From NCBI GenBank assembly GCA_043809245.1, contig JAZDDZ010000049.1, positions 13,864-77,863 of the forward strand: a DNA stretch of 64,000 bases, read 5' to 3'. The stretch comes from Candidatus Iainarchaeum sp. (GTDB taxonomy: Archaea > Iainarchaeota > Iainarchaeia > Iainarchaeales > JAZDDZ01). The position numbers and the translations under genes were made by a program. A model generated the notes under the pieces. That model was not told where the DNA came from, ran no database searches, and saw only the letters and a list, made by a program, of their open reading frames with translations. This document shows, one piece after another, positions 1 through 64,000 of the stretch (the stretch's first letter is position 1; each line of letters begins with the position of its first letter).

Positions 1-125
1 GGAATCAGCAAAAGAGATAAGGCTAGTAATAGGTTAGCCTAAGCCCGCGACGATTGAATGGGAGTAAAGCGATTTACTTTAAGTAAACATTATGTTTATA
101 AATAGTAAACATTTAAACTACCATT

Positions 126-695
126 ATGAGTGTATTGCCGAAACTGTTGGGCCCATTTAACCTTCAAATGGTTGAAGTGCTGGTTGATGAGAATGTTTCT
201 GCAAGGGCTTTGGCTGGCAAAGTCGGGTGTTCGCCTGCAAAGGTGACGCAGTTCATCAAACTTTTCAGGAGAAACGGCTTGATTGAAATCATTAAGGAGA
301 AAAACAGGAAAATTGTCGCACTTAACAGGCATAACCCGTTGATACGGGAGATTATTTCATTGCTGTTTGTTTACAAAATAATTGGCGCAAGGGCTTTTTC
401 CGAGCTAAGGGGAAAATCGGGTTCAGTGGGGCTTTATGGCAGCGCCGCAGAGGGCACAGTGGACAAAAAAAGCGACATAGATTTATGGGTGGTCAGCGAC
501 AAAAAGTTTTCCCTTGAAAAAGCAGGCGAGTTAAGGATGCGGATAAGCAAGGAGCTTGGAAGGGAAGTTAGCTTAAAATTCTTCACGGAAAAAGACGTTG
601 AAAACCTCAGGCAAAAGGACGCGATTTTTTTCAACGAGCTTGAATACAAGTCAAAGATTCTGGCGGGTGAAGGGTTTGGGCAAAAGCAAAGTTGA
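126..695 (+). CDS. wHTH + Pol-beta superfamily nucleotidyltransferase (MNT-like, minimal NTase of an HEPN/MNT pair)
   Basis: NTase signature GSAAEGTVDKKSDIDLWVV (GS..x9-13..DxD). An N-terminal helix-turn-helix-like segment precedes it. A HEPN homolog follows in the same frame. Confidence 0.7.
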   Translation: MSVLPKLLGPFNLQMVEVLVDENVSARALAGKVGCSPAKVTQFIKLFRRNGLIEIIKEKNRKIVALNRHNPLIREIISLLFVYKIIGARAFSELRGKSGSVGLYGSAAEGTVDKKSDIDLWVVSDKKFSLEKAGELRMRISKELGREVSLKFFTEKDVENLRQKDAIFFNELEYKSKILAGEGFGQKQS

Positions 696-824
696 GGAAT
701 GCTTTGAGCAGGGGCTGCTTAAAAAAATTCGGCCGAACCTCCGCTATTCCGAGCACAGAGCATTAAGCAGGCAGAGCACTTTCTGGATGAAGCATATGAT
801 TTAATAGAGGGCAAGATAAATGAC

Positions 825-1076
825 ATGGCATTCATTGCTTTGTATAACGCCTCGTTTCATGCGGCAAGGGCGATTCTTTTCAGGGACGGGGTAAAGGAAA
901 GAAGCCATTACTGCGTCAGCAAATACATTGAGGAAAAATACCAAGAAAAAGAGCTGATAACTTTGCGCCAGGCAGTGATTCTTGATTCTCTCAGGGAAAA
1001 ACGCAACAGCATCCAGTACTCGCTTGAACCGCCTGAAACCGGGGAAGACCTAAACGAAATCTATGACGAAGTGTAA
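825..1076 (+). CDS. HEPN domain protein (partner of the upstream NTase); homology extends upstream to about 723, before the first ATG
   Basis: AYNASFHAARAILFRDGVKERSHY matches the HEPN (PF05168-type) helix and the conserved R/H motif. The in-frame upstream translation AEHFLDEAYDLIEGKINDM also looks HEPN-like but contains no ATG/GTG/TTG start. Confidence 0.55.
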   Translation: MAFIALYNASFHAARAILFRDGVKERSHYCVSKYIEEKYQEKELITLRQAVILDSLREKRNSIQYSLEPPETGEDLNEIYDEV

Positions 1077-1224
1077 AAACTAATTGAACGAGTGAAAGAA
1101 ATAATCAAAAAAGGAAAAAAACCCGCGCATTAGGCATATGCCTTTTGCCCCAATTTTGTATGCCTAACCTGTTAGGCGGGCGGACTCTATATTGCGCGCG
1201 CGAACCGAAACGCTTTAAAAGTTT

Positions 1225-1246
1225 AGTATATACTGTAGTATATACT
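1225..1246. promoter_or_regulatory. Two tandem copies of the perfect 10-bp palindrome AGTATATACT immediately before the ATG at 1247; putative operator. A TATA-like TTAAAAGT box lies about 27 nt upstream of the start codon.
   Basis: Read directly as AGTATATACT-GT-AGTATATACT-ATG. The downstream gene encodes an AbrB/SpoVT-like DNA-binding N-terminus. Confidence 0.45.
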
Positions 1247-2080
1247 ATGATAAAGCGTTTTGATGTCTTTGAGGAGGTTGTAAAGGAGGTTGTTCCTTTC
1301 GGCAACGGCAGCATTGTTTACACCCCGAAAAAATGGGTTGGCCAGACTGTAAGGGTTATTCTTGAAGGCGAGCCGCTTAACTTAAGGGAAAGCATTATGG
1401 AACCGCTTCAGCCTTTTTTGGAGCACGTTAAAGGCGTTTTCCTTCACGGGAGTTTTGCGAGGAACGAGCAATCAAGAGAGTCGGACATTGACGTGCTAGT
1501 GGTTGCTGATGAAAAATTCGTGCCGGAGAAAAAAGGCCGGCTTGATTTTACCGTGATTAGCGAGGCTGTTTTACGGAAAGAATTGGCGGGAAAAGACCCC
1601 TTCTATGTTTACAATATTTTGCAGGAAGCCAGGCCAATTTTAAACGAAAGCCTGTTAAAAGAGTTGAAGGGAATTAAAATTGACAAGCGGAACTTTAAGT
1701 GGCTTTTGGATGAAAGCGAAAGCGCGTTAAAGATAGCCAAGGAATTCCTGGAATTGGACAGGCAGCAGAAAAGGGAAACGCTTGACTCAACAGCGATAAT
1801 TTACACAATGGTTTTAAGGCTTAAAAGGCTTTTCATGGTTCAACGCGTTTTGGAAAACAAGAAATACTCAAACAAGGGTTTTAAGGAATTCATGGAAAGC
1901 AAGGGCTTGGCAAAAGAACTGGTTGAACGCACCCATAAAATCTACGGGGCGGAAAGGGATGAAAGAAAAGCCGCTGAAAGCATTTCCATTCAGGAAACCG
2001 GACAACTTTATGAAGTGGTTGAAAACGAGTTAAAGAAAATGAAAGGGGAATACAGGTGCCGTCAAAAAAGAAAAAACTGA
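1247..2080 (+). CDS. Fusion protein: AbrB/SpoVT-like swapped-hairpin N-terminus, Pol-beta nucleotidyltransferase, and a C-terminal HEPN-like helical domain
   Basis: VYTPKKWVGQTVRVILEG is an AbrB/MazE-type motif. GSFARNEQSRESDIDVLVV is an NTase motif. The C-terminal 120 aa is helical and HEPN-like. The track ORF begins at 1145, but the first 34 codons are just a translation of the palindromic promoter region. Confidence 0.6.
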   Translation: MIKRFDVFEEVVKEVVPFGNGSIVYTPKKWVGQTVRVILEGEPLNLRESIMEPLQPFLEHVKGVFLHGSFARNEQSRESDIDVLVVADEKFVPEKKGRLDFTVISEAVLRKELAGKDPFYVYNILQEARPILNESLLKELKGIKIDKRNFKWLLDESESALKIAKEFLELDRQQKRETLDSTAIIYTMVLRLKRLFMVQRVLENKKYSNKGFKEFMESKGLAKELVERTHKIYGAERDERKAAESISIQETGQLYEVVENELKKMKGEYRCRQKRKN

Positions 2081-2435
2081 AAGGAATAGCATCAATTGAA
2101 AAAAGGATAAAAGAGCACGAATTGAAGCTGGCGCAGGCAATCTCCGAAGAAGGAAGGCAATATTTGGTTAAGGATATCAACCGCCTTAAAAAACAAAAAG
2201 AAAGAAAAGAAAGCCAAATTTAGCGCGGGCAAGCGAAAACCCCCTTAAAGGCAAAGGTTCATTAAATTAACTTCCCTTAAATTTAGCGAGGTGTGGTTAA
2301 TGGACTACGATGAGGCCAAAGGGATTCTTGGCGAGTACAGGAGGGGCACGACTTTCCCGAGAAGCGTTTTAGAGGAAGCAAGGGAAACAATCCGTAAAAA
2401 AGAATCGCTTGGCTCGGTAATGGGAAGAATCTGAA

Positions 2436-3800
2436 TCAGCACAATTCCAAGCAAAACTTTTTCGCTTCGGAAAGCTTATCCATCAAATCGTCCGCGTTAA
2501 ACATTTCGCCTTTTTCTTCCAACAACAAATCACCTGCAAAGCCGTTCAAAAACGCAGCAGCCAAAGCGCTATGCAACAAATCATTCTTTGCGGCAAAGCC
2601 AACCAGCAAGCCGGCAAGCACATCGCCTGTTCCGCCAGAAGTCATCATAGCGTTGCCTGAAAAATTCCTGTAAACGCGTTTTCCGTCGCTGACCAAATCC
2701 ACTTCGCCCTTCAGCAGAATCGCGCAGCCGAATTTCTTCGCCATCGCCTTCACATTCGCCTCGGTTGCGGCAACTCCAAACAATACCTTGAACTCGCCTG
2801 CATGAGGCGTCAGGCAGCAATTCTTCGTCAACAATTTTTTGTCCAGCAGGTGAAGCGCGGAGGCATCCAAAACGAATTTTTTAGAGGCGCCAAATTTTTT
2901 TAACAAGCCGTTAACAGTTTTCTTGGTTTTTTTATCCAAGGGAAGCCCGGGACCGACCAAAACAGCATCCGCTCCCTTTGCGATTTTTTCAGCTTCTTTC
3001 AGTTCCGAGACAATGAATTCAGGGGAAAACTTTTTCACAACCGAAACATTTTCTTTTTCCGTTGCAAAGAAAACCAAATCCACCAAGCGCGAGGCCGTGA
3101 TTCCCGAGAAAAGCGCTGCACCGTGCCATTTTTTGGAGCCTGCAACAATCAGCACTTTTCCGTTTTCACCCTTATGGCTTCCCGCTTTCCTTTGCGCCAA
3201 AAACTTCACATACCCTGGACCTGCAATGGATTCCAGTTCCTTGGGAATGCCAATGCCAACAACCACTGCGCCCTGCACTTTTTTTTCATGCAGCGAAATA
3301 ACCAAATCCGCATTGAAGCCAGGCGCTGGGGCGTCCACTGCTATTTTTTTTGCGCGCAAGGAATTAATTCGCTTGATGATTGAATTAAATGGTTCTTTCA
3401 GTTTTCCTTTCACGCCAACGCCAAACAATGCTTCAACAACCAAATCAGCTTTCACTGCCTTTGGACTATCCGCCGCGTTTATTAAAACAATTTTTTTCAC
3501 TTTCTTTATTTTTTTAAGGCGTTCCCAATTGCTTCGCGCTTCAATTGTCTTTATTTCAGAAGGTTTTCCCGCCAAAAAAACCGTCACCCTATTTTTTCCG
3601 CTTAAATATCGCGCTGCAACGAATCCGTCGCCTCCGTTGTTTCCCAAGCCGCAGAAAATCGCGATGCTTTTGCCTGAGCCGAACCTTTTTTCAATCTCTC
3701 GCGCAATGCCTTTGCCTGCGTTATCCATCAATTGCTCAACAGGATAGCCGTAGAACTGCGCATTGCAGTCAAGGATTTTGGTTGAAAGCAATAGGTTCAA
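2436..3800 (-). CDS. nnr: Bifunctional NAD(P)H-hydrate repair enzyme (YjeF-N epimerase + ADP-dependent dehydratase)
   Basis: The N-terminal half carries the YjeF-N motif FCGLGNNGGDGFVAARYL. The C-terminal half carries the carbohydrate-kinase-like motifs VLVGPGL and GGTGDVLAGLL. Confidence 0.85.
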   Translation of the reverse strand: MNLLLSTKILDCNAQFYGYPVEQLMDNAGKGIAREIEKRFGSGKSIAIFCGLGNNGGDGFVAARYLSGKNRVTVFLAGKPSEIKTIEARSNWERLKKIKKVKKIVLINAADSPKAVKADLVVEALFGVGVKGKLKEPFNSIIKRINSLRAKKIAVDAPAPGFNADLVISLHEKKVQGAVVVGIGIPKELESIAGPGYVKFLAQRKAGSHKGENGKVLIVAGSKKWHGAALFSGITASRLVDLVFFATEKENVSVVKKFSPEFIVSELKEAEKIAKGADAVLVGPGLPLDKKTKKTVNGLLKKFGASKKFVLDASALHLLDKKLLTKNCCLTPHAGEFKVLFGVAATEANVKAMAKKFGCAILLKGEVDLVSDGKRVYRNFSGNAMMTSGGTGDVLAGLLVGFAAKNDLLHSALAAAFLNGFAGDLLLEEKGEMFNADDLMDKLSEAKKFCLELC

Positions 3801-3871
3801 GTTTTTTCACCCGCAGTAAGTAGATTAGCGTAATAAATTGAATAAAAAGCCTTGCCTTAAAGGGGAGTAAA

Positions 3872-3890
3872 AAGCAATATCTTTATAATA
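3872..3890 (+). promoter_or_regulatory. Archaeal TATA box (TTTATAATA) about 25 nt upstream of the ATG at 3913; implies a leaderless mRNA
   Basis: AAAGCAATATCTTTATAATAAC then about 22 nt to ATGGAG. The spacing fits an archaeal BRE/TATA promoter. Confidence 0.4.
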
Positions 3891-3912
3891 ACATTTCGTG
3901 TTACATTGTGTT

Positions 3913-4206
3913 ATGGAGTACGTTTCGTTCAAGCTGGAAAAAAACGTTTTGGAGCAGATTGACAGGGACATGAAGGCGTTTCATTACAGCACGCGCTCGG
4001 ATTTTTTCAGGGAAGCCGTAAGGGAAAAGCTGAAAAGCCTTGGCGAGGACAAGGAAAGGAAAAAGGCATTTAAGGCGCTTTACGCTACAAGAGGCATTTT
4101 CAAAGGAAAGGGCAAGTCAAAAACAGACGAGGAATTCAGGGCTTTAAGGGAAGAGGCTGGAAAGGAATTCATGGAGATTCTTGGCAAAAGATTCAATCAA
4201 AAATGA
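3913..4206 (+). CDS. Ribbon-helix-helix (CopG/VapB-like) DNA-binding protein
   Basis: MEYVSFKLEKNVLEQIDRDMKAFHYSTRSDFFREAVREKL fits the RHH beta-strand plus two helices. The C-terminal tail is basic. Confidence 0.55.
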   Translation: MEYVSFKLEKNVLEQIDRDMKAFHYSTRSDFFREAVREKLKSLGEDKERKKAFKALYATRGIFKGKGKSKTDEEFRALREEAGKEFMEILGKRFNQK

Positions 4207-4615
4207 CTTCTTCCGGAGCCAAAACGCCAATCAAATCATTCAAGCACTCAAAATGCCTGTCCCTCGTGACAAGAACTGCGTTATTGTCCCTTGCAAGTAT
4301 TGCGTGAAGCGCGTCAGATTCATGCGTTTCCCTTCTTTTAGCGGCAATCAGTTTTGCCTCCCTGTATTGTTTGGGATAAATGCTTACACACTCGAGGAAT
4401 GCGCTGAAAAAAGAAAAGGCATCTTTTATCCTTTCGGCAGAATACTCTTTCCTTAGCTCGAAAACTACAAGCTCGGAATAAAGCGCCCTGCACCCGAACA
4501 TTTCACAGTTCTTCAGGAACCTGAATGCGAATTCCCCCAAAGGCCTTAACCCGTCGCTTCTGCCCTCAAAGTAATCCCGCCAGATTGCAGTATCCAAATA
4601 AAACTTTTTAGCCAT
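4193..4615 (-). CDS. PIN-domain (VapC-like) ribonuclease
   Basis: The N-terminus YLDTAIW carries the conserved Asp. Central acidic residues are present, and the C-terminus VLVTRDRHF is the PIN motif. Confidence 0.7.
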   Translation of the reverse strand: MAKKFYLDTAIWRDYFEGRSDGLRPLGEFAFRFLKNCEMFGCRALYSELVVFELRKEYSAERIKDAFSFFSAFLECVSIYPKQYREAKLIAAKRRETHESDALHAILARDNNAVLVTRDRHFECLNDLIGVLAPEEVIFD

Positions 4616-4691
4616 GAAAAAACTGCTGCAATCACGCGCTTAAAAACCTCTCTAGACAGTGCGTTGCCGGTGCGAAAAGAGAAAATACAAT

Positions 4692-5519
4692 TCAAATCTC
4701 CGCAAAAACATTCGCGCCTTCAAACACGCTTTCAGGGTTATAGCCCCCCTCCAAAACCATGAAGTGCGGGTATTTTGCCAGAATTTCTTTTATTTTTTCA
4801 TAAGAGCGTTTTGTGAGTTCAAAGCCAGTGTTCGGGCCTAAAACTCCTTTGTCCTTGTAATAGGAGTCAAAGCCAGCGCTGACTGCGACAATGTCAGGCG
4901 CGAATTCCTTTAACGCAGGCGCAAGCTTTTGCTCCAAGAGGCGAACATAGGTTACGTCAAGGACTGTTCCATGCAAAGGGTAATTGGAGAAATTTTTTCC
5001 GGATTCAGTGCCTGTTCCGGGAAAAGCATCAGCCTGGTGGATGGAAAAATAATGGCAGTTCTCCTCGGATTCAAGGATTGCCTGTGTTCCGTTGCCGTGA
5101 TGCAAGTCAAAGTCAAAAACAAAAACCCTTTTGCCTTTTTTCAGAAGATATTTTGCGGCAATCGCAATGTTGTTGAATAAGCAGAAGCCCATGCCGTTGT
5201 TTTCCGAGGCGTGGTGGCCTGGGGGGCGCACCAAAGCAAATGACTGGGTTTCAGCCGCGCCAATTGCAGCGCCAACCGCATAACATGCGACTTCAAAGCT
5301 TTTCTCGCTTAACGGAGTGTCCTGGCTCAAAGAGCCCTTTTCTTTCGCGGTTTTTTTCACGTATTCAATGTAGGCGTCAGAGTGCGTGAGCTTGAGGTAG
5401 CCTTCGCCGTTCACTATCCTTGAATCCTTCAAATGGGAAAACATTGAAAGGCGAGCGGGGTTCTCTGGATGAGAGCCTGTGTCGTGCTGGAGGAAAATGG
5501 AGTTATAGATGATGCGCAT
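4692..5519 (-). CDS. Histone deacetylase-family (class I/II HDAC / AcuC-like) Zn-amidohydrolase, compact 275-aa form
   Basis: RPPGHHA and DFDLHHGNGTQ are the HDAC catalytic/Zn motifs. GGYNPES sits near the C-terminus. Confidence 0.8.
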   Translation of the reverse strand: MRIIYNSIFLQHDTGSHPENPARLSMFSHLKDSRIVNGEGYLKLTHSDAYIEYVKKTAKEKGSLSQDTPLSEKSFEVACYAVGAAIGAAETQSFALVRPPGHHASENNGMGFCLFNNIAIAAKYLLKKGKRVFVFDFDLHHGNGTQAILESEENCHYFSIHQADAFPGTGTESGKNFSNYPLHGTVLDVTYVRLLEQKLAPALKEFAPDIVAVSAGFDSYYKDKGVLGPNTGFELTKRSYEKIKEILAKYPHFMVLEGGYNPESVFEGANVFAEI

Positions 5520-5597
5520 GAGAAAAGAAAGGGATTAATTGAATAAAAAACTATCCTGAAGTGCCATCAGAAAAATAGGTGTGTTTTTTGCAAAGCA

Positions 5598-5951
5598 TTA
5601 TGCAAATAAATTAACATTACTTGTAATCACCCAAATAGAAACCATAACGGCGAGTAAATGGAATATTACGGCAATAAAAAAATATAACAGCTGCTTTTTT
5701 CTGTCAACATAAATTGGGGGAATCAACGGCTCCCAAATGTTCAAATCTAAAATTCCAGTCTTAATACTTTTAATCAGGCTATAGGAAAAAAACAGCAAAA
5801 GAATTATGCCAACAAAAAAGGAGATATTTGACCCATGCGGCTTAAAGAAAGGGATTACAAAAATAACAAGAAAAAAGGAAATAGCCGAAACCAAAACAAG
5901 GATAACCGTGCCGGAAATTGAAGGCCTTAAGTCCGCTAAGTCCGCTGTCAT
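5598..5951 (-). CDS. Small integral membrane protein, function unknown
   Basis: Three hydrophobic segments; no recognizable motif. Confidence 0.35.
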   Translation of the reverse strand: MTADLADLRPSISGTVILVLVSAISFFLVIFVIPFFKPHGSNISFFVGIILLLFFSYSLIKSIKTGILDLNIWEPLIPPIYVDRKKQLLYFFIAVIFHLLAVMVSIWVITSNVNLFA

Positions 5952-5990
5952 AGCAAATTAAATGGAAAAAAGGGGATAAAAAGGCTTTTG

Positions 5991-6296
5991 CTAGCCGCGC
6001 TTCTCTTCCTTTATGGCTTTCCCTTCCTTTGTATAAATTCGTCTCACAGCCATTCCTTTTTCAGGGTGCTTTGGGTGCATGCTTTCAGCCCTGAATGCAA
6101 CAAGGCCGCTTCCAGGGAATTGCCGATAGGTTATTCTTCCAACCTTGACTCCTTCAGGCGAAGAAGCAATTTTTTTAATGAAACGACTGGACAAACGGCG
6201 CTTAACCCACATGAAAAAATCAAGCGCAAACCAATATTTATTGCTTTTGCCACAGGCATATCTTATATTATGCCTGAACGCGGAAACCCTGTTCAC
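5991..6296 (-). CDS. Possible ribosomal protein L35Ae (weak); a basic 74-101 aa protein
   Basis: GRITYRQFPGSGLVAFRAE...KGMAVRRIY resembles the L35Ae core (GK[IV]xRxHGxxGxVRAxF...G). The real start may be the internal Met at 6212. It overlaps the compositionally poor 5' part of the plus-strand ORF 5988..6869. Confidence 0.4.
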   Translation of the reverse strand: MNRVSAFRHNIRYACGKSNKYWFALDFFMWVKRRLSSRFIKKIASSPEGVKVGRITYRQFPGSGLVAFRAESMHPKHPEKGMAVRRIYTKEGKAIKEEKRG

Positions 6297-6305
6297 GGGA
6301 TAAAA

Positions 6306-6869
6306 ATGGTTCCATTAACCACCCTAGAGAAAAAAGGCGAGCTAAAAATTTCTTTTGAAATTGCGAAAGGCAGCAGGCCAAGCAATTCTTTCCTGACAAG
6401 CCCCTGGCTTTCGGGCTTGATTGAAAAAACATGCCTTGCAGAGGGAACAAAAGTCGGCTTCGTAGAATTGAAAAACACTGGCTACAAGCTTTATTCCTTG
6501 GACATCCACCCTTTCGTTTACGCACCCGAGGAAGCGCAGGACCTTTTAATGGGTAAAAGGTTCGGTGAAAAACTCAGCGAAATGGCTTTGGTTGAGGCAA
6601 GAAAAAGATTGGGAGAAGTTAAAATCAGCCCCTACCACGCGGGAACCTCGGGGCCAATGCAAAAGCTTCTCAAAAGATGGGGTGTAAAAGTCAGGCCAAG
6701 CGGTTCATTTGAAGCGGGCATCACAGGCATGATTGAAGGCGCAAGAAAATCGTTAAACGAATTCAAAAGCAAGCGCAGCCAAATTCAAAAAATGGCCAAC
6801 GCACTAACCAATTTAAAGCAAAAAAAAGCAGGCTTTTCTTACGTGAAAAGAAAAGCGCCGAGAAAGTAG
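6306..6869 (+). CDS. Conserved-looking hypothetical protein (about 188 aa), function unknown
   Basis: The clean ORF portion begins MVPLTTLEKKGELKISFEIAKG. The upstream part of the track ORF (5988..) is low-complexity and overlaps the L35Ae-like gene, so it was trimmed. Confidence 0.4.
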   Translation: MVPLTTLEKKGELKISFEIAKGSRPSNSFLTSPWLSGLIEKTCLAEGTKVGFVELKNTGYKLYSLDIHPFVYAPEEAQDLLMGKRFGEKLSEMALVEARKRLGEVKISPYHAGTSGPMQKLLKRWGVKVRPSGSFEAGITGMIEGARKSLNEFKSKRSQIQKMANALTNLKQKKAGFSYVKRKAPRK

Positions 6870-6926
6870 CTACATTTCCCAAGCCGTAGGCTTGGGCTTT
6901 TTTGATAAACCTTTTTTTAAAAAGGT

Positions 6927-6951
6927 TTGGACCCAGCGGGAATTGAACCCG
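6927..6951. repeat. attL-like 25-bp direct repeat TTGGACCCAGCGGGAATTGAACCCG. It is a duplicate of the 3' end (T-arm + acceptor) of tRNA-Ala at 22864..22888.
   Basis: An exact 25/25 match was read in both places. It defines the left boundary of the integrated element. Confidence 0.8.
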
Positions 6952-7033
6952 GTCATTTTCGGTAGTTTGTAGGCAGTTCACGGGTTCGGTTTTTTGAGAT
7001 GTTTTAGTTATTTTATTCATTTTTACCTACCTC

Positions 7034-7864
7034 CTAATTTTCTTTTACTTTTTTATTTCCTTCATCATCCCAGCATTTGTCCCTAGTTTTTTCCAGTTCA
7101 AAGTGGAGTTCTACTAATGATTTGTTAAATCCAGGTTTTTTAACAATGAAATCAGCGAAAATTGGTACGAATGCCCCCAAGGTTTTGTCCATCAAGTCTA
7201 ATGTAAAATATATACAATCAGCAGCCATTTCTTTGTCGAATGTGTTAGTTCGCAATCCTGTTAAGGAAGGATGAGAGTAACTACCTGAGAGCCCATGGTA
7301 AACCGATTCAAAATTCTTGCCTATGTCTACTTCATAGAGTTCTTTGATTATGTATGAGTGCCAAAATTGTTTTTCCTTTAGCTTCCCGGTTTTCATGAAC
7401 ACATTTATTTCCTCTTTCGAGTATTTGTTTTTTCTTAACCATTCTTCAACTTTACCTGGATTTTTTCTTAGGTATTCCATTGTTACAAATACTTCATAAG
7501 CAAGCCGCAGATTGTTGTAACAAGCTCCGTAGTGTGCATCGCATAACGCACGATATATTGCTAAAAAAAGGTCGGCATTTTTACTTAACAAAAGTTGGCT
7601 TGTCTGTAAAAGAAGATTTTCCTTAAATATTTCAATATCTAAGCTAGGGAGATGCGTAGCCTGGTAAATATGTGCCAACGCCTTCTTGAACAAAAACGAT
7701 TCTTTAGGGAAGGTATTTTCAAATGTTGTCTGTTCCGTCTCTAACCTTCGTAAAATACTTTGGAAATTTTTATTGAAGTTAAGGGGGCTTAGGCCATCCC
7801 AGTATGTGGCGAGTAGAACATTAGATTCTTCTTTAGAGCACTGCTTTGAATTCCCGTTCTTCAT
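7034..7864 (-). CDS. Hypothetical protein (276 aa), third gene of a tight three-gene operon at the left end of the element
   Basis: Long ORF 4 nt after the upstream gene. No recognized motif. Confidence 0.4.
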   Translation of the reverse strand: MKNGNSKQCSKEESNVLLATYWDGLSPLNFNKNFQSILRRLETEQTTFENTFPKESFLFKKALAHIYQATHLPSLDIEIFKENLLLQTSQLLLSKNADLFLAIYRALCDAHYGACYNNLRLAYEVFVTMEYLRKNPGKVEEWLRKNKYSKEEINVFMKTGKLKEKQFWHSYIIKELYEVDIGKNFESVYHGLSGSYSHPSLTGLRTNTFDKEMAADCIYFTLDLMDKTLGAFVPIFADFIVKKPGFNKSLVELHFELEKTRDKCWDDEGNKKVKEN

Positions 7865-7868
7865 CTTG

Positions 7869-8612
7869 TTACCTTCTCTTTTTTTCTATCAAATAGTTTA
7901 CATTAAAATTGATGAATGAGCAGACGTTCTCTTTTGTTTCTCTGATAAAACTATCTAATGGTTTTCCGTCAATTTGCATCGGTATGCAATCTATTCTTGT
8001 TGGCGAGCCAACTTCTTTTTCCATGCAGCTCCAAAAAGCAGTCGCTTTTACTTCATATTTGTTCATTATGAAGTAATGCACTATGTCAACTCTTTTTTTG
8101 TTGAGTCCTTCAACCCAGGTTTGCCATTGTTCAATATAATATTTCTTAAGTTCTGGTTCTTGTTTTTCGAGCCTTTCAGATATAGCATTATATTTCTCAG
8201 TGTTCTCAATTAGTGCCTTCATTAGTTTTTGTAATGATTCAACCTCATCGCCAAGTAATACTTCCAATGAAAGTTTTATCTGATATCGAACAGCTCTAAT
8301 GCAAGTTTCAATAAAAGAATCAAACGAAAAAGCGAAGTCGGTGAATACTCTCACATGGCCTGAATGTACTACTTTGTGTTGTACTGCGGTGCTAAACTTA
8401 AAATCGTCTTTATTTTTTTGTAATCTACGCATCATGTCGTTAATTGCATTTTCTTTAATCTTTTCAAAAACAAAGTTATGGGTTGCTAAGCATTGCTTTT
8501 CCAAAAATTTTGTTTTTTCCAGCAGAAAATTAATGTCATCTACTTTATAGGAATATTCCTGCGTGCCTAACCTTGCCTTTAGTTCGGGGAAAAAGATTGT
8601 TTCTTCTGTCAT
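7869..8612 (-). CDS. Hypothetical protein (247 aa), middle gene of the three-gene operon
   Basis: Its start overlaps the stop of the upstream gene by 4 nt (ATGA). No recognized motif. Confidence 0.4.
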   Translation of the reverse strand: MTEETIFFPELKARLGTQEYSYKVDDINFLLEKTKFLEKQCLATHNFVFEKIKENAINDMMRRLQKNKDDFKFSTAVQHKVVHSGHVRVFTDFAFSFDSFIETCIRAVRYQIKLSLEVLLGDEVESLQKLMKALIENTEKYNAISERLEKQEPELKKYYIEQWQTWVEGLNKKRVDIVHYFIMNKYEVKATAFWSCMEKEVGSPTRIDCIPMQIDGKPLDSFIRETKENVCSFINFNVNYLIEKKRR

Positions 8613-9202
8613 CCTTTGCTCACCACTGCTTTGATATGGATTCCAACAACGTCTCTTAATTTGAAATAAGTATTTACTTCCATTGCTTTCCTGAGCAGTG
8701 CCTTAATTTTCTTGAACTTTTTTTCATCATCTTCTTCGTGCACACCAAGCGGATAACTTTCCATAATAAGCTGGTAAAACATGTTCCTTATGGTCTTCTG
8801 TACTAAAACTTCATGCCTTTTTGTATAGTGTCTAATATATGCTTCGAATTCTTCGGCTTCTTTGTCTGAAAATTCTTCCATCAGCAGTTTCCATTTTCCC
8901 CATATCTTAATATAGCGAAATTCCTCAAACAAAAAGTGCGAAAAGTATACTGCAAGTCGGCTATAGTCTATATAGTAGCGATTTTCTTTTTGCCCCGGCA
9001 CTTTTTCAATGCTTACAATGCCACGACTTTCAAGATTGTTCATTTTTCTTAGAATATTTTTCCTTTCAACAGTTTTTTTACTTTTTAACAAATCCGAAGT
9101 TGTAATTTGTTTTTTCTCGAGGACTGTTTTAAACAGGATTGCGTATTCTGGGTTGTCATTCAGATTTGGCCTTGTCATATCTTCCCACTTATAATAAGAC
9201 AA
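8609..9202 (-). CDS. Hypothetical protein with an N-terminal winged-HTH-like segment (197 aa), first gene of the operon
   Basis: ITTSDLLKSKKTVERKNILRKMNNLESRGIVSIEKV resembles a wHTH recognition helix plus wing. Confidence 0.4.
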   Translation of the reverse strand: MSYYKWEDMTRPNLNDNPEYAILFKTVLEKKQITTSDLLKSKKTVERKNILRKMNNLESRGIVSIEKVPGQKENRYYIDYSRLAVYFSHFLFEEFRYIKIWGKWKLLMEEFSDKEAEEFEAYIRHYTKRHEVLVQKTIRNMFYQLIMESYPLGVHEEDDEKKFKKIKALLRKAMEVNTYFKLRDVVGIHIKAVVSKG

Positions 9203-9524
9203 AGTGAGAACCTATTAAAAAAGGTATCCTTTGATTCATACTTTTCTATGGACATAACAACAATAAAGATTCATAGAGAGACCTTGGGACTTCTAAAAGA
9301 ACATAAACCTGTCGGGTGCAGTTATGACTATTTTTTGAAGCAGTTGCTGCGTCTTTGTGAAAAGAAAGGTGATTAGGTGCTCATTCAAGACCATGAAAAG
9401 ACTTCATTCAAATGTTGTCGCTGTGGCAAAAAAGCAGTCTTGGACTTTGACCTGAATTTCTATTGCAAGTGCTGTGTTCTGCAATTGCTTTCCGCTATTA
9501 TCCACGACTTGCAGAGGCTGGAGC

Positions 9525-10388
9525 ATGAAAAATGATACATTTTTGCCCGAACAAAAAAGCCGAACAGCCCCAATACGCAGAGCAGACTTGCGAGTCCTTT
9601 TTACTATCAGAAAGGGAATAAATTCGGTAACGATGATTTCAAAGGAGATTGGGCGAGGCAAGTCTTCCGTGTCTGAACGGCTGGGAAAGCTTGTTAAGCA
9701 GGAGCTCGTAAAAAAGAAAGATTCGCTCTTTTACCTTACTACACCCGGCAAAATGGCTTGTTCGGCTTTGGCAGGACTACCTTGCAATAAACCTATTGTT
9801 TTCCGTTTGCATAAGTATACTTCCTCTGCTCCTTTTTTGAGGAAGTCTGCTGAATTGGAGGCACAGTTAGCTTCAGATAAGCGATTCTCAAGGAATTATT
9901 GTTTTGATAGAGCTAAGTTTAATGCAAAGTACGATTCTGTTACCGTTCAGTTTCATCCAAATTCTGTTAGCTTTGTATTGCCCCCTGTTTATTCCCCTGA
10001 TTTAATTATCGCTGAAGCTTATGCTGTTAGGTTGTTGAATGCGGTTATTGATTTGCTTGAGCAGGATTTTCCCGGGACTAAGATTGGAGTTCCTAAGGTA
10101 ACTTCACATCTTGATGATAACCATATTGCTGTTGTTAATCATCCTCTTTCTATTGAATTTGCCAAGTTTCGTGAGAATTTTGGTGAGACATACTGCTTCA
10201 AAGGGGATAAAATCGAAGTTGATTTTTCCGATGGCTCTGTTGAATTGGAGTGTGTTGACAAGCTCAATGCGAAGGAGGATTGCTATAAATTGGCAAGATT
10301 TTGTAATCTTCTAGTAACTGGGGATAATTTCAAGAAGTTTGAGGCATTGCTCCAGAACCTTGATTCTTTTGGTAATATTGAGAAGTAA
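9525..10388 (+). CDS. wHTH-containing protein (about 287 aa) upstream of the terminase-like gene
   Basis: ADLRVLFTIRKGINSVTMISKEIGRGKSSVSERLGKLVKQELV is MarR/ArsR-like. The track ORF starts at 9474; the internal Met at 9525 is more likely. Confidence 0.4.
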   Translation: MKNDTFLPEQKSRTAPIRRADLRVLFTIRKGINSVTMISKEIGRGKSSVSERLGKLVKQELVKKKDSLFYLTTPGKMACSALAGLPCNKPIVFRLHKYTSSAPFLRKSAELEAQLASDKRFSRNYCFDRAKFNAKYDSVTVQFHPNSVSFVLPPVYSPDLIIAEAYAVRLLNAVIDLLEQDFPGTKIGVPKVTSHLDDNHIAVVNHPLSIEFAKFRENFGETYCFKGDKIEVDFSDGSVELECVDKLNAKEDCYKLARFCNLLVTGDNFKKFEALLQNLDSFGNIEK

Positions 10389-10397
10389 TAGGTAACA

Positions 10398-11948
10398 GTG
10401 ATTTTCGTGGACTGGACTCCTGAGCGAATTGACAAATTCTCGGAGCTGTTGGCCGAGGGCAAGGATTTGAGTTACGTTGCTGATTATTTTGGCGTAAGTT
10501 ATGTTGCTGCAAAGCAAGCCAAGTACTTCCATAGCTTGAAGGATAGGTTAAAGCCTGGAAGAAAGAATGTCAAATTGAAACAGGCCAAGGAGCTTAATAA
10601 GTGTGATTTGGCTACTCGAATTCGCGTGCTCCGTGGCGAGGAAGTGCGAAAAGAAGAGGCGGTTTTTGGTTTTTCAGATGACCAGTTAAAGGAATGGTTT
10701 GACGGAGCAAGTGGAGTAGCTAAATTCTGTCAGGACGTTCTTGGATTAGAATTGCAGCCTTATCAGCTTGAAATGATTGAATTAATGCTTTCCCATAAGC
10801 GTTGTTGTTTTGTTCTTGGAAGGCAGTCGGGGAAGGATTTCACTATTTCGTGTTTTGTTTTGTGGTTGGCTTTAGTGCATTCCAATCAAAGAATTTTATT
10901 GGTTTCCGCGGCTCAAAGGCAGAGCGATTTGTTGTTTAACCGAATAATGCAGTTTATTGCCAATTCAACCGAGTTGTTTGACTCCGTGCAAAAATCAAAC
11001 ATGGAAGTAATCCAGTTCACTAATGCATCAGAGGTTTATTCTCTTCCAAGCACTACCTTTATTCGCGGTTTTACAGAGGTAACCCATGTTTTTCTCAACG
11101 AAGCAGCTCATGGAATCACAGAGGAAGCGCTTCAGGCCGTTGAACCAATGCTTGCAATCAAGCACGGCGCGCTGATAATGATGAGCTCTCCTTTGGGCAC
11201 TTCTGGCGTGCTCTGGGATGCCTTCAATAACCCAATGTACGCAAAATTAAAGCTCCCCAGCTCCGTTAACAAGTATATTTCTAAAGAATGGCTTGAAGAG
11301 CAAAGAAAAACCATGTCATCAATTGCCTACGAATGCGAAATAGAGGCTAATTTCTCCCAAGCAATCGACTCTTTCTTTAAAATTGAAACAATCAAAGCTT
11401 GCTCTCAAGAGTACGCACTACGAAGCACTTGCCCAAAAGAAGACGGCAAAAACTATTTCGCCGGCATTGACTGGGGTCGAATACAAGATTCAAGCGCTAT
11501 AACCATTATTTCTAAATACCAAGAAGACCAGTTAAAAGTTGAAGCAATAATTGAAATGTTCAACACTCCGTTTAAAGCCCAAGAAGAAAGAATCAAATCA
11601 CTCTACAAAGAATGGGGCTTGGAAAGAATAGTATCCGAATACGCCGGTTTAAGCATTAATTCCTGTGAAAACCTAAAAACTGCTGGCCTAAGTGTAGAAT
11701 TCTTCAAACCCACAATTGATTCCAAAGCCGAAGCCTACAATTACTTACTCAACAAAATGGAAAACGGGGCAATAACAATCCCCCTGCACGACAAACTCCA
11801 ATACGAGTTAAGAGTATTCAAATTCCAGTTAACCATGCAAGGAAAAATGAAACTCCACCACACAGAAGGCGGGTCAGACGACTTCGTAGACTCCTTATGC
11901 TATGCTGTTTGGGCAACTAAATCAAAATTTATTTGTGCACTGGTGTGA
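10398..11948 (+). CDS. Terminase large subunit-like protein (N-terminal HTH, P-loop ATPase, C-terminal RNase-H-like nuclease)
   Basis: Walker A VLGRQSGKDFT. Walker B/catalytic HVFLNEAAH. The C-terminal acidic cluster AGIDWGRIQDSSAITI plus SDDFVDS is typical of the TerL nuclease. Confidence 0.6.
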   Translation: MIFVDWTPERIDKFSELLAEGKDLSYVADYFGVSYVAAKQAKYFHSLKDRLKPGRKNVKLKQAKELNKCDLATRIRVLRGEEVRKEEAVFGFSDDQLKEWFDGASGVAKFCQDVLGLELQPYQLEMIELMLSHKRCCFVLGRQSGKDFTISCFVLWLALVHSNQRILLVSAAQRQSDLLFNRIMQFIANSTELFDSVQKSNMEVIQFTNASEVYSLPSTTFIRGFTEVTHVFLNEAAHGITEEALQAVEPMLAIKHGALIMMSSPLGTSGVLWDAFNNPMYAKLKLPSSVNKYISKEWLEEQRKTMSSIAYECEIEANFSQAIDSFFKIETIKACSQEYALRSTCPKEDGKNYFAGIDWGRIQDSSAITIISKYQEDQLKVEAIIEMFNTPFKAQEERIKSLYKEWGLERIVSEYAGLSINSCENLKTAGLSVEFFKPTIDSKAEAYNYLLNKMENGAITIPLHDKLQYELRVFKFQLTMQGKMKLHHTEGGSDDFVDSLCYAVWATKSKFICALV

Positions 11949-11951
11949 GGA

Positions 11952-12302
11952 ATGCAAGATTTCAAGCGATTAGAAGTTTGGAAGAGGGCCCATAATTTTG
12001 TTTTGGATATTTATAAAGCCACTGAATTTTTTCCAAAAAGCGAAAAATTTGGCATGATTTCACAAATTAGGCGAGCCTCTGCTTCAATTGTTGCAAACAT
12101 TTGTGAAGGCTGCGGCCGGGAAAGCAAAAGAGAATTTCAGAGATTTCTTTTCATTTCACTTGGATCTGCAAAAGAAACAGAAGGATTTCTACTATTAGCT
12201 GAAGATTTAGGTTATTGCAAAGAAAAAAGGTTGATTGAAGAATTACAAATTATAAGCAGAATGCTTAGCGGACTCATTAAGAGTCTTAACCAAAACAGTT
12301 AA
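11952..12302 (+). CDS. Four-helix-bundle protein (TIGR02436 family, formerly called 23S rRNA intervening-sequence protein)
   Basis: NICEG...SKREFQRFLFISLGSAKE..EGFLLLAEDLGY matches this family closely. Confidence 0.7.
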   Translation: MQDFKRLEVWKRAHNFVLDIYKATEFFPKSEKFGMISQIRRASASIVANICEGCGRESKREFQRFLFISLGSAKETEGFLLLAEDLGYCKEKRLIEELQIISRMLSGLIKSLNQNS

Positions 12303-12392
12303 AGAAAATTGCACGCGATTGAAATGAGCGGGGATCCTTCTTGTTAAGCCAGTAGAAGGCCGCTTATTAAAAACGTCTAAAAAGATGCCAGT

Positions 12393-14993
12393 TCATTTAT
12401 AGCCTAACTTTTTCTTTACCTTTGCTAAATTACCCCAATATGAAAAGCAGGCGGATACTAACGAACCAAAACCATTTTTGATTAATTTTTTAGCAGTTAA
12501 TCTTCCCTTGATTTCTTTACTTGCTTTTTTAAATTCTTTCTTTACGTTCGCCCATTTTTTCCAATAATTGGCCTCTTTATGTAACACTCCTTTTTTACCA
12601 AATCGGCCATATTTCAAACCACACATTTTTGCAACAACCCCAAAACCACCAAACTTCAATATTGCGGACTCTAAATCTTGCTGTCCAGATTTTCTTAATT
12701 CCCTGGATGTCGGCATAATCCTGGCTTTTGCAATTTTTTTTATTTCCTTAATTAGTTCCTTCTTTGTCCAAATTCTCCGTACTATTGGGCAACCTATTAT
12801 CCTTCTTGCCTCATTAACGCTGCCAAAAAACCGATAGATCTTTGGGTAGAGTCCGCTTTTACCTGACTTCCTTGCTTCTTCTTGTGTTATAAAATGGCCT
12901 TGCTTGTCGTAAAACGCCTTTAATTCTGCGACAACTTCTTCCTTTGCCCAATGCTTTCTTATAATTGGATAACCCATTTTTTCTCGTACTGTATTAATGC
13001 TGCCATAATGTTTTACTGCATGAGCGTATAACTTATATTTGCCTAATTTTTTGAACTCAGTTTCTTTTGGAAAATGTTTTATTTCCTTTATAATTTTATT
13101 GAAATCTCTCTCAATATTTTCCCAAATAGCATAACTACCTCTCTTTGTGTAATATGTGATGGGATAACCGCACTTATCTGAAAAATAAAATGGCCCTCCA
13201 TTTCTATCAATAGCAACTATAAGGTCAAACCGTTTAGCTTCTTCCAAGTGCTTTCTTGATGGGAAACGCCCTAACCTTTTACAAATCGGGGTTAGCCCCT
13301 CAATTATCTCCTGCTCTGTCCACCCATCAGATTTTATTAAGTGCTTTTTCAGGAATGCCATTTCTTCAAGGAATGATTTTTTCTTATACAATTTTTCGTT
13401 GTGTTTTACTCTCTTACCCGCTTGATAGAAATCTAATTCCAATGGCTCAAGTAAACCAGTTTCTTTATGTATTTTACCTTTATGAATGTTGGATAGTTTT
13501 TTTTCTTTCTCGACCTTTTCAACAAAGTCTTGAATTATTAATAGGTGCCCGAATGCATTAATTACTTTTTTAATCTTGGTTACAGTTCCAACGAAATCTA
13601 AAACCCGCAAATAATTTTTTCCAGAAGCTTTTCTTAATCCCCGACCCAATTGCTGGAAAAAAATTGTGGGGCTATAAGTTGTCCGTAAGAAAACAACCAA
13701 GTTGGCACCAGGAATGTCAATGCCTTCATTGAATAAATCGACCACTAAAATTGTTCTTATTTTTCCCGTTTTAAACCTGTGAAAAATTATCTCTCGTTTT
13801 TGATCATCCATATTGGAATGATAAACTTCCGCGTCTGAAAACAAACCAATTGATTTAACGGAGTTAATATACTTTATTGTTGGGCAAAAAACAATTGTTT
13901 TTGGGTTATCAATTTTGTTCATCTCCCCGTAAATTATTTTTTCAATATCTTCGTCTTTTGTGGGAATAAAAAATTGTTTATTCAACTGCTCCACGGAAAG
14001 CTTTTTGTTTATCGTTTTGAGTTTAGCATAGTCGATGTTGTCAGAAAAAACAGAAAATTTTACAGGAGACAAATAACCTCTAATTAATGATTCAGCTAAA
14101 CCCAAATCAACTAATGGTTTTCCGAAAATACTTTCAATGAATTCATTGTCTTTTCGTGCAGCTCTAAGCGGAGTTGCAGTAATTCCGAGAATAAATTTCG
14201 GCTTGAAATAGGATAATATGTTAGCATAAGTTTGCGCAGGAGAATGGTGTGCTTCATCGATTATGATATAATCAAAATAATCTTTCGAGATTTTTTTGTA
14301 ATGTCTTTTCATTGTCTGGAATGTTGAGAAAACAATATCCTCTTTCCGGAACTTTTTTCCCCCAAAATAAACGCCGAATTTGAACTTTCCTTTTTTCTCA
14401 TTTAGTATGAAGTTAAATTTTTCAGCATTATCAACAAGAATGTCAGTTCGGTGAACCAAAAACAAGGCCTTTTGTCCTTTCTTAATTTGGCTTTTTAAAT
14501 CCCAGGCCGCAACCAATGTTTTACCTAAACCTGTTGCCAAAACCAATAATGCTGCTTTGTTGCCTTTTTCTCTGTGTTCAATAAGGCAGTTTAAAATCTT
14601 TTGTTGATATGGAAACGGCCTATACTTTACAGATTTGGATTTAAATTTTTTCCATTCTTTTAATTCTTCCAAGCCGATTAAATCGATAGGTTTATCGAAT
14701 TTATTTTTTGCCTTGTAAACGGCTTTGGAAAAAACAGTGTCACAGACCAACATTCCTCTATCTGCTTTATAAAAATCCATTGCAGCTGAAACATCCTTTA
14801 ACGCGCTATATCCCACAGTTCCTTTGTATTTTTTGCATTGAACAACATATTCTAAACCATCCTTTAAAGCTAAAATATCGGCACCATAATCGCTTGAAGC
14901 CTTTGTAACCTTAACGTGGTAAAAGCCCTGAGCCTTCAGCTTCTCAGCTACATACTTTTCGAAATCAAAACCAGCCTTCTGTGCTGTCGTCAT
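12393..14993 (-). CDS. Single-polypeptide Mrr-like PD-(D/E)xK nuclease + SF2 (DEAH) helicase + four or five C-terminal homing-endonuclease-associated (HNH_repeat-like) repeats
   Basis: The N-terminus DYGADILALKDGLEYVVQCKKY is the Mrr_cat motif. Helicase motifs I, II and VI are ATGLGKT, IIIDEAHH and QQLGRGLR. The C-terminal 300 aa consist of about 55-aa repeats with W...fGS...A...G periodicity. Confidence 0.75.
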   Translation of the reverse strand: MTTAQKAGFDFEKYVAEKLKAQGFYHVKVTKASSDYGADILALKDGLEYVVQCKKYKGTVGYSALKDVSAAMDFYKADRGMLVCDTVFSKAVYKAKNKFDKPIDLIGLEELKEWKKFKSKSVKYRPFPYQQKILNCLIEHREKGNKAALLVLATGLGKTLVAAWDLKSQIKKGQKALFLVHRTDILVDNAEKFNFILNEKKGKFKFGVYFGGKKFRKEDIVFSTFQTMKRHYKKISKDYFDYIIIDEAHHSPAQTYANILSYFKPKFILGITATPLRAARKDNEFIESIFGKPLVDLGLAESLIRGYLSPVKFSVFSDNIDYAKLKTINKKLSVEQLNKQFFIPTKDEDIEKIIYGEMNKIDNPKTIVFCPTIKYINSVKSIGLFSDAEVYHSNMDDQKREIIFHRFKTGKIRTILVVDLFNEGIDIPGANLVVFLRTTYSPTIFFQQLGRGLRKASGKNYLRVLDFVGTVTKIKKVINAFGHLLIIQDFVEKVEKEKKLSNIHKGKIHKETGLLEPLELDFYQAGKRVKHNEKLYKKKSFLEEMAFLKKHLIKSDGWTEQEIIEGLTPICKRLGRFPSRKHLEEAKRFDLIVAIDRNGGPFYFSDKCGYPITYYTKRGSYAIWENIERDFNKIIKEIKHFPKETEFKKLGKYKLYAHAVKHYGSINTVREKMGYPIIRKHWAKEEVVAELKAFYDKQGHFITQEEARKSGKSGLYPKIYRFFGSVNEARRIIGCPIVRRIWTKKELIKEIKKIAKARIMPTSRELRKSGQQDLESAILKFGGFGVVAKMCGLKYGRFGKKGVLHKEANYWKKWANVKKEFKKASKEIKGRLTAKKLIKNGFGSLVSACFSYWGNLAKVKKKLGYK

Positions 14994-15148
14994 CTTAAAG
15001 CAAATTTCATCAAAAACGAGTTTAAAATGATTTGTTATTGACTGTTCTCCCGCCTTAAAAAAGCCTAAATACGAGCCTCAATTCATAGATGGCAAAGAGC
15101 GGAAAGATAATTAAATTCAACAAAAAGCAGCAGCATTATTATTTTTGT

Positions 15149-15913
15149 TTAATTTTGCCTGCTGCCTAAATTTTTTCTAAGGCTATCTTCTATTATTTTT
15201 TTAGAAACGCGTTTTCTCATCTCAACAGTCAGGCGTTCCGAGTCGACGCCATTATCACTCATGAACTCCAAAATGCCCTTGGAAGTAAATTCCCCATATT
15301 TATTAATGAGCTCTGACTCGGAGATACCTTGAGCACATTCAATCAATTTACTTTCTTTTAATCTGCCTAAAAAACCAACAAGGACTTTGCTTGAATTCAT
15401 ATATTGGTTTATAGGAATAAGCTGATCCCAGAAAAATAAGGCGGAAAATTTTTTATCGCTAAAATATTCTTCATCAAGACCTTTCAATGCAGTACACCAT
15501 CTGCTTTTTTTAAAATCTGGTTCGCATGGCGTAAGTGGCCACGCTTTACATAACAAAGGCCGGTATTTATAGATTCCACACTTATTATTTGACAAAGCAG
15601 GACATGGCTGACCTAAAAGCTTCCAAAGTTGAACAATTCTTGTTTTACTTTTTAAGTCAAAAAGGTATACTTCTGGGATTAATTCGGCTTTAATGGAATT
15701 TTCGTTTAATCCTTTTTTTACGGTTTCTCTTTCAAAATCAGTCAGTATAGTGCCAGGCTTAATGGCTGGCGGCATATAAACTGGGCCATACTGAAATTTT
15801 TTTATTTTTTCATCATCTTCTTGTTCGGTTTTCAAAATATCTTCGTTGCAACAGCGCCCGCATTTTACACAGGAAAATCGCGCTAAATTCTTGGCCATAT
15901 AAAATACTCGCAA
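15149..15913 (-). CDS. YkgJ/UPF0153 family Fe-S/Zn-cluster protein (CxxCxxCC)
   Basis: The N-terminus FSCVKCGRCCNE is the family signature. Additional conserved Cys residues are present. Confidence 0.55.
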   Translation of the reverse strand: MRVFYMAKNLARFSCVKCGRCCNEDILKTEQEDDEKIKKFQYGPVYMPPAIKPGTILTDFERETVKKGLNENSIKAELIPEVYLFDLKSKTRIVQLWKLLGQPCPALSNNKCGIYKYRPLLCKAWPLTPCEPDFKKSRWCTALKGLDEEYFSDKKFSALFFWDQLIPINQYMNSSKVLVGFLGRLKESKLIECAQGISESELINKYGEFTSKGILEFMSDNGVDSERLTVEMRKRVSKKIIEDSLRKNLGSRQN

Positions 15914-15950
15914 GAAAAAGGTTAAAATCTGTTGTACAATTAATTCACAG

Positions 15951-17027
15951 TTATCTTAATGTGACTGTTTTGCTTGTTGAAGCCACTGCTTGAATTGCTA
16001 CGCCAGATTTTAAATTAACCTTCAAAGTATACGTTCCGGGCGAGATTTCTGTTTTGTTATCATACCCAATATAAGTTGCCTTGTAAATTCCATCATAACC
16101 TACTGGAATTTCAGATAAAGCATAGCTTTGTTCATCCACATCTCTGCTCAGTACTTGGTCGCCTTCATATATATAAAAATCAAACATAGGATTTTGAAGA
16201 ATGGCTTCTCCGTTATTTTTTATTCCAATCTTTACGTAATCTAAAAAGCATTCATTGTTGTAACATGTCGGGTTATAATCTACTATGCTCAATTCTATCT
16301 GGAATCCTTCTTTTACCAATTCTAAGGCTTTTTCTTCTTTTGGAATATCCATCTCTAAGTAGCTCTGCCTTTCCAAAATATCATATTCGAACTTAGAGTT
16401 GATTTGCTTAATATCCTCTTCAGAAAAACCTTTAAGGCGCTCAAGTTCTTGTTTATCCAAATTTATAATTTGCTGATACAATTCTATAAATTTTTCTTCA
16501 TCATTTTCTACTGCGGTTTTTTCAACCAACGCGTTTCTATTTACATTCCATTCTCTTCTATCGCGCCTATACTTAACATAGGTTTTCTCTAAATTAACAT
16601 CAAAGCTACCTTCTAATTCCGAAACAGCTCTTTCCATCTGCTCAATCTTAGTCAGTATGAAATCATAGTCAATTAAAGCGCTCTCTTTATCGTATTCCGC
16701 AGATTCTGCGTCTAAAAACTTTATAATATCCTTGTACTGCTTGGTTTCCTCCAACTTCTGCTTAGCACAAGTATTTACTTTTTGTCCTCCTGATTCTAAT
16801 TCTTTACAATCAAAAAATTGCGGGCATGCAACATCCAAACAACAATTTTCGGCAATCTCCCCGGGCTCTGCAATTCCATTACCGCAAATAGCGTTCGCGC
16901 TTAGGTCTGATGAAGGCAAACTATTATCGCTGTTAGACAATGCAGCCGGCGAGCCTACATCTTGTGTGCACCCGCTGAGAATCAACAATAAAATAAATGC
17001 CGGAACAACTAATTTCAGGCCAAGCAT
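15951..17027 (-). CDS. Secreted lipoprotein, function unknown
   Basis: Signal peptide with a lipobox-like LLILSGCTQD. Acidic and coiled-coil-rich. Confidence 0.5.
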   Translation of the reverse strand: MLGLKLVVPAFILLLILSGCTQDVGSPAALSNSDNSLPSSDLSANAICGNGIAEPGEIAENCCLDVACPQFFDCKELESGGQKVNTCAKQKLEETKQYKDIIKFLDAESAEYDKESALIDYDFILTKIEQMERAVSELEGSFDVNLEKTYVKYRRDRREWNVNRNALVEKTAVENDEEKFIELYQQIINLDKQELERLKGFSEEDIKQINSKFEYDILERQSYLEMDIPKEEKALELVKEGFQIELSIVDYNPTCYNNECFLDYVKIGIKNNGEAILQNPMFDFYIYEGDQVLSRDVDEQSYALSEIPVGYDGIYKATYIGYDNKTEISPGTYTLKVNLKSGVAIQAVASTSKTVTLR

Positions 17028-17087
17028 AATAGCAAGTTATTGCTACGAAAATCATATAAATATGTTATGAGCGTGTTATGATAGTAT

Positions 17088-17360
17088 TTGAATGGGCCTG
17101 CAGCCTCTATTTTAATGTACGAAGAAATAGCTGGCCTCAAACGGAGCAAGACAAAAATAGACATTCTCAAAAGGCTTGCATCAAAGCCCATGACGCCAAC
17201 GGAGCTATCAAAAGAGCTTAAGCTCCACCAGTCAAGCATCTCACGGAGCATTAAACAGCTTGAACAGCAAAAACTAGTGGAATGCTTAACGCCAAAACAA
17301 TACAACTATAGGCATTATCAGGCAACAGAGAAAGGAAAAAAAATTCTGAAACAAATTTAA
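17088..17360 (+). CDS. Small winged-helix transcriptional regulator (ArsR/MarR-like)
   Basis: KTKIDILKRLASKPMTPTELSKELKLHQSSISRSIKQLEQQKLV is a classic wHTH. Confidence 0.55.
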   Translation: MNGPAASILMYEEIAGLKRSKTKIDILKRLASKPMTPTELSKELKLHQSSISRSIKQLEQQKLVECLTPKQYNYRHYQATEKGKKILKQI

Positions 17361-17364
17361 TTTG

Positions 17365-19008
17365 TTATCCTTTTAATCTTTCTCCACAAGAAGTGCAGAA
17401 ATTTACTGTTGCTTTTTGTTGCGAGTTACATTTCGGGCAAATTATAGCGTTAACATTTGTTGGCGCTTGTTGTGGTTTCAAATAAAAGAAATAAGCTGCT
17501 ACTCCCACTAATCCGACTATAATTAAAACAATAATAATCGGCAATGCGGAAGATAGCGAGTTCTCAGAGCTTAGAACCGCCGATCCAGTATTAGGCAGTG
17601 CTGAAGCTTCAGATCCTTCAGCAATAACTTTTACCGGTTCACAGCTATCCTTGCATTGACCCACATAACTTCCTTCTGCTTTACAGCATTCTTGCCCAGA
17701 TGCACAATCTTGTGCTTTATAATTTCTGCCTTCAGAGCAACAACTGCTATAAGGACAATCCTGCAAGGTATAACGTGCCTTACAGCCTTCAGTTCTATTG
17801 CAAACCTCGTTAGGCCCACATTCTGAATCTGAACAACATAACACTTTATTTGTTGATTTAGTACATGAGCCATTTTTACTGGGCCAAATTTTATGAGTTA
17901 AATCACAACTCCAGATTGTTTCAGTATTATTTAGACATGTCACTTGTCCTGGAACTTGACAATCTATATCTGTGTCACAAGGTTTTGAATCAGTACATGA
18001 AAAAGTATTTGGATCGCATAATAATGCTCCTGTGGGGTCTTTCCACTTACAATCTTCATTATAACAGCATTCAACAACACTTTTGACGCTTGTGGGAATT
18101 AAATAGCACGCCCCCGACACAGTATCTATTTTAGAAAAGGACATCAAATTCCTATTCCCTGGAGAGCCGCCCATACAATAGCCATTTGGCATATTATCTT
18201 TATCATAAATAATTCCTATATCCGGTATTATTTTCCAGCCAGATAAAAAGGTATAAGTTTCACCAGCATGTAAATTTGTTGGATTATTCGCGAATGAATA
18301 TGAAATCTGATTTATTGATTTATACTGGCCACTTAGACTTTTTGTAGTGGTAGAAGTCTCAAAATAAGTAGTAGGTAAATTTTCTGAAACTGCTTTTTGC
18401 GGATAATATTTTGAAACAAAATCGGTTGGGACACAACCCACAGTACCTGGCATCATAACGAAATTTGTAGTATTGTCTGGATTTTCATACAAATAGATTT
18501 TTCTGGTATCAACTTTTATTTTAGATCCTGATCTGAGTGGGTGTTCATCTCCCAGAACTCCAATGCAAGTTCCGACTATTTTCAAAGTTTTCGGGTATCC
18601 AAAGGTTATTGGGAAGCCGCCAATCTGTTTTTCCTTTAAATCTTTGTAGTATCTTCTCCATACAATATTATCTCCGTCTAAAATTCTTAAGTCAAGCCGC
18701 CATAAAAAATCTTCACAAAATTTATTATTGGGATCATTCAAAGAACGACCTTCTGGATCTGTTATTGATGAGCGGTCTGATATATTGCATTGTGACACGC
18801 AAGGAAGGTCCACTACAGATGAAGTTGCACCAGTTTGAATTTCATATTCTGGATAGTCGTATTGTTCAGTATTCGCAGAATCACACAATACCACCCCGAA
18901 GACTGGTGCAGCGATTGAACAGTGCTCATTCTCTGCTAAAACTAAAAAATTGAATATCAAAATAAAAATAAGCAAAATCAATAATTTTTTCATATTTTTT
19001 CCCCGCAT
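17365..19008 (-). CDS. Cys-rich secreted protein with a C-terminal TM anchor and cytoplasmic double zinc ribbon
   Basis: Signal peptide. More than 40 Cys in the ectodomain. A C-terminal TM helix is followed by CPKCNSQQKATVNFCTSCGERL. Confidence 0.5.
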   Translation of the reverse strand: MRGKNMKKLLILLIFILIFNFLVLAENEHCSIAAPVFGVVLCDSANTEQYDYPEYEIQTGATSSVVDLPCVSQCNISDRSSITDPEGRSLNDPNNKFCEDFLWRLDLRILDGDNIVWRRYYKDLKEKQIGGFPITFGYPKTLKIVGTCIGVLGDEHPLRSGSKIKVDTRKIYLYENPDNTTNFVMMPGTVGCVPTDFVSKYYPQKAVSENLPTTYFETSTTTKSLSGQYKSINQISYSFANNPTNLHAGETYTFLSGWKIIPDIGIIYDKDNMPNGYCMGGSPGNRNLMSFSKIDTVSGACYLIPTSVKSVVECCYNEDCKWKDPTGALLCDPNTFSCTDSKPCDTDIDCQVPGQVTCLNNTETIWSCDLTHKIWPSKNGSCTKSTNKVLCCSDSECGPNEVCNRTEGCKARYTLQDCPYSSCCSEGRNYKAQDCASGQECCKAEGSYVGQCKDSCEPVKVIAEGSEASALPNTGSAVLSSENSLSSALPIIIVLIIVGLVGVAAYFFYLKPQQAPTNVNAIICPKCNSQQKATVNFCTSCGERLKG

Positions 19009-19274
19009 TTCTCGCAGAATTTTGAATTCTGGCTATTTTTTGCTCCGCATGCTCTACAAAATATTGCTTTTTCATTTGGTTGAGTAGCCTGAATTTGTTG
19101 GCTTGGTTTTGAATCAGCTTTAATCATAAACAAGCCAATAACAAATAGAATCGCAAATACTATTGTTGCAATGAGTGAAACGTCTGTGAAAAATTTTATT
19201 AAAGTTAAAACGTTTTTTAAAGAAGCCGAGCTGTCTTTAACCATGGCCATAATTCGCCAATACTGCCGCCCCAT
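18990..19274 (-). CDS. Small membrane protein with a C-terminal zinc ribbon
   Basis: One TM helix, then CRACGAKNSQNSKFCEKCGEKI. Same tail architecture as the neighbouring large protein. Confidence 0.4.
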   Translation of the reverse strand: MGRQYWRIMAMVKDSSASLKNVLTLIKFFTDVSLIATIVFAILFVIGLFMIKADSKPSQQIQATQPNEKAIFCRACGAKNSQNSKFCEKCGEKI

Positions 19275-19504
19275 CCCGCGGCCTCTCCAATCACTGGAAC
19301 CCAGTTAAGGCCTTTAACTGTTTGCAAAAAAGAAGTAGCAGAAGTATACCAATCCGAATGCGATATTGAATAGATTTGCTCATTAGCCTGGTACGCGCTG
19401 TTAATAGTTCCGGAGAGAGGAGTTAGATAAATAAAGAAGGTTAAGAAAATGATTAACATGGCTAAGGAAAAGCCCGCTAAGAACGCCCCACCCACTTTTC
19501 CCAT
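19217..19504 (-). CDS. Small membrane protein
   Basis: Two hydrophobic helices. Weak call; overlaps the previous ORF by about 58 nt. Confidence 0.3.
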   Translation of the reverse strand: MGKVGGAFLAGFSLAMLIIFLTFFIYLTPLSGTINSAYQANEQIYSISHSDWYTSATSFLQTVKGLNWVPVIGEAAGWGGSIGELWPWLKTARLL

Positions 19505-19564
19505 AGTACTATTTTTGGCCTTGAAATGCCTTTAAAATCTATCGTAATGGCAAAATGGCTTTAG

Positions 19565-20224
19565 TTGAAAAAGGCTTTGTTTGAGTACTATTTAATGGAT
19601 AACAACTATCAGAACCGAACGCGGGTCAATGATATTCAAGCTAGAATAAGTCACGAGATATACTTAGAGGTAAGTGAAAAAATTAAAGAAGGAGATATTT
19701 CTAAAGCAAAAGAACTTTTTTTAGAAAATTTTAGACTAATTATCCATGAGATAAGTCAATTTGGCGGTATTAAAGAAAGAAAGCATTTATTTGGAAGAGT
19801 AGCTCAAGGAATTAATTTTTTAAAGGACACGTATTTTTTTGACATTAAATATGGAGAAATTAATGATGCAAAGAAAGAATTATTTACAATATTTAATGAA
19901 CATTTGGTAGTGGTAATTGCGCTAATATTAAAAGATGAGGAAGATTTTGGGGCAATAGAATATATTGACAGAATGATTCACCCATTATTTTATATTGAAA
20001 AGAGAGATGCTCCAGATTATGCGGGCTTTACTGTATCCCGAGTTGATGAAAAATATTTTTTCGATGTTTTCAGATTTCGTTTTAAAAATGCGTCAAAAGA
20101 TTATGACGAACTAAAGTTTGAAATTGAAAAATACAAAAACTGGGTTGAAGAAAAAAACAAAAAGTTTGCTGATTTACTTAAAAATCGTGGTATAAATGCC
20201 GAGTATAAAAAAGCGAAAGAATAA
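19565..20224 (+). CDS. Hypothetical protein
   Basis: ORF only. AT-rich; no motif recognized. Confidence 0.35.
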   Translation: MKKALFEYYLMDNNYQNRTRVNDIQARISHEIYLEVSEKIKEGDISKAKELFLENFRLIIHEISQFGGIKERKHLFGRVAQGINFLKDTYFFDIKYGEINDAKKELFTIFNEHLVVVIALILKDEEDFGAIEYIDRMIHPLFYIEKRDAPDYAGFTVSRVDEKYFFDVFRFRFKNASKDYDELKFEIEKYKNWVEEKNKKFADLLKNRGINAEYKKAKE

Positions 20225-20843
20225 ACAAAGGTATCTAGAGCTAAAAAAGCTTGACGATTATTTAGCCTCTTGGATAGAACAAAAAAATAAAGAATTCAGA
20301 GAGTTCACAGACCAGAACGTAGCGTTGATGCGAGAAGAAAACATTCGCTTAAGAAAAGATGCTGCAGAAGTTTACCAAAAAGCTGAAAAGAAACTTGACG
20401 AACAGCAAATAAGACTAGTAGAAGTATTGGGAATATTTACTGCAATACTTGCTTTTGTTATAACATTTGTCCAAATCTCTGTAAGTTTTTCGGCTATAGA
20501 AGCATTTGGCTTAATTATTGCCATTGGCATCATCTTGATAATATTTATATTTTTGTTAAAGAAAATAATAGAACCTAAAGCGCAAAATGAGAAAATGATT
20601 AGTATCCCGAAAGAAAAAAAATTCGATTGGCCCCGAGAAATAAGGCGCATTTTAAATCCTTTTCTTACAGTATTTATTTCTATATCTATATCGATTTTGG
20701 TTTATTCAGAAGTAATAATAAGAAATGAAATAGATGCTAACTTTTGGATTTTACTTTTTTTCGGTACTTTAGCAATTTTTATTTTAATTAATTCTCCGAT
20801 TTTCTATTTAATATCTTGGCAAAACAAAGGGCTACTCAAATGA
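20196..20843 (+). CDS. Hypothetical membrane protein
   Basis: Coiled-coil N-terminus and three C-terminal TM helices. Confidence 0.35.
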   Translation: MPSIKKRKNKQRYLELKKLDDYLASWIEQKNKEFREFTDQNVALMREENIRLRKDAAEVYQKAEKKLDEQQIRLVEVLGIFTAILAFVITFVQISVSFSAIEAFGLIIAIGIILIIFIFLLKKIIEPKAQNEKMISIPKEKKFDWPREIRRILNPFLTVFISISISILVYSEVIIRNEIDANFWILLFFGTLAIFILINSPIFYLISWQNKGLLK

Positions 20844-20849
20844 ACTGAT

Positions 20850-22001
20850 CTAAGTTGGAGTTTGAGGAGTTTTTTTATTAATGGCTTCATACAATTTGCT
20901 AAACTTTTTTTCTTGCCAGTCATAAAATATTTTTCCGAAAACACGCACCAGAATAGCGTGTAAAATTATACCTATAAAAAAAGCAAGGGCAAAAGCAAAA
21001 ATTAATTGCATAGAAAGTAATATCTGAACCGCCATTGAATTAGCATAAATGCTAGGCAGGTTCTGCACAATGGCGTTTATGGAATACTGTATTAATAAAA
21101 TATAGAATATTACAAGAAACAAAATTGTGGAAATTGCCCACACAATCCAGGAAGTCCAGTGCCTTTGAAAATGAATAAGCGGGACCATTCTTTCTAAAGG
21201 CCAAAATTTTTCATTAGGAATATTTTTGATTATTTTTACTTCTTCAATAGCGTTTAGCTGGTTTTTTAAAGCTGCTTTAATTATCTCCTTGTCATCTTTC
21301 CAATCTGCAAGTATTTTTTTCATAGTTTCAAGATTTATTAGGTTTGGGAAATAGGAAATAAGTCGAATAGTATCTTTCTTACTTAACTTTAGTTTATATA
21401 ATTCATCTATTGCATCCGGGTTTAATTCTTGTTGAGTAAGCAGAGAATCAATTAGCACGGGGCTGTTCCAACTATTTTTAACTAATAGAGATATTGTTTT
21501 AGTTAGCTCTATACCAATAATATTGTAACTATCTATTTCTTGTATTATACTTGTTTGGGCCTCTTTTTTTATTTCCGCAAAAATTTTTTCCTTCCTTAAT
21601 TTCCTAGCTATTGCGCCCCAATTCTCAATTGCTATATCGATGACCGTTAAAACTGCAAGCACTGCAACAATAATAACAAAAATAGTATTCTGTAGGTCTC
21701 CGCTTTTCCAAAGCACCATTAAAAAGGCAATTGCTAAAATACTTTTCCAAGCAGTATCCGAAATTTTCAAAAAACGTGTCAAGACTGATCGTAGTAATTC
21801 AGTAATTGTTTCTAAAAAATCGAAAAATTTTGTGATTGGTCGATTATCCTCGGGTCTTCTGAAAATTCTGCTGCCGATATCAACACTAACGTCAGGCAAC
21901 GTAAATAAGTCATTAGGCATTAATCTTGTAGGTATTTTCTCTTTTCCCATAGCTATATATCGCATAATAATCTTTTTATAGTGCAAAGATAGCTGCTTCA
22001 C
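20850..22001 (-). CDS. Hypothetical polytopic membrane protein
   Basis: Several TM helices at both ends; no motif recognized. Confidence 0.4.
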   Translation of the reverse strand: MKQLSLHYKKIIMRYIAMGKEKIPTRLMPNDLFTLPDVSVDIGSRIFRRPEDNRPITKFFDFLETITELLRSVLTRFLKISDTAWKSILAIAFLMVLWKSGDLQNTIFVIIVAVLAVLTVIDIAIENWGAIARKLRKEKIFAEIKKEAQTSIIQEIDSYNIIGIELTKTISLLVKNSWNSPVLIDSLLTQQELNPDAIDELYKLKLSKKDTIRLISYFPNLINLETMKKILADWKDDKEIIKAALKNQLNAIEEVKIIKNIPNEKFWPLERMVPLIHFQRHWTSWIVWAISTILFLVIFYILLIQYSINAIVQNLPSIYANSMAVQILLSMQLIFAFALAFFIGIILHAILVRVFGKIFYDWQEKKFSKLYEAINKKTPQTPT

Positions 22002-22864
22002 ATCTTCTCAATCAACTCCTTTGCAATCGATTCATACGATTCTGAGTTGAAGACCTTGTTAACCAACTCGAGCTGCTCTTGGTGTGAGAAGAAAATGTAT
22101 TGGTCAGTTGTGTCTTCTTTTTTGTGCCTGGCCAGAACTTTGACTAATTCTTTTTGCTTGCAGAATTGATATAGCCTTGTCAGATAGGTTCGCCTAAAGG
22201 AGTGAGTTGATAGCTTGAATAGCTTCTTTTTGCATGGGTTTTCGTGGCTTGGAGTGAAAGCCTCTGCGTAAATGTTTGTTAGGCCGGCTTTCTGCCTGCA
22301 TTTGCCGAAAAAGTTTCTCAAGTGGTCGACTGAGATTCTTTCTCTTTTCTGGAATGGATTCAACGAAAAGAAAAGAAAGCCATTGGCCTGCTTTATCTCT
22401 TCTTTATAGCGCTCCGCATACATTTGAATGCACTCTAATGCTATTTGAGGCATTGGTTGGTCGGATGGCAGTTCTGCTTTCTCTGTGAGAAGAGAGATTA
22501 CGCCTCTTTCAAAGTCACAGTCTTGCAGCCTTATTTTCACTACTTCTCCGACTCTGAAGCCGCCTGTGAGCATTAAGAACATTGCAAGGCCTTGCTTTGC
22601 TCTTTTAGCGGGAATCGCTGAAAACAGTTTCATTAAGTCAAGGTCAGAGAATACTCTGTAGACGTTTCTGCTTTTAGGCGAAGAACGCTTTTTAATAGAC
22701 GGAAATTTTTCCTTTAACACTTCGCCAGTTATTTTTCGCAGCATTTTCAAATCAGATGCTGCAAGCTGTGTCAGGAATTCGCTCCATTGTTTTTCGAAGC
22801 CAACAATCGACCTTGGCTTCCTTCTGCTAACCGAAAACCGATTGCCTGCTTCCAGACCCGAAAT
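21998..22864 (-). CDS. Tyrosine recombinase/integrase (XerC/D-phage integrase family)
   Basis: The catalytic-domain motifs are LMLTGGFRVGEV (Arg I), HSFRRTYLTRL (His-x-x-Arg) and LARHKKEDTTDQYI (His/Tyr region). The track ORF runs to 22897 but its first 11 codons overlap the tRNA, so the true start is internal. Confidence 0.8.
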   Translation of the reverse strand: MSGLEAGNRFSVSRRKPRSIVGFEKQWSEFLTQLAASDLKMLRKITGEVLKEKFPSIKKRSSPKSRNVYRVFSDLDLMKLFSAIPAKRAKQGLAMFLMLTGGFRVGEVVKIRLQDCDFERGVISLLTEKAELPSDQPMPQIALECIQMYAERYKEEIKQANGFLFFSLNPFQKRERISVDHLRNFFGKCRQKAGLTNIYAEAFTPSHENPCKKKLFKLSTHSFRRTYLTRLYQFCKQKELVKVLARHKKEDTTDQYIFFSHQEQLELVNKVFNSESYESIAKELIEKM

Positions 22865-22936
22865 TGGACCCAGCGGGAATTGAACCCGCGACCTCATCCT
22901 TGCGAAGGATGCGTCCTACCACTAGACTATGGGCCC
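22865..22936 (-). tRNA. tRNA-Ala: tRNA-Ala(CGC)
   Basis: Manual fold: acceptor GGGCCCA/TGGGTCC with a G3:U70 pair, anticodon loop TTCGCAA, T-loop TTCAATT. 72 nt; no encoded CCA. Confidence 0.85.
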
Positions 22937-23000
22937 TTTTTTTGGCGCTTATTGATTTTTTGATGGCTTAACTGTTAAATATCTTTTCATTGGCTGTATT

Positions 23001-23690
23001 TTATTGCTTATCAAAGTGCAGGTCAAAGGCAAGCATTATTTTTCTTCGGGGATCATAAAAGCAGTTATGGTTCTCCAAGTCAGCAATTCCTAATGCTTCT
23101 AGTTTTTTGCACGCACGCGCCCTTCTTTTATCAAGTGCATCAAACAATCCCTCGTCAGAATATTGTATTTCTTCAACGGTTTTAAAGCTGTAAAACCTTG
23201 ATACTAGGAAAGATTGTTTGCCTGATTTGAAAGCAAATTCGTACTGGATTGGCTCAATGCCTTGTTTTAACAAAATTTTTTCCGCCTTATGCATTGCAGC
23301 TATTTGCTGGGGCGCATAATGCATGGGCCTATCGCCAGGAAAGACAACATTGCCAGGCAATTGAGTAAATTCTTTTACGAATAATCTTTTTCCTCCGCGG
23401 CGAAGAAGAAATCCATTCGTATCACCTATTTCCCGTTTAAATTTCACAGTTGTTTCACCGACAGTAATGGAAGCGCCTTTGCCTTCAACTAAAAGTCTTG
23501 CCCATGCCTGAAGAAAATCCTTAATTACCCCTGGGTTCTGCCTGATAAATTTCCTTGCCCTTTCAGTGTAAGCAAAGCTTCTTCCGCTCTTCTTCCCCTC
23601 AACAAAAGTCAAAGGCAGCAGGCTTCTTGGTTTTCCTGGAATGCGGGGCTTGTTTCCCTTGCCTATAGCCATGAAATGAATTATTGCCAC
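23001..23690 (-). CDS. Hypothetical protein transcribed divergently from the intein-containing ATPase
   Basis: ORF with a basic N-terminus; no motif recognized. The 46-bp shared intergenic region contains a TTAATATAATTG TATA-like element. Confidence 0.4.
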   Translation of the reverse strand: MAIIHFMAIGKGNKPRIPGKPRSLLPLTFVEGKKSGRSFAYTERARKFIRQNPGVIKDFLQAWARLLVEGKGASITVGETTVKFKREIGDTNGFLLRRGGKRLFVKEFTQLPGNVVFPGDRPMHYAPQQIAAMHKAEKILLKQGIEPIQYEFAFKSGKQSFLVSRFYSFKTVEEIQYSDEGLFDALDKRRARACKKLEALGIADLENHNCFYDPRRKIMLAFDLHFDKQ

Positions 23691-23736
23691 AATAAATTAA
23701 TATAATTGTTTACTGTAATAATATCGGGCGCTATTT

Positions 23737-26700
23737 ATGGCTGAAGAGACCGCGGAAAAAGAGGAAGAGGAAAGGCCTTTCGGGGCAGAGGAACGTGTCA
23801 AGGTTTTGAAGAATTCCTCTGAGAAAGACTTGTTTGAGGAAATGCTCGGCGAAGAAAAAAAAGCAAAGCCAAAAGAGGCAAAAGTAGAAATCACGCAGAA
23901 CAAGGAAGCGGGTTTCATTGCGATAAAAGAGCATAAAAAGCCGCGCAAGAAAAGGGCGGAGAAAAGCGTGTTAAAGGACGCCGAAAAGATTGATGAAAAA
24001 TCTATGGAGGAGGGGGGTCAGGAAGAACCAGTAACTGGGGGGGAAACTAGGTTCCCCCGCGGTTCGGAAGAAGAATCAGGCGGTGATGAATGGGGCGAGC
24101 ACCACGATGCCTTGGCTGAATTGGCTGTTGAGAACGGAACAAGGGAGATTGGCACAAAGGAAAAGGACTGGGATTTATACGAAAAGCCTGAAAGGGAAAA
24201 AATAAGGCAGACTCTGATTGAAAAAGCGAAAAAAGCAGGCGAAGAGGATTCAAGCAGTGGCGGAGGAGCGATTGCATTAAAGTTTTTGGACGATGTGGAA
24301 AAAAACTCAGTTTTCATCGGCAGAAAAAAATCAGTGCACAAAAAATTCGGGTACGAGGGCGCGCTGATGGTTGGCAAGGTCAACGAAGACGATTACAAGG
24401 AATCAAAAGTGCATTTGGATTCACTGAACCCGCACGTGATATTCGTTTGCGGCGCGAGGGGAAGCGGCAAATGCCTTACAGGGGGCACGCTGATAACGCT
24501 TGAATCAGGCGAAGTAATCCCAATAAAAGAACTGGAAGAAAGGAACGAAAAACTGTTTGCATTAAACCATGAACTAAAAATAGGGGCAACTAACAGAACG
24601 GAATTCTTTAAGAGAACCGTTAACCGCACACTTTCTTTAAGATTGAAAAGCGGAAAAGAAATAGAGTTAACGCCCGAACACCCCCTTTTCACAATCAACG
24701 GGTGGCTGCCTGCGGAAGAACTGGGAAAAGGCGACAGGATTGCCACGCCGAGGGTTTTGCCCGCATTCGGAAGCAGGAAAATGAAGGAATGCGACGTAAA
24801 ATTATTGGCTTATCTGTTGGCTGAAGGGCATTTGAGCAACCACTTTGTGCTGTTCAGCAACATGGATGAAAAAATCATCTCCGATTTCATGTTAGGCGTT
24901 AGGGAATTTGATGAGGGATTGAAAATAGAGGGTCACGGAGCGCTAGGCTGTTTTAGGGTTGCACAGAAAAAGAAAAAAGTGGACACAAGCCACATTGTAA
25001 GGAATGAACAAGGGCAGTTCACTGATAAGGGATTCATTGTTGCGCAGAAAAGCTCTTTGATGCAGTGGCTTGAAAGCATAGGAATTTACGGCAAGCTGTC
25101 TGCGGAAAAATTCATCCCAAAAGAAGTAATGGAACTGGAGAAAGCACAGCTGGCTTTGTTCTTGAACAGGCTTTTCAGCTGCGATGGAACAATTCACAGG
25201 GTCAGCAGGACAACTAACTGGAGCATTTCAATCGGGTTCAGTTCCGAGAAAATGACAAGGCAGGTGCAGCATCTGCTGTTAAGGTTTGGGATTCTTTCTA
25301 GGTTCAGGAAAAAACAAAGCAAGTTAAAAGGAAAAATATTCAAAAGCTTTGAAACAGTTTTATACGCTGAAAACGTAATTAAGTACCTTAACGAAATTGG
25401 TTTTTACGGCGAAAAAGAAGAAAGGGCTGCAATTGCCTTGCCTGAAATGAATGCAAAGAAAAGGAACCCGAATTTTGACACGGTTCCAAAAGACGTTTGG
25501 GAAAGGTTTCCGTCAGGCAACTGGAAAACAATCGGGAGAGAGTTAGGCTATGCGCCCCAGTCATTCCACAATACAAAACTTTATGCGCCTTCAAGGGAAA
25601 AATTGCTAAAAATTGCCACAATAGCGCAAAACAAGGGCGCACAAATGCTTGCAGAGGCTGACATTTACTGGGATACAATTGAAGAAATCAAGGAAAACCT
25701 TGAAGAAAAAGAAGTATTCGATATTTCCGTGCCCGAGTTCCATAATTTTGTAGCAAATGATATAATTGTGCACAATTCGTACATCCTTGGAGTGATAGCG
25801 GAGGAAATAGCAAAGCACAATCCGAATATAGGTGCTGTTGTGATTGACCCTGTTGGTGTTTTTTGGAGCATGAAATTTCCGAACAAGGAAGAAAAAGAAC
25901 TCCAGATTTTAAGCGAATGGGGATTGCAGGCAAACGGATTGGATAACTTGAAAGTGTTCATCCCTGAGGGAATGAAAAGCGAAACACCGAAAAACACTTA
26001 TGATGGAACCTTTTCGATTCCGCCTTCCTTGCTGACGCCGGATGACTGGTGCTTAACGTACGGAATTGAAAGGTTTTCGCCGACTGGATTGCTGCTTGAC
26101 AAAGTGATTAAAAAAGTCGGCCACGGGCATAAGACCCTTGACGGAAAATATGTGAAAGGAAAAGACAAGGCATTCGGCTTGAATGACTTGATTAATTGCC
26201 TTGAATTTGACGCGGAACTGAATTCACGCGAGAAAGGATACAAGCAGGACTCAATCCGTGCCTTGACCACGAGGTTTGAGGCAGCAAAGACCTGGGGAAT
26301 TTTTTCTGACAGGGGAACTCCTTTGGCGGAACTTTCAAGGGAAGGGCAGCTGACAGTAATTGACACTAGCTTTTTGGAGGACAATGTGACTGCATTGGTG
26401 ATTGGAATTTTGGCGAGAAGGATTCTTGCTGCGAGAAAAATCACGACAAGAAAGGAAGCCGCAAGCCAGTTTAAGTCAGAGGGGGGCATGAAGGAAATTT
26501 TGGAGTTGGAGATTCCGCCGACATGGCTTTTCATTGACGAAGCCCATACGCTTATGCCGAGCGGGAACCAGAAGACTGCGGCAACCGATTCACTGGTTGA
26601 ATATGTGAAGCAGGGAAGAAGGCCGGGCTGTTCCTTGGTTGCGGCAACACAGCAGCCGAGCGCAATTGACACGAAAGTTTTAAGCCAGCTGGACATTTTG

Positions 26701-27978
26701 ATTGCGCATAAATTGATTTTTGACGACGACATAAAAGCGGTGTTCAAGCGCGCGCCGACAATTGTGCCTTCAAGGTACAAGAAAGGCAATTTCATCAAAA
26801 CGCTTCCGGTTGGAACTGCATTGGTTGCAGACAGGAGTGAGGAAACAAGCCGCGCATTCATTATGAAAATCAGGCCGAGGATGAGCCAGCATGAGGGAAG
26901 GGAAGCCGAGGCAACAGACAGGGACATCACCTTGAAGCCCGAGCAAGTGGAAAAATTCGCTTCCGAGGCGATTCTGAGGCAGCTGGAAAGCGATGGAACA
27001 GTTGAGATAAGGGAAATTGATAGAGTTGTTGCCACAATGAGCGCAAAATACAAGGCAAAGGCGCAGCTGTCAAAGGTATTGGATTTATTGGAGAAGAAAG
27101 GCGCAATAGTGGAGAAAGACATTGTGAGGCTGCCTGGAGTGCAGGCGGAAAAAGAAGAAGAGGAAAAAGAGGAAATGAAAAGGGAAGCCGGGGAAGAGGC
27201 ACCTGCAGAGAAAGAGGCACCGCAGAAAGTCGCTGAAGCCGTTGAGATTCTCGCGTTCCAGAACCGATTGGGGGAGAAAGAGGCAAAGACAGCTGTTGAC
27301 AGGTTCAGGAAAAAGAAGGTTTTGGGATTCCTTGGCTCGGAAGAGGAAGTGAAGGCGTTAAGGCTGAAGCATGCAACTGTTTGGAAGGTTTACTTTGAGG
27401 AATTCGGGCCAAAAAACGAGTTCTACCCAAGGGAGTGCTACATAAATTCTTTGGATGGGGAAATGCTGCACTTTGATGGAAAGAAGTTCGTTGAATCAAA
27501 GGGCTTCAGCTTGTTTTATGATTTGGGCGAAGAGCAGTTAAAGGTTGCAAGGGAGTTAAGGGGCAACGTGAAGTACTCCTTGCCGCAGATTGTGGAGAAA
27601 ACAGGCGTTGAGGAGTCAAAAGTGAAGAGGTCATTGGATAACCTCATTTCATTGAAGCTGGCTGGAACAGGCAAGGACCAGAAATCTGGAAAAAATTATT
27701 ATTTCCTTAAAGCGGAAATGGATTTGCCTCCGCGCTCAGACCATGAAATGGTTTCATCGCCGAAAAAAGTTCCATTGGTGAGAAGCGAGGCGGTTGAAAA
27801 GGAAAGGGAGAATATTTCAAGGGAAAAACTGCCTGAAGTGCTGAGAAGGCTTTGGCCAAATGCGCTTGTGAAAAAGGTTTCCGAGATTCACAGGCCTTTC
27901 TGGGAGGCAACGCTTGCTGAAAAAGGAAAGGAAAGGAAGATATGGGTTGACGCGGTCAGCGGGGAAAGGATAAAGTGA
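23737..27978 (+). CDS. FtsK/HerA-superfamily P-loop ATPase (HerA/VirB4-like) with a K/E-rich N-terminal extension, an intein in the Walker A loop, and C-terminal wHTH-like domains
   Basis: Extein Walker A VIFVCGARGSGK|...|SYILGV. Walker B WLFIDEAHTL. A HerA-type AATQQPSAIDTKVLSQLDILIAHKL motif is present. Confidence 0.75.
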   Translation: MAEETAEKEEEERPFGAEERVKVLKNSSEKDLFEEMLGEEKKAKPKEAKVEITQNKEAGFIAIKEHKKPRKKRAEKSVLKDAEKIDEKSMEEGGQEEPVTGGETRFPRGSEEESGGDEWGEHHDALAELAVENGTREIGTKEKDWDLYEKPEREKIRQTLIEKAKKAGEEDSSSGGGAIALKFLDDVEKNSVFIGRKKSVHKKFGYEGALMVGKVNEDDYKESKVHLDSLNPHVIFVCGARGSGKCLTGGTLITLESGEVIPIKELEERNEKLFALNHELKIGATNRTEFFKRTVNRTLSLRLKSGKEIELTPEHPLFTINGWLPAEELGKGDRIATPRVLPAFGSRKMKECDVKLLAYLLAEGHLSNHFVLFSNMDEKIISDFMLGVREFDEGLKIEGHGALGCFRVAQKKKKVDTSHIVRNEQGQFTDKGFIVAQKSSLMQWLESIGIYGKLSAEKFIPKEVMELEKAQLALFLNRLFSCDGTIHRVSRTTNWSISIGFSSEKMTRQVQHLLLRFGILSRFRKKQSKLKGKIFKSFETVLYAENVIKYLNEIGFYGEKEERAAIALPEMNAKKRNPNFDTVPKDVWERFPSGNWKTIGRELGYAPQSFHNTKLYAPSREKLLKIATIAQNKGAQMLAEADIYWDTIEEIKENLEEKEVFDISVPEFHNFVANDIIVHNSYILGVIAEEIAKHNPNIGAVVIDPVGVFWSMKFPNKEEKELQILSEWGLQANGLDNLKVFIPEGMKSETPKNTYDGTFSIPPSLLTPDDWCLTYGIERFSPTGLLLDKVIKKVGHGHKTLDGKYVKGKDKAFGLNDLINCLEFDAELNSREKGYKQDSIRALTTRFEAAKTWGIFSDRGTPLAELSREGQLTVIDTSFLEDNVTALVIGILARRILAARKITTRKEAASQFKSEGGMKEILELEIPPTWLFIDEAHTLMPSGNQKTAATDSLVEYVKQGRRPGCSLVAATQQPSAIDTKVLSQLDILIAHKLIFDDDIKAVFKRAPTIVPSRYKKGNFIKTLPVGTALVADRSEETSRAFIMKIRPRMSQHEGREAEATDRDITLKPEQVEKFASEAILRQLESDGTVEIREIDRVVATMSAKYKAKAQLSKVLDLLEKKGAIVEKDIVRLPGVQAEKEEEEKEEMKREAGEEAPAEKEAPQKVAEAVEILAFQNRLGEKEAKTAVDRFRKKKVLGFLGSEEEVKALRLKHATVWKVYFEEFGPKNEFYPRECYINSLDGEMLHFDGKKFVESKGFSLFYDLGEEQLKVARELRGNVKYSLPQIVEKTGVEESKVKRSLDNLISLKLAGTGKDQKSGKNYYFLKAEMDLPPRSDHEMVSSPKKVPLVRSEAVEKERENISREKLPEVLRRLWPNALVKKVSEIHRPFWEATLAEKGKERKIWVDAVSGERIK
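24472..25776 (+). other. Intein (435 aa) with a LAGLIDADG homing-endonuclease domain, inserted in the P-loop of the ATPase
   Basis: N-terminal splice junction CLTGGTLITL (Cys1). The two LAGLIDADG motifs are LLAYLLAEGHLS and LALFLNRLFSCDGTI. The C-terminal junction is IIVHN|S (His-Asn then Ser+1). Confidence 0.7.
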
Positions 27979-27985
27979 GCGCGGT

Positions 27986-28267
27986 TTACCTTTTGTAAAT
28001 CTCGTCGTGATGGTCAAAGTCAATGAATAAAATGAATTTTTTTTCCCTGTCGAATTTGAATGTTAAAACAAAGCTTTTGTCTATGTGGACTCTTTTCCTG
28101 TCGCTTAAGCCGTGCTTAAGGTTCTTGAAATGCCCAATTGTAAATTCATCCGATTCTATAACGCTTTCAATTTTTTTCATTAAAATTTCATAGCGTCTTC
28201 GGTCAGCCCTGAAAAGCTTTTTCAGTTTTACCTTTAACTCTTCTGAAAAATCGTGGGCTAATGGCAT
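27986..28267 (-). CDS. RelE/ParE-family toxin
   Basis: KNLKHGLSDRKRVHIDKSFVLTFKFD...IDFDHHDEIY matches the RelE/StbE pattern. Confidence 0.65.
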   Translation of the reverse strand: MPLAHDFSEELKVKLKKLFRADRRRYEILMKKIESVIESDEFTIGHFKNLKHGLSDRKRVHIDKSFVLTFKFDREKKFILFIDFDHHDEIYKR

Positions 28268-28522
28268 TCAGTCGCCTTCAATTTCTTTCCTTAAGTCTTT
28301 AATGCTTGTGTGCCTATAGCCGTATTTTTTGAAGTGTTCTTGCTCTATTTTGAGGATTTTCCTGATATAACTTTCCTTTACTTCGGGCTCAACCTCGTTT
28401 TCGCCGTAATCCCCAATGAATTTGTTCAAAGCCTCGCTTTTGTCCTTTAGGTCATACTTTGCCTTTACAACAGTCAAAACCCTATTAGAATATTTGTTCA
28501 AGCTAACCCTTGCATCAACCAT
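28268..28522 (-). CDS. Putative antitoxin of the RelE-like toxin
   Basis: Small acidic ORF whose stop abuts the toxin start (ATG 1 nt after). N-terminus VSLNKYSNRVLTVVKAKYDL. Confidence 0.5.
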   Translation of the reverse strand: MVDARVSLNKYSNRVLTVVKAKYDLKDKSEALNKFIGDYGENEVEPEVKESYIRKILKIEQEHFKKYGYRHTSIKDLRKEIEGD

Positions 28523-28603
28523 AAATACACCTCAATGCACATTATATGCATGTGGTGTGCATCAATTAATTTAAACCTTTCCATTAGCATATTATTAGTG
28601 TAA

Positions 28604-28801
28604 ATGATGGACTGCCGCAAGGAAGCAAACTTAAAGAACTGCAATTGCACTTACTCCAATTGTTCAAGGAAAGGAATCTGCTGCGAGTGCATCGCCTTCC
28701 ACAGGAAAAGCGGCGAGCTTCCCGCGTGCTTTTTTGACGCGAAAACGGAAAGAAGCTACGACAGAAGTGTTGAGAAGTTCATTGAAATGAAGTCAGGTTA
28801 A
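28604..28801 (+). CDS. Small Cys-rich protein (CNCTYSNCSRKGICCECIAFH...LPACFF family)
   Basis: Eight Cys in 40 aa in a pattern recurring in a conserved bacterial/archaeal small-protein family. Confidence 0.45.
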   Translation: MMDCRKEANLKNCNCTYSNCSRKGICCECIAFHRKSGELPACFFDAKTERSYDRSVEKFIEMKSG

Positions 28802-29020
28802 GTGCTTCAAATAATCCTTTGAATTGTCTTCCGATTGAAGCGCATTCAACGAAGATTCTTTCAACTGCTTTTCAAGGCGAGCGGATTTTTCCCCAACGAA
28901 ATGCTCTTTTCCAAAATGCGTTATCGCCAGGCGAATGGCTTCGGACAGGGAATTAGCATAGCCTGCCTCAATCATCAATTCAAGGGTTTCCTTGGATTTG
29001 CCGCGCAAAATCACATTCAA
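28793..29020 (-). CDS. Ribbon-helix-helix-like small protein
   Basis: ETLELMIEAGYANSLSEAIRLAI is RHH/CopG-like. Confidence 0.35.
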   Translation of the reverse strand: MNVILRGKSKETLELMIEAGYANSLSEAIRLAITHFGKEHFVGEKSARLEKQLKESSLNALQSEDNSKDYLKHLT

Positions 29021-29126
29021 TTAAATCAACTCCTGAAAAACTGCACAAATAAAGGCATTAAGTGATTAATATATGTATCTATTAGGGTTATCTAATGATT
29101 CAAATTGAAGCAAAAAAAGAGCAGGT

Positions 29127-29657
29127 TCAGCGGCGCAATAGCCCTGATTCAAAGTTAAGGATATTTGGGTAGATTTTTCTCACGGCAATTTTGTGAATCT
29201 CTTCAATAAGCAAATTGTGTGCACTTTCAGTCAGTTGCTTTGGATCCGCGGAGAATTCAGGCTCGTTTCCGCTGTGAAGACCAAGATCATAATCACAAAC
29301 CCTAACACCCATTATTTTGAAATTTTCCTTTTTCTCATGCGGCCCAGTTAGAGTGAAAGTGATATACAAATCGTACGCCTTGTTACCTTCTTTTCCGGTT
29401 ACATGTGTAATCAGCGTGCCTTTTTCCCCAGGCATTATCAGAGTCCAAGGGCATTTCATTTTATGCTCAACTAGCAACTCACCACACCATTTATTCCCAG
29501 CTGCAACCTCTTTCTCTTGAGCTGAAAATCTGGAAACAACTCTGGCTCGTTTGAGTTTTTCTATTGTTTCAATTGGCAGGGAGCCACCAATTGTGAAGCT
29601 ACAAGGCTGTTTTATTCTTCCGCTAAATCTTCCCCTTCGCTTATTTGGCCGGACCAT
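29127..29657 (-). CDS. Hypothetical protein
   Basis: ORF only. Confidence 0.35.
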   Translation of the reverse strand: MVRPNKRRGRFSGRIKQPCSFTIGGSLPIETIEKLKRARVVSRFSAQEKEVAAGNKWCGELLVEHKMKCPWTLIMPGEKGTLITHVTGKEGNKAYDLYITFTLTGPHEKKENFKIMGVRVCDYDLGLHSGNEPEFSADPKQLTESAHNLLIEEIHKIAVRKIYPNILNFESGLLRR

Positions 29658-29700
29658 GATAGAAATTACTTCAATACTTTTTTATTGATTCCCATCAACT

Positions 29701-30351
29701 TCATCGGTTCTTTTTCACGAATTCGCCCGGAAGCACGCAGGAATTGTTTGAAAGAATTACGCCGCAGTTAATGGATGCGTTTATTCCGATTTTCACGCTG
29801 TTCCCAATGCATGCCCCTAATTTTCGCCTGCCTGAACTGGTTTTGACTCCGCGCAATTCAACTTTCACGCTTGAATTGTCGTGGCGAAGGTTAGCGATTT
29901 TTGTTCCAGCACCAAGGTTAACGTTTTCCCCGAGGATTGAGTCTCCGACGTAAGAAAAATGCGGCACATTTGAGTCACTGAGAATAATTGAATTCTTTAC
30001 CTCGGAGTTCGCAATATGGGAACCGCAGGCAACAAGCGTTGTGCCTCTCAGGTAAGCATTCGGGCCAATTGTGCAGTCCGCGCCGATGTAATTGTTTCCC
30101 TCCAAGTAAGAGCCTGATTTGATTACAGAGTTTTTGCCGAGGAAAAGCTTTCCCTTGATTACAACATTTTTTTCAATTAAGCCAAAGCGCGCGTCAGGAA
30201 TCTTTTTTCCCAAAGCATCAAGGCGGTTAATGAAATACCAGAACCTGAAGCGTTTTCCAGAGGCAAGCATTTCCTTTAATTCGCAAAAAAAATCAATGAA
30301 AGGCTGGATCTGCTTTCTCGCCTTTTCCTTCCTCGCCTTTAATGAAGCCAT
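29701..30351 (-). CDS. Left-handed beta-helix (hexapeptide-repeat) acyltransferase, GlmU C-terminal-domain-like
   Basis: Repeated [LIV]G.... hexapeptides: IGADCTIGPNAYLRG, LGENVNLGAGTKI, IGNSVKIGINASI. Confidence 0.6.
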   Translation of the reverse strand: MASLKARKEKARKQIQPFIDFFCELKEMLASGKRFRFWYFINRLDALGKKIPDARFGLIEKNVVIKGKLFLGKNSVIKSGSYLEGNNYIGADCTIGPNAYLRGTTLVACGSHIANSEVKNSIILSDSNVPHFSYVGDSILGENVNLGAGTKIANLRHDNSSVKVELRGVKTSSGRRKLGACIGNSVKIGINASINCGVILSNNSCVLPGEFVKKNR

Positions 30352-30359
30352 GAAAACAC

Positions 30360-31712
30360 CTAAGCGCCAATCTCCTTTTTTATTTCATTTAATATATCGT
30401 GCATTAAGGCATTAATTTGCTTTTTATTTTTGCCTTCAACCATCACGCGGGCAAGGTTTTCCGTGCCAGAATACCGCACAAGAAGCCTGCCTTTTCCCTT
30501 AAGTTTTTTCTCTGCTTTGGATATTTTTGCCTTAACCGAATGCATTTTTTCGAAAGGAATCTTTTCGCGTACCTTGACATTGCCCAATAGCTGAGGCACT
30601 GGAGAAAAAACATTGCTTAAATCGCTTAATTTTTTACCGCTTTTCTTGAGTATCCGCAAAAGCTGCAAAGCGGAAATAATGCCATCGCCTGCTGTTGAAA
30701 ACTCGGAAAAAATAATGTGGCCTGACTGCTCTCCGCCCAAAACCGCGCCGGATTTCCTCATCTCCTGAATCACTGGAATATCGCCGACAGCGGTGCGTAG
30801 AAGCCTGATTCCTTTTTTCTTTAACGCCAATTCAAAGCCGTAATTGCTCATGACTGTTGCGACAACCTTTTTTCCCTTCAGCTTTCCCTTTGAAAGCAAA
30901 TCAAAGGCGAATAATGCCATTAGCCTGTCGCCGTCCAAAACATTTCCTTTCTCATCGCAGACAATTAAGCGGTCTGCGTCGCCGTCCAGGGCAATCCCGG
31001 CATCAGCGTGAAATTTTTTCACCGCGGCGCTTATGACCTCTGGGTGAAGCGCGCCGGAATTTTTGTTGATGTTCAGCCCATCAGGGGAAAGGTTCAATGC
31101 AATTACTTCCGCGCCGAGTTCCTTGAAAACCCATTTCGCTATATCATAGGCGGCTCCGTTTGCGCAGTCAACAACAAGCTTTAATCCCTCAAGGCCCTGG
31201 TTTTCAATGCTTGATTTCACGAATTCAATGTACCTTCCTTTTGCATCGTCAATGCGGAAAGCCTTGCCTATCTGCGCTCCGTTTGCGGGAATTGCATCAG
31301 ACTCAAGGAGCGCCTCAATTTCCCTCTCAGTCCTGTCATCCAGCTTGAAGCCATCAGAATCAAAAATTTTTATGCCGTTATCCTCCGCAGGATTATGCGA
31401 GGCGCTGATTACAATGCCAGCGCATGCGTCAAAGGAACGCGTCAAGTGAGCGATTGCGGGAGTGGGCATTGGCCCCAAAAGCAATACATCGGCGCCAATT
31501 GAAACAAGGCCAGAGGTCAGGGCGGTTTCAAACATGTAGCCGCTCAATCGCGTGTCCTTTCCGATAACGATTTTCGCGTTCTTTTTTTTCTCGCGCTTCA
31601 AAACAATTGCAATGGCTTTGCCGAGCTTCAATGCAACCTCAGGAGTCATAGGGTAAACGTTCGCCCTGCCGCGAATTCCGTCGGTTCCGAAAAATTTTTT
31701 CATAAAAATCAT
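30360..31712 (-). CDS. glmM: Phosphoglucosamine mutase / phosphohexomutase
   Basis: FGTDGIRG N-terminus and the active-site loop SASHNPAEDNG. Confidence 0.8.
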   Translation of the reverse strand: MIFMKKFFGTDGIRGRANVYPMTPEVALKLGKAIAIVLKREKKKNAKIVIGKDTRLSGYMFETALTSGLVSIGADVLLLGPMPTPAIAHLTRSFDACAGIVISASHNPAEDNGIKIFDSDGFKLDDRTEREIEALLESDAIPANGAQIGKAFRIDDAKGRYIEFVKSSIENQGLEGLKLVVDCANGAAYDIAKWVFKELGAEVIALNLSPDGLNINKNSGALHPEVISAAVKKFHADAGIALDGDADRLIVCDEKGNVLDGDRLMALFAFDLLSKGKLKGKKVVATVMSNYGFELALKKKGIRLLRTAVGDIPVIQEMRKSGAVLGGEQSGHIIFSEFSTAGDGIISALQLLRILKKSGKKLSDLSNVFSPVPQLLGNVKVREKIPFEKMHSVKAKISKAEKKLKGKGRLLVRYSGTENLARVMVEGKNKKQINALMHDILNEIKKEIGA

Positions 31713-32455
31713 ATTTTCTGTAAAATCATTATACCATCATAAAGTATATGTTTTGTTTTAAGTATAGTTTTTGGAACCAAAATCCTGAAACCCGCTTTTC
31801 TCAGCATAGCCTCATCAAAGTTTAGGTGCGCAGTACTTGATGAAAGAACCAAAAAACCCCCCTTGTTTAGTTTACCATGAAGTGTTTTAGCCGTGAAAAG
31901 ATTAAGATCAGGATAGCCCCTTGCAGAGGTAATGCAGTCTTTAGAATAAATAACATCAAAGCGGCCTTTAAAACTTTTGTTTAATCCATCTGCATAACCC
32001 CACTCAGCCCTTAATCCTTTAACTTGTTTTTGCTGACTTGGGCTCTCGTCAATGCCAAACATTTTTGCCCCCTGCTCTTTTAATAGTTCCATGAATTCAG
32101 TTGAACCAAAACCAATCTCACAGATTTTTTTACCTTTTAGATTGCCTTTGTAAATGCTTCTAATAAAAGCCATTATAGGGCCATAACCGCGGAGGCTATA
32201 CGGCTCTCCAGAGTTCAGGGTTTTTGATTCCGGCATCATCTCGTAGAATTTTTTCGCCCAATAATCAATTTTTTCTCGGGCCAGTCCCAAACGGTTCATC
32301 TCCCGCTCATATCTGACAACCTGCTTATCAGTTAAAACAAGTTGTCCATTTCTGGCTTTTGCGCCTCCACGCATTAAAGCCCGCGTTGAAAGTTTTGCTT
32401 CTTTCGGCACTGAAAAATGAAATGCTTTTTTCTCAAAACTGGTCCTGGCAGGCAT
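31709..32455 (-). CDS. Class I SAM-dependent methyltransferase
   Basis: Motif I ICEIGFGS. Motif post-I FGIDES. Confidence 0.5.
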   Translation of the reverse strand: MPARTSFEKKAFHFSVPKEAKLSTRALMRGGAKARNGQLVLTDKQVVRYEREMNRLGLAREKIDYWAKKFYEMMPESKTLNSGEPYSLRGYGPIMAFIRSIYKGNLKGKKICEIGFGSTEFMELLKEQGAKMFGIDESPSQQKQVKGLRAEWGYADGLNKSFKGRFDVIYSKDCITSARGYPDLNLFTAKTLHGKLNKGGFLVLSSSTAHLNFDEAMLRKAGFRILVPKTILKTKHILYDGIMILQKI

Positions 32456-32462
32456 TAAAAAA

Positions 32463-34229
32463 TCACTTCACCGTAACGCTTTTAGCGAGATTGCGCGGCT
32501 TGTCTGGATTGCATTTGCGTTCAACCGCAAGGTAATAGGATAGGAGCTGTATGGGAATGATGTCAACAATCGGGCTGGCGTCAAGAAATTCCTTTACCTT
32601 GATGAATTCGTGGAAAACCTCGTTTGGCTTGGAGTCAATTCCGATGATGAATGCGCCGCGGCTTTTGAGTTCGGTTGCGTTGCTTAGAATGAGTTCGCGA
32701 GTCCTGTCAGTTGAGATAACAATGCACGGCGTTCCCTTTTCAATTAAAGCGATTGTGCCGTGCTTTAATTCCGCGCCCGCAAAGCCTTCGGCGTGAATGT
32801 AGCAGATTTCCTTGACCTTCAATGCCCCTTCAAGCGCTGTGGGAAAAGCGAGGTCTCGGCCGATCAAAAACATGTGACCCGCGCGCTTTATTTTTTTCGC
32901 AAGTCGCCTGATGCCAGGCTCGGTTGACCTGATAATCGATGGAACTGCAGCCGATGCAGATGAAACCAGTTTTTTTCCCTGCTGTTTTTTTCCGGCAACA
33001 GCGTAAGCCAAAAGCAAAAGAATTGCAAGCTGTGCGGTGTAGCTTTTCGTTGAGACAACCCCTATTTCAGGCCCTGAGTTCATCAAAAGTGTTTTTTCGC
33101 TTAAGCGCATCAGGCTGGAGCCCATCACGTTTACAATGGAAATCACTTTGCAGCGCTTTTTTTTCGCGAACTTGACAGCGTCAAGCAAGTCAGCGGTTTC
33201 ACCGCTCTGCGAAACCGCTACAACAAGTGTTTTTGGCGTCAAAAAATGCTCGTAGTTGCGGAATTCCGAGGCAATTACAACATTAACGTGTTTTTTCGCA
33301 ACCTTGGAGAAAACATATGAAGCGGAAACACAGGAATGATAGCTTGTTCCGCAGCCCACAAAGAAAACGCCGAAAGCCGAGCGGATGCTTTTTGCTACAT
33401 CGTCAACCAAGCCAGTGGGCTGCTCCAATGCCTCTTTTATGGTGAAAGCCTGCTCGTTGATTTCCTTAAGCGTGAAATGCTTGTATTTTCCCTTTTTTGC
33501 CTGCTCAACAGACCACTTGATGCTTTGGATTTTTTTGCTTACTTTTTTGTTTTTTTTGAGGCCAATAATCTTTGTTCCTTCCGCTCCAACGATTGCCATT
33601 TCATTGTCATCCAAAAAAATTGTTTTATGGGTGAATTCAAGGAATGCAGTGACGTCGGATGCGAGGAAAAATTCGCTGTTTCCGATGCCTAAAACAAGCG
33701 GGCTGCCGTTCCTGGCACCAATTAAGCCGGAAAAGTTTTTTTGCATTGCGACAACCGCGTAATAGCCCTTCATTTTTTTCAGGGAAAGCTTTACTGCTTC
33801 GGGAAAATTTTTTCCGCGCGATTTCATGAAGAACTGAATCATGTTTGGAATGACTTCAGTATCTGTTTCGCTGCGGAATCGGTAGCCTTTTTTCTTCAGG
33901 AATTTTTTGAGTTCCAAATAATTTTCAACTATCCCGTTGTGGACAACTGCAATGCTTTTGTCGTTTGAGAGGTGGGGATGTGCGTTTTTTTCCGAGACCC
34001 CGCCGTGCGTGGCCCAGCGCGTGTGAGCCAAGGCAAGCGAGGAAGGGGAAAGCCTTCCCTTAAAGTTTTCAATTGCACCCACTTTTTTTAAAACCGTGAA
34101 CTGAGCACCGGTTTTTTTTTGGAGGGCAAAGCCAAAGGAGTCATAACCCCTGTATTCAAGGCGCCTTAATCCTTTCAATGCGATTTCCGAGGCGTTTTTT
34201 CCGCCGAAATAGCCGATTATTCCGCACAT
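32463..34229 (-). CDS. glmS: Glutamine--fructose-6-phosphate aminotransferase (isomerizing)
   Basis: MCGIIGY N-terminal nucleophile (class II GATase). Two SIS domains. The C-terminus ends in KSVTV. Confidence 0.9.
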   Translation of the reverse strand: MCGIIGYFGGKNASEIALKGLRRLEYRGYDSFGFALQKKTGAQFTVLKKVGAIENFKGRLSPSSLALAHTRWATHGGVSEKNAHPHLSNDKSIAVVHNGIVENYLELKKFLKKKGYRFRSETDTEVIPNMIQFFMKSRGKNFPEAVKLSLKKMKGYYAVVAMQKNFSGLIGARNGSPLVLGIGNSEFFLASDVTAFLEFTHKTIFLDDNEMAIVGAEGTKIIGLKKNKKVSKKIQSIKWSVEQAKKGKYKHFTLKEINEQAFTIKEALEQPTGLVDDVAKSIRSAFGVFFVGCGTSYHSCVSASYVFSKVAKKHVNVVIASEFRNYEHFLTPKTLVVAVSQSGETADLLDAVKFAKKKRCKVISIVNVMGSSLMRLSEKTLLMNSGPEIGVVSTKSYTAQLAILLLLAYAVAGKKQQGKKLVSSASAAVPSIIRSTEPGIRRLAKKIKRAGHMFLIGRDLAFPTALEGALKVKEICYIHAEGFAGAELKHGTIALIEKGTPCIVISTDRTRELILSNATELKSRGAFIIGIDSKPNEVFHEFIKVKEFLDASPIVDIIPIQLLSYYLAVERKCNPDKPRNLAKSVTVK

Positions 34230-34344
34230 GGATTACTATTTTCTGGAGTTAAGGCTATTTAACTTTTACCTTGTATTCGGATAATGCACCAGAAAAAAAG
34301 CGCGAAAACAAGGTTTAATATTGTTCACTGCGGAAATTAGTTTT

Positions 34345-34986
34345 ATGGCGCAAAAAATTCTCTCACTCATCTCAGGAGGCATTGACAGCCCTGCGGCAAC
34401 CGCGCTTGCGTTGGATGCAGGCGCGGAGGTTGTGTGCCTGCATTTTGACAACAGGCCTTTCAGCGATGAAAAAAGCCTTGAAAAGGTGAAAAAAATTGTG
34501 AGGCATTTAAGCGAAAGCTTCGGGAAAAAAATCAGGCTCATTGTGGCGGAGCACGGGGAAGCACAGAAGCATATAGCGCAAAAAGTGGAGAGAAAGTTTC
34601 AATGCGTTTTGTGCAGGAGATTCATGCTGCGCGTTGCCTCGAAAGTTGCGGAAAAAGAAAAAGCCGCTGCACTGCTTACAGGCGAGAGTTTAGGGCAGGT
34701 TGCATCGCAGACATTAAGCAACATTGCCGCGGAATACGATGCGGCCTCAGTGCCGATTGCAAGGCCCTTGCTTGGAATGGACAAGCTTGAAATAGAGGCG
34801 CTTGCGAAAAAATTCGGAACCTATGCAACCTCAATAGAGCCTGGAATGTGCTGCGGTTTGGCGCCTGAAAGGCCAGCGACAAAGGCAACGAAAGAAAAAT
34901 TATTGGAAGAGGAGAAAAGGCTTGAAGTGGAAAAATTGGTTGAACGGGAAATTGATAGCGTGAAGGTGTTTGAGTTTGGAGCTTAG
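34345..34986 (+). CDS. PP-loop ATP pyrophosphatase, ThiI-like (tRNA s4U/thiamine sulfur-transfer family), lacking the THUMP domain
   Basis: SGGIDSP PP-loop and the CxxC...C motif (CVLCRR). Confidence 0.6.
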   Translation: MAQKILSLISGGIDSPAATALALDAGAEVVCLHFDNRPFSDEKSLEKVKKIVRHLSESFGKKIRLIVAEHGEAQKHIAQKVERKFQCVLCRRFMLRVASKVAEKEKAAALLTGESLGQVASQTLSNIAAEYDAASVPIARPLLGMDKLEIEALAKKFGTYATSIEPGMCCGLAPERPATKATKEKLLEEEKRLEVEKLVEREIDSVKVFEFGA

Positions 34987-35251
34987 CGATTTTGTCGGAA
35001 AGCCGTGCAAAAGCAGAACGGCATTTGAATTTATTCCGAAAAAAAAGCAGTCACTTGACCTGCAGGCAGTTGCAAAAAAAATGCACGCAAACGGCGTGTA
35101 CTTAGAGCTTGATTCCCCTTACCTTGTGATGGCGAAAATTGACGGAGCAAATGTCTCGCTTTTCAAGAGCGGGAAAATTGTCGTAAAAGAAATCCGCGAG
35201 GAAAAAAAAGCAAGGGAAACCGCGGAAAAACTGATTGGGAAAATGAAGTGA
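34970..35251 (+). CDS. Small hypothetical protein, co-oriented with the ThiI-like gene
   Basis: ORF overlapping the upstream stop by 17 nt. Confidence 0.3.
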   Translation: MSLELSDFVGKPCKSRTAFEFIPKKKQSLDLQAVAKKMHANGVYLELDSPYLVMAKIDGANVSLFKSGKIVVKEIREEKKARETAEKLIGKMK

Positions 35252-35577
35252 AGCGCAATTCAGTAAACGTATTTGATTCTGTATTTTTGCAGTATTGCGC
35301 GAATGCGCGCCTCTGCGCCGATTCCGTCTGTTGCCCCCATTGTGCGGTCCAGTTTTTTGCGGCGGCTTATTATCGCGCTTATTTCTGCCCTGTCATTTTT
35401 AGCAACGCCCCCTTGACCTTAAAACATTGGTAAAACTGCCTGTGTTTTTATAGGCGAGAATAGCCAAGGGAAGCCTTTTCATTGCGGGAGGCATAAGCGT
35501 CAAATAACAATGAAAAGAATGGTTTAAATTGCATTTCGTAGAGGAAATGCAGGCGTTGCGGGCAATAACTATTAAAA

Positions 35578-36171
35578 TTGATTTTTGCTAATATTTTCCT
35601 TATGCCTTACCATCATTTCAAGGGCCGGGATTTAAACAGGAGCGATAAAATTCAGGTTCTGGTTTTAAGGGAACTCATTGATTCAAGGATTCCGAACTCA
35701 AAAAGGGAAAGCTCCGTTGAATGGGAGATAAAGCACAGCAGCAGCTGCATTCAGATTGCAAGGATTCTGGCTGAAAAAAGGGGGCTGGATGTGGAGTTGG
35801 CGGAAATAATCGCGGCACTGCACGATATCTCAGTCATTGAAACAGGCAGTTATTCGAACCACGCGAAAGAAAGCTCAAAAATCGCGAAAAAAATTCTGGA
35901 AAAATCGCATGATTTCTCCGGCAAAGAAATAGAATTGGTTGCGGCAGCAATCGCGGAGCACAGCAGCAAGCAGGATTATTCGAAGAATGCTTACGCGGAG
36001 CTGATTAAAGACGCGGACACTCTGGATTGCTTTTTGTACGACAAGAGCAGGAACATTTACGATGAAAAGCCGCCGAAAATAAGGAAAGAGTATTTCAAAA
36101 GGGTTGTGAAAGTCAGGAAAGAGCTTGGTTTGCCTGTAAACAAATATTTTTTGGAGCAAGCGGGCGAATGA
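35578..36171 (+). CDS. HD-domain phosphohydrolase
   Basis: H...HD motif: IKHSSSCIQIA ... AALHDIS. A conserved downstream D is present. Confidence 0.6.
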   Translation: MIFANIFLMPYHHFKGRDLNRSDKIQVLVLRELIDSRIPNSKRESSVEWEIKHSSSCIQIARILAEKRGLDVELAEIIAALHDISVIETGSYSNHAKESSKIAKKILEKSHDFSGKEIELVAAAIAEHSSKQDYSKNAYAELIKDADTLDCFLYDKSRNIYDEKPPKIRKEYFKRVVKVRKELGLPVNKYFLEQAGE

Positions 36172-36172
36172 A

Positions 36173-37606
36173 ATGAAAGGCGAATGGTTTGAGTGGGAAA
36201 GGGAAAGCACTATCCACCCCCTGTTTATTCCCTTGGAAGCTGCAATGAAGCCCTTGCGCGACTATTTCGGCACAAGCTGGCCTGACTCCATCCTGGTTTA
36301 CAGGGGAAACATCGTTTTATGGTGCGGCAAAAATGAGAGCCTGCAAAGCCTCGGAAAAAAAATGCTGGAATTTTACCTTGTGGAAAAAAACAAGAACCAG
36401 TTATTGAAAGACATTGAAAATGCGACGCAAAAACTGAAGCTGGTTTCAGGGAAAATTGAGGCAACAAATTTGAATGCATTGGGCAATAACGAATTGCTGC
36501 CGCTCTACAGCGAATTAAGGCTGGATTACATTGACTGGTACAAGCTTGGCTGGACCACTGAGCCGATCGGCCTGCATGGCGAGCAATTAATCAAAAAAAT
36601 TGTGGAAGGTCAAAAGCAAAAGGTTTTTTCCATTCTCACTTCAACCACGAGAAAAAGTTTCAGTAGGAGAGCCGAAGAAGAATTGCTGGAAATTGCCGAA
36701 AATAAAAAATCCGGAGAAGACATTTCAAAAGGCATTGAAGAATATTCGGCAAACTATTACTGGCTGCATAACAGTTATTTCAAAACAGCGGTTTTAGGCA
36801 AAGCGTTTTTCGAAAAAGAGCTGGATTCAATGCTGAAAGAGCACCCAAATCCAAAGCAGTACCTGCAAGAATTGGCTGTTTTGTCGGAAAACCAGGCTAA
36901 AGAAAAACAGCGGACAATAAAAGAACTGGGATTAGAGGCGCACAGGAACCTCATTGAATTGCTTGACTTGTTTGCCTGGCTGCAGGACTTCAGAAAAGAA
37001 CACATAATGCGGACATGCCATTTCCTTGATTTGCTGCTTGGGGAAATCGGCAAAAGAGCGGGTTTTTCGTTATGGGAAATGAAATACACTTTGCCAAACG
37101 ATTTGCCTTTGGTGTTGGAGGGGCGCTTTGAAAAAAAAGAAATCGCCGCACGGCAAAAAAACTGCATCATCATATGGAAAGAATTCAGCGACAATTACGA
37201 ATTGTTCACAGGAGAAGAAGCAATAGCAAAGGAAAAAACAATTTTTGTAGAAAAAGAAAAAACAATTGAAATTGTGGAGATAGACGGAATGTCCGCTTCG
37301 CAGGGAAGGGTTAAAGGAGAAGCATTTGTTTCAATGAGCGCAGAGGAAGCGAAAGGCATGAAAGCAGGACAGATTCTTGTAACATCTATGACCTCTCCGG
37401 ACTTTGTCATTGCAATCAAAAAAGCCGCGGCAATCGTTACAAATGAGGGGGGCATAACAAGCCATGCCGCAATCATTGCAAGGGAATTCGGGGTACCGTG
37501 CGTTGTGGGCACCAAAATCGCGACAAAGGCCCTGAAAACAGGCGACTACATTGAAGTGGACGGAATACACGGAAAAGTAAGAAAACTAACCGCCCGTGCA
37601 GAATAA
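36173..37606 (+). CDS. PEP-utilizing-enzyme mobile (phosphohistidine) domain protein with an uncharacterized 330-aa N-terminal region
   Basis: C-terminus GGITSHAAIIAREFGVPCVVG is the swivelling His-domain signature of PEP synthase/PPDK. Confidence 0.6.
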   Translation: MKGEWFEWERESTIHPLFIPLEAAMKPLRDYFGTSWPDSILVYRGNIVLWCGKNESLQSLGKKMLEFYLVEKNKNQLLKDIENATQKLKLVSGKIEATNLNALGNNELLPLYSELRLDYIDWYKLGWTTEPIGLHGEQLIKKIVEGQKQKVFSILTSTTRKSFSRRAEEELLEIAENKKSGEDISKGIEEYSANYYWLHNSYFKTAVLGKAFFEKELDSMLKEHPNPKQYLQELAVLSENQAKEKQRTIKELGLEAHRNLIELLDLFAWLQDFRKEHIMRTCHFLDLLLGEIGKRAGFSLWEMKYTLPNDLPLVLEGRFEKKEIAARQKNCIIIWKEFSDNYELFTGEEAIAKEKTIFVEKEKTIEIVEIDGMSASQGRVKGEAFVSMSAEEAKGMKAGQILVTSMTSPDFVIAIKKAAAIVTNEGGITSHAAIIAREFGVPCVVGTKIATKALKTGDYIEVDGIHGKVRKLTARAE

Positions 37607-37687
37607 GCAGGGAATACTGCATCCACAAACTGCAAAAACACCAGTTTTTAAATGGTTTTTCATTCATTTATGTTATAAGGTGACTGA

Positions 37688-38470
37688 TTGGCGTTAAGGC
37701 GTAAAAAACCTGTGGGAAAGCCGAAAAAGAGGCCTGCAAAGCCCGTGGTAAAAAGAGCCAAAAAGGAAGTGAAAGCCAAAGAGATAATCATCAGAGCGCA
37801 GGACCTTTTTAAGATTTACCAAATGGGTGAAATGCAGTTAAATGCGTTGAATGGCGTTTCATTGGAGTTAGAGAAGGGCAGGTTTTATTCCATTATGGGG
37901 CCAAGCGGTTCGGGAAAAACAACGCTTCTGGATGTTTTAAGCGCAATGCAGAAGCCCACAAAAGGAGAGGTTTTCATCGGGGGAAAAGCGATAAGCAAAA
38001 TGAGCAACAACGAGCTTGCAAGGCTGAGGGGCAAAAAAATCGGCTTTGTATTCCAGACATTCAACCTCATACCGAAATTGTCTGCATTGGAGAACGTTAT
38101 GATGCCTTTATGGTTTAATGGTGTGCCGAAAAACAAGAGAGCTGAGATTGCAAAGGCACGCCTTGCGGAAATGGGTTTGGAGGGACGGGAGAACTCAAAG
38201 CCAGGGCAGCTTTCAGGAGGCCAAAGGCAAAGGGTTGCGATCGCAAGGGCATTGGCAGTTGACCCCGAAATAATTGTAGCGGATGAGCCAACGGGAAACC
38301 TTGACTCTGTTTCAGGTGAACAGGTGCTTAAAATAATCCGGGACCTTCACAGGGAAAAGGGAAAAACAATCATTATGGTCACGCATGAAAAATTCGTAGC
38401 GGAAATGGCTCAGGAAATAATTTGCATTAAGGATGGAAAAATTTCAAGCAATGAAAAAATTTGCATTTAA
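37688..38470 (+). CDS. ABC transporter ATP-binding protein (MacB/LolD/FtsE-like)
   Basis: Walker A GPSGSGKTT. Signature LSGGQRQRVAIARAL. Walker B IIVADEPTGNLD. Confidence 0.85.
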   Translation: MALRRKKPVGKPKKRPAKPVVKRAKKEVKAKEIIIRAQDLFKIYQMGEMQLNALNGVSLELEKGRFYSIMGPSGSGKTTLLDVLSAMQKPTKGEVFIGGKAISKMSNNELARLRGKKIGFVFQTFNLIPKLSALENVMMPLWFNGVPKNKRAEIAKARLAEMGLEGRENSKPGQLSGGQRQRVAIARALAVDPEIIVADEPTGNLDSVSGEQVLKIIRDLHREKGKTIIMVTHEKFVAEMAQEIICIKDGKISSNEKICI

Positions 38471-38488
38471 TGGAGGAGGTATCAAACA

Positions 38489-39691
38489 ATGAAGAAAATA
38501 ATTCTGGTTTTGGCTGTACTGGCCTTGTTTGCAGTGCAGGCATGGGCTGTAAGCCTTGACGTCAGCTCAGTCAACTATGATCCTGTGCCAGTGGTGCCGG
38601 GAAAACTATTCAGCGTATGGGTGCAGGTGAAAAACACAAGCAAGGCTGAAGCCGAAAACGTTGTATTCAACCTTGACCTGAAATACCCTTTCAGCGTAAA
38701 GGACGGGGAAGCAAAGAAGTCAATTGGCTCGATTGCCGCGGACCAAACAGCACTGGTAAAATATGATGTGCTAGTCGCTGGAGACGCCCCGGGCGGAAGC
38801 TACGAGGTAAAATTCCAGTTCGGCGACAACAGCGGATTGGACAAGGAAATAAAGTACACCATTGACGTACAGGAAAGGGCACCACAAATAGAGGTTGTAA
38901 ACAGCTCTGTTGAAAGCGCTTCCCCTGGAAAAGACATTGACATTGCGTTAACGCTTGAAAACACAGGAAAAGGAAAAGCGACAGACGTAACCGTAACTAT
39001 TGGAAGCGGAACCCAAGCTGGCGCGGTTGCAGCAGACATACTCCCGCTTGGTTCCCCCACAAGGCATGTTGATGAAATAGAGGCAGGGGAAATGGCATTG
39101 GTTTCATTCAGGCTCAATGTATCGGACAATGCAGACCTTGCAACATACACTGTTCCGGTGAGCATTTCATTCAGCGATTATGCCTCGCAAAACCAGTTCA
39201 CTGCGCAGACATTCATCGGCTTAAAGGTCGCGGATTCGCCTGACCTTGGATTGGTGATAAGCTCTATCTCACCAGCAGCAGCTGCAGGAAAGACTTCAAC
39301 CGTAACCTTTGACATCTACAATACAGGCAACGGCGCCGCAAGATACCTTGTCATAGGCCTGGAAAGCAATAACGCGCAAATAAAGGACAGCGAAGTATTC
39401 ATCGGCACCTTGCAGGCAGACGACTTTGACTCGTTCAAAACCGATTTCACCTTTGACAGGAATTTCTCTGCGGACAACAAAATCACGGTGAAAATGATTT
39501 ACAGGGGCCAGGACAACGAGGTAAAGGAAATAGTGAAGGAACTGCCAGTTGAAGTGCAGAGCCTTTCCTCGGCAACAACAGGCTTTGCCGCTCTTTCAGG
39601 GGTTGCAGTGCCGATTGCAGCAGTAATCATAGTAATAGTGATTGCTGGGTTCTTCCTGTTGCGCGGAAGGAAAAAGAAAAGCCAGGAATGA
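38489..39691 (+). CDS. Secreted beta-rich surface protein with a C-terminal TM anchor (ABC-associated)
   Basis: Signal peptide. Repeated CARDB/DUF11-like beta segments. The C-terminal TM is followed by RGRKKK. Confidence 0.5.
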   Translation: MKKIILVLAVLALFAVQAWAVSLDVSSVNYDPVPVVPGKLFSVWVQVKNTSKAEAENVVFNLDLKYPFSVKDGEAKKSIGSIAADQTALVKYDVLVAGDAPGGSYEVKFQFGDNSGLDKEIKYTIDVQERAPQIEVVNSSVESASPGKDIDIALTLENTGKGKATDVTVTIGSGTQAGAVAADILPLGSPTRHVDEIEAGEMALVSFRLNVSDNADLATYTVPVSISFSDYASQNQFTAQTFIGLKVADSPDLGLVISSISPAAAAGKTSTVTFDIYNTGNGAARYLVIGLESNNAQIKDSEVFIGTLQADDFDSFKTDFTFDRNFSADNKITVKMIYRGQDNEVKEIVKELPVEVQSLSSATTGFAALSGVAVPIAAVIIVIVIAGFFLLRGRKKKSQE

Positions 39692-39695
39692 TTGA

Positions 39696-40901
39696 ATGCC
39701 TGACTTTGAAATATTCGCGGTGGCGCTCCGCAACCTGAGATACCAGGGCCTGCGGAGCTACCTTACTCTTCTCGGAGTAATCATCGGAATAGCCGCGATA
39801 GTTGCATTGCTTTCAATCAGCAACGGCTTCACGGCATCAATCTCAAACGAGATTGAATCCCTGGGAAGCAACACGATTTTCCTGATTCCCCTTGCAACGC
39901 AGACAGGGATTAGCTCTGCGGAAAACCTGCAGTTAAGGGACCCTGACCTTAGCAGGATTGAATCATTCACTGGGGTAAGCGCAGTTATCCCGCTTTACAG
40001 CACAAGGATGACCGTGGAACGGGGAACGGAAAAAATTACTGCGACAATTTTGGCAGGAGACCCTGATAAAACTGCGGAACTTTCAGACAGCGGCTACAAT
40101 CAAATTGCTGATGGAAGGGACCTGCAGGAAAGCGATGTTTTTTCCGTTGTAATAGGCTATGACTTTGCAAACAATGCGTTCAGCAGGGCGCTCTCAAACA
40201 AAACCTCTCTTACTATTGATGAAAAAAAATTCAGGGTTGTTGGCATACTGGAAGAAAGTTCGACTTCAATCGGCGGAGGCCCGAACTTCAACAACAGCAT
40301 TGTGATGACTGAAAAGGCATTCAAGCAGATAAGCAGCGTCACTTCACCCGCAATTGTCTTCATTAAAACCTTTTCCCCTGAGGACGTCAATTCGGTTCAG
40401 GAAAGGACGCAAAGATACTTCGACAGGAAATTCGGCGAAGGCAATTTTTTGGTGCAAAGCTCCACGCAAATACTTGAAGCAGTTAACTCTATTCTCGGGC
40501 TTGTATCACTTTTCCTTTTAGGCATTGCCGCAATCTCATTGGTGGTTGGCGGCGTTGGAATAATGAATTCAATGGTCACAGCGGCACTTGAAAGGACAAG
40601 GGAGATAGGCATAATGAAGGCAGTTGGTGCAACGGAAAACACAATAATGGGCTTGTTCCTCATAGAAGCAGGCATGATTGGATTGGTTGGAGGAATAATC
40701 GGCCTGGGCTTGGGTTACTTTGCATCGCTTTTGGTTGCGGCAATAGCGCAGTCCGCAAATTTCAGCCTAACCGCAGACCTGCCCATAGAACTGGCGCTCG
40801 GAGTGCTTGCCTTTGCAATGGTTGTGGGAATGGTTTCAGGCCTCTACCCCGCGAGAAGAGCCGCGAAATTAGACCCGGTTGAAGCGCTGAGATACGAATA
40901 G
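39696..40901 (+). CDS. ABC transporter permease, FtsX/MacB-like
   Basis: N-terminal TM, a large extracytoplasmic domain, and three C-terminal TM helices carrying the FtsX motifs. Confidence 0.8.
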   Translation: MPDFEIFAVALRNLRYQGLRSYLTLLGVIIGIAAIVALLSISNGFTASISNEIESLGSNTIFLIPLATQTGISSAENLQLRDPDLSRIESFTGVSAVIPLYSTRMTVERGTEKITATILAGDPDKTAELSDSGYNQIADGRDLQESDVFSVVIGYDFANNAFSRALSNKTSLTIDEKKFRVVGILEESSTSIGGGPNFNNSIVMTEKAFKQISSVTSPAIVFIKTFSPEDVNSVQERTQRYFDRKFGEGNFLVQSSTQILEAVNSILGLVSLFLLGIAAISLVVGGVGIMNSMVTAALERTREIGIMKAVGATENTIMGLFLIEAGMIGLVGGIIGLGLGYFASLLVAAIAQSANFSLTADLPIELALGVLAFAMVVGMVSGLYPARRAAKLDPVEALRYE

Positions 40902-41221
40902 TGCAAGCGGCAAACAGGCTTAAATCAAAATATCACCATCACTCGAAACAATCGCATTCAGCCAGCCCTCCCTGATGATTCTCGGATAGCCAACCACTGC
41001 AATCACACGGTTAAAATTACCGTTAACCTTAATGCAATCCACTTCATTCTCAACAAAAGAAGGCTTAATCAGCTGAGGCAACAAATTCTTCTGAACATCG
41101 CTATGCTTAGCGGCATTACCATTAAAACCGAACATAAAGAATAAGCGCAAACCCAAATATATAACGCTATTGGGACTATAGGTACGGATAAAGAGTAAAA
41201 ATATATTATGCGCCGCCAACC

Positions 41222-42755
41222 GTAAGTGCTAACCGCTTATGGCTTTTTTGAGGGTTGGGTAGAGGGGTTTGCCTTGTTGTTTCCATGTGGCGAACATGGA
41301 GGCGATTGTTTCGAATGTTCGTGCGCCGGTTTCGCGGCGCAGTCCGCCAATGATTTTTCTGATTACTATAAGTTCGCGTAGTGCTCTTTCTGCAATGTTG
41401 TTTGTTGGTTCTACAAACAAGTGAATGAGGCATGTGAAAAGTGAAGGTATTGCGTTTCGCAGTTTGACTGCGAATGTTCGGTATTCTTTGTGCCCGTCAA
41501 GCGCGTCAGCTATTTGTGTTGTCTTTGTTTCGAGTTCTTGTTTGAGTTGCAGTCTTTTTTGTAGTGGCGGCGGATTTGCGCGTATGCGTTTTATTGTTTT
41601 GAATATGTTGTCGAGGTTGGCGTGGTGGCATTTGTATAGGGTGTAGTTGTCGTTGAGTTCTTTTGATTCTCTGATAATGTGTGCCCAGCAGCGTTGTTGT
41701 CCTGAACCGATTTTTTTGTAGGCTGTGTGCCCGTCACTGCCCATTATTCCTGTGTAATTGTTGCCTAAGATTTCTTTTGGAATAGAATCGTTTCTGTGTT
41801 TGCGAATAACGTAAATGGTTTGTTGTTCGCCTACAAAAGTCCATAGCCAATGGGTTTTGCCGTTGATTTTGATTTCTGTTTCATCTCCGTTTACAACTCT
41901 TGATGCACGTAGTAACAGTATCTGCTTTTGGTATTCTGGTGTGAGGGCGCTTGCTGTTCTTTTGGAAATGTTGTGCACGCAGACATTTGTCAGGTTCAAT
42001 CCCTGGCGTTGCAGTGCAGTCACTGTTTTGCGCAGTGGCAATCTGTCTTCAAATCGAAACAAAACCGTAAGCGTTTCTGCATTGTGTCCAAACATGCCTT
42101 TTGGCAAACCGGTTTTGGCTCTGGCTTTTTTGTGGCAGTGAGGGCACGCGTAATGTGAAATCAAATGTTCAGTGGCTTGTATTGGTTGTGGCTTTGGAAT
42201 CTCCTCAATGATGCGGCGCTCTATTTTGAACGGTTTTTTCAGTTTGTGACTGCAGTGCGGGCAGGCATCGAGTTTGTGCTCAACGGTTTTTGTTGGTTCT
42301 GGTTGTTCACGCGCATACTTTGGATGCCCTTCGGGTGCACCGAGTTTTCCACTTGGTTCTTTTGGCTCGCGCTTTTTTTTGCTCAGGCTGGGGGGCGTGT
42401 GTGCATTCTCGTATGCAAGTAATCTGCGTTCAAGTCCTATTATTTTTTTCTGCATTGCCAAAAGTTGCTTTCTCAGTTCCAAGTTCTCCGCTTCAAGCTG
42501 CTCTATCCTTTTGTAGAGTGCTTCCTCGTTCATTCTATCAACACCGCCCGCACTCTCTTGCCAATCCACTTTTTTGGAACGTAAATCCTGCCGCTGTTGC
42601 CGCTGGACTCGGCAACCTTTTCAAGAACCTCAAAACCCTCCATGCGCAGAGAAATTGTCTTTTTCATGGTAGCTACTTTGTAGCTACAATATGCGTTTAA
42701 ACATATCTATCAGCCAAAACAACCAAAAGGAAGTCAAAAATCGTTAGCAGTTACC
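41222..42755 (-). mobile_element. IS66-family insertion sequence (single-ORF type, 1534 bp) with imperfect terminal inverted repeats and an 8-bp target-site duplication CGCCAACC
   Basis: Left end GTAAGTGCTAAC... Right end ...GTTAGCAGTTAC (11/12 inverted match). Flanks CGCCAACC at 41214..41221 and at 42756..42763. Confidence 0.7.
41229..42569 (-). CDS. IS66-family transposase (TnpC-like DDE)
   Basis: N-terminal leucine zipper. Zn finger CPHC...CPHC. DDE region with VVNGDET, GSDGHTAY and CWAHIIRE. Confidence 0.8.
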   Translation of the reverse strand: MDWQESAGGVDRMNEEALYKRIEQLEAENLELRKQLLAMQKKIIGLERRLLAYENAHTPPSLSKKKREPKEPSGKLGAPEGHPKYAREQPEPTKTVEHKLDACPHCSHKLKKPFKIERRIIEEIPKPQPIQATEHLISHYACPHCHKKARAKTGLPKGMFGHNAETLTVLFRFEDRLPLRKTVTALQRQGLNLTNVCVHNISKRTASALTPEYQKQILLLRASRVVNGDETEIKINGKTHWLWTFVGEQQTIYVIRKHRNDSIPKEILGNNYTGIMGSDGHTAYKKIGSGQQRCWAHIIRESKELNDNYTLYKCHHANLDNIFKTIKRIRANPPPLQKRLQLKQELETKTTQIADALDGHKEYRTFAVKLRNAIPSLFTCLIHLFVEPTNNIAERALRELIVIRKIIGGLRRETGARTFETIASMFATWKQQGKPLYPTLKKAISG

Positions 42756-42798
42756 GCCAACCCAAAAAAATATTAATGGCATTAGTCATTGTTTTATC

Positions 42799-43788
42799 AT
42801 GGGACTAGCAAAAAATCGCGTAAGGGAACTTTATGGCAAATTAAGGCAAGGCGCAGCGGTTCATTCAAGGGCAGTAAGGCTCTTTGGCGAAACCCCCAGA
42901 AAACCAGTAAAAGAGCTTTTCAGGGAAGCGGTTTCCGGAACACAGTTGACACCAAACCAGAGGGCATATCTGCTGAATACTTTTAAACATTTAAAAGAAA
43001 ACCACCGTTTGGTTGAAAAAACCCGCAAAGAAGTATCCGCCGAAGAATTGCTGGCAATGTGCTTCAGGGGCCTTGGATTAAAACCGGAAAGCGTTGAAAA
43101 CCCTTTGAATGACTTAAAAATCAAAGAGCTTTTAGAAAGAAGCAAAGGAAAATCCGGCTTAATTCTTGTATCTGGCGAACAGTTAAGAAATAAGCCGAAA
43201 AGGTCAACAGACGCATTCGGGCTTACACTGACAATCGACAACCCAACGTATGAAAGATTGAAAAGCCGTGCACAGGAAATCGGCTTAATGACTGAAGGCT
43301 ATGTCGGGGCTTTCTGTTCGCCCCTGGTTTTTATGGACCCAATAACAAAAGAAGTCAATAAAGTGTTGCTGACAATAATGCCTGAAAAAATGGTGGTGCC
43401 TGAAGCAAGGTCTGAAGTAGAAGAACATGAAAGAATCCACAGGGAAAACGTTGCATTAGGAATCGGAAGAAAAAGCATAGGCGCGCCAAAAAACCGAACA
43501 GAAGCAAGGGAATGGGTAAGCAATCAACTGAAACAGGAATTCATAGCCTCAGCCAACGACGGGCACACGGCACCAGTCAGAGAAATAATGAGGCAATTAT
43601 TCGCCCAACAAGAAGACATTATCAGGGAATCACTAAGTGAACAAGAAATCCGGGATTTTTTGGAAATTCCCCGTTTGATTGACGAATCCTTCATTAAAAT
43701 ACCCAGAAACGAATTAGTGTCAATAATCAGGACAACGCCATTAACAAAACTACGGAAAAGGCTGCAGGGCGTATTAACTTACACCTAA
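42799..43788 (+). CDS. Hypothetical protein
   Basis: ORF begins 36 nt after the IS target duplication; no motif recognized. Confidence 0.4.
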   Translation: MGLAKNRVRELYGKLRQGAAVHSRAVRLFGETPRKPVKELFREAVSGTQLTPNQRAYLLNTFKHLKENHRLVEKTRKEVSAEELLAMCFRGLGLKPESVENPLNDLKIKELLERSKGKSGLILVSGEQLRNKPKRSTDAFGLTLTIDNPTYERLKSRAQEIGLMTEGYVGAFCSPLVFMDPITKEVNKVLLTIMPEKMVVPEARSEVEEHERIHRENVALGIGRKSIGAPKNRTEAREWVSNQLKQEFIASANDGHTAPVREIMRQLFAQQEDIIRESLSEQEIRDFLEIPRLIDESFIKIPRNELVSIIRTTPLTKLRKRLQGVLTYT

Positions 43789-44096
43789 ATCCTCTTTTTT
43801 CTGTTAACCAGTTCATTGAAATCCTCCTTATCCTGCCTTAACCTGTCAATTTTTACGTTCATTAACCCGTCGCCTATAACCGCGATGATTTTGTTCAGTT
43901 TTTTCAGCTCTACGGGAATCTCCTGTATTGCCTTCTTTGTTTTGCCATTAATTTTGCCCACTTTTCTTAGCCTCCGAAAATTTTTCAAGCAATGTAACAA
44001 GAAACACGCAGCCTTGTGAGAAAAACAAGCACCCTTATTCCTATCGGAATATTTAATTCAATAATTATTATTAAGCTTGGCTGCGTTTATTGCTTC

Positions 44097-45278
44097 ATGC
44101 CAAAGACTTTTTCTGAAATAAATGAACGCATAAGGAAAGGCGAAGCCATTGTCTTGACGGCGGAGGAAGCGATTGAAGCAGTTGAAAGAGATGGCTTGGA
44201 GAAGGCAGCTAAAGAAATTGATGTTGTAACCACTGCCACTTTTGGCCCGATGTGCAGCAGCGGAGCTTTTTTGAACACTGGGCACAGCAACCCGAGGATG
44301 AAGATTCAGTACGCTTGGCTGAATGACGTGAACGCTTACGCTGGAATTGCAGCAGTCGACCTGTACATTGGCGCAACGGAGCTGCAGAGGAATGATCCCG
44401 CGAACAGCAAGTATCCCGGCGAATTCCGTTACGGCGGCGGGCATGTAATCGAGGACTTGATTGCGGGAAAGGATGTTTTGCTGAAGGCGACTTCTTATGG
44501 AACGGATTGTTATCCGAGAAAAGAATTGGAGACATGGATTAACTTAAAGGATTTGAACGAGGCAGTGCTGGTCAATCCAAGGAATGCTTACCAGAACTAT
44601 AATGTCGCGGTGAATGTTTCAGGCAAAACGATTTACACTTACATGGGAAAGCTTTTGCCGAATTTAGGCAATGCGAATTATTGTTCCGCGGGGCAGTTGA
44701 GCCCTTTGCTTAAGGACCCTTATTACAAGACAATCGGGATTGGTTCAAGGATTTTTTTAGGCGGAGCGCAGGGATATGTTTACTGGCAGGGAACACAGCA
44801 TAATCCTGTAACGGAGAGAAACGAGAAAGGAATTCCAATTGGGGGCGCGGGAACAATTGCTGTTGCAGGAAACTTAAAGGAAATGAGTACAAAATTCATT
44901 CGCGGAGTGAGCATGACAGGATATGGAGTGAGCCTTGCAGTCGGAATAGGCTTGCCGATTCCAATCCTTGATGTGGAGATTTTGAAATCAGCTGCGGCAA
45001 AAGACGAGGACATTTTTGCGCCGGTCGTTGATTACAGCGGCGATTACCCAAACAACGTGAACAACATTCTTGGAAAGGTCAGTTACGCTGAACTAAAATC
45101 TGGGAGCATTGAGGTTAAGGGAAAAAAATTGCCTGTCGGCTGCCTGAGCAGCTATAAGAAGGCGCGCGAAATTGCCTTGTTGCTGAAGCGGCAGGTTTCA
45201 AAAGGGGATTTTTTGCTTTCAGAGCCAGTGCAGAAACTGCCTTTGGATTCCAAGTTCAAGGCATTGAAGCCGAGGTAA
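44097..45278 (+). CDS. Homocysteine biosynthesis protein, DUF39/COG1900 family (sulfide-dependent route, MA1821-like)
   Basis: Conserved GGAQGYV and GAGTIAVAGN regions. It is immediately followed by the NIL-ferredoxin partner gene. The track ORF starts at 44016; the Met at 44097 is preferred. Confidence 0.7.
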   Translation: MPKTFSEINERIRKGEAIVLTAEEAIEAVERDGLEKAAKEIDVVTTATFGPMCSSGAFLNTGHSNPRMKIQYAWLNDVNAYAGIAAVDLYIGATELQRNDPANSKYPGEFRYGGGHVIEDLIAGKDVLLKATSYGTDCYPRKELETWINLKDLNEAVLVNPRNAYQNYNVAVNVSGKTIYTYMGKLLPNLGNANYCSAGQLSPLLKDPYYKTIGIGSRIFLGGAQGYVYWQGTQHNPVTERNEKGIPIGGAGTIAVAGNLKEMSTKFIRGVSMTGYGVSLAVGIGLPIPILDVEILKSAAAKDEDIFAPVVDYSGDYPNNVNNILGKVSYAELKSGSIEVKGKKLPVGCLSSYKKAREIALLLKRQVSKGDFLLSEPVQKLPLDSKFKALKPR

Positions 45279-45344
45279 GCTTGGTGAATGGGTGAAAATG
45301 ATATGTTTATTTATTTGTTCAACAAGCTTAGGGGCGTGAAATGA

Positions 45345-45752
45345 ATGGCGAAAAAAAAACTTTTGCTTGATTTTCCACAGGACGTTGTTTCAAAGCCAAT
45401 CACTTACAGGCTGATAAAGGACTATGGCTTGATTGTCAACATCTTCAAGGCAAGGTTTACTCCGGAAGAAAAAGGGGAACTGGGCCTGGAGGTCGAAGGC
45501 GATTCGGGGAAAATAAGCGAAGCGCTTGAGTTTTTGAAGAAAGAAGGAGTGAAGGTCACGCCGCTTGAAAAACGCGTTGAGCAGTTGAAGGAATTATGCA
45601 CTGACTGCGGCGCCTGCTTAAGCCTCTGCCCGATAAAGGCAATTTCAAGGGACCCTAAAAGCTTTGACGTGAAGCTTGACAGCGAAAAATGCATTGCCTG
45701 CGAGTTATGCGTTGACGCATGCCCTTTGAACGCGATTAAGGTAAATTTTTAG
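45345..45752 (+). CDS. NIL domain + 2x[4Fe-4S] ferredoxin protein (MA1822-like partner of DUF39)
   Basis: NIL-like N-terminus. CTDCGACLSLCP and CIACELCVDACP cluster motifs. Confidence 0.7.
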   Translation: MAKKKLLLDFPQDVVSKPITYRLIKDYGLIVNIFKARFTPEEKGELGLEVEGDSGKISEALEFLKKEGVKVTPLEKRVEQLKELCTDCGACLSLCPIKAISRDPKSFDVKLDSEKCIACELCVDACPLNAIKVNF

Positions 45753-45757
45753 GTGCA

Positions 45758-46489
45758 TTGATGCCTGAACTGCTGCGTGAAGAATTCACTTTAAGGGAAA
45801 CGAAAGTGAAAATAATCAGCGATTCGCAGCAGGGAATAACCGCTGCAAAAGAGAAGATTTTTTCGGAAAGGAAAGCACTTGAAGCATACACCAAAATTCA
45901 CCCTGAATTCCTTTCATCGCTTAAGCCATTGAAATTAAAAAAAGGCGCGCCGAAAATCGCAAAAGAAATGGCTTCCGCTGCCTTGCTTGCGGGCGTTGGC
46001 CCAATGGCAGCGGTTGCAGGCGCAATAGCGGAGCACGCGTGCAAGGCAATGGTTGAAGCAGGAGCAAAAACCGCGCTGGTTGAAAATGGCGGAGACTGCT
46101 TTGCGGTTGCAAATCAACCAATTACTGTTGGGCTTTTTGCAGGAAACAATTTGTTGAAGGACAGGCTTGCGTTCAGGCTGGAGAAAGGAACGCGGATTTC
46201 TTTTTGTTCCAGCAGCGGAACAATGGGCCACAGCTTTAGCCTCGGAAAATGCGACTTGGCGACTGTTTTCGCAAAAAAAGGCGCGGTGGCTGACGCTTTC
46301 GCCACAGCGCTTGCAAACAGGATTAAAGGAGAAGAAGACATCGCTAAAGCGCTGCGCTGGCTGAAAAAAAGCAAAAAAGTAGCAGGCGCGATTGCGGTCA
46401 AGGCAGGAAAAATCGGTTTCTGCGGAAAAATTCCGCGCCTGGTGAAAAACGCTGACACCGCGCTTTCAGCAAAAATAACCTCGTTTTAA
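45758..46489 (+). CDS. UPF0280/ApbE-superfamily-like protein
   Basis: Gly/Ala-rich AAVAGAIAEHA and SSSGTMGHSFSLGKCD resemble the UPF0280 family. Confidence 0.45.
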   Translation: MMPELLREEFTLRETKVKIISDSQQGITAAKEKIFSERKALEAYTKIHPEFLSSLKPLKLKKGAPKIAKEMASAALLAGVGPMAAVAGAIAEHACKAMVEAGAKTALVENGGDCFAVANQPITVGLFAGNNLLKDRLAFRLEKGTRISFCSSSGTMGHSFSLGKCDLATVFAKKGAVADAFATALANRIKGEEDIAKALRWLKKSKKVAGAIAVKAGKIGFCGKIPRLVKNADTALSAKITSF

Positions 46490-46564
46490 GCGGGTGAAAA
46501 GCTTTAAATAGCACTAAAGCGTTTATCTTTTCAGTTAAATGCAAAATTAAAGGAGGTGAAATGA

Positions 46565-46870
46565 ATGCAAACTGTTAAAAAAATTGACCCAATGTCTTTG
46601 GCGAAGCTTGAAGCAGCAGTGATGGCGATAATCTACCTTATAGTTGGAATACTTTTCACGCTTTTCGCTGGCTTGCTTGGAGGGCTGATTTCAGTTCTGC
46701 CCGGGGCAAACGCAGGCGCTTTCGCAGGAGGCATTATTGGCGGATTGATTACGACTGTATTGCTGGTTATCTTCGGCTTGATTGCCGGGTTCATTGGCGG
46801 ATACATCGTGGCATTGATTTACAATTTCGCGGCAGACAAAGTGGGCGGGGTTCAGATAGAACTCGCCTGA
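46565..46870 (+). CDS. Small Gly-rich membrane protein
   Basis: Two or three TM helices with GG.IGG repeats. Confidence 0.4.
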   Translation: MQTVKKIDPMSLAKLEAAVMAIIYLIVGILFTLFAGLLGGLISVLPGANAGAFAGGIIGGLITTVLLVIFGLIAGFIGGYIVALIYNFAADKVGGVQIELA

Positions 46871-46959
46871 TTTTTATTGAAGCTAGCAAAAAGGGCTTTT
46901 GCCCTTTTCTTTTTCTTTTTTTCAATTGTTTTTTAAACATCTCACTGCCAAATTGATTT

Positions 46960-48060
46960 ATGCGCATTGCAAGGGTTTTCGGCATTTCCATTGAACTGCA
47001 CCAGACATTCATCTGGCTTATTGTTTTGGCTGCAGTGCTGCTCGCGGTTTTATCCCCTGAAATGTTCTTTTCAACAATGCTGCTTTTGTTTTTCCTATTC
47101 GCAAGCGTTTTGGTGCACGAATTGTTCCATTCCTTTGTGGCAATCGCAAGGGGAGGGAAAATTCAGAGAATCGTTTTGCTTCCAATTGGCGGGATATCCA
47201 TGGCGGATGAAATGCCTGACAAGCCATTGGATGAATTCCTTATAGCAATTGCAGGGCCATTGTTCAATTTCCTTGTGGTCATTGCAATCCTTTTGCTTGT
47301 TGCGATTTTTCCCCAACTGCCTTTCCCGCAAAACCTTTTCTCCGACCTTGCAGGAACAGGTTTGGAGGACGCGGTTTTCCAGTTCCCCTTGTTTGCATTG
47401 CTTTGGGTGAACCTGATTCTGGGGGCATTCAATTTGTTCCTTCCGGCTTTCCCTTTGGACGGCGGAAGGGTGTTAAGGGCAATTCTTGCAGCATTCCTCG
47501 GCAATGTCAAGGCGACAAGAATTGCCTCTATTATCGGACGGTTTCTTGCTGGCGTGCTTTTCATTGCGGGCTTTTTAATAGGCGACTTCATTGTTTTGAT
47601 AATCGCGGTCTTCATTTTTTTGGGCGCGGGGCAGGAAAACGAATTCGTTGAATTAAGGGAATTAATGAAGGGCATTGAACTGGAGCCAGTCATAAACAAA
47701 AGGCCACTGGTTTTGAACGGCAACACAAACCTTGAGGACGCATCCAAGTTAATGCAGCAAATGAACAAGCCTTTTCTTCTCGTTGACATGGGTGACGCAT
47801 TGGGCTTCATAAGCAGCGGAACGCTTTCATCGATTAAGAAAAGCGCCTGGTGGGAAACAAAGGCAATGGATGCATCCAAGAGGATTCCCATAATTGACCT
47901 CAAAAAGGACGCGAAAAAAATCGCCTTAAACCTGTTTGCAAAAAACTTTCCCGCGCTAGCGGTTGTTGGCGAAAAAAGCCATTTCATCGGAATAATAGAG
48001 GCCGAAGCGCTCCAGAACCTGATTGCACTGGCAAGGTTAAAAAACAAAACAGCGCAATAA
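46960..48060 (+). CDS. Site-2 protease (M50) family zinc metalloprotease with C-terminal CBS domain pair
   Basis: HELFHSF (HExxH) in a TM helix. LDGGRV motif. The C-terminal 120 aa are CBS-like. Confidence 0.8.
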   Translation: MRIARVFGISIELHQTFIWLIVLAAVLLAVLSPEMFFSTMLLLFFLFASVLVHELFHSFVAIARGGKIQRIVLLPIGGISMADEMPDKPLDEFLIAIAGPLFNFLVVIAILLLVAIFPQLPFPQNLFSDLAGTGLEDAVFQFPLFALLWVNLILGAFNLFLPAFPLDGGRVLRAILAAFLGNVKATRIASIIGRFLAGVLFIAGFLIGDFIVLIIAVFIFLGAGQENEFVELRELMKGIELEPVINKRPLVLNGNTNLEDASKLMQQMNKPFLLVDMGDALGFISSGTLSSIKKSAWWETKAMDASKRIPIIDLKKDAKKIALNLFAKNFPALAVVGEKSHFIGIIEAEALQNLIALARLKNKTAQ

Positions 48061-48086
48061 ATTGTTGCATAAGAGAGGCTAAAAGA

Positions 48087-48746
48087 ATGAGGCTATCAAG
48101 CAGAACTGGTAAGCTAAGAAAGATTAATATACGTGGAGAACACGCAAAAGTAAAGTCAGTCGGCTGGTTCAAACGCAGAAAAATAGGCGGGTTCCCGCCC
48201 ATTGAGCTTGTTAGGAGAAATGCTTTCGCAAAAAATCATCCCGCATACAGTGCGGCAATGTGCATCGCACATCTGCTTTACCCTGAAAATTTTATCGAAT
48301 TGATTTCAAGCGGCTTGGATAAAAAAACAACTTATTCCAAGAAAGTCGAGCTTAAGGAAGAAAGCCAGAAAGGAATAGAAGATGCATACCGTTTTTTAGG
48401 GAGCAAAGAAATATTTTACAAGCATTCCGAAGAAGTCAAAACAGAGGCAGAGGAATTGTCTAAAAAAATATTCAATAAAAGCGGAATCTTAGCAAATTTT
48501 AATGAAATTAACGTTGGCCGCAGAAAAGAAGGGAGGGCTTTAATTTTTTTTGAAGTGGAAGTAGTATACGTGCCCCGCTTGGGGAGAAAAATTAATTCAA
48601 TGCCAAATGGGCTAAAAAAGAAACAAGCACTCGCTTTGTTTGAATTAATTAAAAAAGAGGCTGGCTCTAAAGAATTAATTCAAGTGCATGCTGTCGGAGA
48701 AGGTGAGGTTTTAATATCGGAACTTAAACGCGAAGGGTTTTTATAA
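48087..48746 (+). CDS. Hypothetical protein
   Basis: ORF only. Confidence 0.35.
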   Translation: MRLSSRTGKLRKINIRGEHAKVKSVGWFKRRKIGGFPPIELVRRNAFAKNHPAYSAAMCIAHLLYPENFIELISSGLDKKTTYSKKVELKEESQKGIEDAYRFLGSKEIFYKHSEEVKTEAEELSKKIFNKSGILANFNEINVGRRKEGRALIFFEVEVVYVPRLGRKINSMPNGLKKKQALALFELIKKEAGSKELIQVHAVGEGEVLISELKREGFL

Positions 48747-48782
48747 AAACAGCACGCAAAACTAGTTATTTAGTGGTTTTTT

Positions 48783-48865
48783 GCCGGGGTAGGAAAGCGG
48801 CTTAATCCACCTGCCTCGAGAGCAGGAGTCCGAAAGGACACGTGGGTTCGAATCCCACCCCCGGC
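48783..48865 (+). tRNA. tRNA-Ser: tRNA-Ser(CGA), class II with a 14-nt variable arm
   Basis: Manual fold: acceptor GCCGGGG/CCCCGGC, anticodon loop CTCGAGA, variable stem GTCC/GGAC, T-loop TTCGAAT, discriminator G. Confidence 0.8.
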
Positions 48866-48910
48866 GCAGATTCTCTTTCTTTTGGTCAAGCTTTTCTTTA
48901 GAAAAGGTTG

Positions 48911-48938
48911 CGGGTGGTTTGCAATCCCACCCCCGGCG
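48911..48938 (+). repeat. Degenerate duplicate of the tRNA-Ser T-arm + 3' acceptor half (17 nt exact, AATCCCACCCCCGGCGC)
   Basis: GGGTGGTTTGCAATCCCACCCCCGGCGC versus tRNA GTGGGTTCGAATCCCACCCCCGGCGC, about 45 nt downstream of the tRNA. Confidence 0.65.
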
Positions 48939-49027
48939 CTGAGAAAAACACCTAACTTTTACCTAATCTTACTTATAAGAAATGCTTATATATCCCCTTG
49001 CGCAATATTTGTTATGGGGGTGAATCC

Positions 49028-49276
49028 ATGAGGCAAGTTTTAGAAACCACTAGAATGTCCACTAGGGGGCAGGTTGTAATCCCAAAGGATGCAAGGGAAT
49101 TCACTAACAGCAAAGAGGATACGATTTTCACTGTTTTTCCCGTGGACAGGAAAACAATCGTTTTGAAGAAAATTGACAGCCAGAAAATTGTTTCAGAATT
49201 CCGCGCATTAAGGGCAAAGGTCAAGAACAAAATTTCAGAGGCAGAGGTCAATGAAATCACCCATAAGACAAGATAG
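49028..49276 (+). CDS. AbrB/MazE/SpoVT-type antitoxin (VapB-like)
   Basis: STRGQVVIPKDAREF swapped-hairpin motif. GGGGTG RBS-like sequence before the ATG at 49028. Confidence 0.6.
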   Translation: MRQVLETTRMSTRGQVVIPKDAREFTNSKEDTIFTVFPVDRKTIVLKKIDSQKIVSEFRALRAKVKNKISEAEVNEITHKTR

Positions 49277-49685
49277 ACGCAGGGTTGTTTTGGATACAAA
49301 CATAATCGTTTCCGCCTTGATTGCAAAAGAGGGCGCGCCTGCAAAAACCTTTGAAAAACTGCTTTTAGGAGAGCTGGAAAACTACACAAGCAAGGAATGC
49401 ATCAAGGAATTAAAGGAAGTTTTAAGCAGGGAAGAAATAACCAAAAGAACCACAAAGAAAGCCAGAGAATTCATTTTGAGAAATTACCTGCAAAACTCCA
49501 TTCAGGTTGCGGCAAAAACACGCGTAAACGTGGTTGAACACGAATCAGACAACAAATTCATTGAAACTGCCCTTGACGCAGGGGCCGACTATATAATCAC
49601 GGGCGACAAGCATTTGCTGGAAATAAACGAATTCAAAGGAATCAGAATTTTGCGCGCAAAGGAATTTTTGGCTTGGATTGAATAA
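49251..49685 (+). CDS. PIN-domain toxin (VapC-like)
   Basis: VVLDTNIIVSAL N-terminal Asp motif. C-terminal ITGDKHLL motif. Overlaps the antitoxin by 26 nt. Confidence 0.75.
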   Translation: MKSPIRQDRRRVVLDTNIIVSALIAKEGAPAKTFEKLLLGELENYTSKECIKELKEVLSREEITKRTTKKAREFILRNYLQNSIQVAAKTRVNVVEHESDNKFIETALDAGADYIITGDKHLLEINEFKGIRILRAKEFLAWIE

Positions 49686-49767
49686 TTATTTAAACCCTTT
49701 CCACTTAATCTTAGTGGAATTGTTTTAAGGCAATTGTCTTCCACATAAAAACTTAGGGGTGAAATGT

Positions 49768-50130
49768 ATGCCGAACATCGCATTAGAGGTCAGCCTTTTT
49801 CCAATGAGAATAAGCTTAAGGGAAAGGCAGCCACAGGAATTAACCATAAAGATAACGAACAACGACGCGCAGGCAAAGGCGCTTGACTTCGAGTTATTGC
49901 TTCCGCCGGAAGTCGGCCTGGACAAGGGCGGATTGAACCGAGGCGTAAAGAAAAGGCTTGCGGCTCTGAGACCGAATGAAACAATCAAAATGGACTACAA
50001 TGTCTTTGTATCAAAAATGGCCGGGCCAGGCAATTACGAGGGAAGGGCTGTTCTAGCGGAGTGCTCGCCGAACTTTGAGTACACAAGCCATTCATACAAG
50101 AAAGAATTGCTGTTCAGGGTCACGGATTAA
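49768..50130 (+). CDS. Hypothetical protein
   Basis: ORF followed by a strong terminator. Confidence 0.35.
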   Translation: MPNIALEVSLFPMRISLRERQPQELTIKITNNDAQAKALDFELLLPPEVGLDKGGLNRGVKKRLAALRPNETIKMDYNVFVSKMAGPGNYEGRAVLAECSPNFEYTSHSYKKELLFRVTD

Positions 50131-50140
50131 AGCGCAAAAA

Positions 50141-50174
50141 GCGCGGCTTTTCAACCGCGCGGTTGCTTTTTTTT
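50141..50174 (+). terminator. GC hairpin (GCGCGG-8 nt loop-CCGCGC) followed by a T8 tract
   Basis: Read directly; lies 11 nt after the stop codon. Confidence 0.55.
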
Positions 50175-50234
50175 CGGCTCAATTAAAAAAACCTTCCACA
50201 CCCTAGTTATTATTCACTTTTTTCCTGGTGAGAT

Positions 50235-51329
50235 GTGGGGGTTATGCATAAGAAGCTATTTATTCCCGGGCCAATAGAGGTCAGAAGCGAGGTATTGCAG
50301 AAAATGTCCTCGCCAATGATTGGGCACAGGGACAAGGAATTCAGCGAATTATTCAATGAAATAATTCCAAAAATGCAGAAACTGCTTTACACGCAGAACA
50401 GGATTTTTTTAAGCACGAGTTCCGGCACAGGCTTAATGGAGGCCGCGGTAAGGAACTGCACTGACAAAAAATGCCTGAACCTTGTGTGCGGCGCTTTCTC
50501 CGACAGGTGGCATGGAATGACACAGGAAAATGGAAAGGAATGCGAAGCCGTGAAAGTGGAGTGGGGAAAGGCAATCAAGCCGGAAATGGTTCGGGAGAAA
50601 CTTGATACAGGGGAATTTGACGCAATAACTTTGGTGCACAACGAAACATCAACAGGAGTAATGAATCCCCTGCAGGAAATAGCGGAAGTGATGAAGGAGT
50701 TTCCTGAAACGCTTTTTTTGGTTGACACGGTTTCATCAATGGCTGGAGTGAAAATTGAAGTTGACAAGTTAGGCATTGATGTCTGCCTTTCATCTTCGCA
50801 GAAAGCACTTGGCTTGCCTCCAGGGCTTGCGGTCTGCTCGGTGAGCGAAAAGGCATTGGAGAAAGCCAAGACCGTGAAAAACAGGGGGCATTACTTTGAC
50901 TTTTTGGCGTTTTTGAAATCATACGAGAAAGGCCAGACCCCTACAACTCCTTGCATTCCGCATTTTTTCGCGCTCAACCACCAGCTGGACCACATACTCA
51001 AGGAAGGCCTGGACAACAGGTTTGCAAGGCATGAAAAAATGGCTGGCATTGGCAGGAAATGGGCCAAAGAAAACTTTGAATTGTTTCCAGAGAAAGGATA
51101 TGAGTCAGTTACATTGACTGCTGTGAAGAACAACAAGGGAATAGTTGTTGCGGATTTGAATGCAGAGCTTGCAAAAAAAGGATTCCTGATTTCAAACGGC
51201 TACAAGGAATTAAAGGAAAAGACTTTCAGAATAGCGCACATGGGCGACACGCAGCCGGAAGAACTGGAGGAATTGCTTAAAGTGATGGATGAAATCATTG
51301 CAGGGCTTCCAAAGGGGGCAAAAGCATGA
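50235..51329 (+). CDS. Class V aminotransferase (serine-pyruvate / phosphoserine aminotransferase type)
   Basis: Fold-type I PLP aminotransferase architecture. SSSQKALGLPPG is the Lys-PLP region (SxxK). It is cotranscribed with serA. Confidence 0.75.
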   Translation: MGVMHKKLFIPGPIEVRSEVLQKMSSPMIGHRDKEFSELFNEIIPKMQKLLYTQNRIFLSTSSGTGLMEAAVRNCTDKKCLNLVCGAFSDRWHGMTQENGKECEAVKVEWGKAIKPEMVREKLDTGEFDAITLVHNETSTGVMNPLQEIAEVMKEFPETLFLVDTVSSMAGVKIEVDKLGIDVCLSSSQKALGLPPGLAVCSVSEKALEKAKTVKNRGHYFDFLAFLKSYEKGQTPTTPCIPHFFALNHQLDHILKEGLDNRFARHEKMAGIGRKWAKENFELFPEKGYESVTLTAVKNNKGIVVADLNAELAKKGFLISNGYKELKEKTFRIAHMGDTQPEELEELLKVMDEIIAGLPKGAKA

Positions 51330-52279
51330 GCGAAAAATTCAGGGTATTGGTTGCAGACGGTGTTTCGCCTAAAGCCATTGCACTGCTGAAAAAAGAAAAT
51401 GATTTTGAAACGATTGAAAGCGCGAGCCTGAAAGAGCCTGAGCTGTTGGAAAAAATAAAGGGAATTGACGCAATCATTGTGCGCTCTGCGACAAAAATGC
51501 CTGCAAGCGTTATTGCCGCTGCGGATAAATTGAAAGTCATCGGGAGAGCCGGGGCGGGAGTTGATACGATTGATGTTAAAGCCGCGACAGCGAAAGGAAT
51601 CAAGGTTTTGAATACTCCCTCTGGAAACACGGTTAGCGTTGCGGAACTTACGATTGGAATGCTTATTTCGCTGAGCAGGAAAGTGCATGAAGCGCATTCC
51701 TCGATGAAGCAGAATAAATGGGAGAAAAAGCTTTTCAAGGGCGGAGAGCTATACGGCAAAACATTTGGAATAATCGGCATGGGAAAAATCGGGAGAGAGG
51801 TAGCGAAAAGAGCCAAGCCCTTTGGCGTGAAAATAATGGCTTATGAACCGTACCCAGACCATAACGCGATTGCGGAAATAGGCGGCGTGGAAATCGTTGC
51901 ACTGGAAAAATTGCTGAAGGAATCTGATTTCATTTCCATTCACGTTCCTCTAAATGATGCCACAAGAAACCTCATCGGCGAAAAGGAATTCGCGTTAATG
52001 AAACCCAATGCAAGGATTGCAAACATTGCGCGCGGGGGAATAGTTGACGAGGCAGCGCTTGCAAAAGCCCTTCGCGAGGGAAAGATTGCGGGCGCAGCAG
52101 TTGATGTTTTTGTGAAAGAGCCGCCTGAAGGAAACGAACTGCTTGGCACGCCAAACATTCTTTTGACTCCTCACATCGGGGCTTCAACGCATGAAGCCGA
52201 GGAAAGGTGCGGAGTGGAAATAGCCGAAGCGGTCATTGAAGCGTTAAAGGAAAAAGAGTACAGGAACGCGGTTAACTGA
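51326..52279 (+). CDS. serA: D-3-phosphoglycerate dehydrogenase / D-isomer 2-hydroxyacid dehydrogenase
   Basis: NAD motif GIIGMGKIGREVA. Catalytic residues R..E..H (ANIARGG...D, PHIGAST). Confidence 0.8.
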   Translation: MSEKFRVLVADGVSPKAIALLKKENDFETIESASLKEPELLEKIKGIDAIIVRSATKMPASVIAAADKLKVIGRAGAGVDTIDVKAATAKGIKVLNTPSGNTVSVAELTIGMLISLSRKVHEAHSSMKQNKWEKKLFKGGELYGKTFGIIGMGKIGREVAKRAKPFGVKIMAYEPYPDHNAIAEIGGVEIVALEKLLKESDFISIHVPLNDATRNLIGEKEFALMKPNARIANIARGGIVDEAALAKALREGKIAGAAVDVFVKEPPEGNELLGTPNILLTPHIGASTHEAEERCGVEIAEAVIEALKEKEYRNAVN

Positions 52280-52299
52280 TTACTCCAACCGGTTGCCAA

Positions 52300-53016
52300 T
52301 TAAAGCCTTTTCCATAAGAGGTTGAACGAGTTAAGGTATGTCCGCGCCAGGTCCCTGCTTTTGACTGAAACCACGACAGGGTTTTCCTGGAAAAAAACAA
52401 GGTAAATGTTATTTCCCTGCAGCCACCAGAAAGCAGGGCTGAGGTACTCCTCTTCAATGAATTTGTATGTTATTAGCGGAAGGCTTTTCACAAACGGCTT
52501 TACCTTAGGCGAATCAACAAAAATGCCCTTCACTTTTATGCCGCTTTTAAGGCGCTTGTTTGTCCATGGAAGATAATAGTATTCCAAAAAATCCTTTGCG
52601 GGCATGGCTCCGCCGTAAATATGGATTGTTTCCTTGCTTTCCAGCAGCCTTTCAAAAACTCCCTTCATTGAGTTCTTGCCTGAAAAAATTTCAATCAATG
52701 GCTCCTCCTGTTTCCTGACAAGGGTTTTTTTAAGCTCGGACTTTAATAACTCGGTTATCCTGCTTCTTTCATCCATTAGCGCGGAAAGGCTGTTGAGGTC
52801 GGTTGGCTGGAAAAGCTTTTTCTTTTCAACAACTGCATAATTCACAAGGCCCATTGAGACAAGCGATTCAAGGGAATCGTAGACGCTGCGCCTGTTAATG
52901 CCAGTGGAACGCGCTATCCTAATTACGGGAGAGGCTCCGCTTCTCACAAGCGTCAGGTATACGTTCGCTTCATTGGCTGACAGGCCGAGGCTCGCTAGGC
53001 CCTTCACTAAGTCCAT
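52300..53016 (-). CDS. TrmB-family transcriptional regulator
   Basis: N-terminus LGLSANEANVYLTLVRSGASPVIRIARSTGINRRSVYDSLESL is the TrmB wHTH. Confidence 0.6.
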   Translation of the reverse strand: MDLVKGLASLGLSANEANVYLTLVRSGASPVIRIARSTGINRRSVYDSLESLVSMGLVNYAVVEKKKLFQPTDLNSLSALMDERSRITELLKSELKKTLVRKQEEPLIEIFSGKNSMKGVFERLLESKETIHIYGGAMPAKDFLEYYYLPWTNKRLKSGIKVKGIFVDSPKVKPFVKSLPLITYKFIEEEYLSPAFWWLQGNNIYLVFFQENPVVVSVKSRDLARTYLNSFNLLWKRL

Positions 53017-53147
53017 AGCAAACCAATGCAGAGAAAAATATTTAAATGTGGTGGAATTTATCCCCACAAATAAATATTAAGCCGCCCAACAGCAATATAG
53101 TAAGGCAGTGGAACAGGGCAGCAGTCCGCACTGCAGGAGTTAAGACC

Positions 53148-53849
53148 ATGACAGCGTACAAGAGGCACATGCCAAGGATGAGCGGTGAAGAGGCTGAAAA
53201 GCTGAGGCAATTCCAGGAGTTTGTTTATGAAACCAGGGGCGCGCTGAAAAAGGAAATCACCATGGACGCCATGGGAAAGAAAATAACTGTAATGCACAGC
53301 GTTTTCTTTCCGATTTTTTCCGACACAGCGTCCCTTGGAAAAGCGGTCCTGAAAGAGGTAAAAAAAGGCGATGTTGTCCTTGACCTCGGCACTGGCACAG
53401 GCATCCAGGCAATTCTTGCAGCGGAAAAAGCGGAAAAAGTCCTGGCAGTAGACATTAACCCAAAGGCAGTTGAGTGCGCAAAAAGGAACGCGGAGCTTCA
53501 CGGTTTCAGCGGAAAAATAGAGGCAATTAAAAGCGATGTTTTTTCAGGCATTCAGGGAAAAAAATTTGACTTAATCGCGTTCAACCCGCCTTTCCGCTGG
53601 TTCAGGCCAAGGGACATTTCGGAATACGGGAGCACTGACGAGAATTATGGCGCGCTGAAAAGGTTTTTCTTGGAAGCAAAAGAACACCTTAACCCTAAAG
53701 GAAAGGTGCTGCTTGTTTTCTCCAACACGGGCGACATTGAATACCTCAAAGAGCTTATCAGGGAGTCGGGCATGAAGTCAGAAATTGTTCTTGAAAACCA
53801 GGAAATAGACTGGCGTTACTATGTTGTTTACAGGCTGACCGCGCAGTGA
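53148..53849 (+). CDS. HemK/PrmC-like SAM-dependent methyltransferase (NPPF motif)
   Basis: Motif I VLDLGTGTGIQAI. Motif IV FNPPF. Confidence 0.6.
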   Translation: MTAYKRHMPRMSGEEAEKLRQFQEFVYETRGALKKEITMDAMGKKITVMHSVFFPIFSDTASLGKAVLKEVKKGDVVLDLGTGTGIQAILAAEKAEKVLAVDINPKAVECAKRNAELHGFSGKIEAIKSDVFSGIQGKKFDLIAFNPPFRWFRPRDISEYGSTDENYGALKRFFLEAKEHLNPKGKVLLVFSNTGDIEYLKELIRESGMKSEIVLENQEIDWRYYVVYRLTAQ

Positions 53850-53866
53850 TTTTTTAGGCTAATGAT

Positions 53867-54688
53867 TCAGCGCTCAAGCTCATTTATCTTCGACGCGGGC
53901 GCAGTAAATAAAACGCTTGAGGCAGTGAATTCTATTTTTATCGGGGAAAGGAAAAGCGAGGCAGTGAATGGCTCGGGGCTTTTTGCTTTTTCCTGGATGA
54001 TTGAAAGGGTTTTTTCAATCAGTGAAATGGGCAAAGAGAAATGCGTTCCCTTTGGCTTTGATTCAAGCAATGCGCTTGCCTGTTCAAGCAATTGCGCGTC
54101 AGGTGATTCAAAGAAAAATTCATTAAGGGAAAGCCTTTTGGAGAGCCCTTTAACGAACGCGGTTGTTTTTTCATCGAATGGCATACTGACAGAATCATTG
54201 AAGTCCATTTCACGCAGGGAATTCATCTGCCCGCCAAGAACCGAAGAAATGTAATCAAGGTGCTTTACCCTGTGGCGGATTTTTTCGTTCAATTCGCTTA
54301 AATCATTTATGCCGAAAACCGCGCTGTTTCGCGCAATCTTTAAAAGGTCGGAATCTTTTTTGCTCCACTCAATAAGGGTATGCAAATGCTCGACAATCAA
54401 ATCCGCGGATTGATAACTTGCCTTGGATTTGAATAACTGGTTTAGCCTGAGCAAAAGCTTGTTCTCCATTTCCGAGCTGATCATGGAAGAAGCCTTATCG
54501 GTTACAAATAACTGGCTGCCTTTGCGTTCAATTTGCCCTAAAGCGGAAAGGTCTTTAAGCGAACGAGAAATTGCAGCTCGCGCGGAATTAACAGTCGCAT
54601 AATCAGCTGAAACCTTGTTAAGCAGGGCAGTGTATTCAATGCCTGGAGACTGCTTGATTATTAACAAAATAGCGTTCTTGGTTGTCAT
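53867..54688 (-). CDS. Hypothetical protein with an N-terminal wHTH-like segment
   Basis: ILLIIKQSPGIEYTALLNKV...AAISRSLKDLSALGQIERKGS. Confidence 0.35.
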   Translation of the reverse strand: MTTKNAILLIIKQSPGIEYTALLNKVSADYATVNSARAAISRSLKDLSALGQIERKGSQLFVTDKASSMISSEMENKLLLRLNQLFKSKASYQSADLIVEHLHTLIEWSKKDSDLLKIARNSAVFGINDLSELNEKIRHRVKHLDYISSVLGGQMNSLREMDFNDSVSMPFDEKTTAFVKGLSKRLSLNEFFFESPDAQLLEQASALLESKPKGTHFSLPISLIEKTLSIIQEKAKSPEPFTASLFLSPIKIEFTASSVLFTAPASKINELER

Positions 54689-54750
54689 GTTAAGTGAAGC
54701 TTGGCTGGAAGGGTTTAAAAAAAAGCAGGTTAATTGCCACGGCCTTGCTT

Positions 54751-55035
54751 TTAAGCCGCGCCCAAGTCGATTTTCTTCATTCTTTTGGGGATGACAAAAT
54801 AGTGTTTTCGCTTGCAAATAGTGCATTCAGCCAAAAAAGTCGGCTTTTTGGTCTGCTTTTTCGGCTTAATTGGAAACTTGGCTTTTCCGCCGTAACCGTG
54901 CTTTGTTTTCTTCAAGTGCTTTCTCTGGCCTTTTGAAGTGCTTCTAGTGGAGCCTGCCTTGAATGCCTTTAGCTTGTGCTCAGTGTGCTTGTTGCACTTT
55001 TTGCAGTAATCCTTGATGACCTTTGGAAAATTCAT
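54751..55035 (-). CDS. rpl44e: 50S ribosomal protein L44e
   Basis: CKKCNKHTEHK...KHGYGGKAK...CTICKRKH zinc-ribbon pattern of L44e. Confidence 0.8.
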   Translation of the reverse strand: MNFPKVIKDYCKKCNKHTEHKLKAFKAGSTRSTSKGQRKHLKKTKHGYGGKAKFPIKPKKQTKKPTFLAECTICKRKHYFVIPKRMKKIDLGAA

Positions 55036-55164
55036 AAAAACCACGAAAAATCGCGTGTTATTACATTTTTCGCCTAAAAAAGGTTTTTAAAACAGCTTGT
55101 TAAGCGCGGCAAGCTATTTAATTCCCTTTGGCTGAAAATATTTACTGGGAAGAGGGATTATTAT

Positions 55165-55713
55165 ATGGACCGAAGGGACAGGGGCTGCGTTTTCAATGCG
55201 CTTCCGCTTGAAATTCAGGCAGTGCAGAACTACCGCCGGCTCGCAGAACAGGTCAAGGACCTCGAAATGAAAAAATACCTTGAATTGTTTGAGGCAAACG
55301 AGCAAAGCCACATTGAGGCTTTAAAGGAAATAATTTCGAAATACGCAAATTCCGAGGGCATGCGTGAACTCGATGAAAAAATGAAAGAACCTATGAATAA
55401 CCCGGTTGATTTCAGCGCGGAGCTGAGGGAAATAATTACAAAGCTGCTTGAACTGGAGGAACTGCAGGTTAAAAAATACTCAAACTGCACTGCCGTGGCG
55501 CAGAACATTGAAATCCGGGAAATTTTCTACCACTTCATTGAAAACGAAAAGCTTCACGCGGAACTGCTTAAGAAAATGATTTTATCGCTGACAATAAAAG
55601 AGCCGCCAAAGGACAACAAATGCGAAATATGCGGAACGCAATTGGCTTCACATCTGCACATCTGCCATGGCTGCGCAAAAAAAGAAATGGAAAAAAGCAC
55701 CAGGCATAAATAA
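55165..55713 (+). CDS. Ferritin-like/rubrerythrin-like four-helix protein with a C-terminal zinc ribbon
   Basis: Paired E..H helices (EANEQSHIEAL, ENEKLHAELL). C-terminus CEICG...CHGC. Confidence 0.4.
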   Translation: MDRRDRGCVFNALPLEIQAVQNYRRLAEQVKDLEMKKYLELFEANEQSHIEALKEIISKYANSEGMRELDEKMKEPMNNPVDFSAELREIITKLLELEELQVKKYSNCTAVAQNIEIREIFYHFIENEKLHAELLKKMILSLTIKEPPKDNKCEICGTQLASHLHICHGCAKKEMEKSTRHK

Positions 55714-55717
55714 TGCG

Positions 55718-55891
55718 CTATGCTGAAAGCCCTTCAAAAACAAGCTCTGCTTCCTTTTGGTTCACGCGGATGTACTTGTGCATCTCGCCGCAAGTGGGGC
55801 AGATTTCCGGCGGCTTAACGCCAAAGTGAATGTCATTGCATACAGTGCAGCGCCAGAAAAACTTTGGTTCCCATAAGCCGTTAGACATTGC
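55718..55891 (-). CDS. Rubredoxin-like small protein
   Basis: WRCTVCNDIHFGVKPPEICPTCGE is a rubredoxin-type Cys knuckle pair. The track ORF extends to 55999 but overlaps the next gene. Confidence 0.5.
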   Translation of the reverse strand, partial: AMSNGLWEPKFFWRCTVCNDIHFGVKPPEICPTCGEMHKYIRVNQKEAELVFEGLSA

Positions 55892-56192
55892 CTTTCCCGC
55901 CTTTACCCTTTTTAAAAAATAACCCGCACCAGCACCTGTCCTGCTTTTTCCAGGTTTCCTGTACTTCAAAATTGCACGGGCACAAAAGCTCCAAATCATT
56001 TTTCCCGCCCAGCCTTAACCTGCACGGGCAGAAGCGGCCCCCGGTTTCCTTCTCCAAAGCAATTATTGAATTGTATAAAAAATCAAGGTGCTTTTTATTC
56101 TGGTTCAAGTCAAAGTTGTTTCTTTTAGCCCACTCGGCAAACAAGGCACTTAATTCATTGGATTCGGATGGCATGAACAAATTAAAGCGCAA
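55881..56192 (-). CDS. Ferredoxin:thioredoxin reductase catalytic-subunit-like protein
   Basis: CPCR...CPC...CWC spacing matches the FTR-B CPC/CPC/CHC cluster. Confidence 0.55.
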   Translation of the reverse strand: MRFNLFMPSESNELSALFAEWAKRNNFDLNQNKKHLDFLYNSIIALEKETGGRFCPCRLRLGGKNDLELLCPCNFEVQETWKKQDRCWCGLFFKKGKGGKGNV

Positions 56193-56233
56193 AAGAAATA
56201 AAATAGTGCGGTTATTCCCTTTTGGTTATTCCG

Positions 56234-57139
56234 CTAACAGGATACTTCAATGTTAGGGAGGCTGCTTTTCAGCTGTTCACAGGCAGCGCTTGAGGTGTCA
56301 GCGTCAATGCGGTCAAGATTTACTGTCTTTAAATTTTGGAAGTTTTTCAATGGCGAAACATCTGTAATTGGATTTACTGAAAGGCTTAAAGTCTTTAACC
56401 TCTTTAAAGCAGAGAGAGGAGAAACATCCGAGATATCCTGCCCGCCAATATACAATGTCCGTACATTTACAAGGCCGGATAAAGCAGAGGTGTCCTTGAT
56501 TTTTGTCTTGCTGTACAAGTCAAGATTATTCAGGTTAAGTGAAGTCAGGCACGTTAAAGCACTTATGCCGTCCAAGGCTGCATCACCTTGTGCTTTGACT
56601 GCTGCATCCAGTTTTGCCTGGCTTGCATCATCCAATCTAACGCTAGGGCTACTTTTCACGTTCTCGGCAATTGCAGTATACTCTGCGTTAGAACATACAA
56701 CATCCCCGTCTTTGGCCAAATATTCATCAGTGCACCTTTTTTCCTCGTAACCCATCCACCCGCCGTTAACGCAGTACATGTAATCGTTTAATTCATCGCA
56801 ATATGCGTCCCCTGTCCTGCACTTTCCGGAAACATCTCCGCGAATATATATTGCCTTACTGGTTCCTTCAAGGGGAATCAGAAAACCTATATCGGATGAC
56901 CAGTCGGTTGTTGTGCCTATGTGCGCTGTGGGGGCATCCTGTGGCGCTCCGGGCGGCCCGCCGCCTCCTGTTGGAGGAGTAGTTCCACCGCTTGGCGGAG
57001 TTGTTCCCCCTGACGGAGGAGTGCTTCCACCGCTTGGCGGCGTAGTGCCGCCATTACCGCCGTTATCCCCTCCATTAGGGCAACCGCTTAACAAAATCGC
57101 GGCAACCAAAAAAACAAAAAGCAAAACTTTTGCATTCAT
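56234..57139 (-). CDS. Leucine-rich-repeat lipoprotein with a (GGTTPPS)n linker
   Basis: Signal + LLSGCPNGG lipobox. Five GGTTPPS-type repeats. C-terminal 22-aa LRRs (LxxLxxLxLxxNxIxDVSPL). Confidence 0.65.
   Translation of the reverse strand: MNAKVLLFVFLVAAILLSGCPNGGDNGGNGGTTPPSGGSTPPSGGTTPPSGGTTPPTGGGGPPGAPQDAPTAHIGTTTDWSSDIGFLIPLEGTSKAIYIRGDVSGKCRTGDAYCDELNDYMYCVNGGWMGYEEKRCTDEYLAKDGDVVCSNAEYTAIAENVKSSPSVRLDDASQAKLDAAVKAQGDAALDGISALTCLTSLNLNNLDLYSKTKIKDTSALSGLVNVRTLYIGGQDISDVSPLSALKRLKTLSLSVNPITDVSPLKNFQNLKTVNLDRIDADTSSAACEQLKSSLPNIEVSC
56965..57060. repeat. Imperfect about 21-bp tandem repeats encoding the Gly/Thr/Pro linker
   Basis: GGAGGAGTAGTTCCACCGCTTGGC-like units repeated four to five times. 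Confidence 0.6.
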
Positions 57140-57197
57140 TTAAAACAATAAAAAGTAGAACAAAGGGATATAAAAAGGTTTCCCCGCCCAGGGCAAA

Positions 57198-58349
57198 TCA
57201 GGGTATACAGGTTTTGAGATTGGGCAGTTTGGCTTGCAAATCATCGCAAATATCTTGCGAATCATCGCCTATGAACAAATATTCCAGATTACTTAAACTA
57301 TATAGCGGGGAGAAATCCCTGCTTTCCTTGCTGCCTCCGCGAGCGCTCAGGCTCCTTAGCTCAGTAAGGCCTGAGAGCGGGGAGAGGTCTTTTACCTGTG
57401 TTTCAAGTATATCCAAAACCTTCAGGCTTTTCATATTTGAAACTGGCGAAATATCAGAAAAAGGATTTTGCGATAGATCCAAGTATTCCATCTTGGTCAT
57501 GCCTGATAAGGGCAAGATATCTGTGATTTTGTTTTTCTTCAATTCCAGCATCTTCATGTTTGTGTTCTTGGATAGGGGAGAGAGGTCTGCGATGACCGCG
57601 TATTCCGCCTTGAAAGACTCCAATGTTGTTAGGTTTGAAAGCTGGGAAATGGAATAGGTCTGATAGTCAGGATACATGTTTTCCATCTGCAATTCCAAAA
57701 CCCTGAGTTTTGGAAGGTCTGAGAGCGGGGAAAGGTCAAGGCCCGCGGGCTTGCCCAAGAAAACAATTTCAAGATTTTTAAGGCCGGAAATTATTGAGAG
57801 GTCACCAATGCCTTGGTGCAGCATATTTGCCTTGACATCTAGATAGGTTAGGCAGTCTAAGTCATTTATTCCTTCATATGCGCTGTTGGAATTACCCCCC
57901 TCCTTTATGGCCGCAGCGCTCGCAGCATCTAATTTTTTATCGCTGTCTTCATCAAGGGCAACAACAGATATTTTCTTATCCCACTCCGGGATTATTGTTA
58001 CAAAAAACGGGTTGTAAATCTCCGCACTTACTGCATTGTAGTCATCATTTGAGCAAATAACCTCTTCCTCAGGCGGCGTACTATCATCGTTTATACCAAC
58101 GCCGTCATCCGGAACTCCACACTTCCCCGGGACCTTGCCATACACAGTCCAACCCTCTGTTGAGGATTCGCATACTAGATAATTTGTTCCCTCGCACTTG
58201 GTAGTCCCTTTTTCACAAGGGGCTACATTAATTAAGTCCGAGCCCCCTCCATTGCCGCCGTCGCTAGGGCAACCACTCAGAAGAAGGGCTATCACAATAA
58301 AAACAAAGATTAAAACCTGGCACTTCATTTCATTGCACCCTAGTAACAC
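57198..58349 (-). CDS. Leucine-rich-repeat lipoprotein (paralog 2)
   Basis: LLLSGCPSDGGNGGG lipobox. More than 8 LRRs with the DLSPLS consensus. Confidence 0.65.
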   Translation of the reverse strand: MLLGCNEMKCQVLIFVFIVIALLLSGCPSDGGNGGGSDLINVAPCEKGTTKCEGTNYLVCESSTEGWTVYGKVPGKCGVPDDGVGINDDSTPPEEEVICSNDDYNAVSAEIYNPFFVTIIPEWDKKISVVALDEDSDKKLDAASAAAIKEGGNSNSAYEGINDLDCLTYLDVKANMLHQGIGDLSIISGLKNLEIVFLGKPAGLDLSPLSDLPKLRVLELQMENMYPDYQTYSISQLSNLTTLESFKAEYAVIADLSPLSKNTNMKMLELKKNKITDILPLSGMTKMEYLDLSQNPFSDISPVSNMKSLKVLDILETQVKDLSPLSGLTELRSLSARGGSKESRDFSPLYSLSNLEYLFIGDDSQDICDDLQAKLPNLKTCIP

Positions 58350-58385
58350 ATTGTCCTTGCATTGGACTGGTTGCTTTTCAAAAAT

Positions 58386-59048
58386 TCACTGTTGGAGAAC
58401 ACAACTTATCGTTACGTTTGGCAGTTCGCTTTTCAGCTTTTCACAATCTGAATCTAAAATTTTGTTGCCCTGCAAACTCATTTCTGTTAGTTTGCTGTTC
58501 CCTGACAGGGCGGAAAAGGGGCTAATATCAGTAATGCCGCTGTAAGTTATATCAAGCCTTTCAAGGTTTTTTAACTTTGAAAGGAATGCCAAATCAGCAC
58601 TACCAATGCCGTTGTGGGAAGCAAAATATAAGTATTTCAGGTTAGTTAAAGATTCAAGTGGCTGGTAATCCAAATCATATGTCTGGCCAAGCAGCAATCT
58701 AACTTCAAGATAGGTCAGGCAGGTTAAATCAGAGATTCCCTCAAAAGCGGAAGTGTCGCCATTGTTTATCTTATCCAATAATTTTTCCAGGCTCGCATTA
58801 TCCAATACAATTAATTCCTTAGTCCAAATGGTTAAACTCTTAGCAACCCTCGTGGAATATTCTGAGTTATGGCATAACTCCGCAGTGGGCTGTGTTCCAC
58901 CATCAGCAGGCGGCGCAGTGCCCCCATTTGTTGGCGGAGTTGTCCCGCCATTATTCGGAGGCGTTACCTGCGGATTTCCGTCACTCGGGCAGCCGCTTAA
59001 TAAAATCGCCATTGCCAAAAGACAGACAATCAAAATCTTTGCATTCAT
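58386..59048 (-). CDS. Leucine-rich-repeat lipoprotein (paralog 3)
   Basis: LLSGCPSDG lipobox. TPP-rich linker. LRRs. Confidence 0.65.
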   Translation of the reverse strand: MNAKILIVCLLAMAILLSGCPSDGNPQVTPPNNGGTTPPTNGGTAPPADGGTQPTAELCHNSEYSTRVAKSLTIWTKELIVLDNASLEKLLDKINNGDTSAFEGISDLTCLTYLEVRLLLGQTYDLDYQPLESLTNLKYLYFASHNGIGSADLAFLSKLKNLERLDITYSGITDISPFSALSGNSKLTEMSLQGNKILDSDCEKLKSELPNVTISCVLQQ

Positions 59049-59123
59049 TTCGAACAGTAATTAATAGATCAAAGTAATATAAAAAGGTTTTGGATTGCAA
59101 AAATTTGGCGGGTGAACGCGGGT

Positions 59124-59342
59124 TCACATGCGCTGCAAAGCGCAGTTCGCGCAAACGCCTTTCTTTTTTTCAATATCTAACTTTAATTCTGCCTTGCAGT
59201 ACTTGCATTTTTGCGCAATAACCTTGCCGACTTTGTCTGCATTGCGCTTAAGGCTCTCGGCGCTTCCAATCCCGCGGTCAACAACGTTTGCAGAGCGGCT
59301 TGCAGTGTTTGCAATTTTTTCAAAGCTTTCCAATAAACCCAT
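59124..59342 (-). CDS. Small zinc-ribbon protein
   Basis: CKYCKAELKLDIEKKKGVCANC. Confidence 0.35.
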   Translation of the reverse strand: MGLLESFEKIANTASRSANVVDRGIGSAESLKRNADKVGKVIAQKCKYCKAELKLDIEKKKGVCANCALQRM

Positions 59343-59560
59343 AAAGAAAATTAATTGCGCAAAGGAATATAAATATGTTTCTCTTTGTCAAGACGCGTAT
59401 TATCCCAAAATAATGCGCCCGGGGGATTTGGCAGCTGCGGCAAACCTTGCTGTCGGGGCATTAAATCACGGCAGCACAGCCGCGGATTGCAGCTGACGCT
59501 AAAAAATGTTAGATGAACTAAACATATACTTTTATATAATTTTGGTTGATTTAATTAATT

Positions 59561-60205
59561 ATGAGGATTCCGCTGTCCAAGAGGCTTAGGAAGAGGCTTC
59601 ACAGGGAATTGGCCCTATTGCAGGACGAGGTTGCTGACATAGTGTACGGAATCTCGCAGGGCGCGGTTCTGCACGGCGGCACCGCGATTTGGCGGTGCTA
59701 TCAGGGCAACAGGTTTTCCGAGGACCTTGATTTTTGCCTGAAAGCGGGAAAAAATTTCAGGCAGGAATTCAGCAGAAAGGCGGTTTCCTCCGGGCTTGAA
59801 CTGCGGAAATTCAGGCAGACTGCAAACACGATTTTTTCCGCGGTCAGCAATGGCGCTGCCGAGGTCAGGCTTGAAATAGCATTGCGGACAGTAAAAAACC
59901 CTGTTGTGAAGCCGTATGAGAAGGCTGACGGAAGCCATATGGATGTGTTTACCCTTTCCCCTGAATGCCTTTTATTGGAGAAAATAGCCGCATACTGCAA
60001 CAGGAAGCTTGCAAGGGATTTTTACGACATATATTTCCTTAACACAAAGATAACTGAAAGGAATGCGGTGAAAAAGGAAATCAGGGCCTTGCTTGCAAAA
60101 GGAATTAAGCCGGTTGATGAAAAAAATCTCCGCACATTAATTTATTCAGGGGCAATACCTTCCTATGGGCAGATGGTTAATGCACTGCAGGGCGGGGAAT
60201 CATAA
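59561..60205 (+). CDS. AbiEii/AbiGii-family nucleotidyltransferase (type IV TA toxin-like, DUF1814)
   Basis: VLHGGTAIWRCYQGNRFSEDLDF matches the AbiEii NTase core (hGGTAl...R.S.DlDf). Confidence 0.65.
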   Translation: MRIPLSKRLRKRLHRELALLQDEVADIVYGISQGAVLHGGTAIWRCYQGNRFSEDLDFCLKAGKNFRQEFSRKAVSSGLELRKFRQTANTIFSAVSNGAAEVRLEIALRTVKNPVVKPYEKADGSHMDVFTLSPECLLLEKIAAYCNRKLARDFYDIYFLNTKITERNAVKKEIRALLAKGIKPVDEKNLRTLIYSGAIPSYGQMVNALQGGES

Positions 60206-60775
60206 ATGAAATACATGAAATATGTCAGAGAGCATTTCGCAGACAAACCAGCATTCTCAATAAGGGATTTGAGGATATTCCTGGCAAAAAAAGGCATAAG
60301 CAGGGGCTATGCCCAGCTGCTTCTCCACAATCTGGAGAGAAGCGGCGAAGTGCAGAGGATAACACGCGGCTTTTACAGCTTCACTGATGATGCAAGCGTT
60401 TCAGGCTTTGCCTTTTCGCCATTTTATTACGGGCTCCAGGAAGCGCTTTCCCTGCGCAACCTCTGGGAACAGGAGACAAACCCAGTCATAATTACGCCGA
60501 AAAAAGTGCGCACAGGAGTGAGGGAAATTATGGGGGCCAATGCTTTGCTGAGGCACATAAACCGAAAAATGTTTTTTGGCTTTGAACCAGTCAAATACTA
60601 CGATTACTGGCTGCCGGTATCTGACATTGAAAAAACCCTCATAGATTTTGCCTATTTCCGCGAGCCGCTGCCAAAAGAAATTGAAAAAAAGCTGGCCAAA
60701 AAAAGCAACAAAGAGACACTCAAAAAATACCTTAAGAAATGCCCGCAATACGTGAAGGATAAAATTAAGCTGTGA
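60206..60775 (+). CDS. wHTH protein, possible AbiEi-like partner encoded downstream of the NTase
   Basis: FSIRDLRIFLAKKGISRGYAQLLLHNLERSGEVQRITRGFY is wHTH. The stop of the NTase abuts its start (TAAATG). Confidence 0.45.
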   Translation: MKYMKYVREHFADKPAFSIRDLRIFLAKKGISRGYAQLLLHNLERSGEVQRITRGFYSFTDDASVSGFAFSPFYYGLQEALSLRNLWEQETNPVIITPKKVRTGVREIMGANALLRHINRKMFFGFEPVKYYDYWLPVSDIEKTLIDFAYFREPLPKEIEKKLAKKSNKETLKKYLKKCPQYVKDKIKL

Positions 60776-63700
60776 ACTGCAGCACTCCCGCGGAGTTGGT
60801 GCTGGCGATTTTGTTTTGCGTTGTTCCAGTTGTCGTGTTCTCTATTTTGATGTCGTATGCTTTGCTTGCCTGCAGCCCATTGACTGTGTTATTCACTGTT
60901 GTTGTTGCGTTGAATTGGTAGATTAGGTTTTGCTGTGAGCAGGAATTGATGCTTCCCCCTGTAATGGAAATCGTGCACGGCGTCGCTATATTTACTGTGC
61001 ATTGTATTGCGGGTGTGCAGCTTGTTGTTTGCCAGGAGCCGTTACAGCAGTAACCGCTTGTGTAAACATTGCTTGAGTCTGTTGGTGAGGGAGTTCCTCC
61101 GCAATAGCAGGCGCCGACATTCTCTGGAGTGATTTCTGTTCCGTTCGGGCAGGGTTCGGGGCCGATGTAGTTGGTGCTTACTACAAAGTCGTCGGTCCAC
61201 ATTTGTTTTTCTTCGGGTGGAAGCCAGGGCACGCCTGAGCTTCCTGCTGCGTTTGTGTAAATTATATTGTCGGGGAAATTAATGCGGTTTATGTGTACAT
61301 TGCTTGTCCTGAATTCAACTTCCTCGCTGTGAAGCACTTTTTTTCCGTTTATCCAGGAGGTTAGGATTCCATTTGATTGCCCGACTGTGTTGAGTTTAAT
61401 GTAAATCTCTATGGGAATCCATTTTCCTGCCCCGTAATCGTACCAGTAGACTTTTGGGTCTGAAGTAACTATTAGGGGGTGGGTTTCAATCCTGTACTCC
61501 ATCTGGCCCCACTGCCATTTTGGCACAATGTATTCTTGCAGGTCTGGGCAGGATAGCCCTTCAGTGTTCCATCCGATTCTGGCGAGTTTTTGTGTGTTCT
61601 GGTTTGGCCACCAGCTCCATGTTTCATCATATTTCATGTACCATCTGAAGTATAGTTCGTCGTGGCTTTTATCAGGAAGCCAGCCGGTTAAACCAATGTG
61701 TGGCTGCACCCTTGACTCAACATTTCCAACAAAGGCATTGCTGTTCATTCTTCCCCCGCGGTTAACAATTTGCGAGTCCTGCAAGCCATATTCATTGAAA
61801 TTAGTTAAATCGCACCATTCACTCCCAGCGGGTCTGCAATCCGAAATATTGCTGTTTGGGTTGCACAAAACCAGCGGGTCATCAGGAACCTCATCATGCC
61901 ATCCCTCGAAATCATCCTCAAAAATCACGCCTTCTCCAGGAGGAGAGCAGCTCTGTGTTTCCGCGGGCTTGTTAACAGTTGTCCCGCAATCATTCGCATC
62001 TGTGCATGTGCGCGCCTGCTGGTTGTTGGTGCATTCACTCCATGCAGTGCATGACCAGTTTTCAGTGCAGCTTGTGGCTTGCGTTGTTGCGGAAGCAATG
62101 CTGGAGTAAGGGGATAGGTTTCCTGCCGCGTCTGCTGCTCTTATTCTATACCTGTAAGTCGTGCTTGCACTCAAACCAGTATTGTTGTAAGTTGTTCCTG
62201 TTGGTGAAGCGATTTGTGAAAAGTTTGAACAGCTTGCACCTGTGCAGCGCTCCAAGCGATAGCCTGTTACACCAACATTGTCAGTTGAAGCACTCCAAGA
62301 CAAATTAACCTGCGAGGAAGAAATCGCGGTGGCGAAAAGATTTGCAGGGGTTAAAGGAGGCGTTGTATCAGATGCGCCCCCGCATGAATTTGCCTGCCAT
62401 GAACCATTGCAACAATAACCTGAAGTGTAAACATTGCTTGAATCTGTTGGTGAAGGCACGCCGCCGCAATAGCAGGCGCCGACATTTTCAAGGGTTATTT
62501 GAGTTCCGCTCGGGCAGGGTTCGGGGCCAACATAATTGCCCGAAATCACATAATCATCCGCCCAGAAAGACTTTTCCTCAGGTTCAAACCAGGGAACGCC
62601 AGAGCTTCCTGCAGCGTTGGTGTATATTATGTTGTCCATGAGGTCCAGGGCGTTGATTCCACCTGCCGCGGTCCTAAGGATAATATTTTCTTCATTTATT
62701 ACAAGCTCGCCGTCTATCCATACTCTTGCAATGCCGTCGCTGCTGCCAAGAGTATTCAGCTTTATGTAGTCCTCAACCAGTATCCACTTGCCTGCGCCAT
62801 ATCTGTACCAGGTATAATCATTAGTGGCTTCAACAATGGCATCATCCACTGCCCAGCCATAAACCATTCTCCCCCATCTCCAAGCAGGAATTATATATGC
62901 GCGGCCTCCTGTCGGTATGTCCCCGCACGAGCCGCCATCAGGAACATGCCTGTACCTTGCAAGCTTGTGAATGTTTTGGTTCGGCCACCAGCTCCAAGTG
63001 GAATCGTATTTTATGTACCGCCTGATGTATAGTTCATCTTGTTGTTCAGGAAGCCAGTGCTTTATTCCTGATTCCGGCTGGACTCTTGACTCAATGTTTC
63101 CTTTCAAAGAATTGCTTCCCAGCCTTCCCTCTGAAGCCACAACGCCTGTATCCGGTTCCCCGTAATAGTTGTAAAAATTATGGAAACCGCACCATTCTGT
63201 TTTATCCAATGGCCTGCAGTTTGAGAAACTGTCGTCACCATCGCATAAAATCAGCGGGTCCGGGTTTGCATCCCTCCATCCCTCGAAATCATCCTCAAAA
63301 ATAACGCCTTGCCCTGGCGTGGAACAGCTTTGTATTTCGGCGGGCTTGTAAACGGTTGTTCCGCATCCAGCTGAATCAGTGCAGGTTCTTGTCTGCGTTC
63401 CGTTAACGCAGCTGCTCCATGTCGTGCAGTTCCAGTTTTCAATGCAAGTGCTTCCTGTGCTTGTAACCTCCAATCCGTTCAATATCATTCCGCCTCCAGT
63501 TGAACTGTAAATCCTTATCGTTAACTGTCCGTCCGTTACATTTGTTTGGCTTGTTCTTGTTATGTGTGTTGCGCTTGGAACGCTTAAATTGCTTATCGCG
63601 TTTGCCCCTTCAACGTCAACATTTATTCCGTTCTGCCCGAACACAGCGTCATAGAAATGAAAAGTAACATTGTATGTTCCGTTGGGAACATCCACAAAAA

Positions 63701-63956
63701 ACCTTTTTTCGGCATCTATCTGATGCATGTCGATTTCCAATTCATTCCCAGAAGACCTTGTGTCAGCGTACACGCCTGAAGTGTTCTCCCAGCCATAGCC
63801 GGTTGCAGCACTGTAAGCCGTTGCAGTGAAGCGAGTGTAACCAGCCATTACTGGGGAGGATGCCGTGCCAAAATCAAGTTTTAACGGAAGCGGGGCAGCC
63901 GCATAGGTTATTCCGGAAAGGAAGAGCAGTAAAGCCAACAATAATGCTTTTTTCAT
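60765..63956 (-). CDS. Large secreted surface protein with a fibronectin-III domain and an internally duplicated module of about 460 aa
   Basis: Signal peptide. An Fn3 segment with the YRYRIRA motif. Two near-identical modules; for example IIYTNAAGSSGVPW and YCCNGSWQ occur twice. Confidence 0.6.
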   Translation of the reverse strand: MKKALLLALLLFLSGITYAAAPLPLKLDFGTASSPVMAGYTRFTATAYSAATGYGWENTSGVYADTRSSGNELEIDMHQIDAEKRFFVDVPNGTYNVTFHFYDAVFGQNGINVDVEGANAISNLSVPSATHITRTSQTNVTDGQLTIRIYSSTGGGMILNGLEVTSTGSTCIENWNCTTWSSCVNGTQTRTCTDSAGCGTTVYKPAEIQSCSTPGQGVIFEDDFEGWRDANPDPLILCDGDDSFSNCRPLDKTEWCGFHNFYNYYGEPDTGVVASEGRLGSNSLKGNIESRVQPESGIKHWLPEQQDELYIRRYIKYDSTWSWWPNQNIHKLARYRHVPDGGSCGDIPTGGRAYIIPAWRWGRMVYGWAVDDAIVEATNDYTWYRYGAGKWILVEDYIKLNTLGSSDGIARVWIDGELVINEENIILRTAAGGINALDLMDNIIYTNAAGSSGVPWFEPEEKSFWADDYVISGNYVGPEPCPSGTQITLENVGACYCGGVPSPTDSSNVYTSGYCCNGSWQANSCGGASDTTPPLTPANLFATAISSSQVNLSWSASTDNVGVTGYRLERCTGASCSNFSQIASPTGTTYNNTGLSASTTYRYRIRAADAAGNLSPYSSIASATTQATSCTENWSCTAWSECTNNQQARTCTDANDCGTTVNKPAETQSCSPPGEGVIFEDDFEGWHDEVPDDPLVLCNPNSNISDCRPAGSEWCDLTNFNEYGLQDSQIVNRGGRMNSNAFVGNVESRVQPHIGLTGWLPDKSHDELYFRWYMKYDETWSWWPNQNTQKLARIGWNTEGLSCPDLQEYIVPKWQWGQMEYRIETHPLIVTSDPKVYWYDYGAGKWIPIEIYIKLNTVGQSNGILTSWINGKKVLHSEEVEFRTSNVHINRINFPDNIIYTNAAGSSGVPWLPPEEKQMWTDDFVVSTNYIGPEPCPNGTEITPENVGACYCGGTPSPTDSSNVYTSGYCCNGSWQTTSCTPAIQCTVNIATPCTISITGGSINSCSQQNLIYQFNATTTVNNTVNGLQASKAYDIKIENTTTGTTQNKIASTNSAGVLQFTA

Positions 63957-64000
63957 CGCTAATAATTAGCGCTTTCCACTATTTATGTTTAACTATTTGT

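Follow-up and report, generated by a model that had tools for sequence, protein, structure and literature searches.

Within the window, the whole 64,000-nucleotide stretch of a Candidatus Iainarchaeum contig (JAZDDZ010000049.1) that we analysed, one forward-strand open reading frame encodes an ATPase precursor interrupted by an intein (Table 1). Its neighbours in the window are a divergently transcribed ORFan and a RelE-like toxin-antitoxin pair. An integrase and a tRNA also lie near the gene; the tRNA has the ATPase gene on its 5' side and the integrase on its 3' side. The earlier note had recognized no NurA-like nuclease partner, and this held for the divergent neighbour: the ORF has no family match in Pfam, NCBIfam, PADLOC or PHROGs, and its sole match among 5.8 billion proteins is itself ('hypothetical protein V1494_06930, Candidatus Diapherotrites archaeon'). 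The genes found upstream at homologous loci bear no relation to it. With no profile match and no counterpart upstream of homologues, the ORF was rejected as a NurA-like partner.

Table 1. Features of the ATPase-intein locus, in window coordinates.
Feature	Position	Strand	Basis or remark
Divergent neighbour, 229-aa ORFan, outside the ATPase/intein system	23001..23690	-	No family match
Whole precursor ORF, 1413 aa	23737..27978	+	Mature spliced protein predicted to be 978 aa
N-terminal acidic/Lys-rich extension, aa 1-180, probably disordered	23737..24276	+	Composition
'ERV' motif, ahead of DLFEEML	23788..23799	+	
Conserved short linear motif DLFEEML	23827..23847	+	Pattern D-hydrophobic-F-x-[DE]-hydrophobic-hydrophobic/G
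N-extein part of ATPase core: small beta-rich segment, strand beta1, then GARGSGK	24277..24471	+	
First seven Walker A residues, GARGSGK	24451..24471	+	
Intein, 435 aa, protein aa 246-680	24472..25776	+	Pfam, NCBIfam, alignment to DnaB mini-inteins
Intein block B, T67-x-x-H70	24670..24681	+	
LAGLIDADG homing-endonuclease domain nested in HINT fold	24787..25626	+	LAGLIDADG_3
LAGLIDADG motif 1, LLAYLLAEGH, catalytic E118	24802..24831	+	
LAGLIDADG motif 2, FLNRLFSCDG, catalytic D238	25159..25188	+	
C-extein part of ATPase core, begins with Ser+1, the Walker A Ser	25777..26904	+	
Walker B, WLFIDEAH	26524..26547	+	
Conserved QGRRPG and ATQQPS motifs, C-extein core	26611..26661	+	
First winged-helix-like domain, aa 1068-1131	26938..27129	+	
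Alpha + long beta-hairpin module 1, aa 1169-1254	27241..27498	+	AF2 model
Second winged-helix domain, aa 1259-1324	27511..27708	+	MarR/TrmB/Lrs14-like
Alpha + beta-hairpin module 2, aa 1341-1405, ends in conserved ...R..W.DA.SG... tail	27757..27951	+	AF2 model

The host is a HerA-clade ATPase

The spliced sequence matches 120 homologues over its full length at 50-60% identity. As the earlier note had supposed, the host is HerA-like: the spliced protein exceeds the Pfam cut-offs for both DUF87 (55.6 bits, cut-off 23.2) and HerA_C (32.6 bits, cut-off 22), and the RecA-like core matched by these profiles contains both Walker A and Walker B. Structurally, the ATPase core resembles HerA more than it does other clades. 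The FtsK/SpoIIIE combination of an FtsK-type alpha/beta motor, an N-terminal membrane anchor and a gamma wHTH was not found in the host. In the predicted model a beta-rich segment of ~45 residues precedes the core, and no Pfam HAS-barrel match was obtained at E<=0.01. This P-loop ATPase of the HerA clade is lineage-specific, and the archaeon that encodes it belongs to Diapherotrites/Iainarchaeum (DPANN).

A canonical intein separates the Walker A Lys and Ser

The intein splits Walker A after its Lys and before its Ser, reading GARGSGK/C...HN/SY (slashes mark the splice junctions). It scores 4e-27 with Pfam Intein_splicing and aligns to the Ssp/Npu DnaB mini-inteins at 1e-17. Block A begins at Cys1 (CLTGGTLITL; NCBIfam TIGR01445 intein_Nterm, 47 bits, cut-off 24.5), block B comprises T67-P-E-H70 and aligns to the DnaB mini-intein, and blocks F (with D417) and G (with H434-N435) read VFDISVPEFHNFVANDIIVHN (NCBIfam TIGR01443 intein_Cterm, 26.4, cut-off 15.6). 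Cys1, T67, H70, D417, H434 and N435 are invariant across 10 intein alleles, and the +1 extein nucleophile, Ser681, is the Walker A Ser itself. The extein also carries a conserved Cys at position -8 (VCGARGSGK/C).

Two comparisons had been set beforehand as tests of the proposal that a 435-aa segment, running from a Cys-initiated CLTGGTLITL block to HN and followed by Ser+1, lies exactly in Walker A, so that its removal yields GARGSGK/SYILGV. The splice residues aligned to intein blocks A, B, F and G throughout, and the extein runs continuously across the junction in 116 of the 120 closest homologues, which lack an intein and carry G[AS]RG[SAT]GKSY there. The proposal thus stands in every part, and the insert is a canonical class-1 intein between the invariant Walker A Lys and Ser.

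From these conserved residues we infer that the precursor undergoes protein splicing. By the standard intein mechanism, Cys1 would make an N-S acyl shift after translation, Ser+1, otherwise the Mg2+-coordinating Walker A Ser, would attack, and Asn435 would cyclise with help from His434 and the block B residues Thr67 and His70. This would free the 435-aa intein and ligate the exteins, giving a protein of 978 aa in which the GARGSGKS loop is whole. Splicing would be obligatory for ATPase activity, because in the unspliced precursor the nucleotide-binding site cannot be functional.

Could the intein instead have decayed into a remnant that no longer splices, making the gene here effectively a pseudogene? 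Nothing direct speaks for this; the intein does have Gly at position 5, where relatives have Asp (CLTGG versus CLTGD), but that position is not catalytic. The Mtu RecA intein starts CLAEG. Against decay, no stop interrupts the 1413 codons of the reading frame, the splicing residues from Cys1 to Ser+1 are all present and the exteins are fully conserved. Decay is exceedingly improbable, and an intact HerA-clade ATPase precursor with a canonical class-1 LAGLIDADG intein between the Walker A Lys and Ser is very probably the best explanation of the locus overall.

The endonuclease is conserved and the intein is patchily distributed

The nested endonuclease domain matches Pfam LAGLIDADG_3 (3.9e-15, 56.3 bits, cut-off 22.5). 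Both LAGLIDADG motifs claimed in the earlier note were recovered, and their catalytic residues, E118 and D238, are invariant among intein alleles, as is K213. Conservation across this domain is 60.6%, much like that of the two HINT halves (61.0% and 66.2%). Judging from these conserved residues, the intein probably has endonuclease activity once released. Its targets would be intein-free alleles, which it would cleave in the highly conserved stretch encoding the P-loop (intein-free consensus GGtGCaaGaGGaTCaGGAAAA before and TCcTAtGTtcTgGGaGTt after the insertion point) before copying itself in.

A related intein occupies the same site in 10 of 77 species-representative genomes; the other 67 loci, ~87% of orthologues, are intein-free. 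Carriers are scattered over the host tree, requiring at least 10 gains or losses on a crude neighbour-joining tree. Two of the same-site relatives are mini-inteins, and a shorter, paralogous DPANN ATPase family also has a related intein at this site. Homing would explain the patchy distribution, the degenerate mini-intein relatives and the same-site presence in the paralogous family. We saw no signal of recent horizontal transfer in the form of inteins more alike than their exteins, because intein identity between alleles (mean 61%) lies below ATPase identity (72%) and is correlated with it (r = 0.57). Patchiness could stem partly from repeated loss instead of repeated invasion. This insertion point is well known as a hot spot for inteins, and the present one, which recurs in related genomes, is nothing out of the ordinary.

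The position of the insertion makes activity strictly dependent on splicing, which raises the idea, compatible with a selfish element, that the intein is kept as a post-translational switch gating the ATPase, for example through redox control at Cys1. The conserved extein Cys at -8 fits this idea, and conditional splicing has been documented for P-loop and other DnaB inteins (PMC6195587). On the other side, the great majority of orthologues manage without an intein, the conserved endonuclease argues for ongoing selfish mobility and the mini-inteins point to decay. We regard a switch as improbable.

Family-specific appendages flank the ATPase core

The K/E-rich N-terminal extension reported in the earlier note is borne out by composition (E 23%, K 14% over aa 1-180). 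It varies from 112 to 313 aa among homologues and has no Pfam match. A DLFEEML-type motif within it recurs in 108 of 121 family members, where shuffled N-termini give an expectation of 2.8.

At the other end of the protein, the two wHTH-like domains noted earlier were both located, each in company with an alpha + beta-hairpin module. The first such module is tentatively PepSY-like, a weak label because just two homologues have precomputed PF03413 matches. As a whole, the C-terminal module is confined to the host family: a representative-library search of 1.84 billion proteins returned 71 representatives, essentially all the same family or gene fragments, and no clear stand-alone copy of the module.

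Genomic context and possible functions of the mature ATPase

The host gene occurs in 233 species-representative genomes, mostly Iainarchaeum/Diapherotrites, in a syntenic chromosomal context beside glmU/glmM/glmS on contigs of up to 831 kb. The nearby integrase and tRNA could mark a provirus, plasmid or conjugative element, with the ATPase serving in packaging or conjugation. However, with the integrase 3' and the ATPase gene 5' of the tRNA, any such element extends away from the gene. The conserved synteny across so many genomes also speaks against a mobile origin, as does an extein GC of 0.47, equal to that of the surrounding chromosome. To delimit the integrase element, we searched the window for an attR, a repeat of the tRNA-Ala 3' end, and found none. 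We consider a mobile origin extremely unlikely.

A role in anti-phage defence, as in HerA-Sir2, HerA-DUF4297 or MADS mad8-type systems, is suggested by PADLOC. A 60%-identical intein-free homologue (P0001) matched mad8 (3.5e-21) along with several HerA models (1e-16 to 1e-7), and the window C-extein scored 9.7e-15 and 1.8e-15 with the same models. These matches are nevertheless restricted to the generic ATPase core, no Sir2, DUF4297 nuclease or MADS methyltransferase set adjoins the gene in any locus examined, and near-universal single-copy presence with stable synteny is atypical of defence genes. Defence is thus very unlikely.

The host might instead be the organism's canonical HerA, acting in HerA-NurA-Mre11-Rad50 end resection with NurA encoded elsewhere. 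All NCBIfam HerA equivalog models score only ~28-35 bits against cut-offs of 800-970 (NF040937, 34.9 versus 800; NF040819, 27.7 versus 970), and in the window, as in five homologous loci, no NurA, Mre11 or Rad50 gene adjoins the ATPase. The Sulfolobus solfataricus HerA (PDB 4d2i) differs from the host on these same points, in the disordered N-terminal extension and the family-confined ~370-aa C-terminal module with two wHTH domains that the host adds, and in the host's missing HAS-barrel match. All of these weigh against the canonical assignment, which we judge unlikely.

Guessing from architecture, we tentatively propose that the mature host may be a hexameric dsDNA translocase, targeted to DNA by its two wHTH domains, tethered to a partner through an N-terminal D-ϕ-F-x-E-ϕ motif on a disordered linker, and acting alone and not in a nuclease operon; our confidence in this is low. 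The resemblance to FtsK is an architectural analogy only: a long, low-complexity linker joins an N-terminal anchoring element to a motor of the FtsK-HerA superfamily, and C-terminal wHTH domains that could read DNA come after the motor. It is a long shot that the 978-aa protein is a DPANN-specific FtsK analogue, a soluble hexameric dsDNA pump whose two winged helices read DNA, whose D-ϕ-F-x-E-ϕ motif on a long acidic linker recruits it to the division or replication machinery, and whose P-loop intein makes activation obligatory and possibly condition-dependent. If true, it would offer a handle on chromosome segregation or resolution in reduced-genome archaea without FtsK.

Significance and comparison with known systems

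For intein biology, the HerA-clade ATPases of DPANN archaea are one more P-loop intein host family. The data set holds a full homing cycle, with empty sites, full-length inteins with conserved endonucleases and two independent mini-inteins, and the same intein site is filled in two paralogous ATPase families. These results are unsurprising to a specialist and do not by themselves open a long-standing question. The more useful point for archaea is the host, a stand-alone, syntenic motor of ~1000 aa with a HerA-like core and family-specific appendages predicted to serve DNA binding and tethering. A literature search on HerA/DUF87/DPANN inteins and on DPANN HerA/FtsK proteins returned nothing specific.

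P-loop inteins are textbook material. The Sce VMA1 intein sits inside a GAFGCGKT loop, and the inteins of Ssp and Mtu DnaB occupy the H4/SIEQDAD region, outside the P-loop. A survey by Novikova et al. 2016 (PMC4760082) covers further P-loop inteins, in DnaB (site b), MCM (site a) and RFC-S (site a). The DnaB, MCM, RFC-S and VMA1 cases share with the present one a Walker A insertion in an oligomeric nucleic-acid or ion-pumping ATPase, a +1 nucleophile that is a conserved P-loop residue, and a LAGLIDADG endonuclease nested in HINT. The present host differs in being HerA-clade and DPANN-confined, and does not appear among the hosts that the survey names in its main text. The closest solved or curated HINT relatives are the Ssp/Npu DnaB mini-inteins (PDB 1mi8, 6frg, 4o1r; 1e-17) and NCBIfam PRK07773, a bacterial DnaB intein (249 bits). 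They have in common with our intein a CL/IxGD(S/T)LI start, TxxH and an end of the form ...HNFVANDIIVHN, but are bacterial and just 27-35% identical over full inteins.

The short-form DPANN HerA-like ATPases (for example P0225, a 651-aa precursor of 437 aa when spliced) share a homologous core with the host (32% identity, E 2e-65), a related intein (44-56% identity) at the identical GKRGSGK/C...HN/SY site, and a stand-alone gene in a housekeeping context. In contrast to the host, they have neither the K/E-rich N-terminal extension nor any of the C-terminal wHTH module, and besides Diapherotrites they are found in MAGs of the Woese-, Nano- and Pacearchaeota type.

Results

The gene for the HerA-like ATPase is a single uninterrupted frame of 1413 aa in a six-frame ORF list. 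A complete intein with its catalytic set intact splits the Walker A loop after Lys245 and before Ser681; it is a 435-aa segment running from CLTGGTLITL to IVHN and flanked by VIFVCGARGSGK before and SYILGVIAEE after. Pfam Intein_splicing covers the whole segment (4.2e-27, 95 bits; cut-off 35.8), LAGLIDADG_3 is nested within that match (3.9e-15, 56 bits; cut-off 22.5), and the NCBIfam domain models intein_Nterm and intein_Cterm both exceed their cut-offs. In silico removal of the 435 residues improved the DUF87 match from 8.8e-9 (profile positions 37–220) to a near-complete 1e-14 (positions 3–220), and the HerA_C match likewise improved. Intein and extein profile scores are both far above chance. 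ORF, Pfam and NCBIfam thus agree with the earlier note, which had placed an intein with a Cys start, an HN end and Ser+1 in the Walker A loop.

Features of the window discussed in the text
Feature	Position	Strand	Remarks
Probable integrated mobile element	9000–22936		3' side of tRNA-Ala(CGC)
516-aa ORF	10398–11948	+	terminase RNaseH-like domain
866-aa fusion	12393–14993	-	Mrr_cat + ResIII/Helicase_C + HNH_repeat
Tyrosine integrase	21998–22897	-	start of ORF overlaps tRNA
tRNA-Ala(CGC)	22865–22936	-	
ORFan, 229 aa	23001–23690	-	upstream neighbour of ATPase gene
HerA-like ATPase ORF	23737–27978	+	
N-terminal short linear motif	23788–23847		aa 18–37; ERV ... D-phi-F-x-[DE]-phi-phi/G
Intein	24472–25776	+	residues 246–680
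RelE-like toxin + DUF2683 protein	27986–28267 and 28268–28522	- and -	phrog_1213, 2.7e-7 for RelE-like
glmU-like/glmM/glmS cluster	29701–34229		
IS66-family transposase	41229–42569	-	
1063-aa protein	60765–63956	-	

The splice blocks align to known inteins. Block A provides Cys1, block B T67-P-E-H70, block F VFDISVPEFHNF with D417, and block G IIVHN with H434 and N435, followed by Ser+1. Both LAGLIDADG motifs that had been claimed are present, as LLAYLLAEGH (E118) and FLNRLFSCDG (D238), and the endonuclease region also carries a conserved Lys213. All these residues are invariant in ten full-length intein alleles, in which 127/435 positions are invariant overall. Between alleles, conservation of the endonuclease region is 60.6% versus 61.0% and 66.2% for the HINT halves, which argues that the endonuclease is still under selection. 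The best curated model is PRK07773, an intein-containing DnaB (249 bits), and among solved structures the splicing domain is closest to the Ssp and Npu DnaB mini-inteins (1e-17). Intein GC (0.42) is slightly lower than that of the exteins (0.47).

By the established class-1 mechanism, Cys1 would undergo an N-S acyl shift, Ser+1 would effect trans-esterification, Asn435 would cyclise, and an O-N shift would regenerate GARGSGKS. Since Ser+1 would double as the Mg2+-binding Walker A hydroxyl, neither ATP binding nor hydrolysis should be possible before splicing. The free intein could cut intein-free alleles within the conserved stretch that codes for the P-loop, and repair would then copy the intein into the cut allele.

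With the spliced sequence as query, a search of 5.8 billion proteins gave at least 758 relatives. The top 120 of these, mostly from 'Candidatus Diapherotrites' MAGs, are 814–1400 aa long and 49–60% identical over 91–100% of the query. The exteins align across the junction uninterrupted in 116 of the 120, reading G[AS]RGSGKSY in 113 and G[AS]RG[AT]GKSY in three; the junction of one intein-free homologue, P0001, is VVFVCGARGSGKSYVLGV. The predicted spliced product equals the protein normally encoded in related genomes. The other four (P0058, P0072, P0098 and P0114) have their insert at precisely this site, starting with Cys and ending in HN before SY, and that of P0114 is a 162-aa mini-intein. 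In a genome scan of one assembly per GTDB species, 233 loci encode the host protein. Eighty were fetched and the junction was readable in 77, empty in 67 and intein-bearing in 10: seven inteins of 435–437 aa with both LAGLIDADG motifs, one 174-aa mini-intein, and two ending prematurely at a contig edge. Four loci (L011, L050, L055 and L076) come from assemblies that bear the labels Peregrinibacteria, Falkowbacteria, Chloroflexi or Micrarchaeota; mis-binning or mislabelling of the contigs is the probable cause, not true occurrence outside Iainarchaeia.

In a neighbour-joining tree built from the first 375 C-extein residues (78 sequences, 11 carriers), intein presence takes at least 10 state changes, and carriers usually have intein-free nearest relatives (for example, loci L035 and L055, distance 0.05). 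Identity to the window is 59–71% for intein alleles, 67–74% for the corresponding ATPase cores and 34–41% for the C-terminal modules. Intein and core identities correlate (r = 0.57), so this comparison makes no very recent transfer visible.

An intein-only search found the next relatives, 44–56% identical, in shorter proteins of Diapherotrites, Woese-, Nano- and Pacearchaeota MAGs. These carriers (P0121–P0225; locus L086, 2449–4404) are a paralogous short-form HerA-like ATPase of ~437 aa when mature, without the N- and C-terminal appendages of the window protein. Their site is homologous, with GKRGSGK before a full-length or mini-intein (C...HN) and SY after it, at the same Walker A position. 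Spliced P0225 (437 aa) matches the long-form core along its whole length (32% identity, 2e-65); its gene has housekeeping surroundings and no nuclease partner there. Remoter relatives, at 27–35% identity, are bacterial DnaB inteins. Taken together, these sequences show the standard homing cycle, in which inteins invade, persist, undergo decay of the endonuclease and are lost, at one P-loop site in two related DPANN ATPase families.

Compared with known motors, the host protein scored highest against Sulfolobus HerA (4d2i; 32.2, 350 residues aligned, 20% identity), followed by the DptH/DndH C-domain (27.6), VirB4 (26.0), bacterial and defence HerAs (19.0–24.5), TrwB (19.8) and FtsK (18.0). The sequence match to PDB HerAs is weak (3.6e-6) and limited to the part from Walker B to the C-terminus, and every NCBIfam HerA equivalog model gives ~30 bits where the cut-offs are 800–970. 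These values indicate a protein predicted to work like a HerA-clade ring ATPase that is not an orthologue of canonical HerA. Of the HerA/FtsK-like motor proposed earlier, the HerA clade stands and FtsK does not.

In PADLOC, P0001, the closest intein-free homologue (60% identical to the window extein), has its best match in mad8 from the MADS defence system (3.5e-21, positions 14–254 of a 314-position profile), more strongly than every HerA model; for the window C-extein, mad8 (9.7e-15) is narrowly second to the best HerA model (1.8e-15). These matches suggest that mad8 belongs to the same sub-clade of HerA-like ATPases as the host family.

Both appendages described in the earlier note were recovered. 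In residues 1–180, the K/E-rich extension, Glu makes up 23% and Lys 14%, and no domain was matched. They contain DLFEEML (aa 31–37), whose pattern, D-hydrophobic-F-x-[DE]-hydrophobic-hydrophobic/G, occurs in 108/121 family members versus 2.8 expected from shuffles. Located at the far end of a long acidic/Lys-rich linker that varies in length, the ERV/D-phi-F motif looks like a docking peptide for some partner. The well-modelled C-terminal 368 aa (pLDDT 89.6) comprise, in order, a wHTH, an acidic linker, a helix and long beta-hairpin module, a second wHTH, and a helix and beta-hairpin module. Both wHTHs are thus present in the predicted structure; by sequence the second is sub-threshold (TrmB 1.2e-3, Sta1 2.8e-4), and a precomputed TrmB annotation exists for several homologues. 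The hairpin modules may be given a weak 'PepSY-like' label, its sole basis being PF03413 matches in two homologues. Only the host family has the whole module: a search of 1.84 billion proteins gave 71 representatives, most of them C-terminal in 800–1500-aa proteins or on fragments. Speculatively, and with considerable doubt, the mature host could be a hexameric dsDNA translocase guided by its wHTHs and tethered by the N-terminal peptide.

The ATPase gene stands alone, with a different upstream neighbour in each locus examined. In the window that neighbour is an ORFan, which among 5.8 billion proteins matches only an identical record, 'hypothetical protein V1494_06930 [Candidatus Diapherotrites archaeon]'. 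With no family match in four HMM libraries either, its candidacy as a NurA-like nuclease is unsupported, in keeping with the earlier failure to recognize such a partner. On the downstream side, loci L004 and L005 and the window share a syntenic, convergent glmU-like/glmM(/glmS) cluster, as does L001 in part. This cluster directly follows the ATPase gene in L004 and L005; in the window it is set apart from the gene by the RelE-like/DUF2683 genes, likely a toxin-antitoxin pair, together with several small ORFs. Contigs bearing the host gene reach 831 kb, and one locus lies in the complete 1.24-Mb AR10 genome.

The ATPase gene might instead have come from a mobile element or defence island, given the tyrosine integrase nearby, whose N-terminal MRSRVQFPLGP is translated tRNA sequence. 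The probable integrated element also includes the 516-aa ORF and the 866-aa fusion, and its GC is low (0.31–0.37) over ~12–22 kb; attR, a second copy of the tRNA 3' end, was not found within the window. The integrase lies on the 3' side of tRNA-Ala, so any element it marks runs towards lower coordinates and not towards the ATPase gene, which makes such an origin unlikely.

Elsewhere, the window encodes an IS66-family transposase (DDE_Tnp_IS66 7.8e-39, plus a zf-IS66 domain). The 1063-aa protein combines galactose-binding-like, fn3 and polysaccharide lyase 14 domains and is presumably a large secreted carbohydrate-active protein, unusual in a small-genome DPANN archaeon.

Discussion

The observation is confirmed and its reading as a P-loop intein is supported, with three refinements: the motor belongs to the HerA clade and not to FtsK, this is not the only such case, and inteins are expected at such a position. 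We found no paper on this HerA-like host family or its intein, and public databases list the proteins by generic names, for example 'helicase HerA-like domain-containing protein'. The host family is the part that could repay more work; the intein itself is another case of a recognised P-loop type. Yeast VMA1, the first intein ever discovered, likewise lies inside a P-loop.

One survey documents the P-loop as an intein hot spot, citing DnaB site b, MCM site a, RFC-S site a and 'many other ATPases' (PMC4760082). It includes VirB4 and VirB11 inteins, and HerA is not among the hosts named in its main text. Like the DnaB, MCM and RFC-S inteins described there, the window intein sits in the P-loop.

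Follow-up and report, generated by a model that had tools for sequence, protein, structure and literature searches.

A tandem trio of paralogous leucine-rich repeat proteins with lipobox signal peptides in a Diapherotrites archaeon

Described LRR and lipobox proteins

Slr of Streptococcus pyogenes has been shown experimentally to be a membrane-bound leucine-rich repeat (LRR) lipoprotein that binds collagen I (PMC3105044). The three archaeal proteins presented here, A, B and C, resemble Slr in that InlA-like LRRs of 22 residues are placed C-terminally in a protein with a predicted lipobox anchor at the membrane. Slr differs from them in its size (~85 kDa), in its 10-11 LRRs and in its N-terminal histidine-triad motifs; it contains neither a Gly/Thr/Pro (G/T/P) stalk nor a 4-Cys module, and it is a bacterial protein with Lgt/Lsp processing. 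The best sequence and fold matches to the LRR domain of A, B and C are found among the Listeria internalins (InlA, InlB, InlH, InlF and InlC2), with which the 22-residue repeat signature (...N.I.DI.PL...) is shared. Internalin genes also form tandem multigene clusters in which the repeat numbers differ. Unlike internalins, the three proteins contain no Ig-like inter-repeat domain (no LRR_adjacent match) and no LPXTG or GW anchor; their C-terminus is shut by a short Cys-containing cap and the predicted anchor is an N-terminal lipid. Against the NCBIfam models of class 1 internalins (InlA, InlH and InlK) they score 13-86 bits, compared with cut-offs of 1050-1600.

A further group of LRR lipoproteins, encoded at no fewer than three Clostridia loci (L001-L003, rabbit-gut MAGs), was recovered by a contig scan with the alignment of the three paralogues, a scan keyed on the signal-peptide stretch of that alignment. 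These proteins follow the plan seen in A, B and C, with a lipobox (here ...ALLLSGC), then a low-complexity linker that is long and repetitive, LRRs of the internalin type and, at the C-terminus, a cap (here 'L..QLPNC'), whereas their linker is Ser-rich, (SSSKPA)n instead of GGTTPPS, their LRRs number 12-14 and the 4-Cys module is absent. The identity to A, B and C (35-47%) is confined to the LRR part.

In archaea, lipoprotein processing depends on AliA/AliB, and the lipoproteins characterised in the work on this pathway are those of the haloarchaeon Haloferax volcanii (PMC12462473), whose lipobox proteins agree with A, B and C in both the motif and its position. DPANN archaea are predicted to be rich in lipoproteins, and the lipidation factor AliA occurs among them, with gaps (PMC12462473). 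The locus described here is an archaeal addition to a known LRR lipoprotein design common in bacteria and is otherwise an ordinary LRR-lipoprotein cluster. If lipidated and surface-exposed, its products would be small, easily expressed candidates for work on how archaea other than haloarchaea process their lipoproteins, and also candidates in the search for DPANN surface ligands.

The locus and the architecture of its three proteins

The three ORFs lie in tandem on the minus strand of the window, as we call the whole 64-kb stretch of DNA that was analysed, and together span exactly the positions 56234-59048 given by the initial annotation: A at 56234-57139 (301 aa; NCBI MFH1257034.1), B at 57198-58328 (376 aa counted from the ATG at 58328; MFH1257035.1) and C at 58386-59048 (220 aa; MFH1257036.1). 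NCBI labels the MAG as Candidatus Diapherotrites and had annotated A, B and C beforehand as LRR-domain proteins; this label and an L44e gene at a distance of 1.2 kb bear out the archaeal source. An AbiE toxin-antitoxin pair lies on one flank of the trio; the opposite flank carries ferredoxin-thioredoxin-reductase-like and rubrerythrin genes. These neighbours offer no pointer to the LRR ligand. A BRE/TATA-like motif, AAACCTTTTTATAT, precedes the ATG of A by ~30 nt (57168..57181, minus strand) and an identical copy lies upstream of C (59077..59090, minus strand); the window contains no third exact copy. Since B has no such motif before it and starts 37 nt after C, C and B are probably transcribed as a single unit.

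Pairwise identity among A, B and C is 35-40% and the cysteines of the N-cap and C-cap are invariant in their alignment, which confirms that the genes are paralogous. Outside the LRRs the proteins are differently composed. A consists of a lipobox signal peptide, a G/T/P heptad linker, a conserved beta module, a 4-Cys module, an N-cap, 4 LRRs and a disulfide C-cap (the pairing being predicted). In B the signal peptide is followed by a short G-rich segment, a 4-Cys module, an acidic/Pro spacer, an N-cap, 9 LRRs and a C-cap, and in C by a G/T/P octad linker, an N-cap, 4 LRRs and a C-cap. At the DNA level A and C agree best in the segment comprising signal peptide and promoter (76% over 109 nt). 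Recent gene conversion between the paralogues was considered and is ruled out by the modest identity of this best tract.

A signal peptide with a lipobox Cys, proposed earlier for each protein, is present in all three (minus strand): MNAKVLLFVFLVAAILLSGC in A (57080..57139), MKCQVLIFVFIVIALLLSGC in B (58269..58328) and MNAKILIVCLLAMAILLSGC in C (58989..59048), each ending at Cys20. These are Sec-type signal peptides with K within residues 1-4, a hydrophobic core, an uncharged 10-15 segment and L-S-G-C20, and none of the precursors contains a twin-arginine motif. Each therefore agrees with the lipobox definition, in which a positively charged n-region and an h-region free of charge come before [LVI][ASTVI][GAS]C and the Cys lies at residues 15-35 (PMC12462473). 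When the lipobox heuristic was applied to every ORF of the window, A, B and C were the only matches.

The LRRs of all three proteins score above the Pfam LRR_4 gathering cut-off of 27 bits (A 51.2 bits, E = 1e-13; B 68.0 bits, E = 6e-19; C 40.5 bits, E = 3e-10), and the repeat period is mostly 22 residues. AF2 models combined with manual segmentation give 4 LRRs in A, 9 in B and 4 in C, so that the range of 5 to 10 proposed initially has to be corrected. In A the LRR domain with its caps occupies residues 149-301 (56237..56695, minus strand); C149/C197 and a long helix belong to the N-cap and C287/C301 to the C-cap, and 4 LRR strands lie between the two. The corresponding capped domain of B (residues 92-376; 57201..58055, minus strand) contains 9 LRR strands, mostly with pLDDT >90, and that of C (residues 59-220; 58389..58874, minus strand) contains 4 LRRs. 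In the models the domain forms a curved solenoid with one beta-strand per repeat (9 strands in B, 4 in A), the strands of B being regular. The model of B has a pLDDT of 81.9; that of A, which is weak outside the LRR domain, has a mean of 62.5. Foldseek matched both models best to InlA, InlB, InlF and InlH, and InlA ranked first in a phmmer search against the PDB (E = 4e-59 for B). In both models the linker has pLDDT <50. Structure prediction, which had been suggested as a check, thus returned internalin-like LRR folds with disordered linkers.

The 4-Cys module of A (56732..56821, minus strand) contains C107, C114, C123 and C136 in the spacing C-x6-C-x8-C-x12-C together with a GW motif. Its counterpart in B (58119..58217, minus strand; C38, C45, C53 and C70) is modelled by AF2 as two beta hairpins with moderate confidence. 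Neither the 4-Cys module nor the beta module has a Pfam match, a search with E up to 10 returning only noise (VWA_N2 0.089, ShK 0.12). The cysteines that follow Cys20 are even in number (8 in A, 8 in B and 4 in C) and conserved in position, which fits extracytoplasmic disulfides; the pairing, as suggested by conservation, would include those of the two caps.

Linkers and the proposed route to the cell surface

Residues 21-66 of A (56942..57079, minus strand) form a linker with 17 Gly, 12 Pro and 8 Thr that is disordered in the AF2 model and consists of 4 to 5 heptads (four TPPSGG[ST] units and a degenerate fifth). The linker of C (residues 21-57; 58878..58988, minus strand) contains three imperfect GGTxPPxN octads, each encoded by 24 bp and not 21 bp. 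In B the lipobox is followed by only PSDGGNGGGSDLINVA before the 4-Cys module begins. A GGTTPPS-type linker, ascribed to all three proteins by the initial annotation, is therefore found in A and, in imperfect form, in C, while B has no repeat linker. Similarly, tandem DNA repeats of roughly 21 bp are present in degenerate form in A, where TRF reports its only array (56971-57046, period 21, 3.6 copies, 65% matches), but in neither C, with its 24-bp units, nor B, and in the linker segments of the latter two no exact repeat reaches a length of 8 bp.

Taken together, the lipobox, the disordered linkers, the even and conserved cysteines and the internalin-like model folds support the earlier suggestion of surface-exposed, lipid-tethered LRR binding proteins. 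It is likely that A, B and C are anchored at the surface by an N-terminal lipid, with ligand-binding LRRs held off the membrane on flexible stalks or, in B, on a spacer, and they probably represent an LRR lipoprotein of bacterial type in three paralogous, diverged forms. The precursors would leave the cell through Sec, after which Cys20 would be lipid-modified, in an AliA/AliB-dependent manner as in archaea generally, and the signal peptide removed, leaving the mature N-terminus anchored on the outer face of the cytoplasmic membrane. The Gly/Thr/Pro stalk (46 residues in A and 37 in C), which would be flexible, probably extended and possibly O-glycosylated, may keep the solenoid off the membrane; in B its place could be taken by the short Gly-rich piece, the small 4-Cys module and the acidic Pro-containing spacer. 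The concave beta-sheet of the disulfide-capped, internalin-like solenoid may then bind a macromolecular ligand. Since the number of LRRs (4, 9 and 4) and the concave-face residues differ, the paralogues probably recognise different ligands.

Two features of these precursors could be read differently. If the lipobox were unused, signal peptidase I might cleave and release the proteins, or the hydrophobic segment might stay as an uncleaved anchor. The gaps in the occurrence of AliA in DPANN (PMC12462473) would allow this, and the motif might be a relic, given that the family is probably of bacterial origin. We nevertheless regard it as unlikely, since L-S-G-C-P is strictly kept in three paralogues that have otherwise diverged to 35-40% identity, and the top rank of the signal-peptide and promoter segment in the DNA comparison of A and C argues for selection on the lipobox motif. 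The linker repeats, for their part, had been suggested to mediate phase or size variation, as in a contingency locus where slipped-strand mispairing changes the copy number. The 21-bp array of A is tandem; its most similar copies lie 42 bp apart (81-86% identity) and contain the longest exact repeat (16 bp, at the same spacing), which indicates at least one past duplication of 42 bp, and by analogy the related Clostridia lipoproteins vary in their (SSSKPA) copy number. However, contingency loci carry near-perfect repeats that alter the reading frame or promoter spacing, and what we observe are degenerate units of 21 or 24 bp, multiples of three, so that slippage would preserve the frame and could not turn the gene off. 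Adjacent units in A are only 57-67% identical with scrambled synonymous sites, in keeping with the low TRF match rate, and the absence of exact repeats from C and of a repeat linker from B also speaks against the idea. So do the non-repetitive linkers of the closest homologues (P0122 and P0123, see below), the identity of P0122 in five assemblies, and the public protein collection, in which A, B and C are each singletons at 90% clustering, from one contig, with no strain variants found there. Repeat-mediated variation at this locus is unsupported, and we consider it very unlikely.

Homologues on Patescibacteria-like contigs

BLASTP identified two full-length relatives of A, namely P0122 (MBU1164484.1, 'Patescibacteria group bacterium', 308 aa, 50% identity) and P0123 (JGI 3300033153, 286 aa, 44% identity). 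The alignment of A with P0122 is colinear over 283 columns (52% identity) and includes the non-LRR N-terminal modules. Among the best 150 matches in 1.84 billion representatives, a five-sequence profile was matched as a whole, in one stretch, only by A itself (P0121) and P0123; the matches listed, which reached down to ~316 bits, were mostly giant multi-LRR proteins. A metagenome scan with the non-LRR N-terminal alignment gave no contig but the 125-137 kb contig of P0122 among the matches listed. Both homologues repeat the domain order of A, from the lipobox signal peptide and a T/P-rich linker through the beta and 4-Cys modules to the N-cap, the 4 LRRs and the C-cap, and share with it the 'APQDAP..H.G.T.W.S..GFL' beta module and, in the C-cap, a predicted disulfide and the ending ...LP(N/E)..V.C. 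Of the non-LRR parts of this family, B has only the 4-Cys module in addition to the capped LRR, and C shares the capped LRR alone. The lipoboxes of P0122 and P0123 read LIGGC and LITSC, and their T/P-rich linkers, unlike that of A, are free of repeats. They also carry an inserted extra Cys hairpin that A does not have, and each gene is single-copy and located beside an IMPDH-like gene, whereas A, B and C form a tandem trio. Their contigs appear to be bacterial because tRNA-Gly has U73 and an encoded CCA, a perfect TTGACA-17-TATAAT precedes tRNA-Leu, and the NCBI label says so. Gene A, with its close relatives on these Patescibacteria-like contigs, makes a tidy case of a surface module common to two domains.

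That the closest relatives are bacterial, and that LRR lipoproteins are typical of bacteria, could mean that bacterial DNA was misjoined to an archaeal contig during assembly or binning. Such an error is extremely improbable, as the genes are situated inside the contig, only 1.2 kb from the gene for L44e, a ribosomal protein restricted to archaea and eukaryotes; their GC content (43-48%) resembles that of the flanks and not that of the homologues (32-34%), and the TATA-like motif of A and C is at the distance of an archaeal promoter. A more specific form of the lipid-anchored LRR reading, put forward in the initial annotation and reasonable as a guess, is that A, B and C are dedicated factors by which the DPANN cell would bind a host or a partner cell. 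DPANN archaea include many episymbionts, LRR surface proteins such as internalins and Slr are classic adhesins in bacteria, a family of a few genes with varied LRR numbers would suit several targets, and the nearest homologues lie on contigs resembling Patescibacteria, another ultra-small episymbiotic group. On the other hand, the Diapherotrites belong to those DPANN lineages for which an independent life has been suggested as possible (PMC6349945), and enzymes of biosynthesis are also encoded in the window, namely HcyBio, an aminotransferase and a 2-hydroxyacid dehydrogenase. With two homologues among the best-listed matches in billions of proteins, the family is tiny and so does not represent a general DPANN attachment system, and among the papers searched none connects LRR proteins with DPANN. 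Dedicated attachment is possible but doubtful. It would be bolder still to hypothesize that the trio belongs to a small adhesin family common to ultra-small groundwater symbionts, both CPR/Patescibacteria and DPANN, which was transferred between domains, has a lipobox read by both lipidation machineries and expanded here to three partner-cell specificities; this we hold to be quite unlikely. The preferred reading of A, B and C as lipid-anchored LRR binding proteins includes a probable arrival of the family from bacteria.

The third-codon identity between A and its homologues is 0.34, and GC3 is 0.18-0.22 in the homologues and 0.44 in A; the low identity and the differing GC3 show that the split is old. 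Recent horizontal gene transfer from CPR is ruled out by the same third-codon identity and by a GC3 fitted to each genome.

Gene organization and genomic setting

Window positions 56234-59048, the span given in the initial annotation, are filled by three consecutive ORFs on the minus strand, namely A (56234-57139, 301 aa; MFH1257034.1), B (57198-58328, 376 aa counted from ATG; MFH1257035.1) and C (58386-59048, 220 aa; MFH1257036.1). The mechanical ORF list extends B back to a GTG at 58349, but the NCBI protein takes the ATG. Plus-strand ORFs overlapping these genes have no family matches and are shadow ORFs. All three proteins are encoded on a single 78,495-bp contig and share the NCBI name 'leucine-rich repeat domain-containing protein [Candidatus Diapherotrites archaeon]'. 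An archaeal source for the window is supported, independently of the NCBI label, by the L44e ribosomal protein gene located 1.2 kb away from A, by genes for a TrmB regulator, the homocysteine-synthesis enzyme HcyBio and a ferredoxin-thioredoxin-reductase-like protein, and by a tRNA-Ala in which CCA is not encoded. At 43-48%, the GC content of A, B and C is in line with that of their flanks, and no further paralogue was found in the window by the family HMM.

An identical 14-nt sequence, AAACCTTTTTATAT, resembling an archaeal BRE/TATA element, is present ~30 nt upstream of the ATG in both A and C, and these are its only exact copies (2) in the window. Since B lacks this sequence and starts 37 nt past the stop of C, C and B are probably co-transcribed, with A transcribed alone. 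At the DNA level A and C are most alike in the promoter and signal-peptide segment (76% over 109 nt), and nothing points to recent gene conversion among the paralogues.

Directly upstream of the C promoter and on the same strand lies a 72-aa zinc-ribbon-like ORF (59124-59342) with two CxxC pairs and no Pfam match. Genes for an AbiEii nucleotidyltransferase toxin and its AbiEi antitoxin, the toxin first, are also located directly upstream of C (59561-60775). A 1063-aa secreted protein (60765-63956) has an ordinary, non-lipobox signal peptide and is internally duplicated, with two PL14-like polysaccharide-lyase modules, fn3 and galactose-binding-like domains, and recurring Cys-rich spacers.

Signal peptides, linkers and repeat DNA

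The N-termini of all three proteins read M-(N/K)-x-(K/Q), followed by an uncharged hydrophobic stretch and L-L-S-G-C-P with Cys at residue 20. They conform to the lipobox definition [L/V/I][A/S/T/V/I][G/A/S]C (PMC12462473), and the claim of a lipobox-Cys signal peptide in each gene is thus borne out in three of three. When all ORFs of the 64-kb window were scanned heuristically from each possible start, the signature was confined to A, B and C. No twin arginine is present in these signal peptides, therefore Sec would be the export route. Predicted lipoproteins are reported to be common in both DPANN and Euryarchaeota, and the lipidation factor AliA (arCOG02177) to be found, with some gaps, in DPANN (PMC12462473). 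The conserved lipobox in a DPANN archaeon is of modest interest.

A (GGTTPPS)n linker had been described for each protein, which holds for A and C but not for B, where just PSDGGNGGGSDLINVA precedes the cysteine-rich module. The A linker (46 residues including 17 Gly, 12 Pro and 8 Thr) contains the units TPPSGGS, TPPSGGT, TPPSGGT and TPPTGGG, to which a degenerate GPPGAPQ is added, and that of C has three imperfect eight-residue units, GGTTPPTN, GGTAPPAD and GGTQPTAE. Linker segments have pLDDT <50 in both structure predictions (AF2, made for A and B), as expected for the disordered tethers that they are predicted to be. A fully extended chain measures ~3 Å per residue, so that at full extension the A stalk would reach about 13 nm and the C stalk about 11 nm. 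By analogy with the Thr-rich regions of archaeal S-layer glycoproteins, the Gly/Thr/Pro stalks may be O-glycosylated.

The tandem DNA repeats of about 21 bp were recovered in A only, in degenerate form, as a TRF array at 56971-57046 (period 21, 3.6 copies, 65% matches); in the linker regions of B and C there are no exact repeats of >=8 bp. Neighbouring 21-bp units of A are ~57-67% identical because their synonymous codons differ. Identity rises to 81-86% between units at 42-bp spacing, which also share the longest exact repeat (16 bp), so the array once grew by a 42-bp duplication. As the units are multiples of three, slippage could alter stalk length alone and would never turn the gene off. 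The suggested phase or size variation is unsupported and in part contradicted.

LRR domains and a proposed surface arrangement

Pfam LRR_4 scores above threshold in all three proteins, and NCBIfam internalin models match them partially, far under their cut-offs. Listeria InlA ranks first (E 4e-59) in a phmmer search of B against PDB sequences. Structure prediction, proposed as a check in the initial annotation, yielded internalin-like LRR folds for A and B. The B model (48-sequence alignment; mean pLDDT 81.9, and >90 at most positions of the LRR part) has 9 LRR strands within residues 162 to 352, a long N-cap helix (127-142) and a C-terminal helix and strand. The A model (5-sequence alignment; pLDDT 62.5 overall, 72-89 over most of the LRR part) has 4 LRR strands (200-203, 228-232, 250-254 and 272-275) and an N-cap helix (171-191). 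The best Foldseek matches of both models in the PDB are InlA, InlB, InlF, InlH and InlC2, with 26-37% identity over well-superposed alignments. When segmented by hand, A, B and C have 4, 9 and 4 repeats, most of them 22 residues long, and not the 5-10 per protein reported earlier.

The paralogues have in common an N-cap (C-x-N-x-x-Y ... LD..S..KL ... A.(D/E)GI..L.CLT.L) and a C-cap (C..L...LPN...C). Cysteines after the lipobox Cys number 8, 8 and 4 in A, B and C, every one at aligned positions, as expected for disulfide-bonded extracytoplasmic proteins. A small 4-Cys module that contains a GW motif and has no Pfam match is common to A and B (spacing C-x6-C-x8-C-x12-C in A and C-x6-C-x7-C-x16-C in B). 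An extra beta module is found in A alone among the paralogues, and also in its homologues. The mature chains have an acidic pI (4.3-4.6) and few N-glycosylation sequons (0, 1 and 2 for A, B and C).

The best-supported explanation is a lipid-tethered arrangement, in which the precursors would be exported by Sec, Cys20 lipidated and the signal peptide removed, leaving the mature protein tethered on the outer side of the membrane. The flexible Gly/Thr/Pro stalk would then hold the disulfide-capped LRR solenoid at a distance from the membrane, and the concave face of the solenoid would bind a ligand. The predicted ligand may reside on another cell, as suggested initially, in the cell's own envelope or on a polymer, and A, B and C probably differ in specificity. 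A surface-binding interpretation is reasonable, and the original observation is real, though overstated in linker presence (two of three genes), DNA repeat quality and LRR counts.

Analogues, relatives and mobile elements

At least three Clostridia loci from rabbit-gut MAGs, retrieved by a signal-peptide pattern match, encode lipoproteins of the same plan, with an ...ALLLSGC lipobox, internalin-type LRRs (12-14) and a C-terminal L..QLPNC cap, so the architecture is a common bacterial one. Their long repetitive (SSSKPA)n linker varies in copy number among these three relatives. The closest experimentally studied analogue is Slr of Streptococcus pyogenes, a membrane lipoprotein that is sensitive to globomycin, carries InlA-like LRRs and binds collagen (PMC3105044). 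A, B and C are archaeal members of these known bacterial-type LRR lipoproteins, already annotated generically. Our literature search gave no paper that ties LRR proteins to DPANN. Diapherotrites are one of the DPANN lineages for which an independent life has been proposed (PMC6349945).

The homologue search with B gave 887 matches which, besides the self-match, cover the LRR part only (27-45% identity); nearly all are unnamed and the named ones are bacterial. Only two full-length homologues of A were found, P0122 (MBU1164484.1, 308 aa, 50% identity; labelled 'Patescibacteria group bacterium') and P0123 (286 aa, 44% identity; JGI metagenome), and a wide profile search and metagenome scan added none among the matches listed. 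Both share the domain order of A and have lipoboxes (LIGGC and LITSC), but their T/P-rich linkers are non-repetitive. Each gene is single-copy and directly downstream of an IMPDH-like gene.

The contigs of these homologues are probably bacterial, though with room for doubt. Both carry a tRNA-Gly(GCC) with a bacterial-type U73 discriminator and encoded CCA; the glycine identity element is U73 in bacteria, as opposed to A73 in archaea and eukaryotes. A perfect TTGACA-17-TATAAT stands upstream of tRNA-Leu. NCBIfam annotation of neighbouring genes on the P0122 contig gave no decisive bacterial or archaeal marker. Third-codon identity between A and its homologues is 0.34 and GC3 is 0.18-0.22 in the homologues against 0.44 in A, so the divergence is old. 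The likely inter-domain relationship of the archaeal genes with Patescibacteria genes is of modest interest.

On the P0122 contig (L004), a LOOT RNA (Rfam RF03000, 72 bits vs gathering score 46) is present at 820-943. Just downstream of the P0122 locus, a serine recombinase and Fic protein (13466-14194) beside tRNA-Gly (12979-13054) possibly represent an integrated element. In the archaeal window, a low-GC block at 6000-22936 (31-37% GC vs 43-47% elsewhere) looks like a provirus or mobile element integrated at a tRNA gene. Its ORFs, many of which have no Pfam match, include a terminase-large-subunit-like one (10398-11948) and an Mrr/ResIII helicase-nuclease (12393-14993), and the block ends in a tyrosine integrase (21998-22897) overlapping the 3' part of tRNA-Ala(CGC) (22865-22936). 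A 1413-aa HerA/DUF87-type ATPase (23737-27978) is split by an intein that carries a LAGLIDADG homing endonuclease, and an IS66-family transposase (41229-42569) adjoins a CARDB/NEW3 surface protein (38489-39691) and a MacB/FtsX permease (39696-40901).
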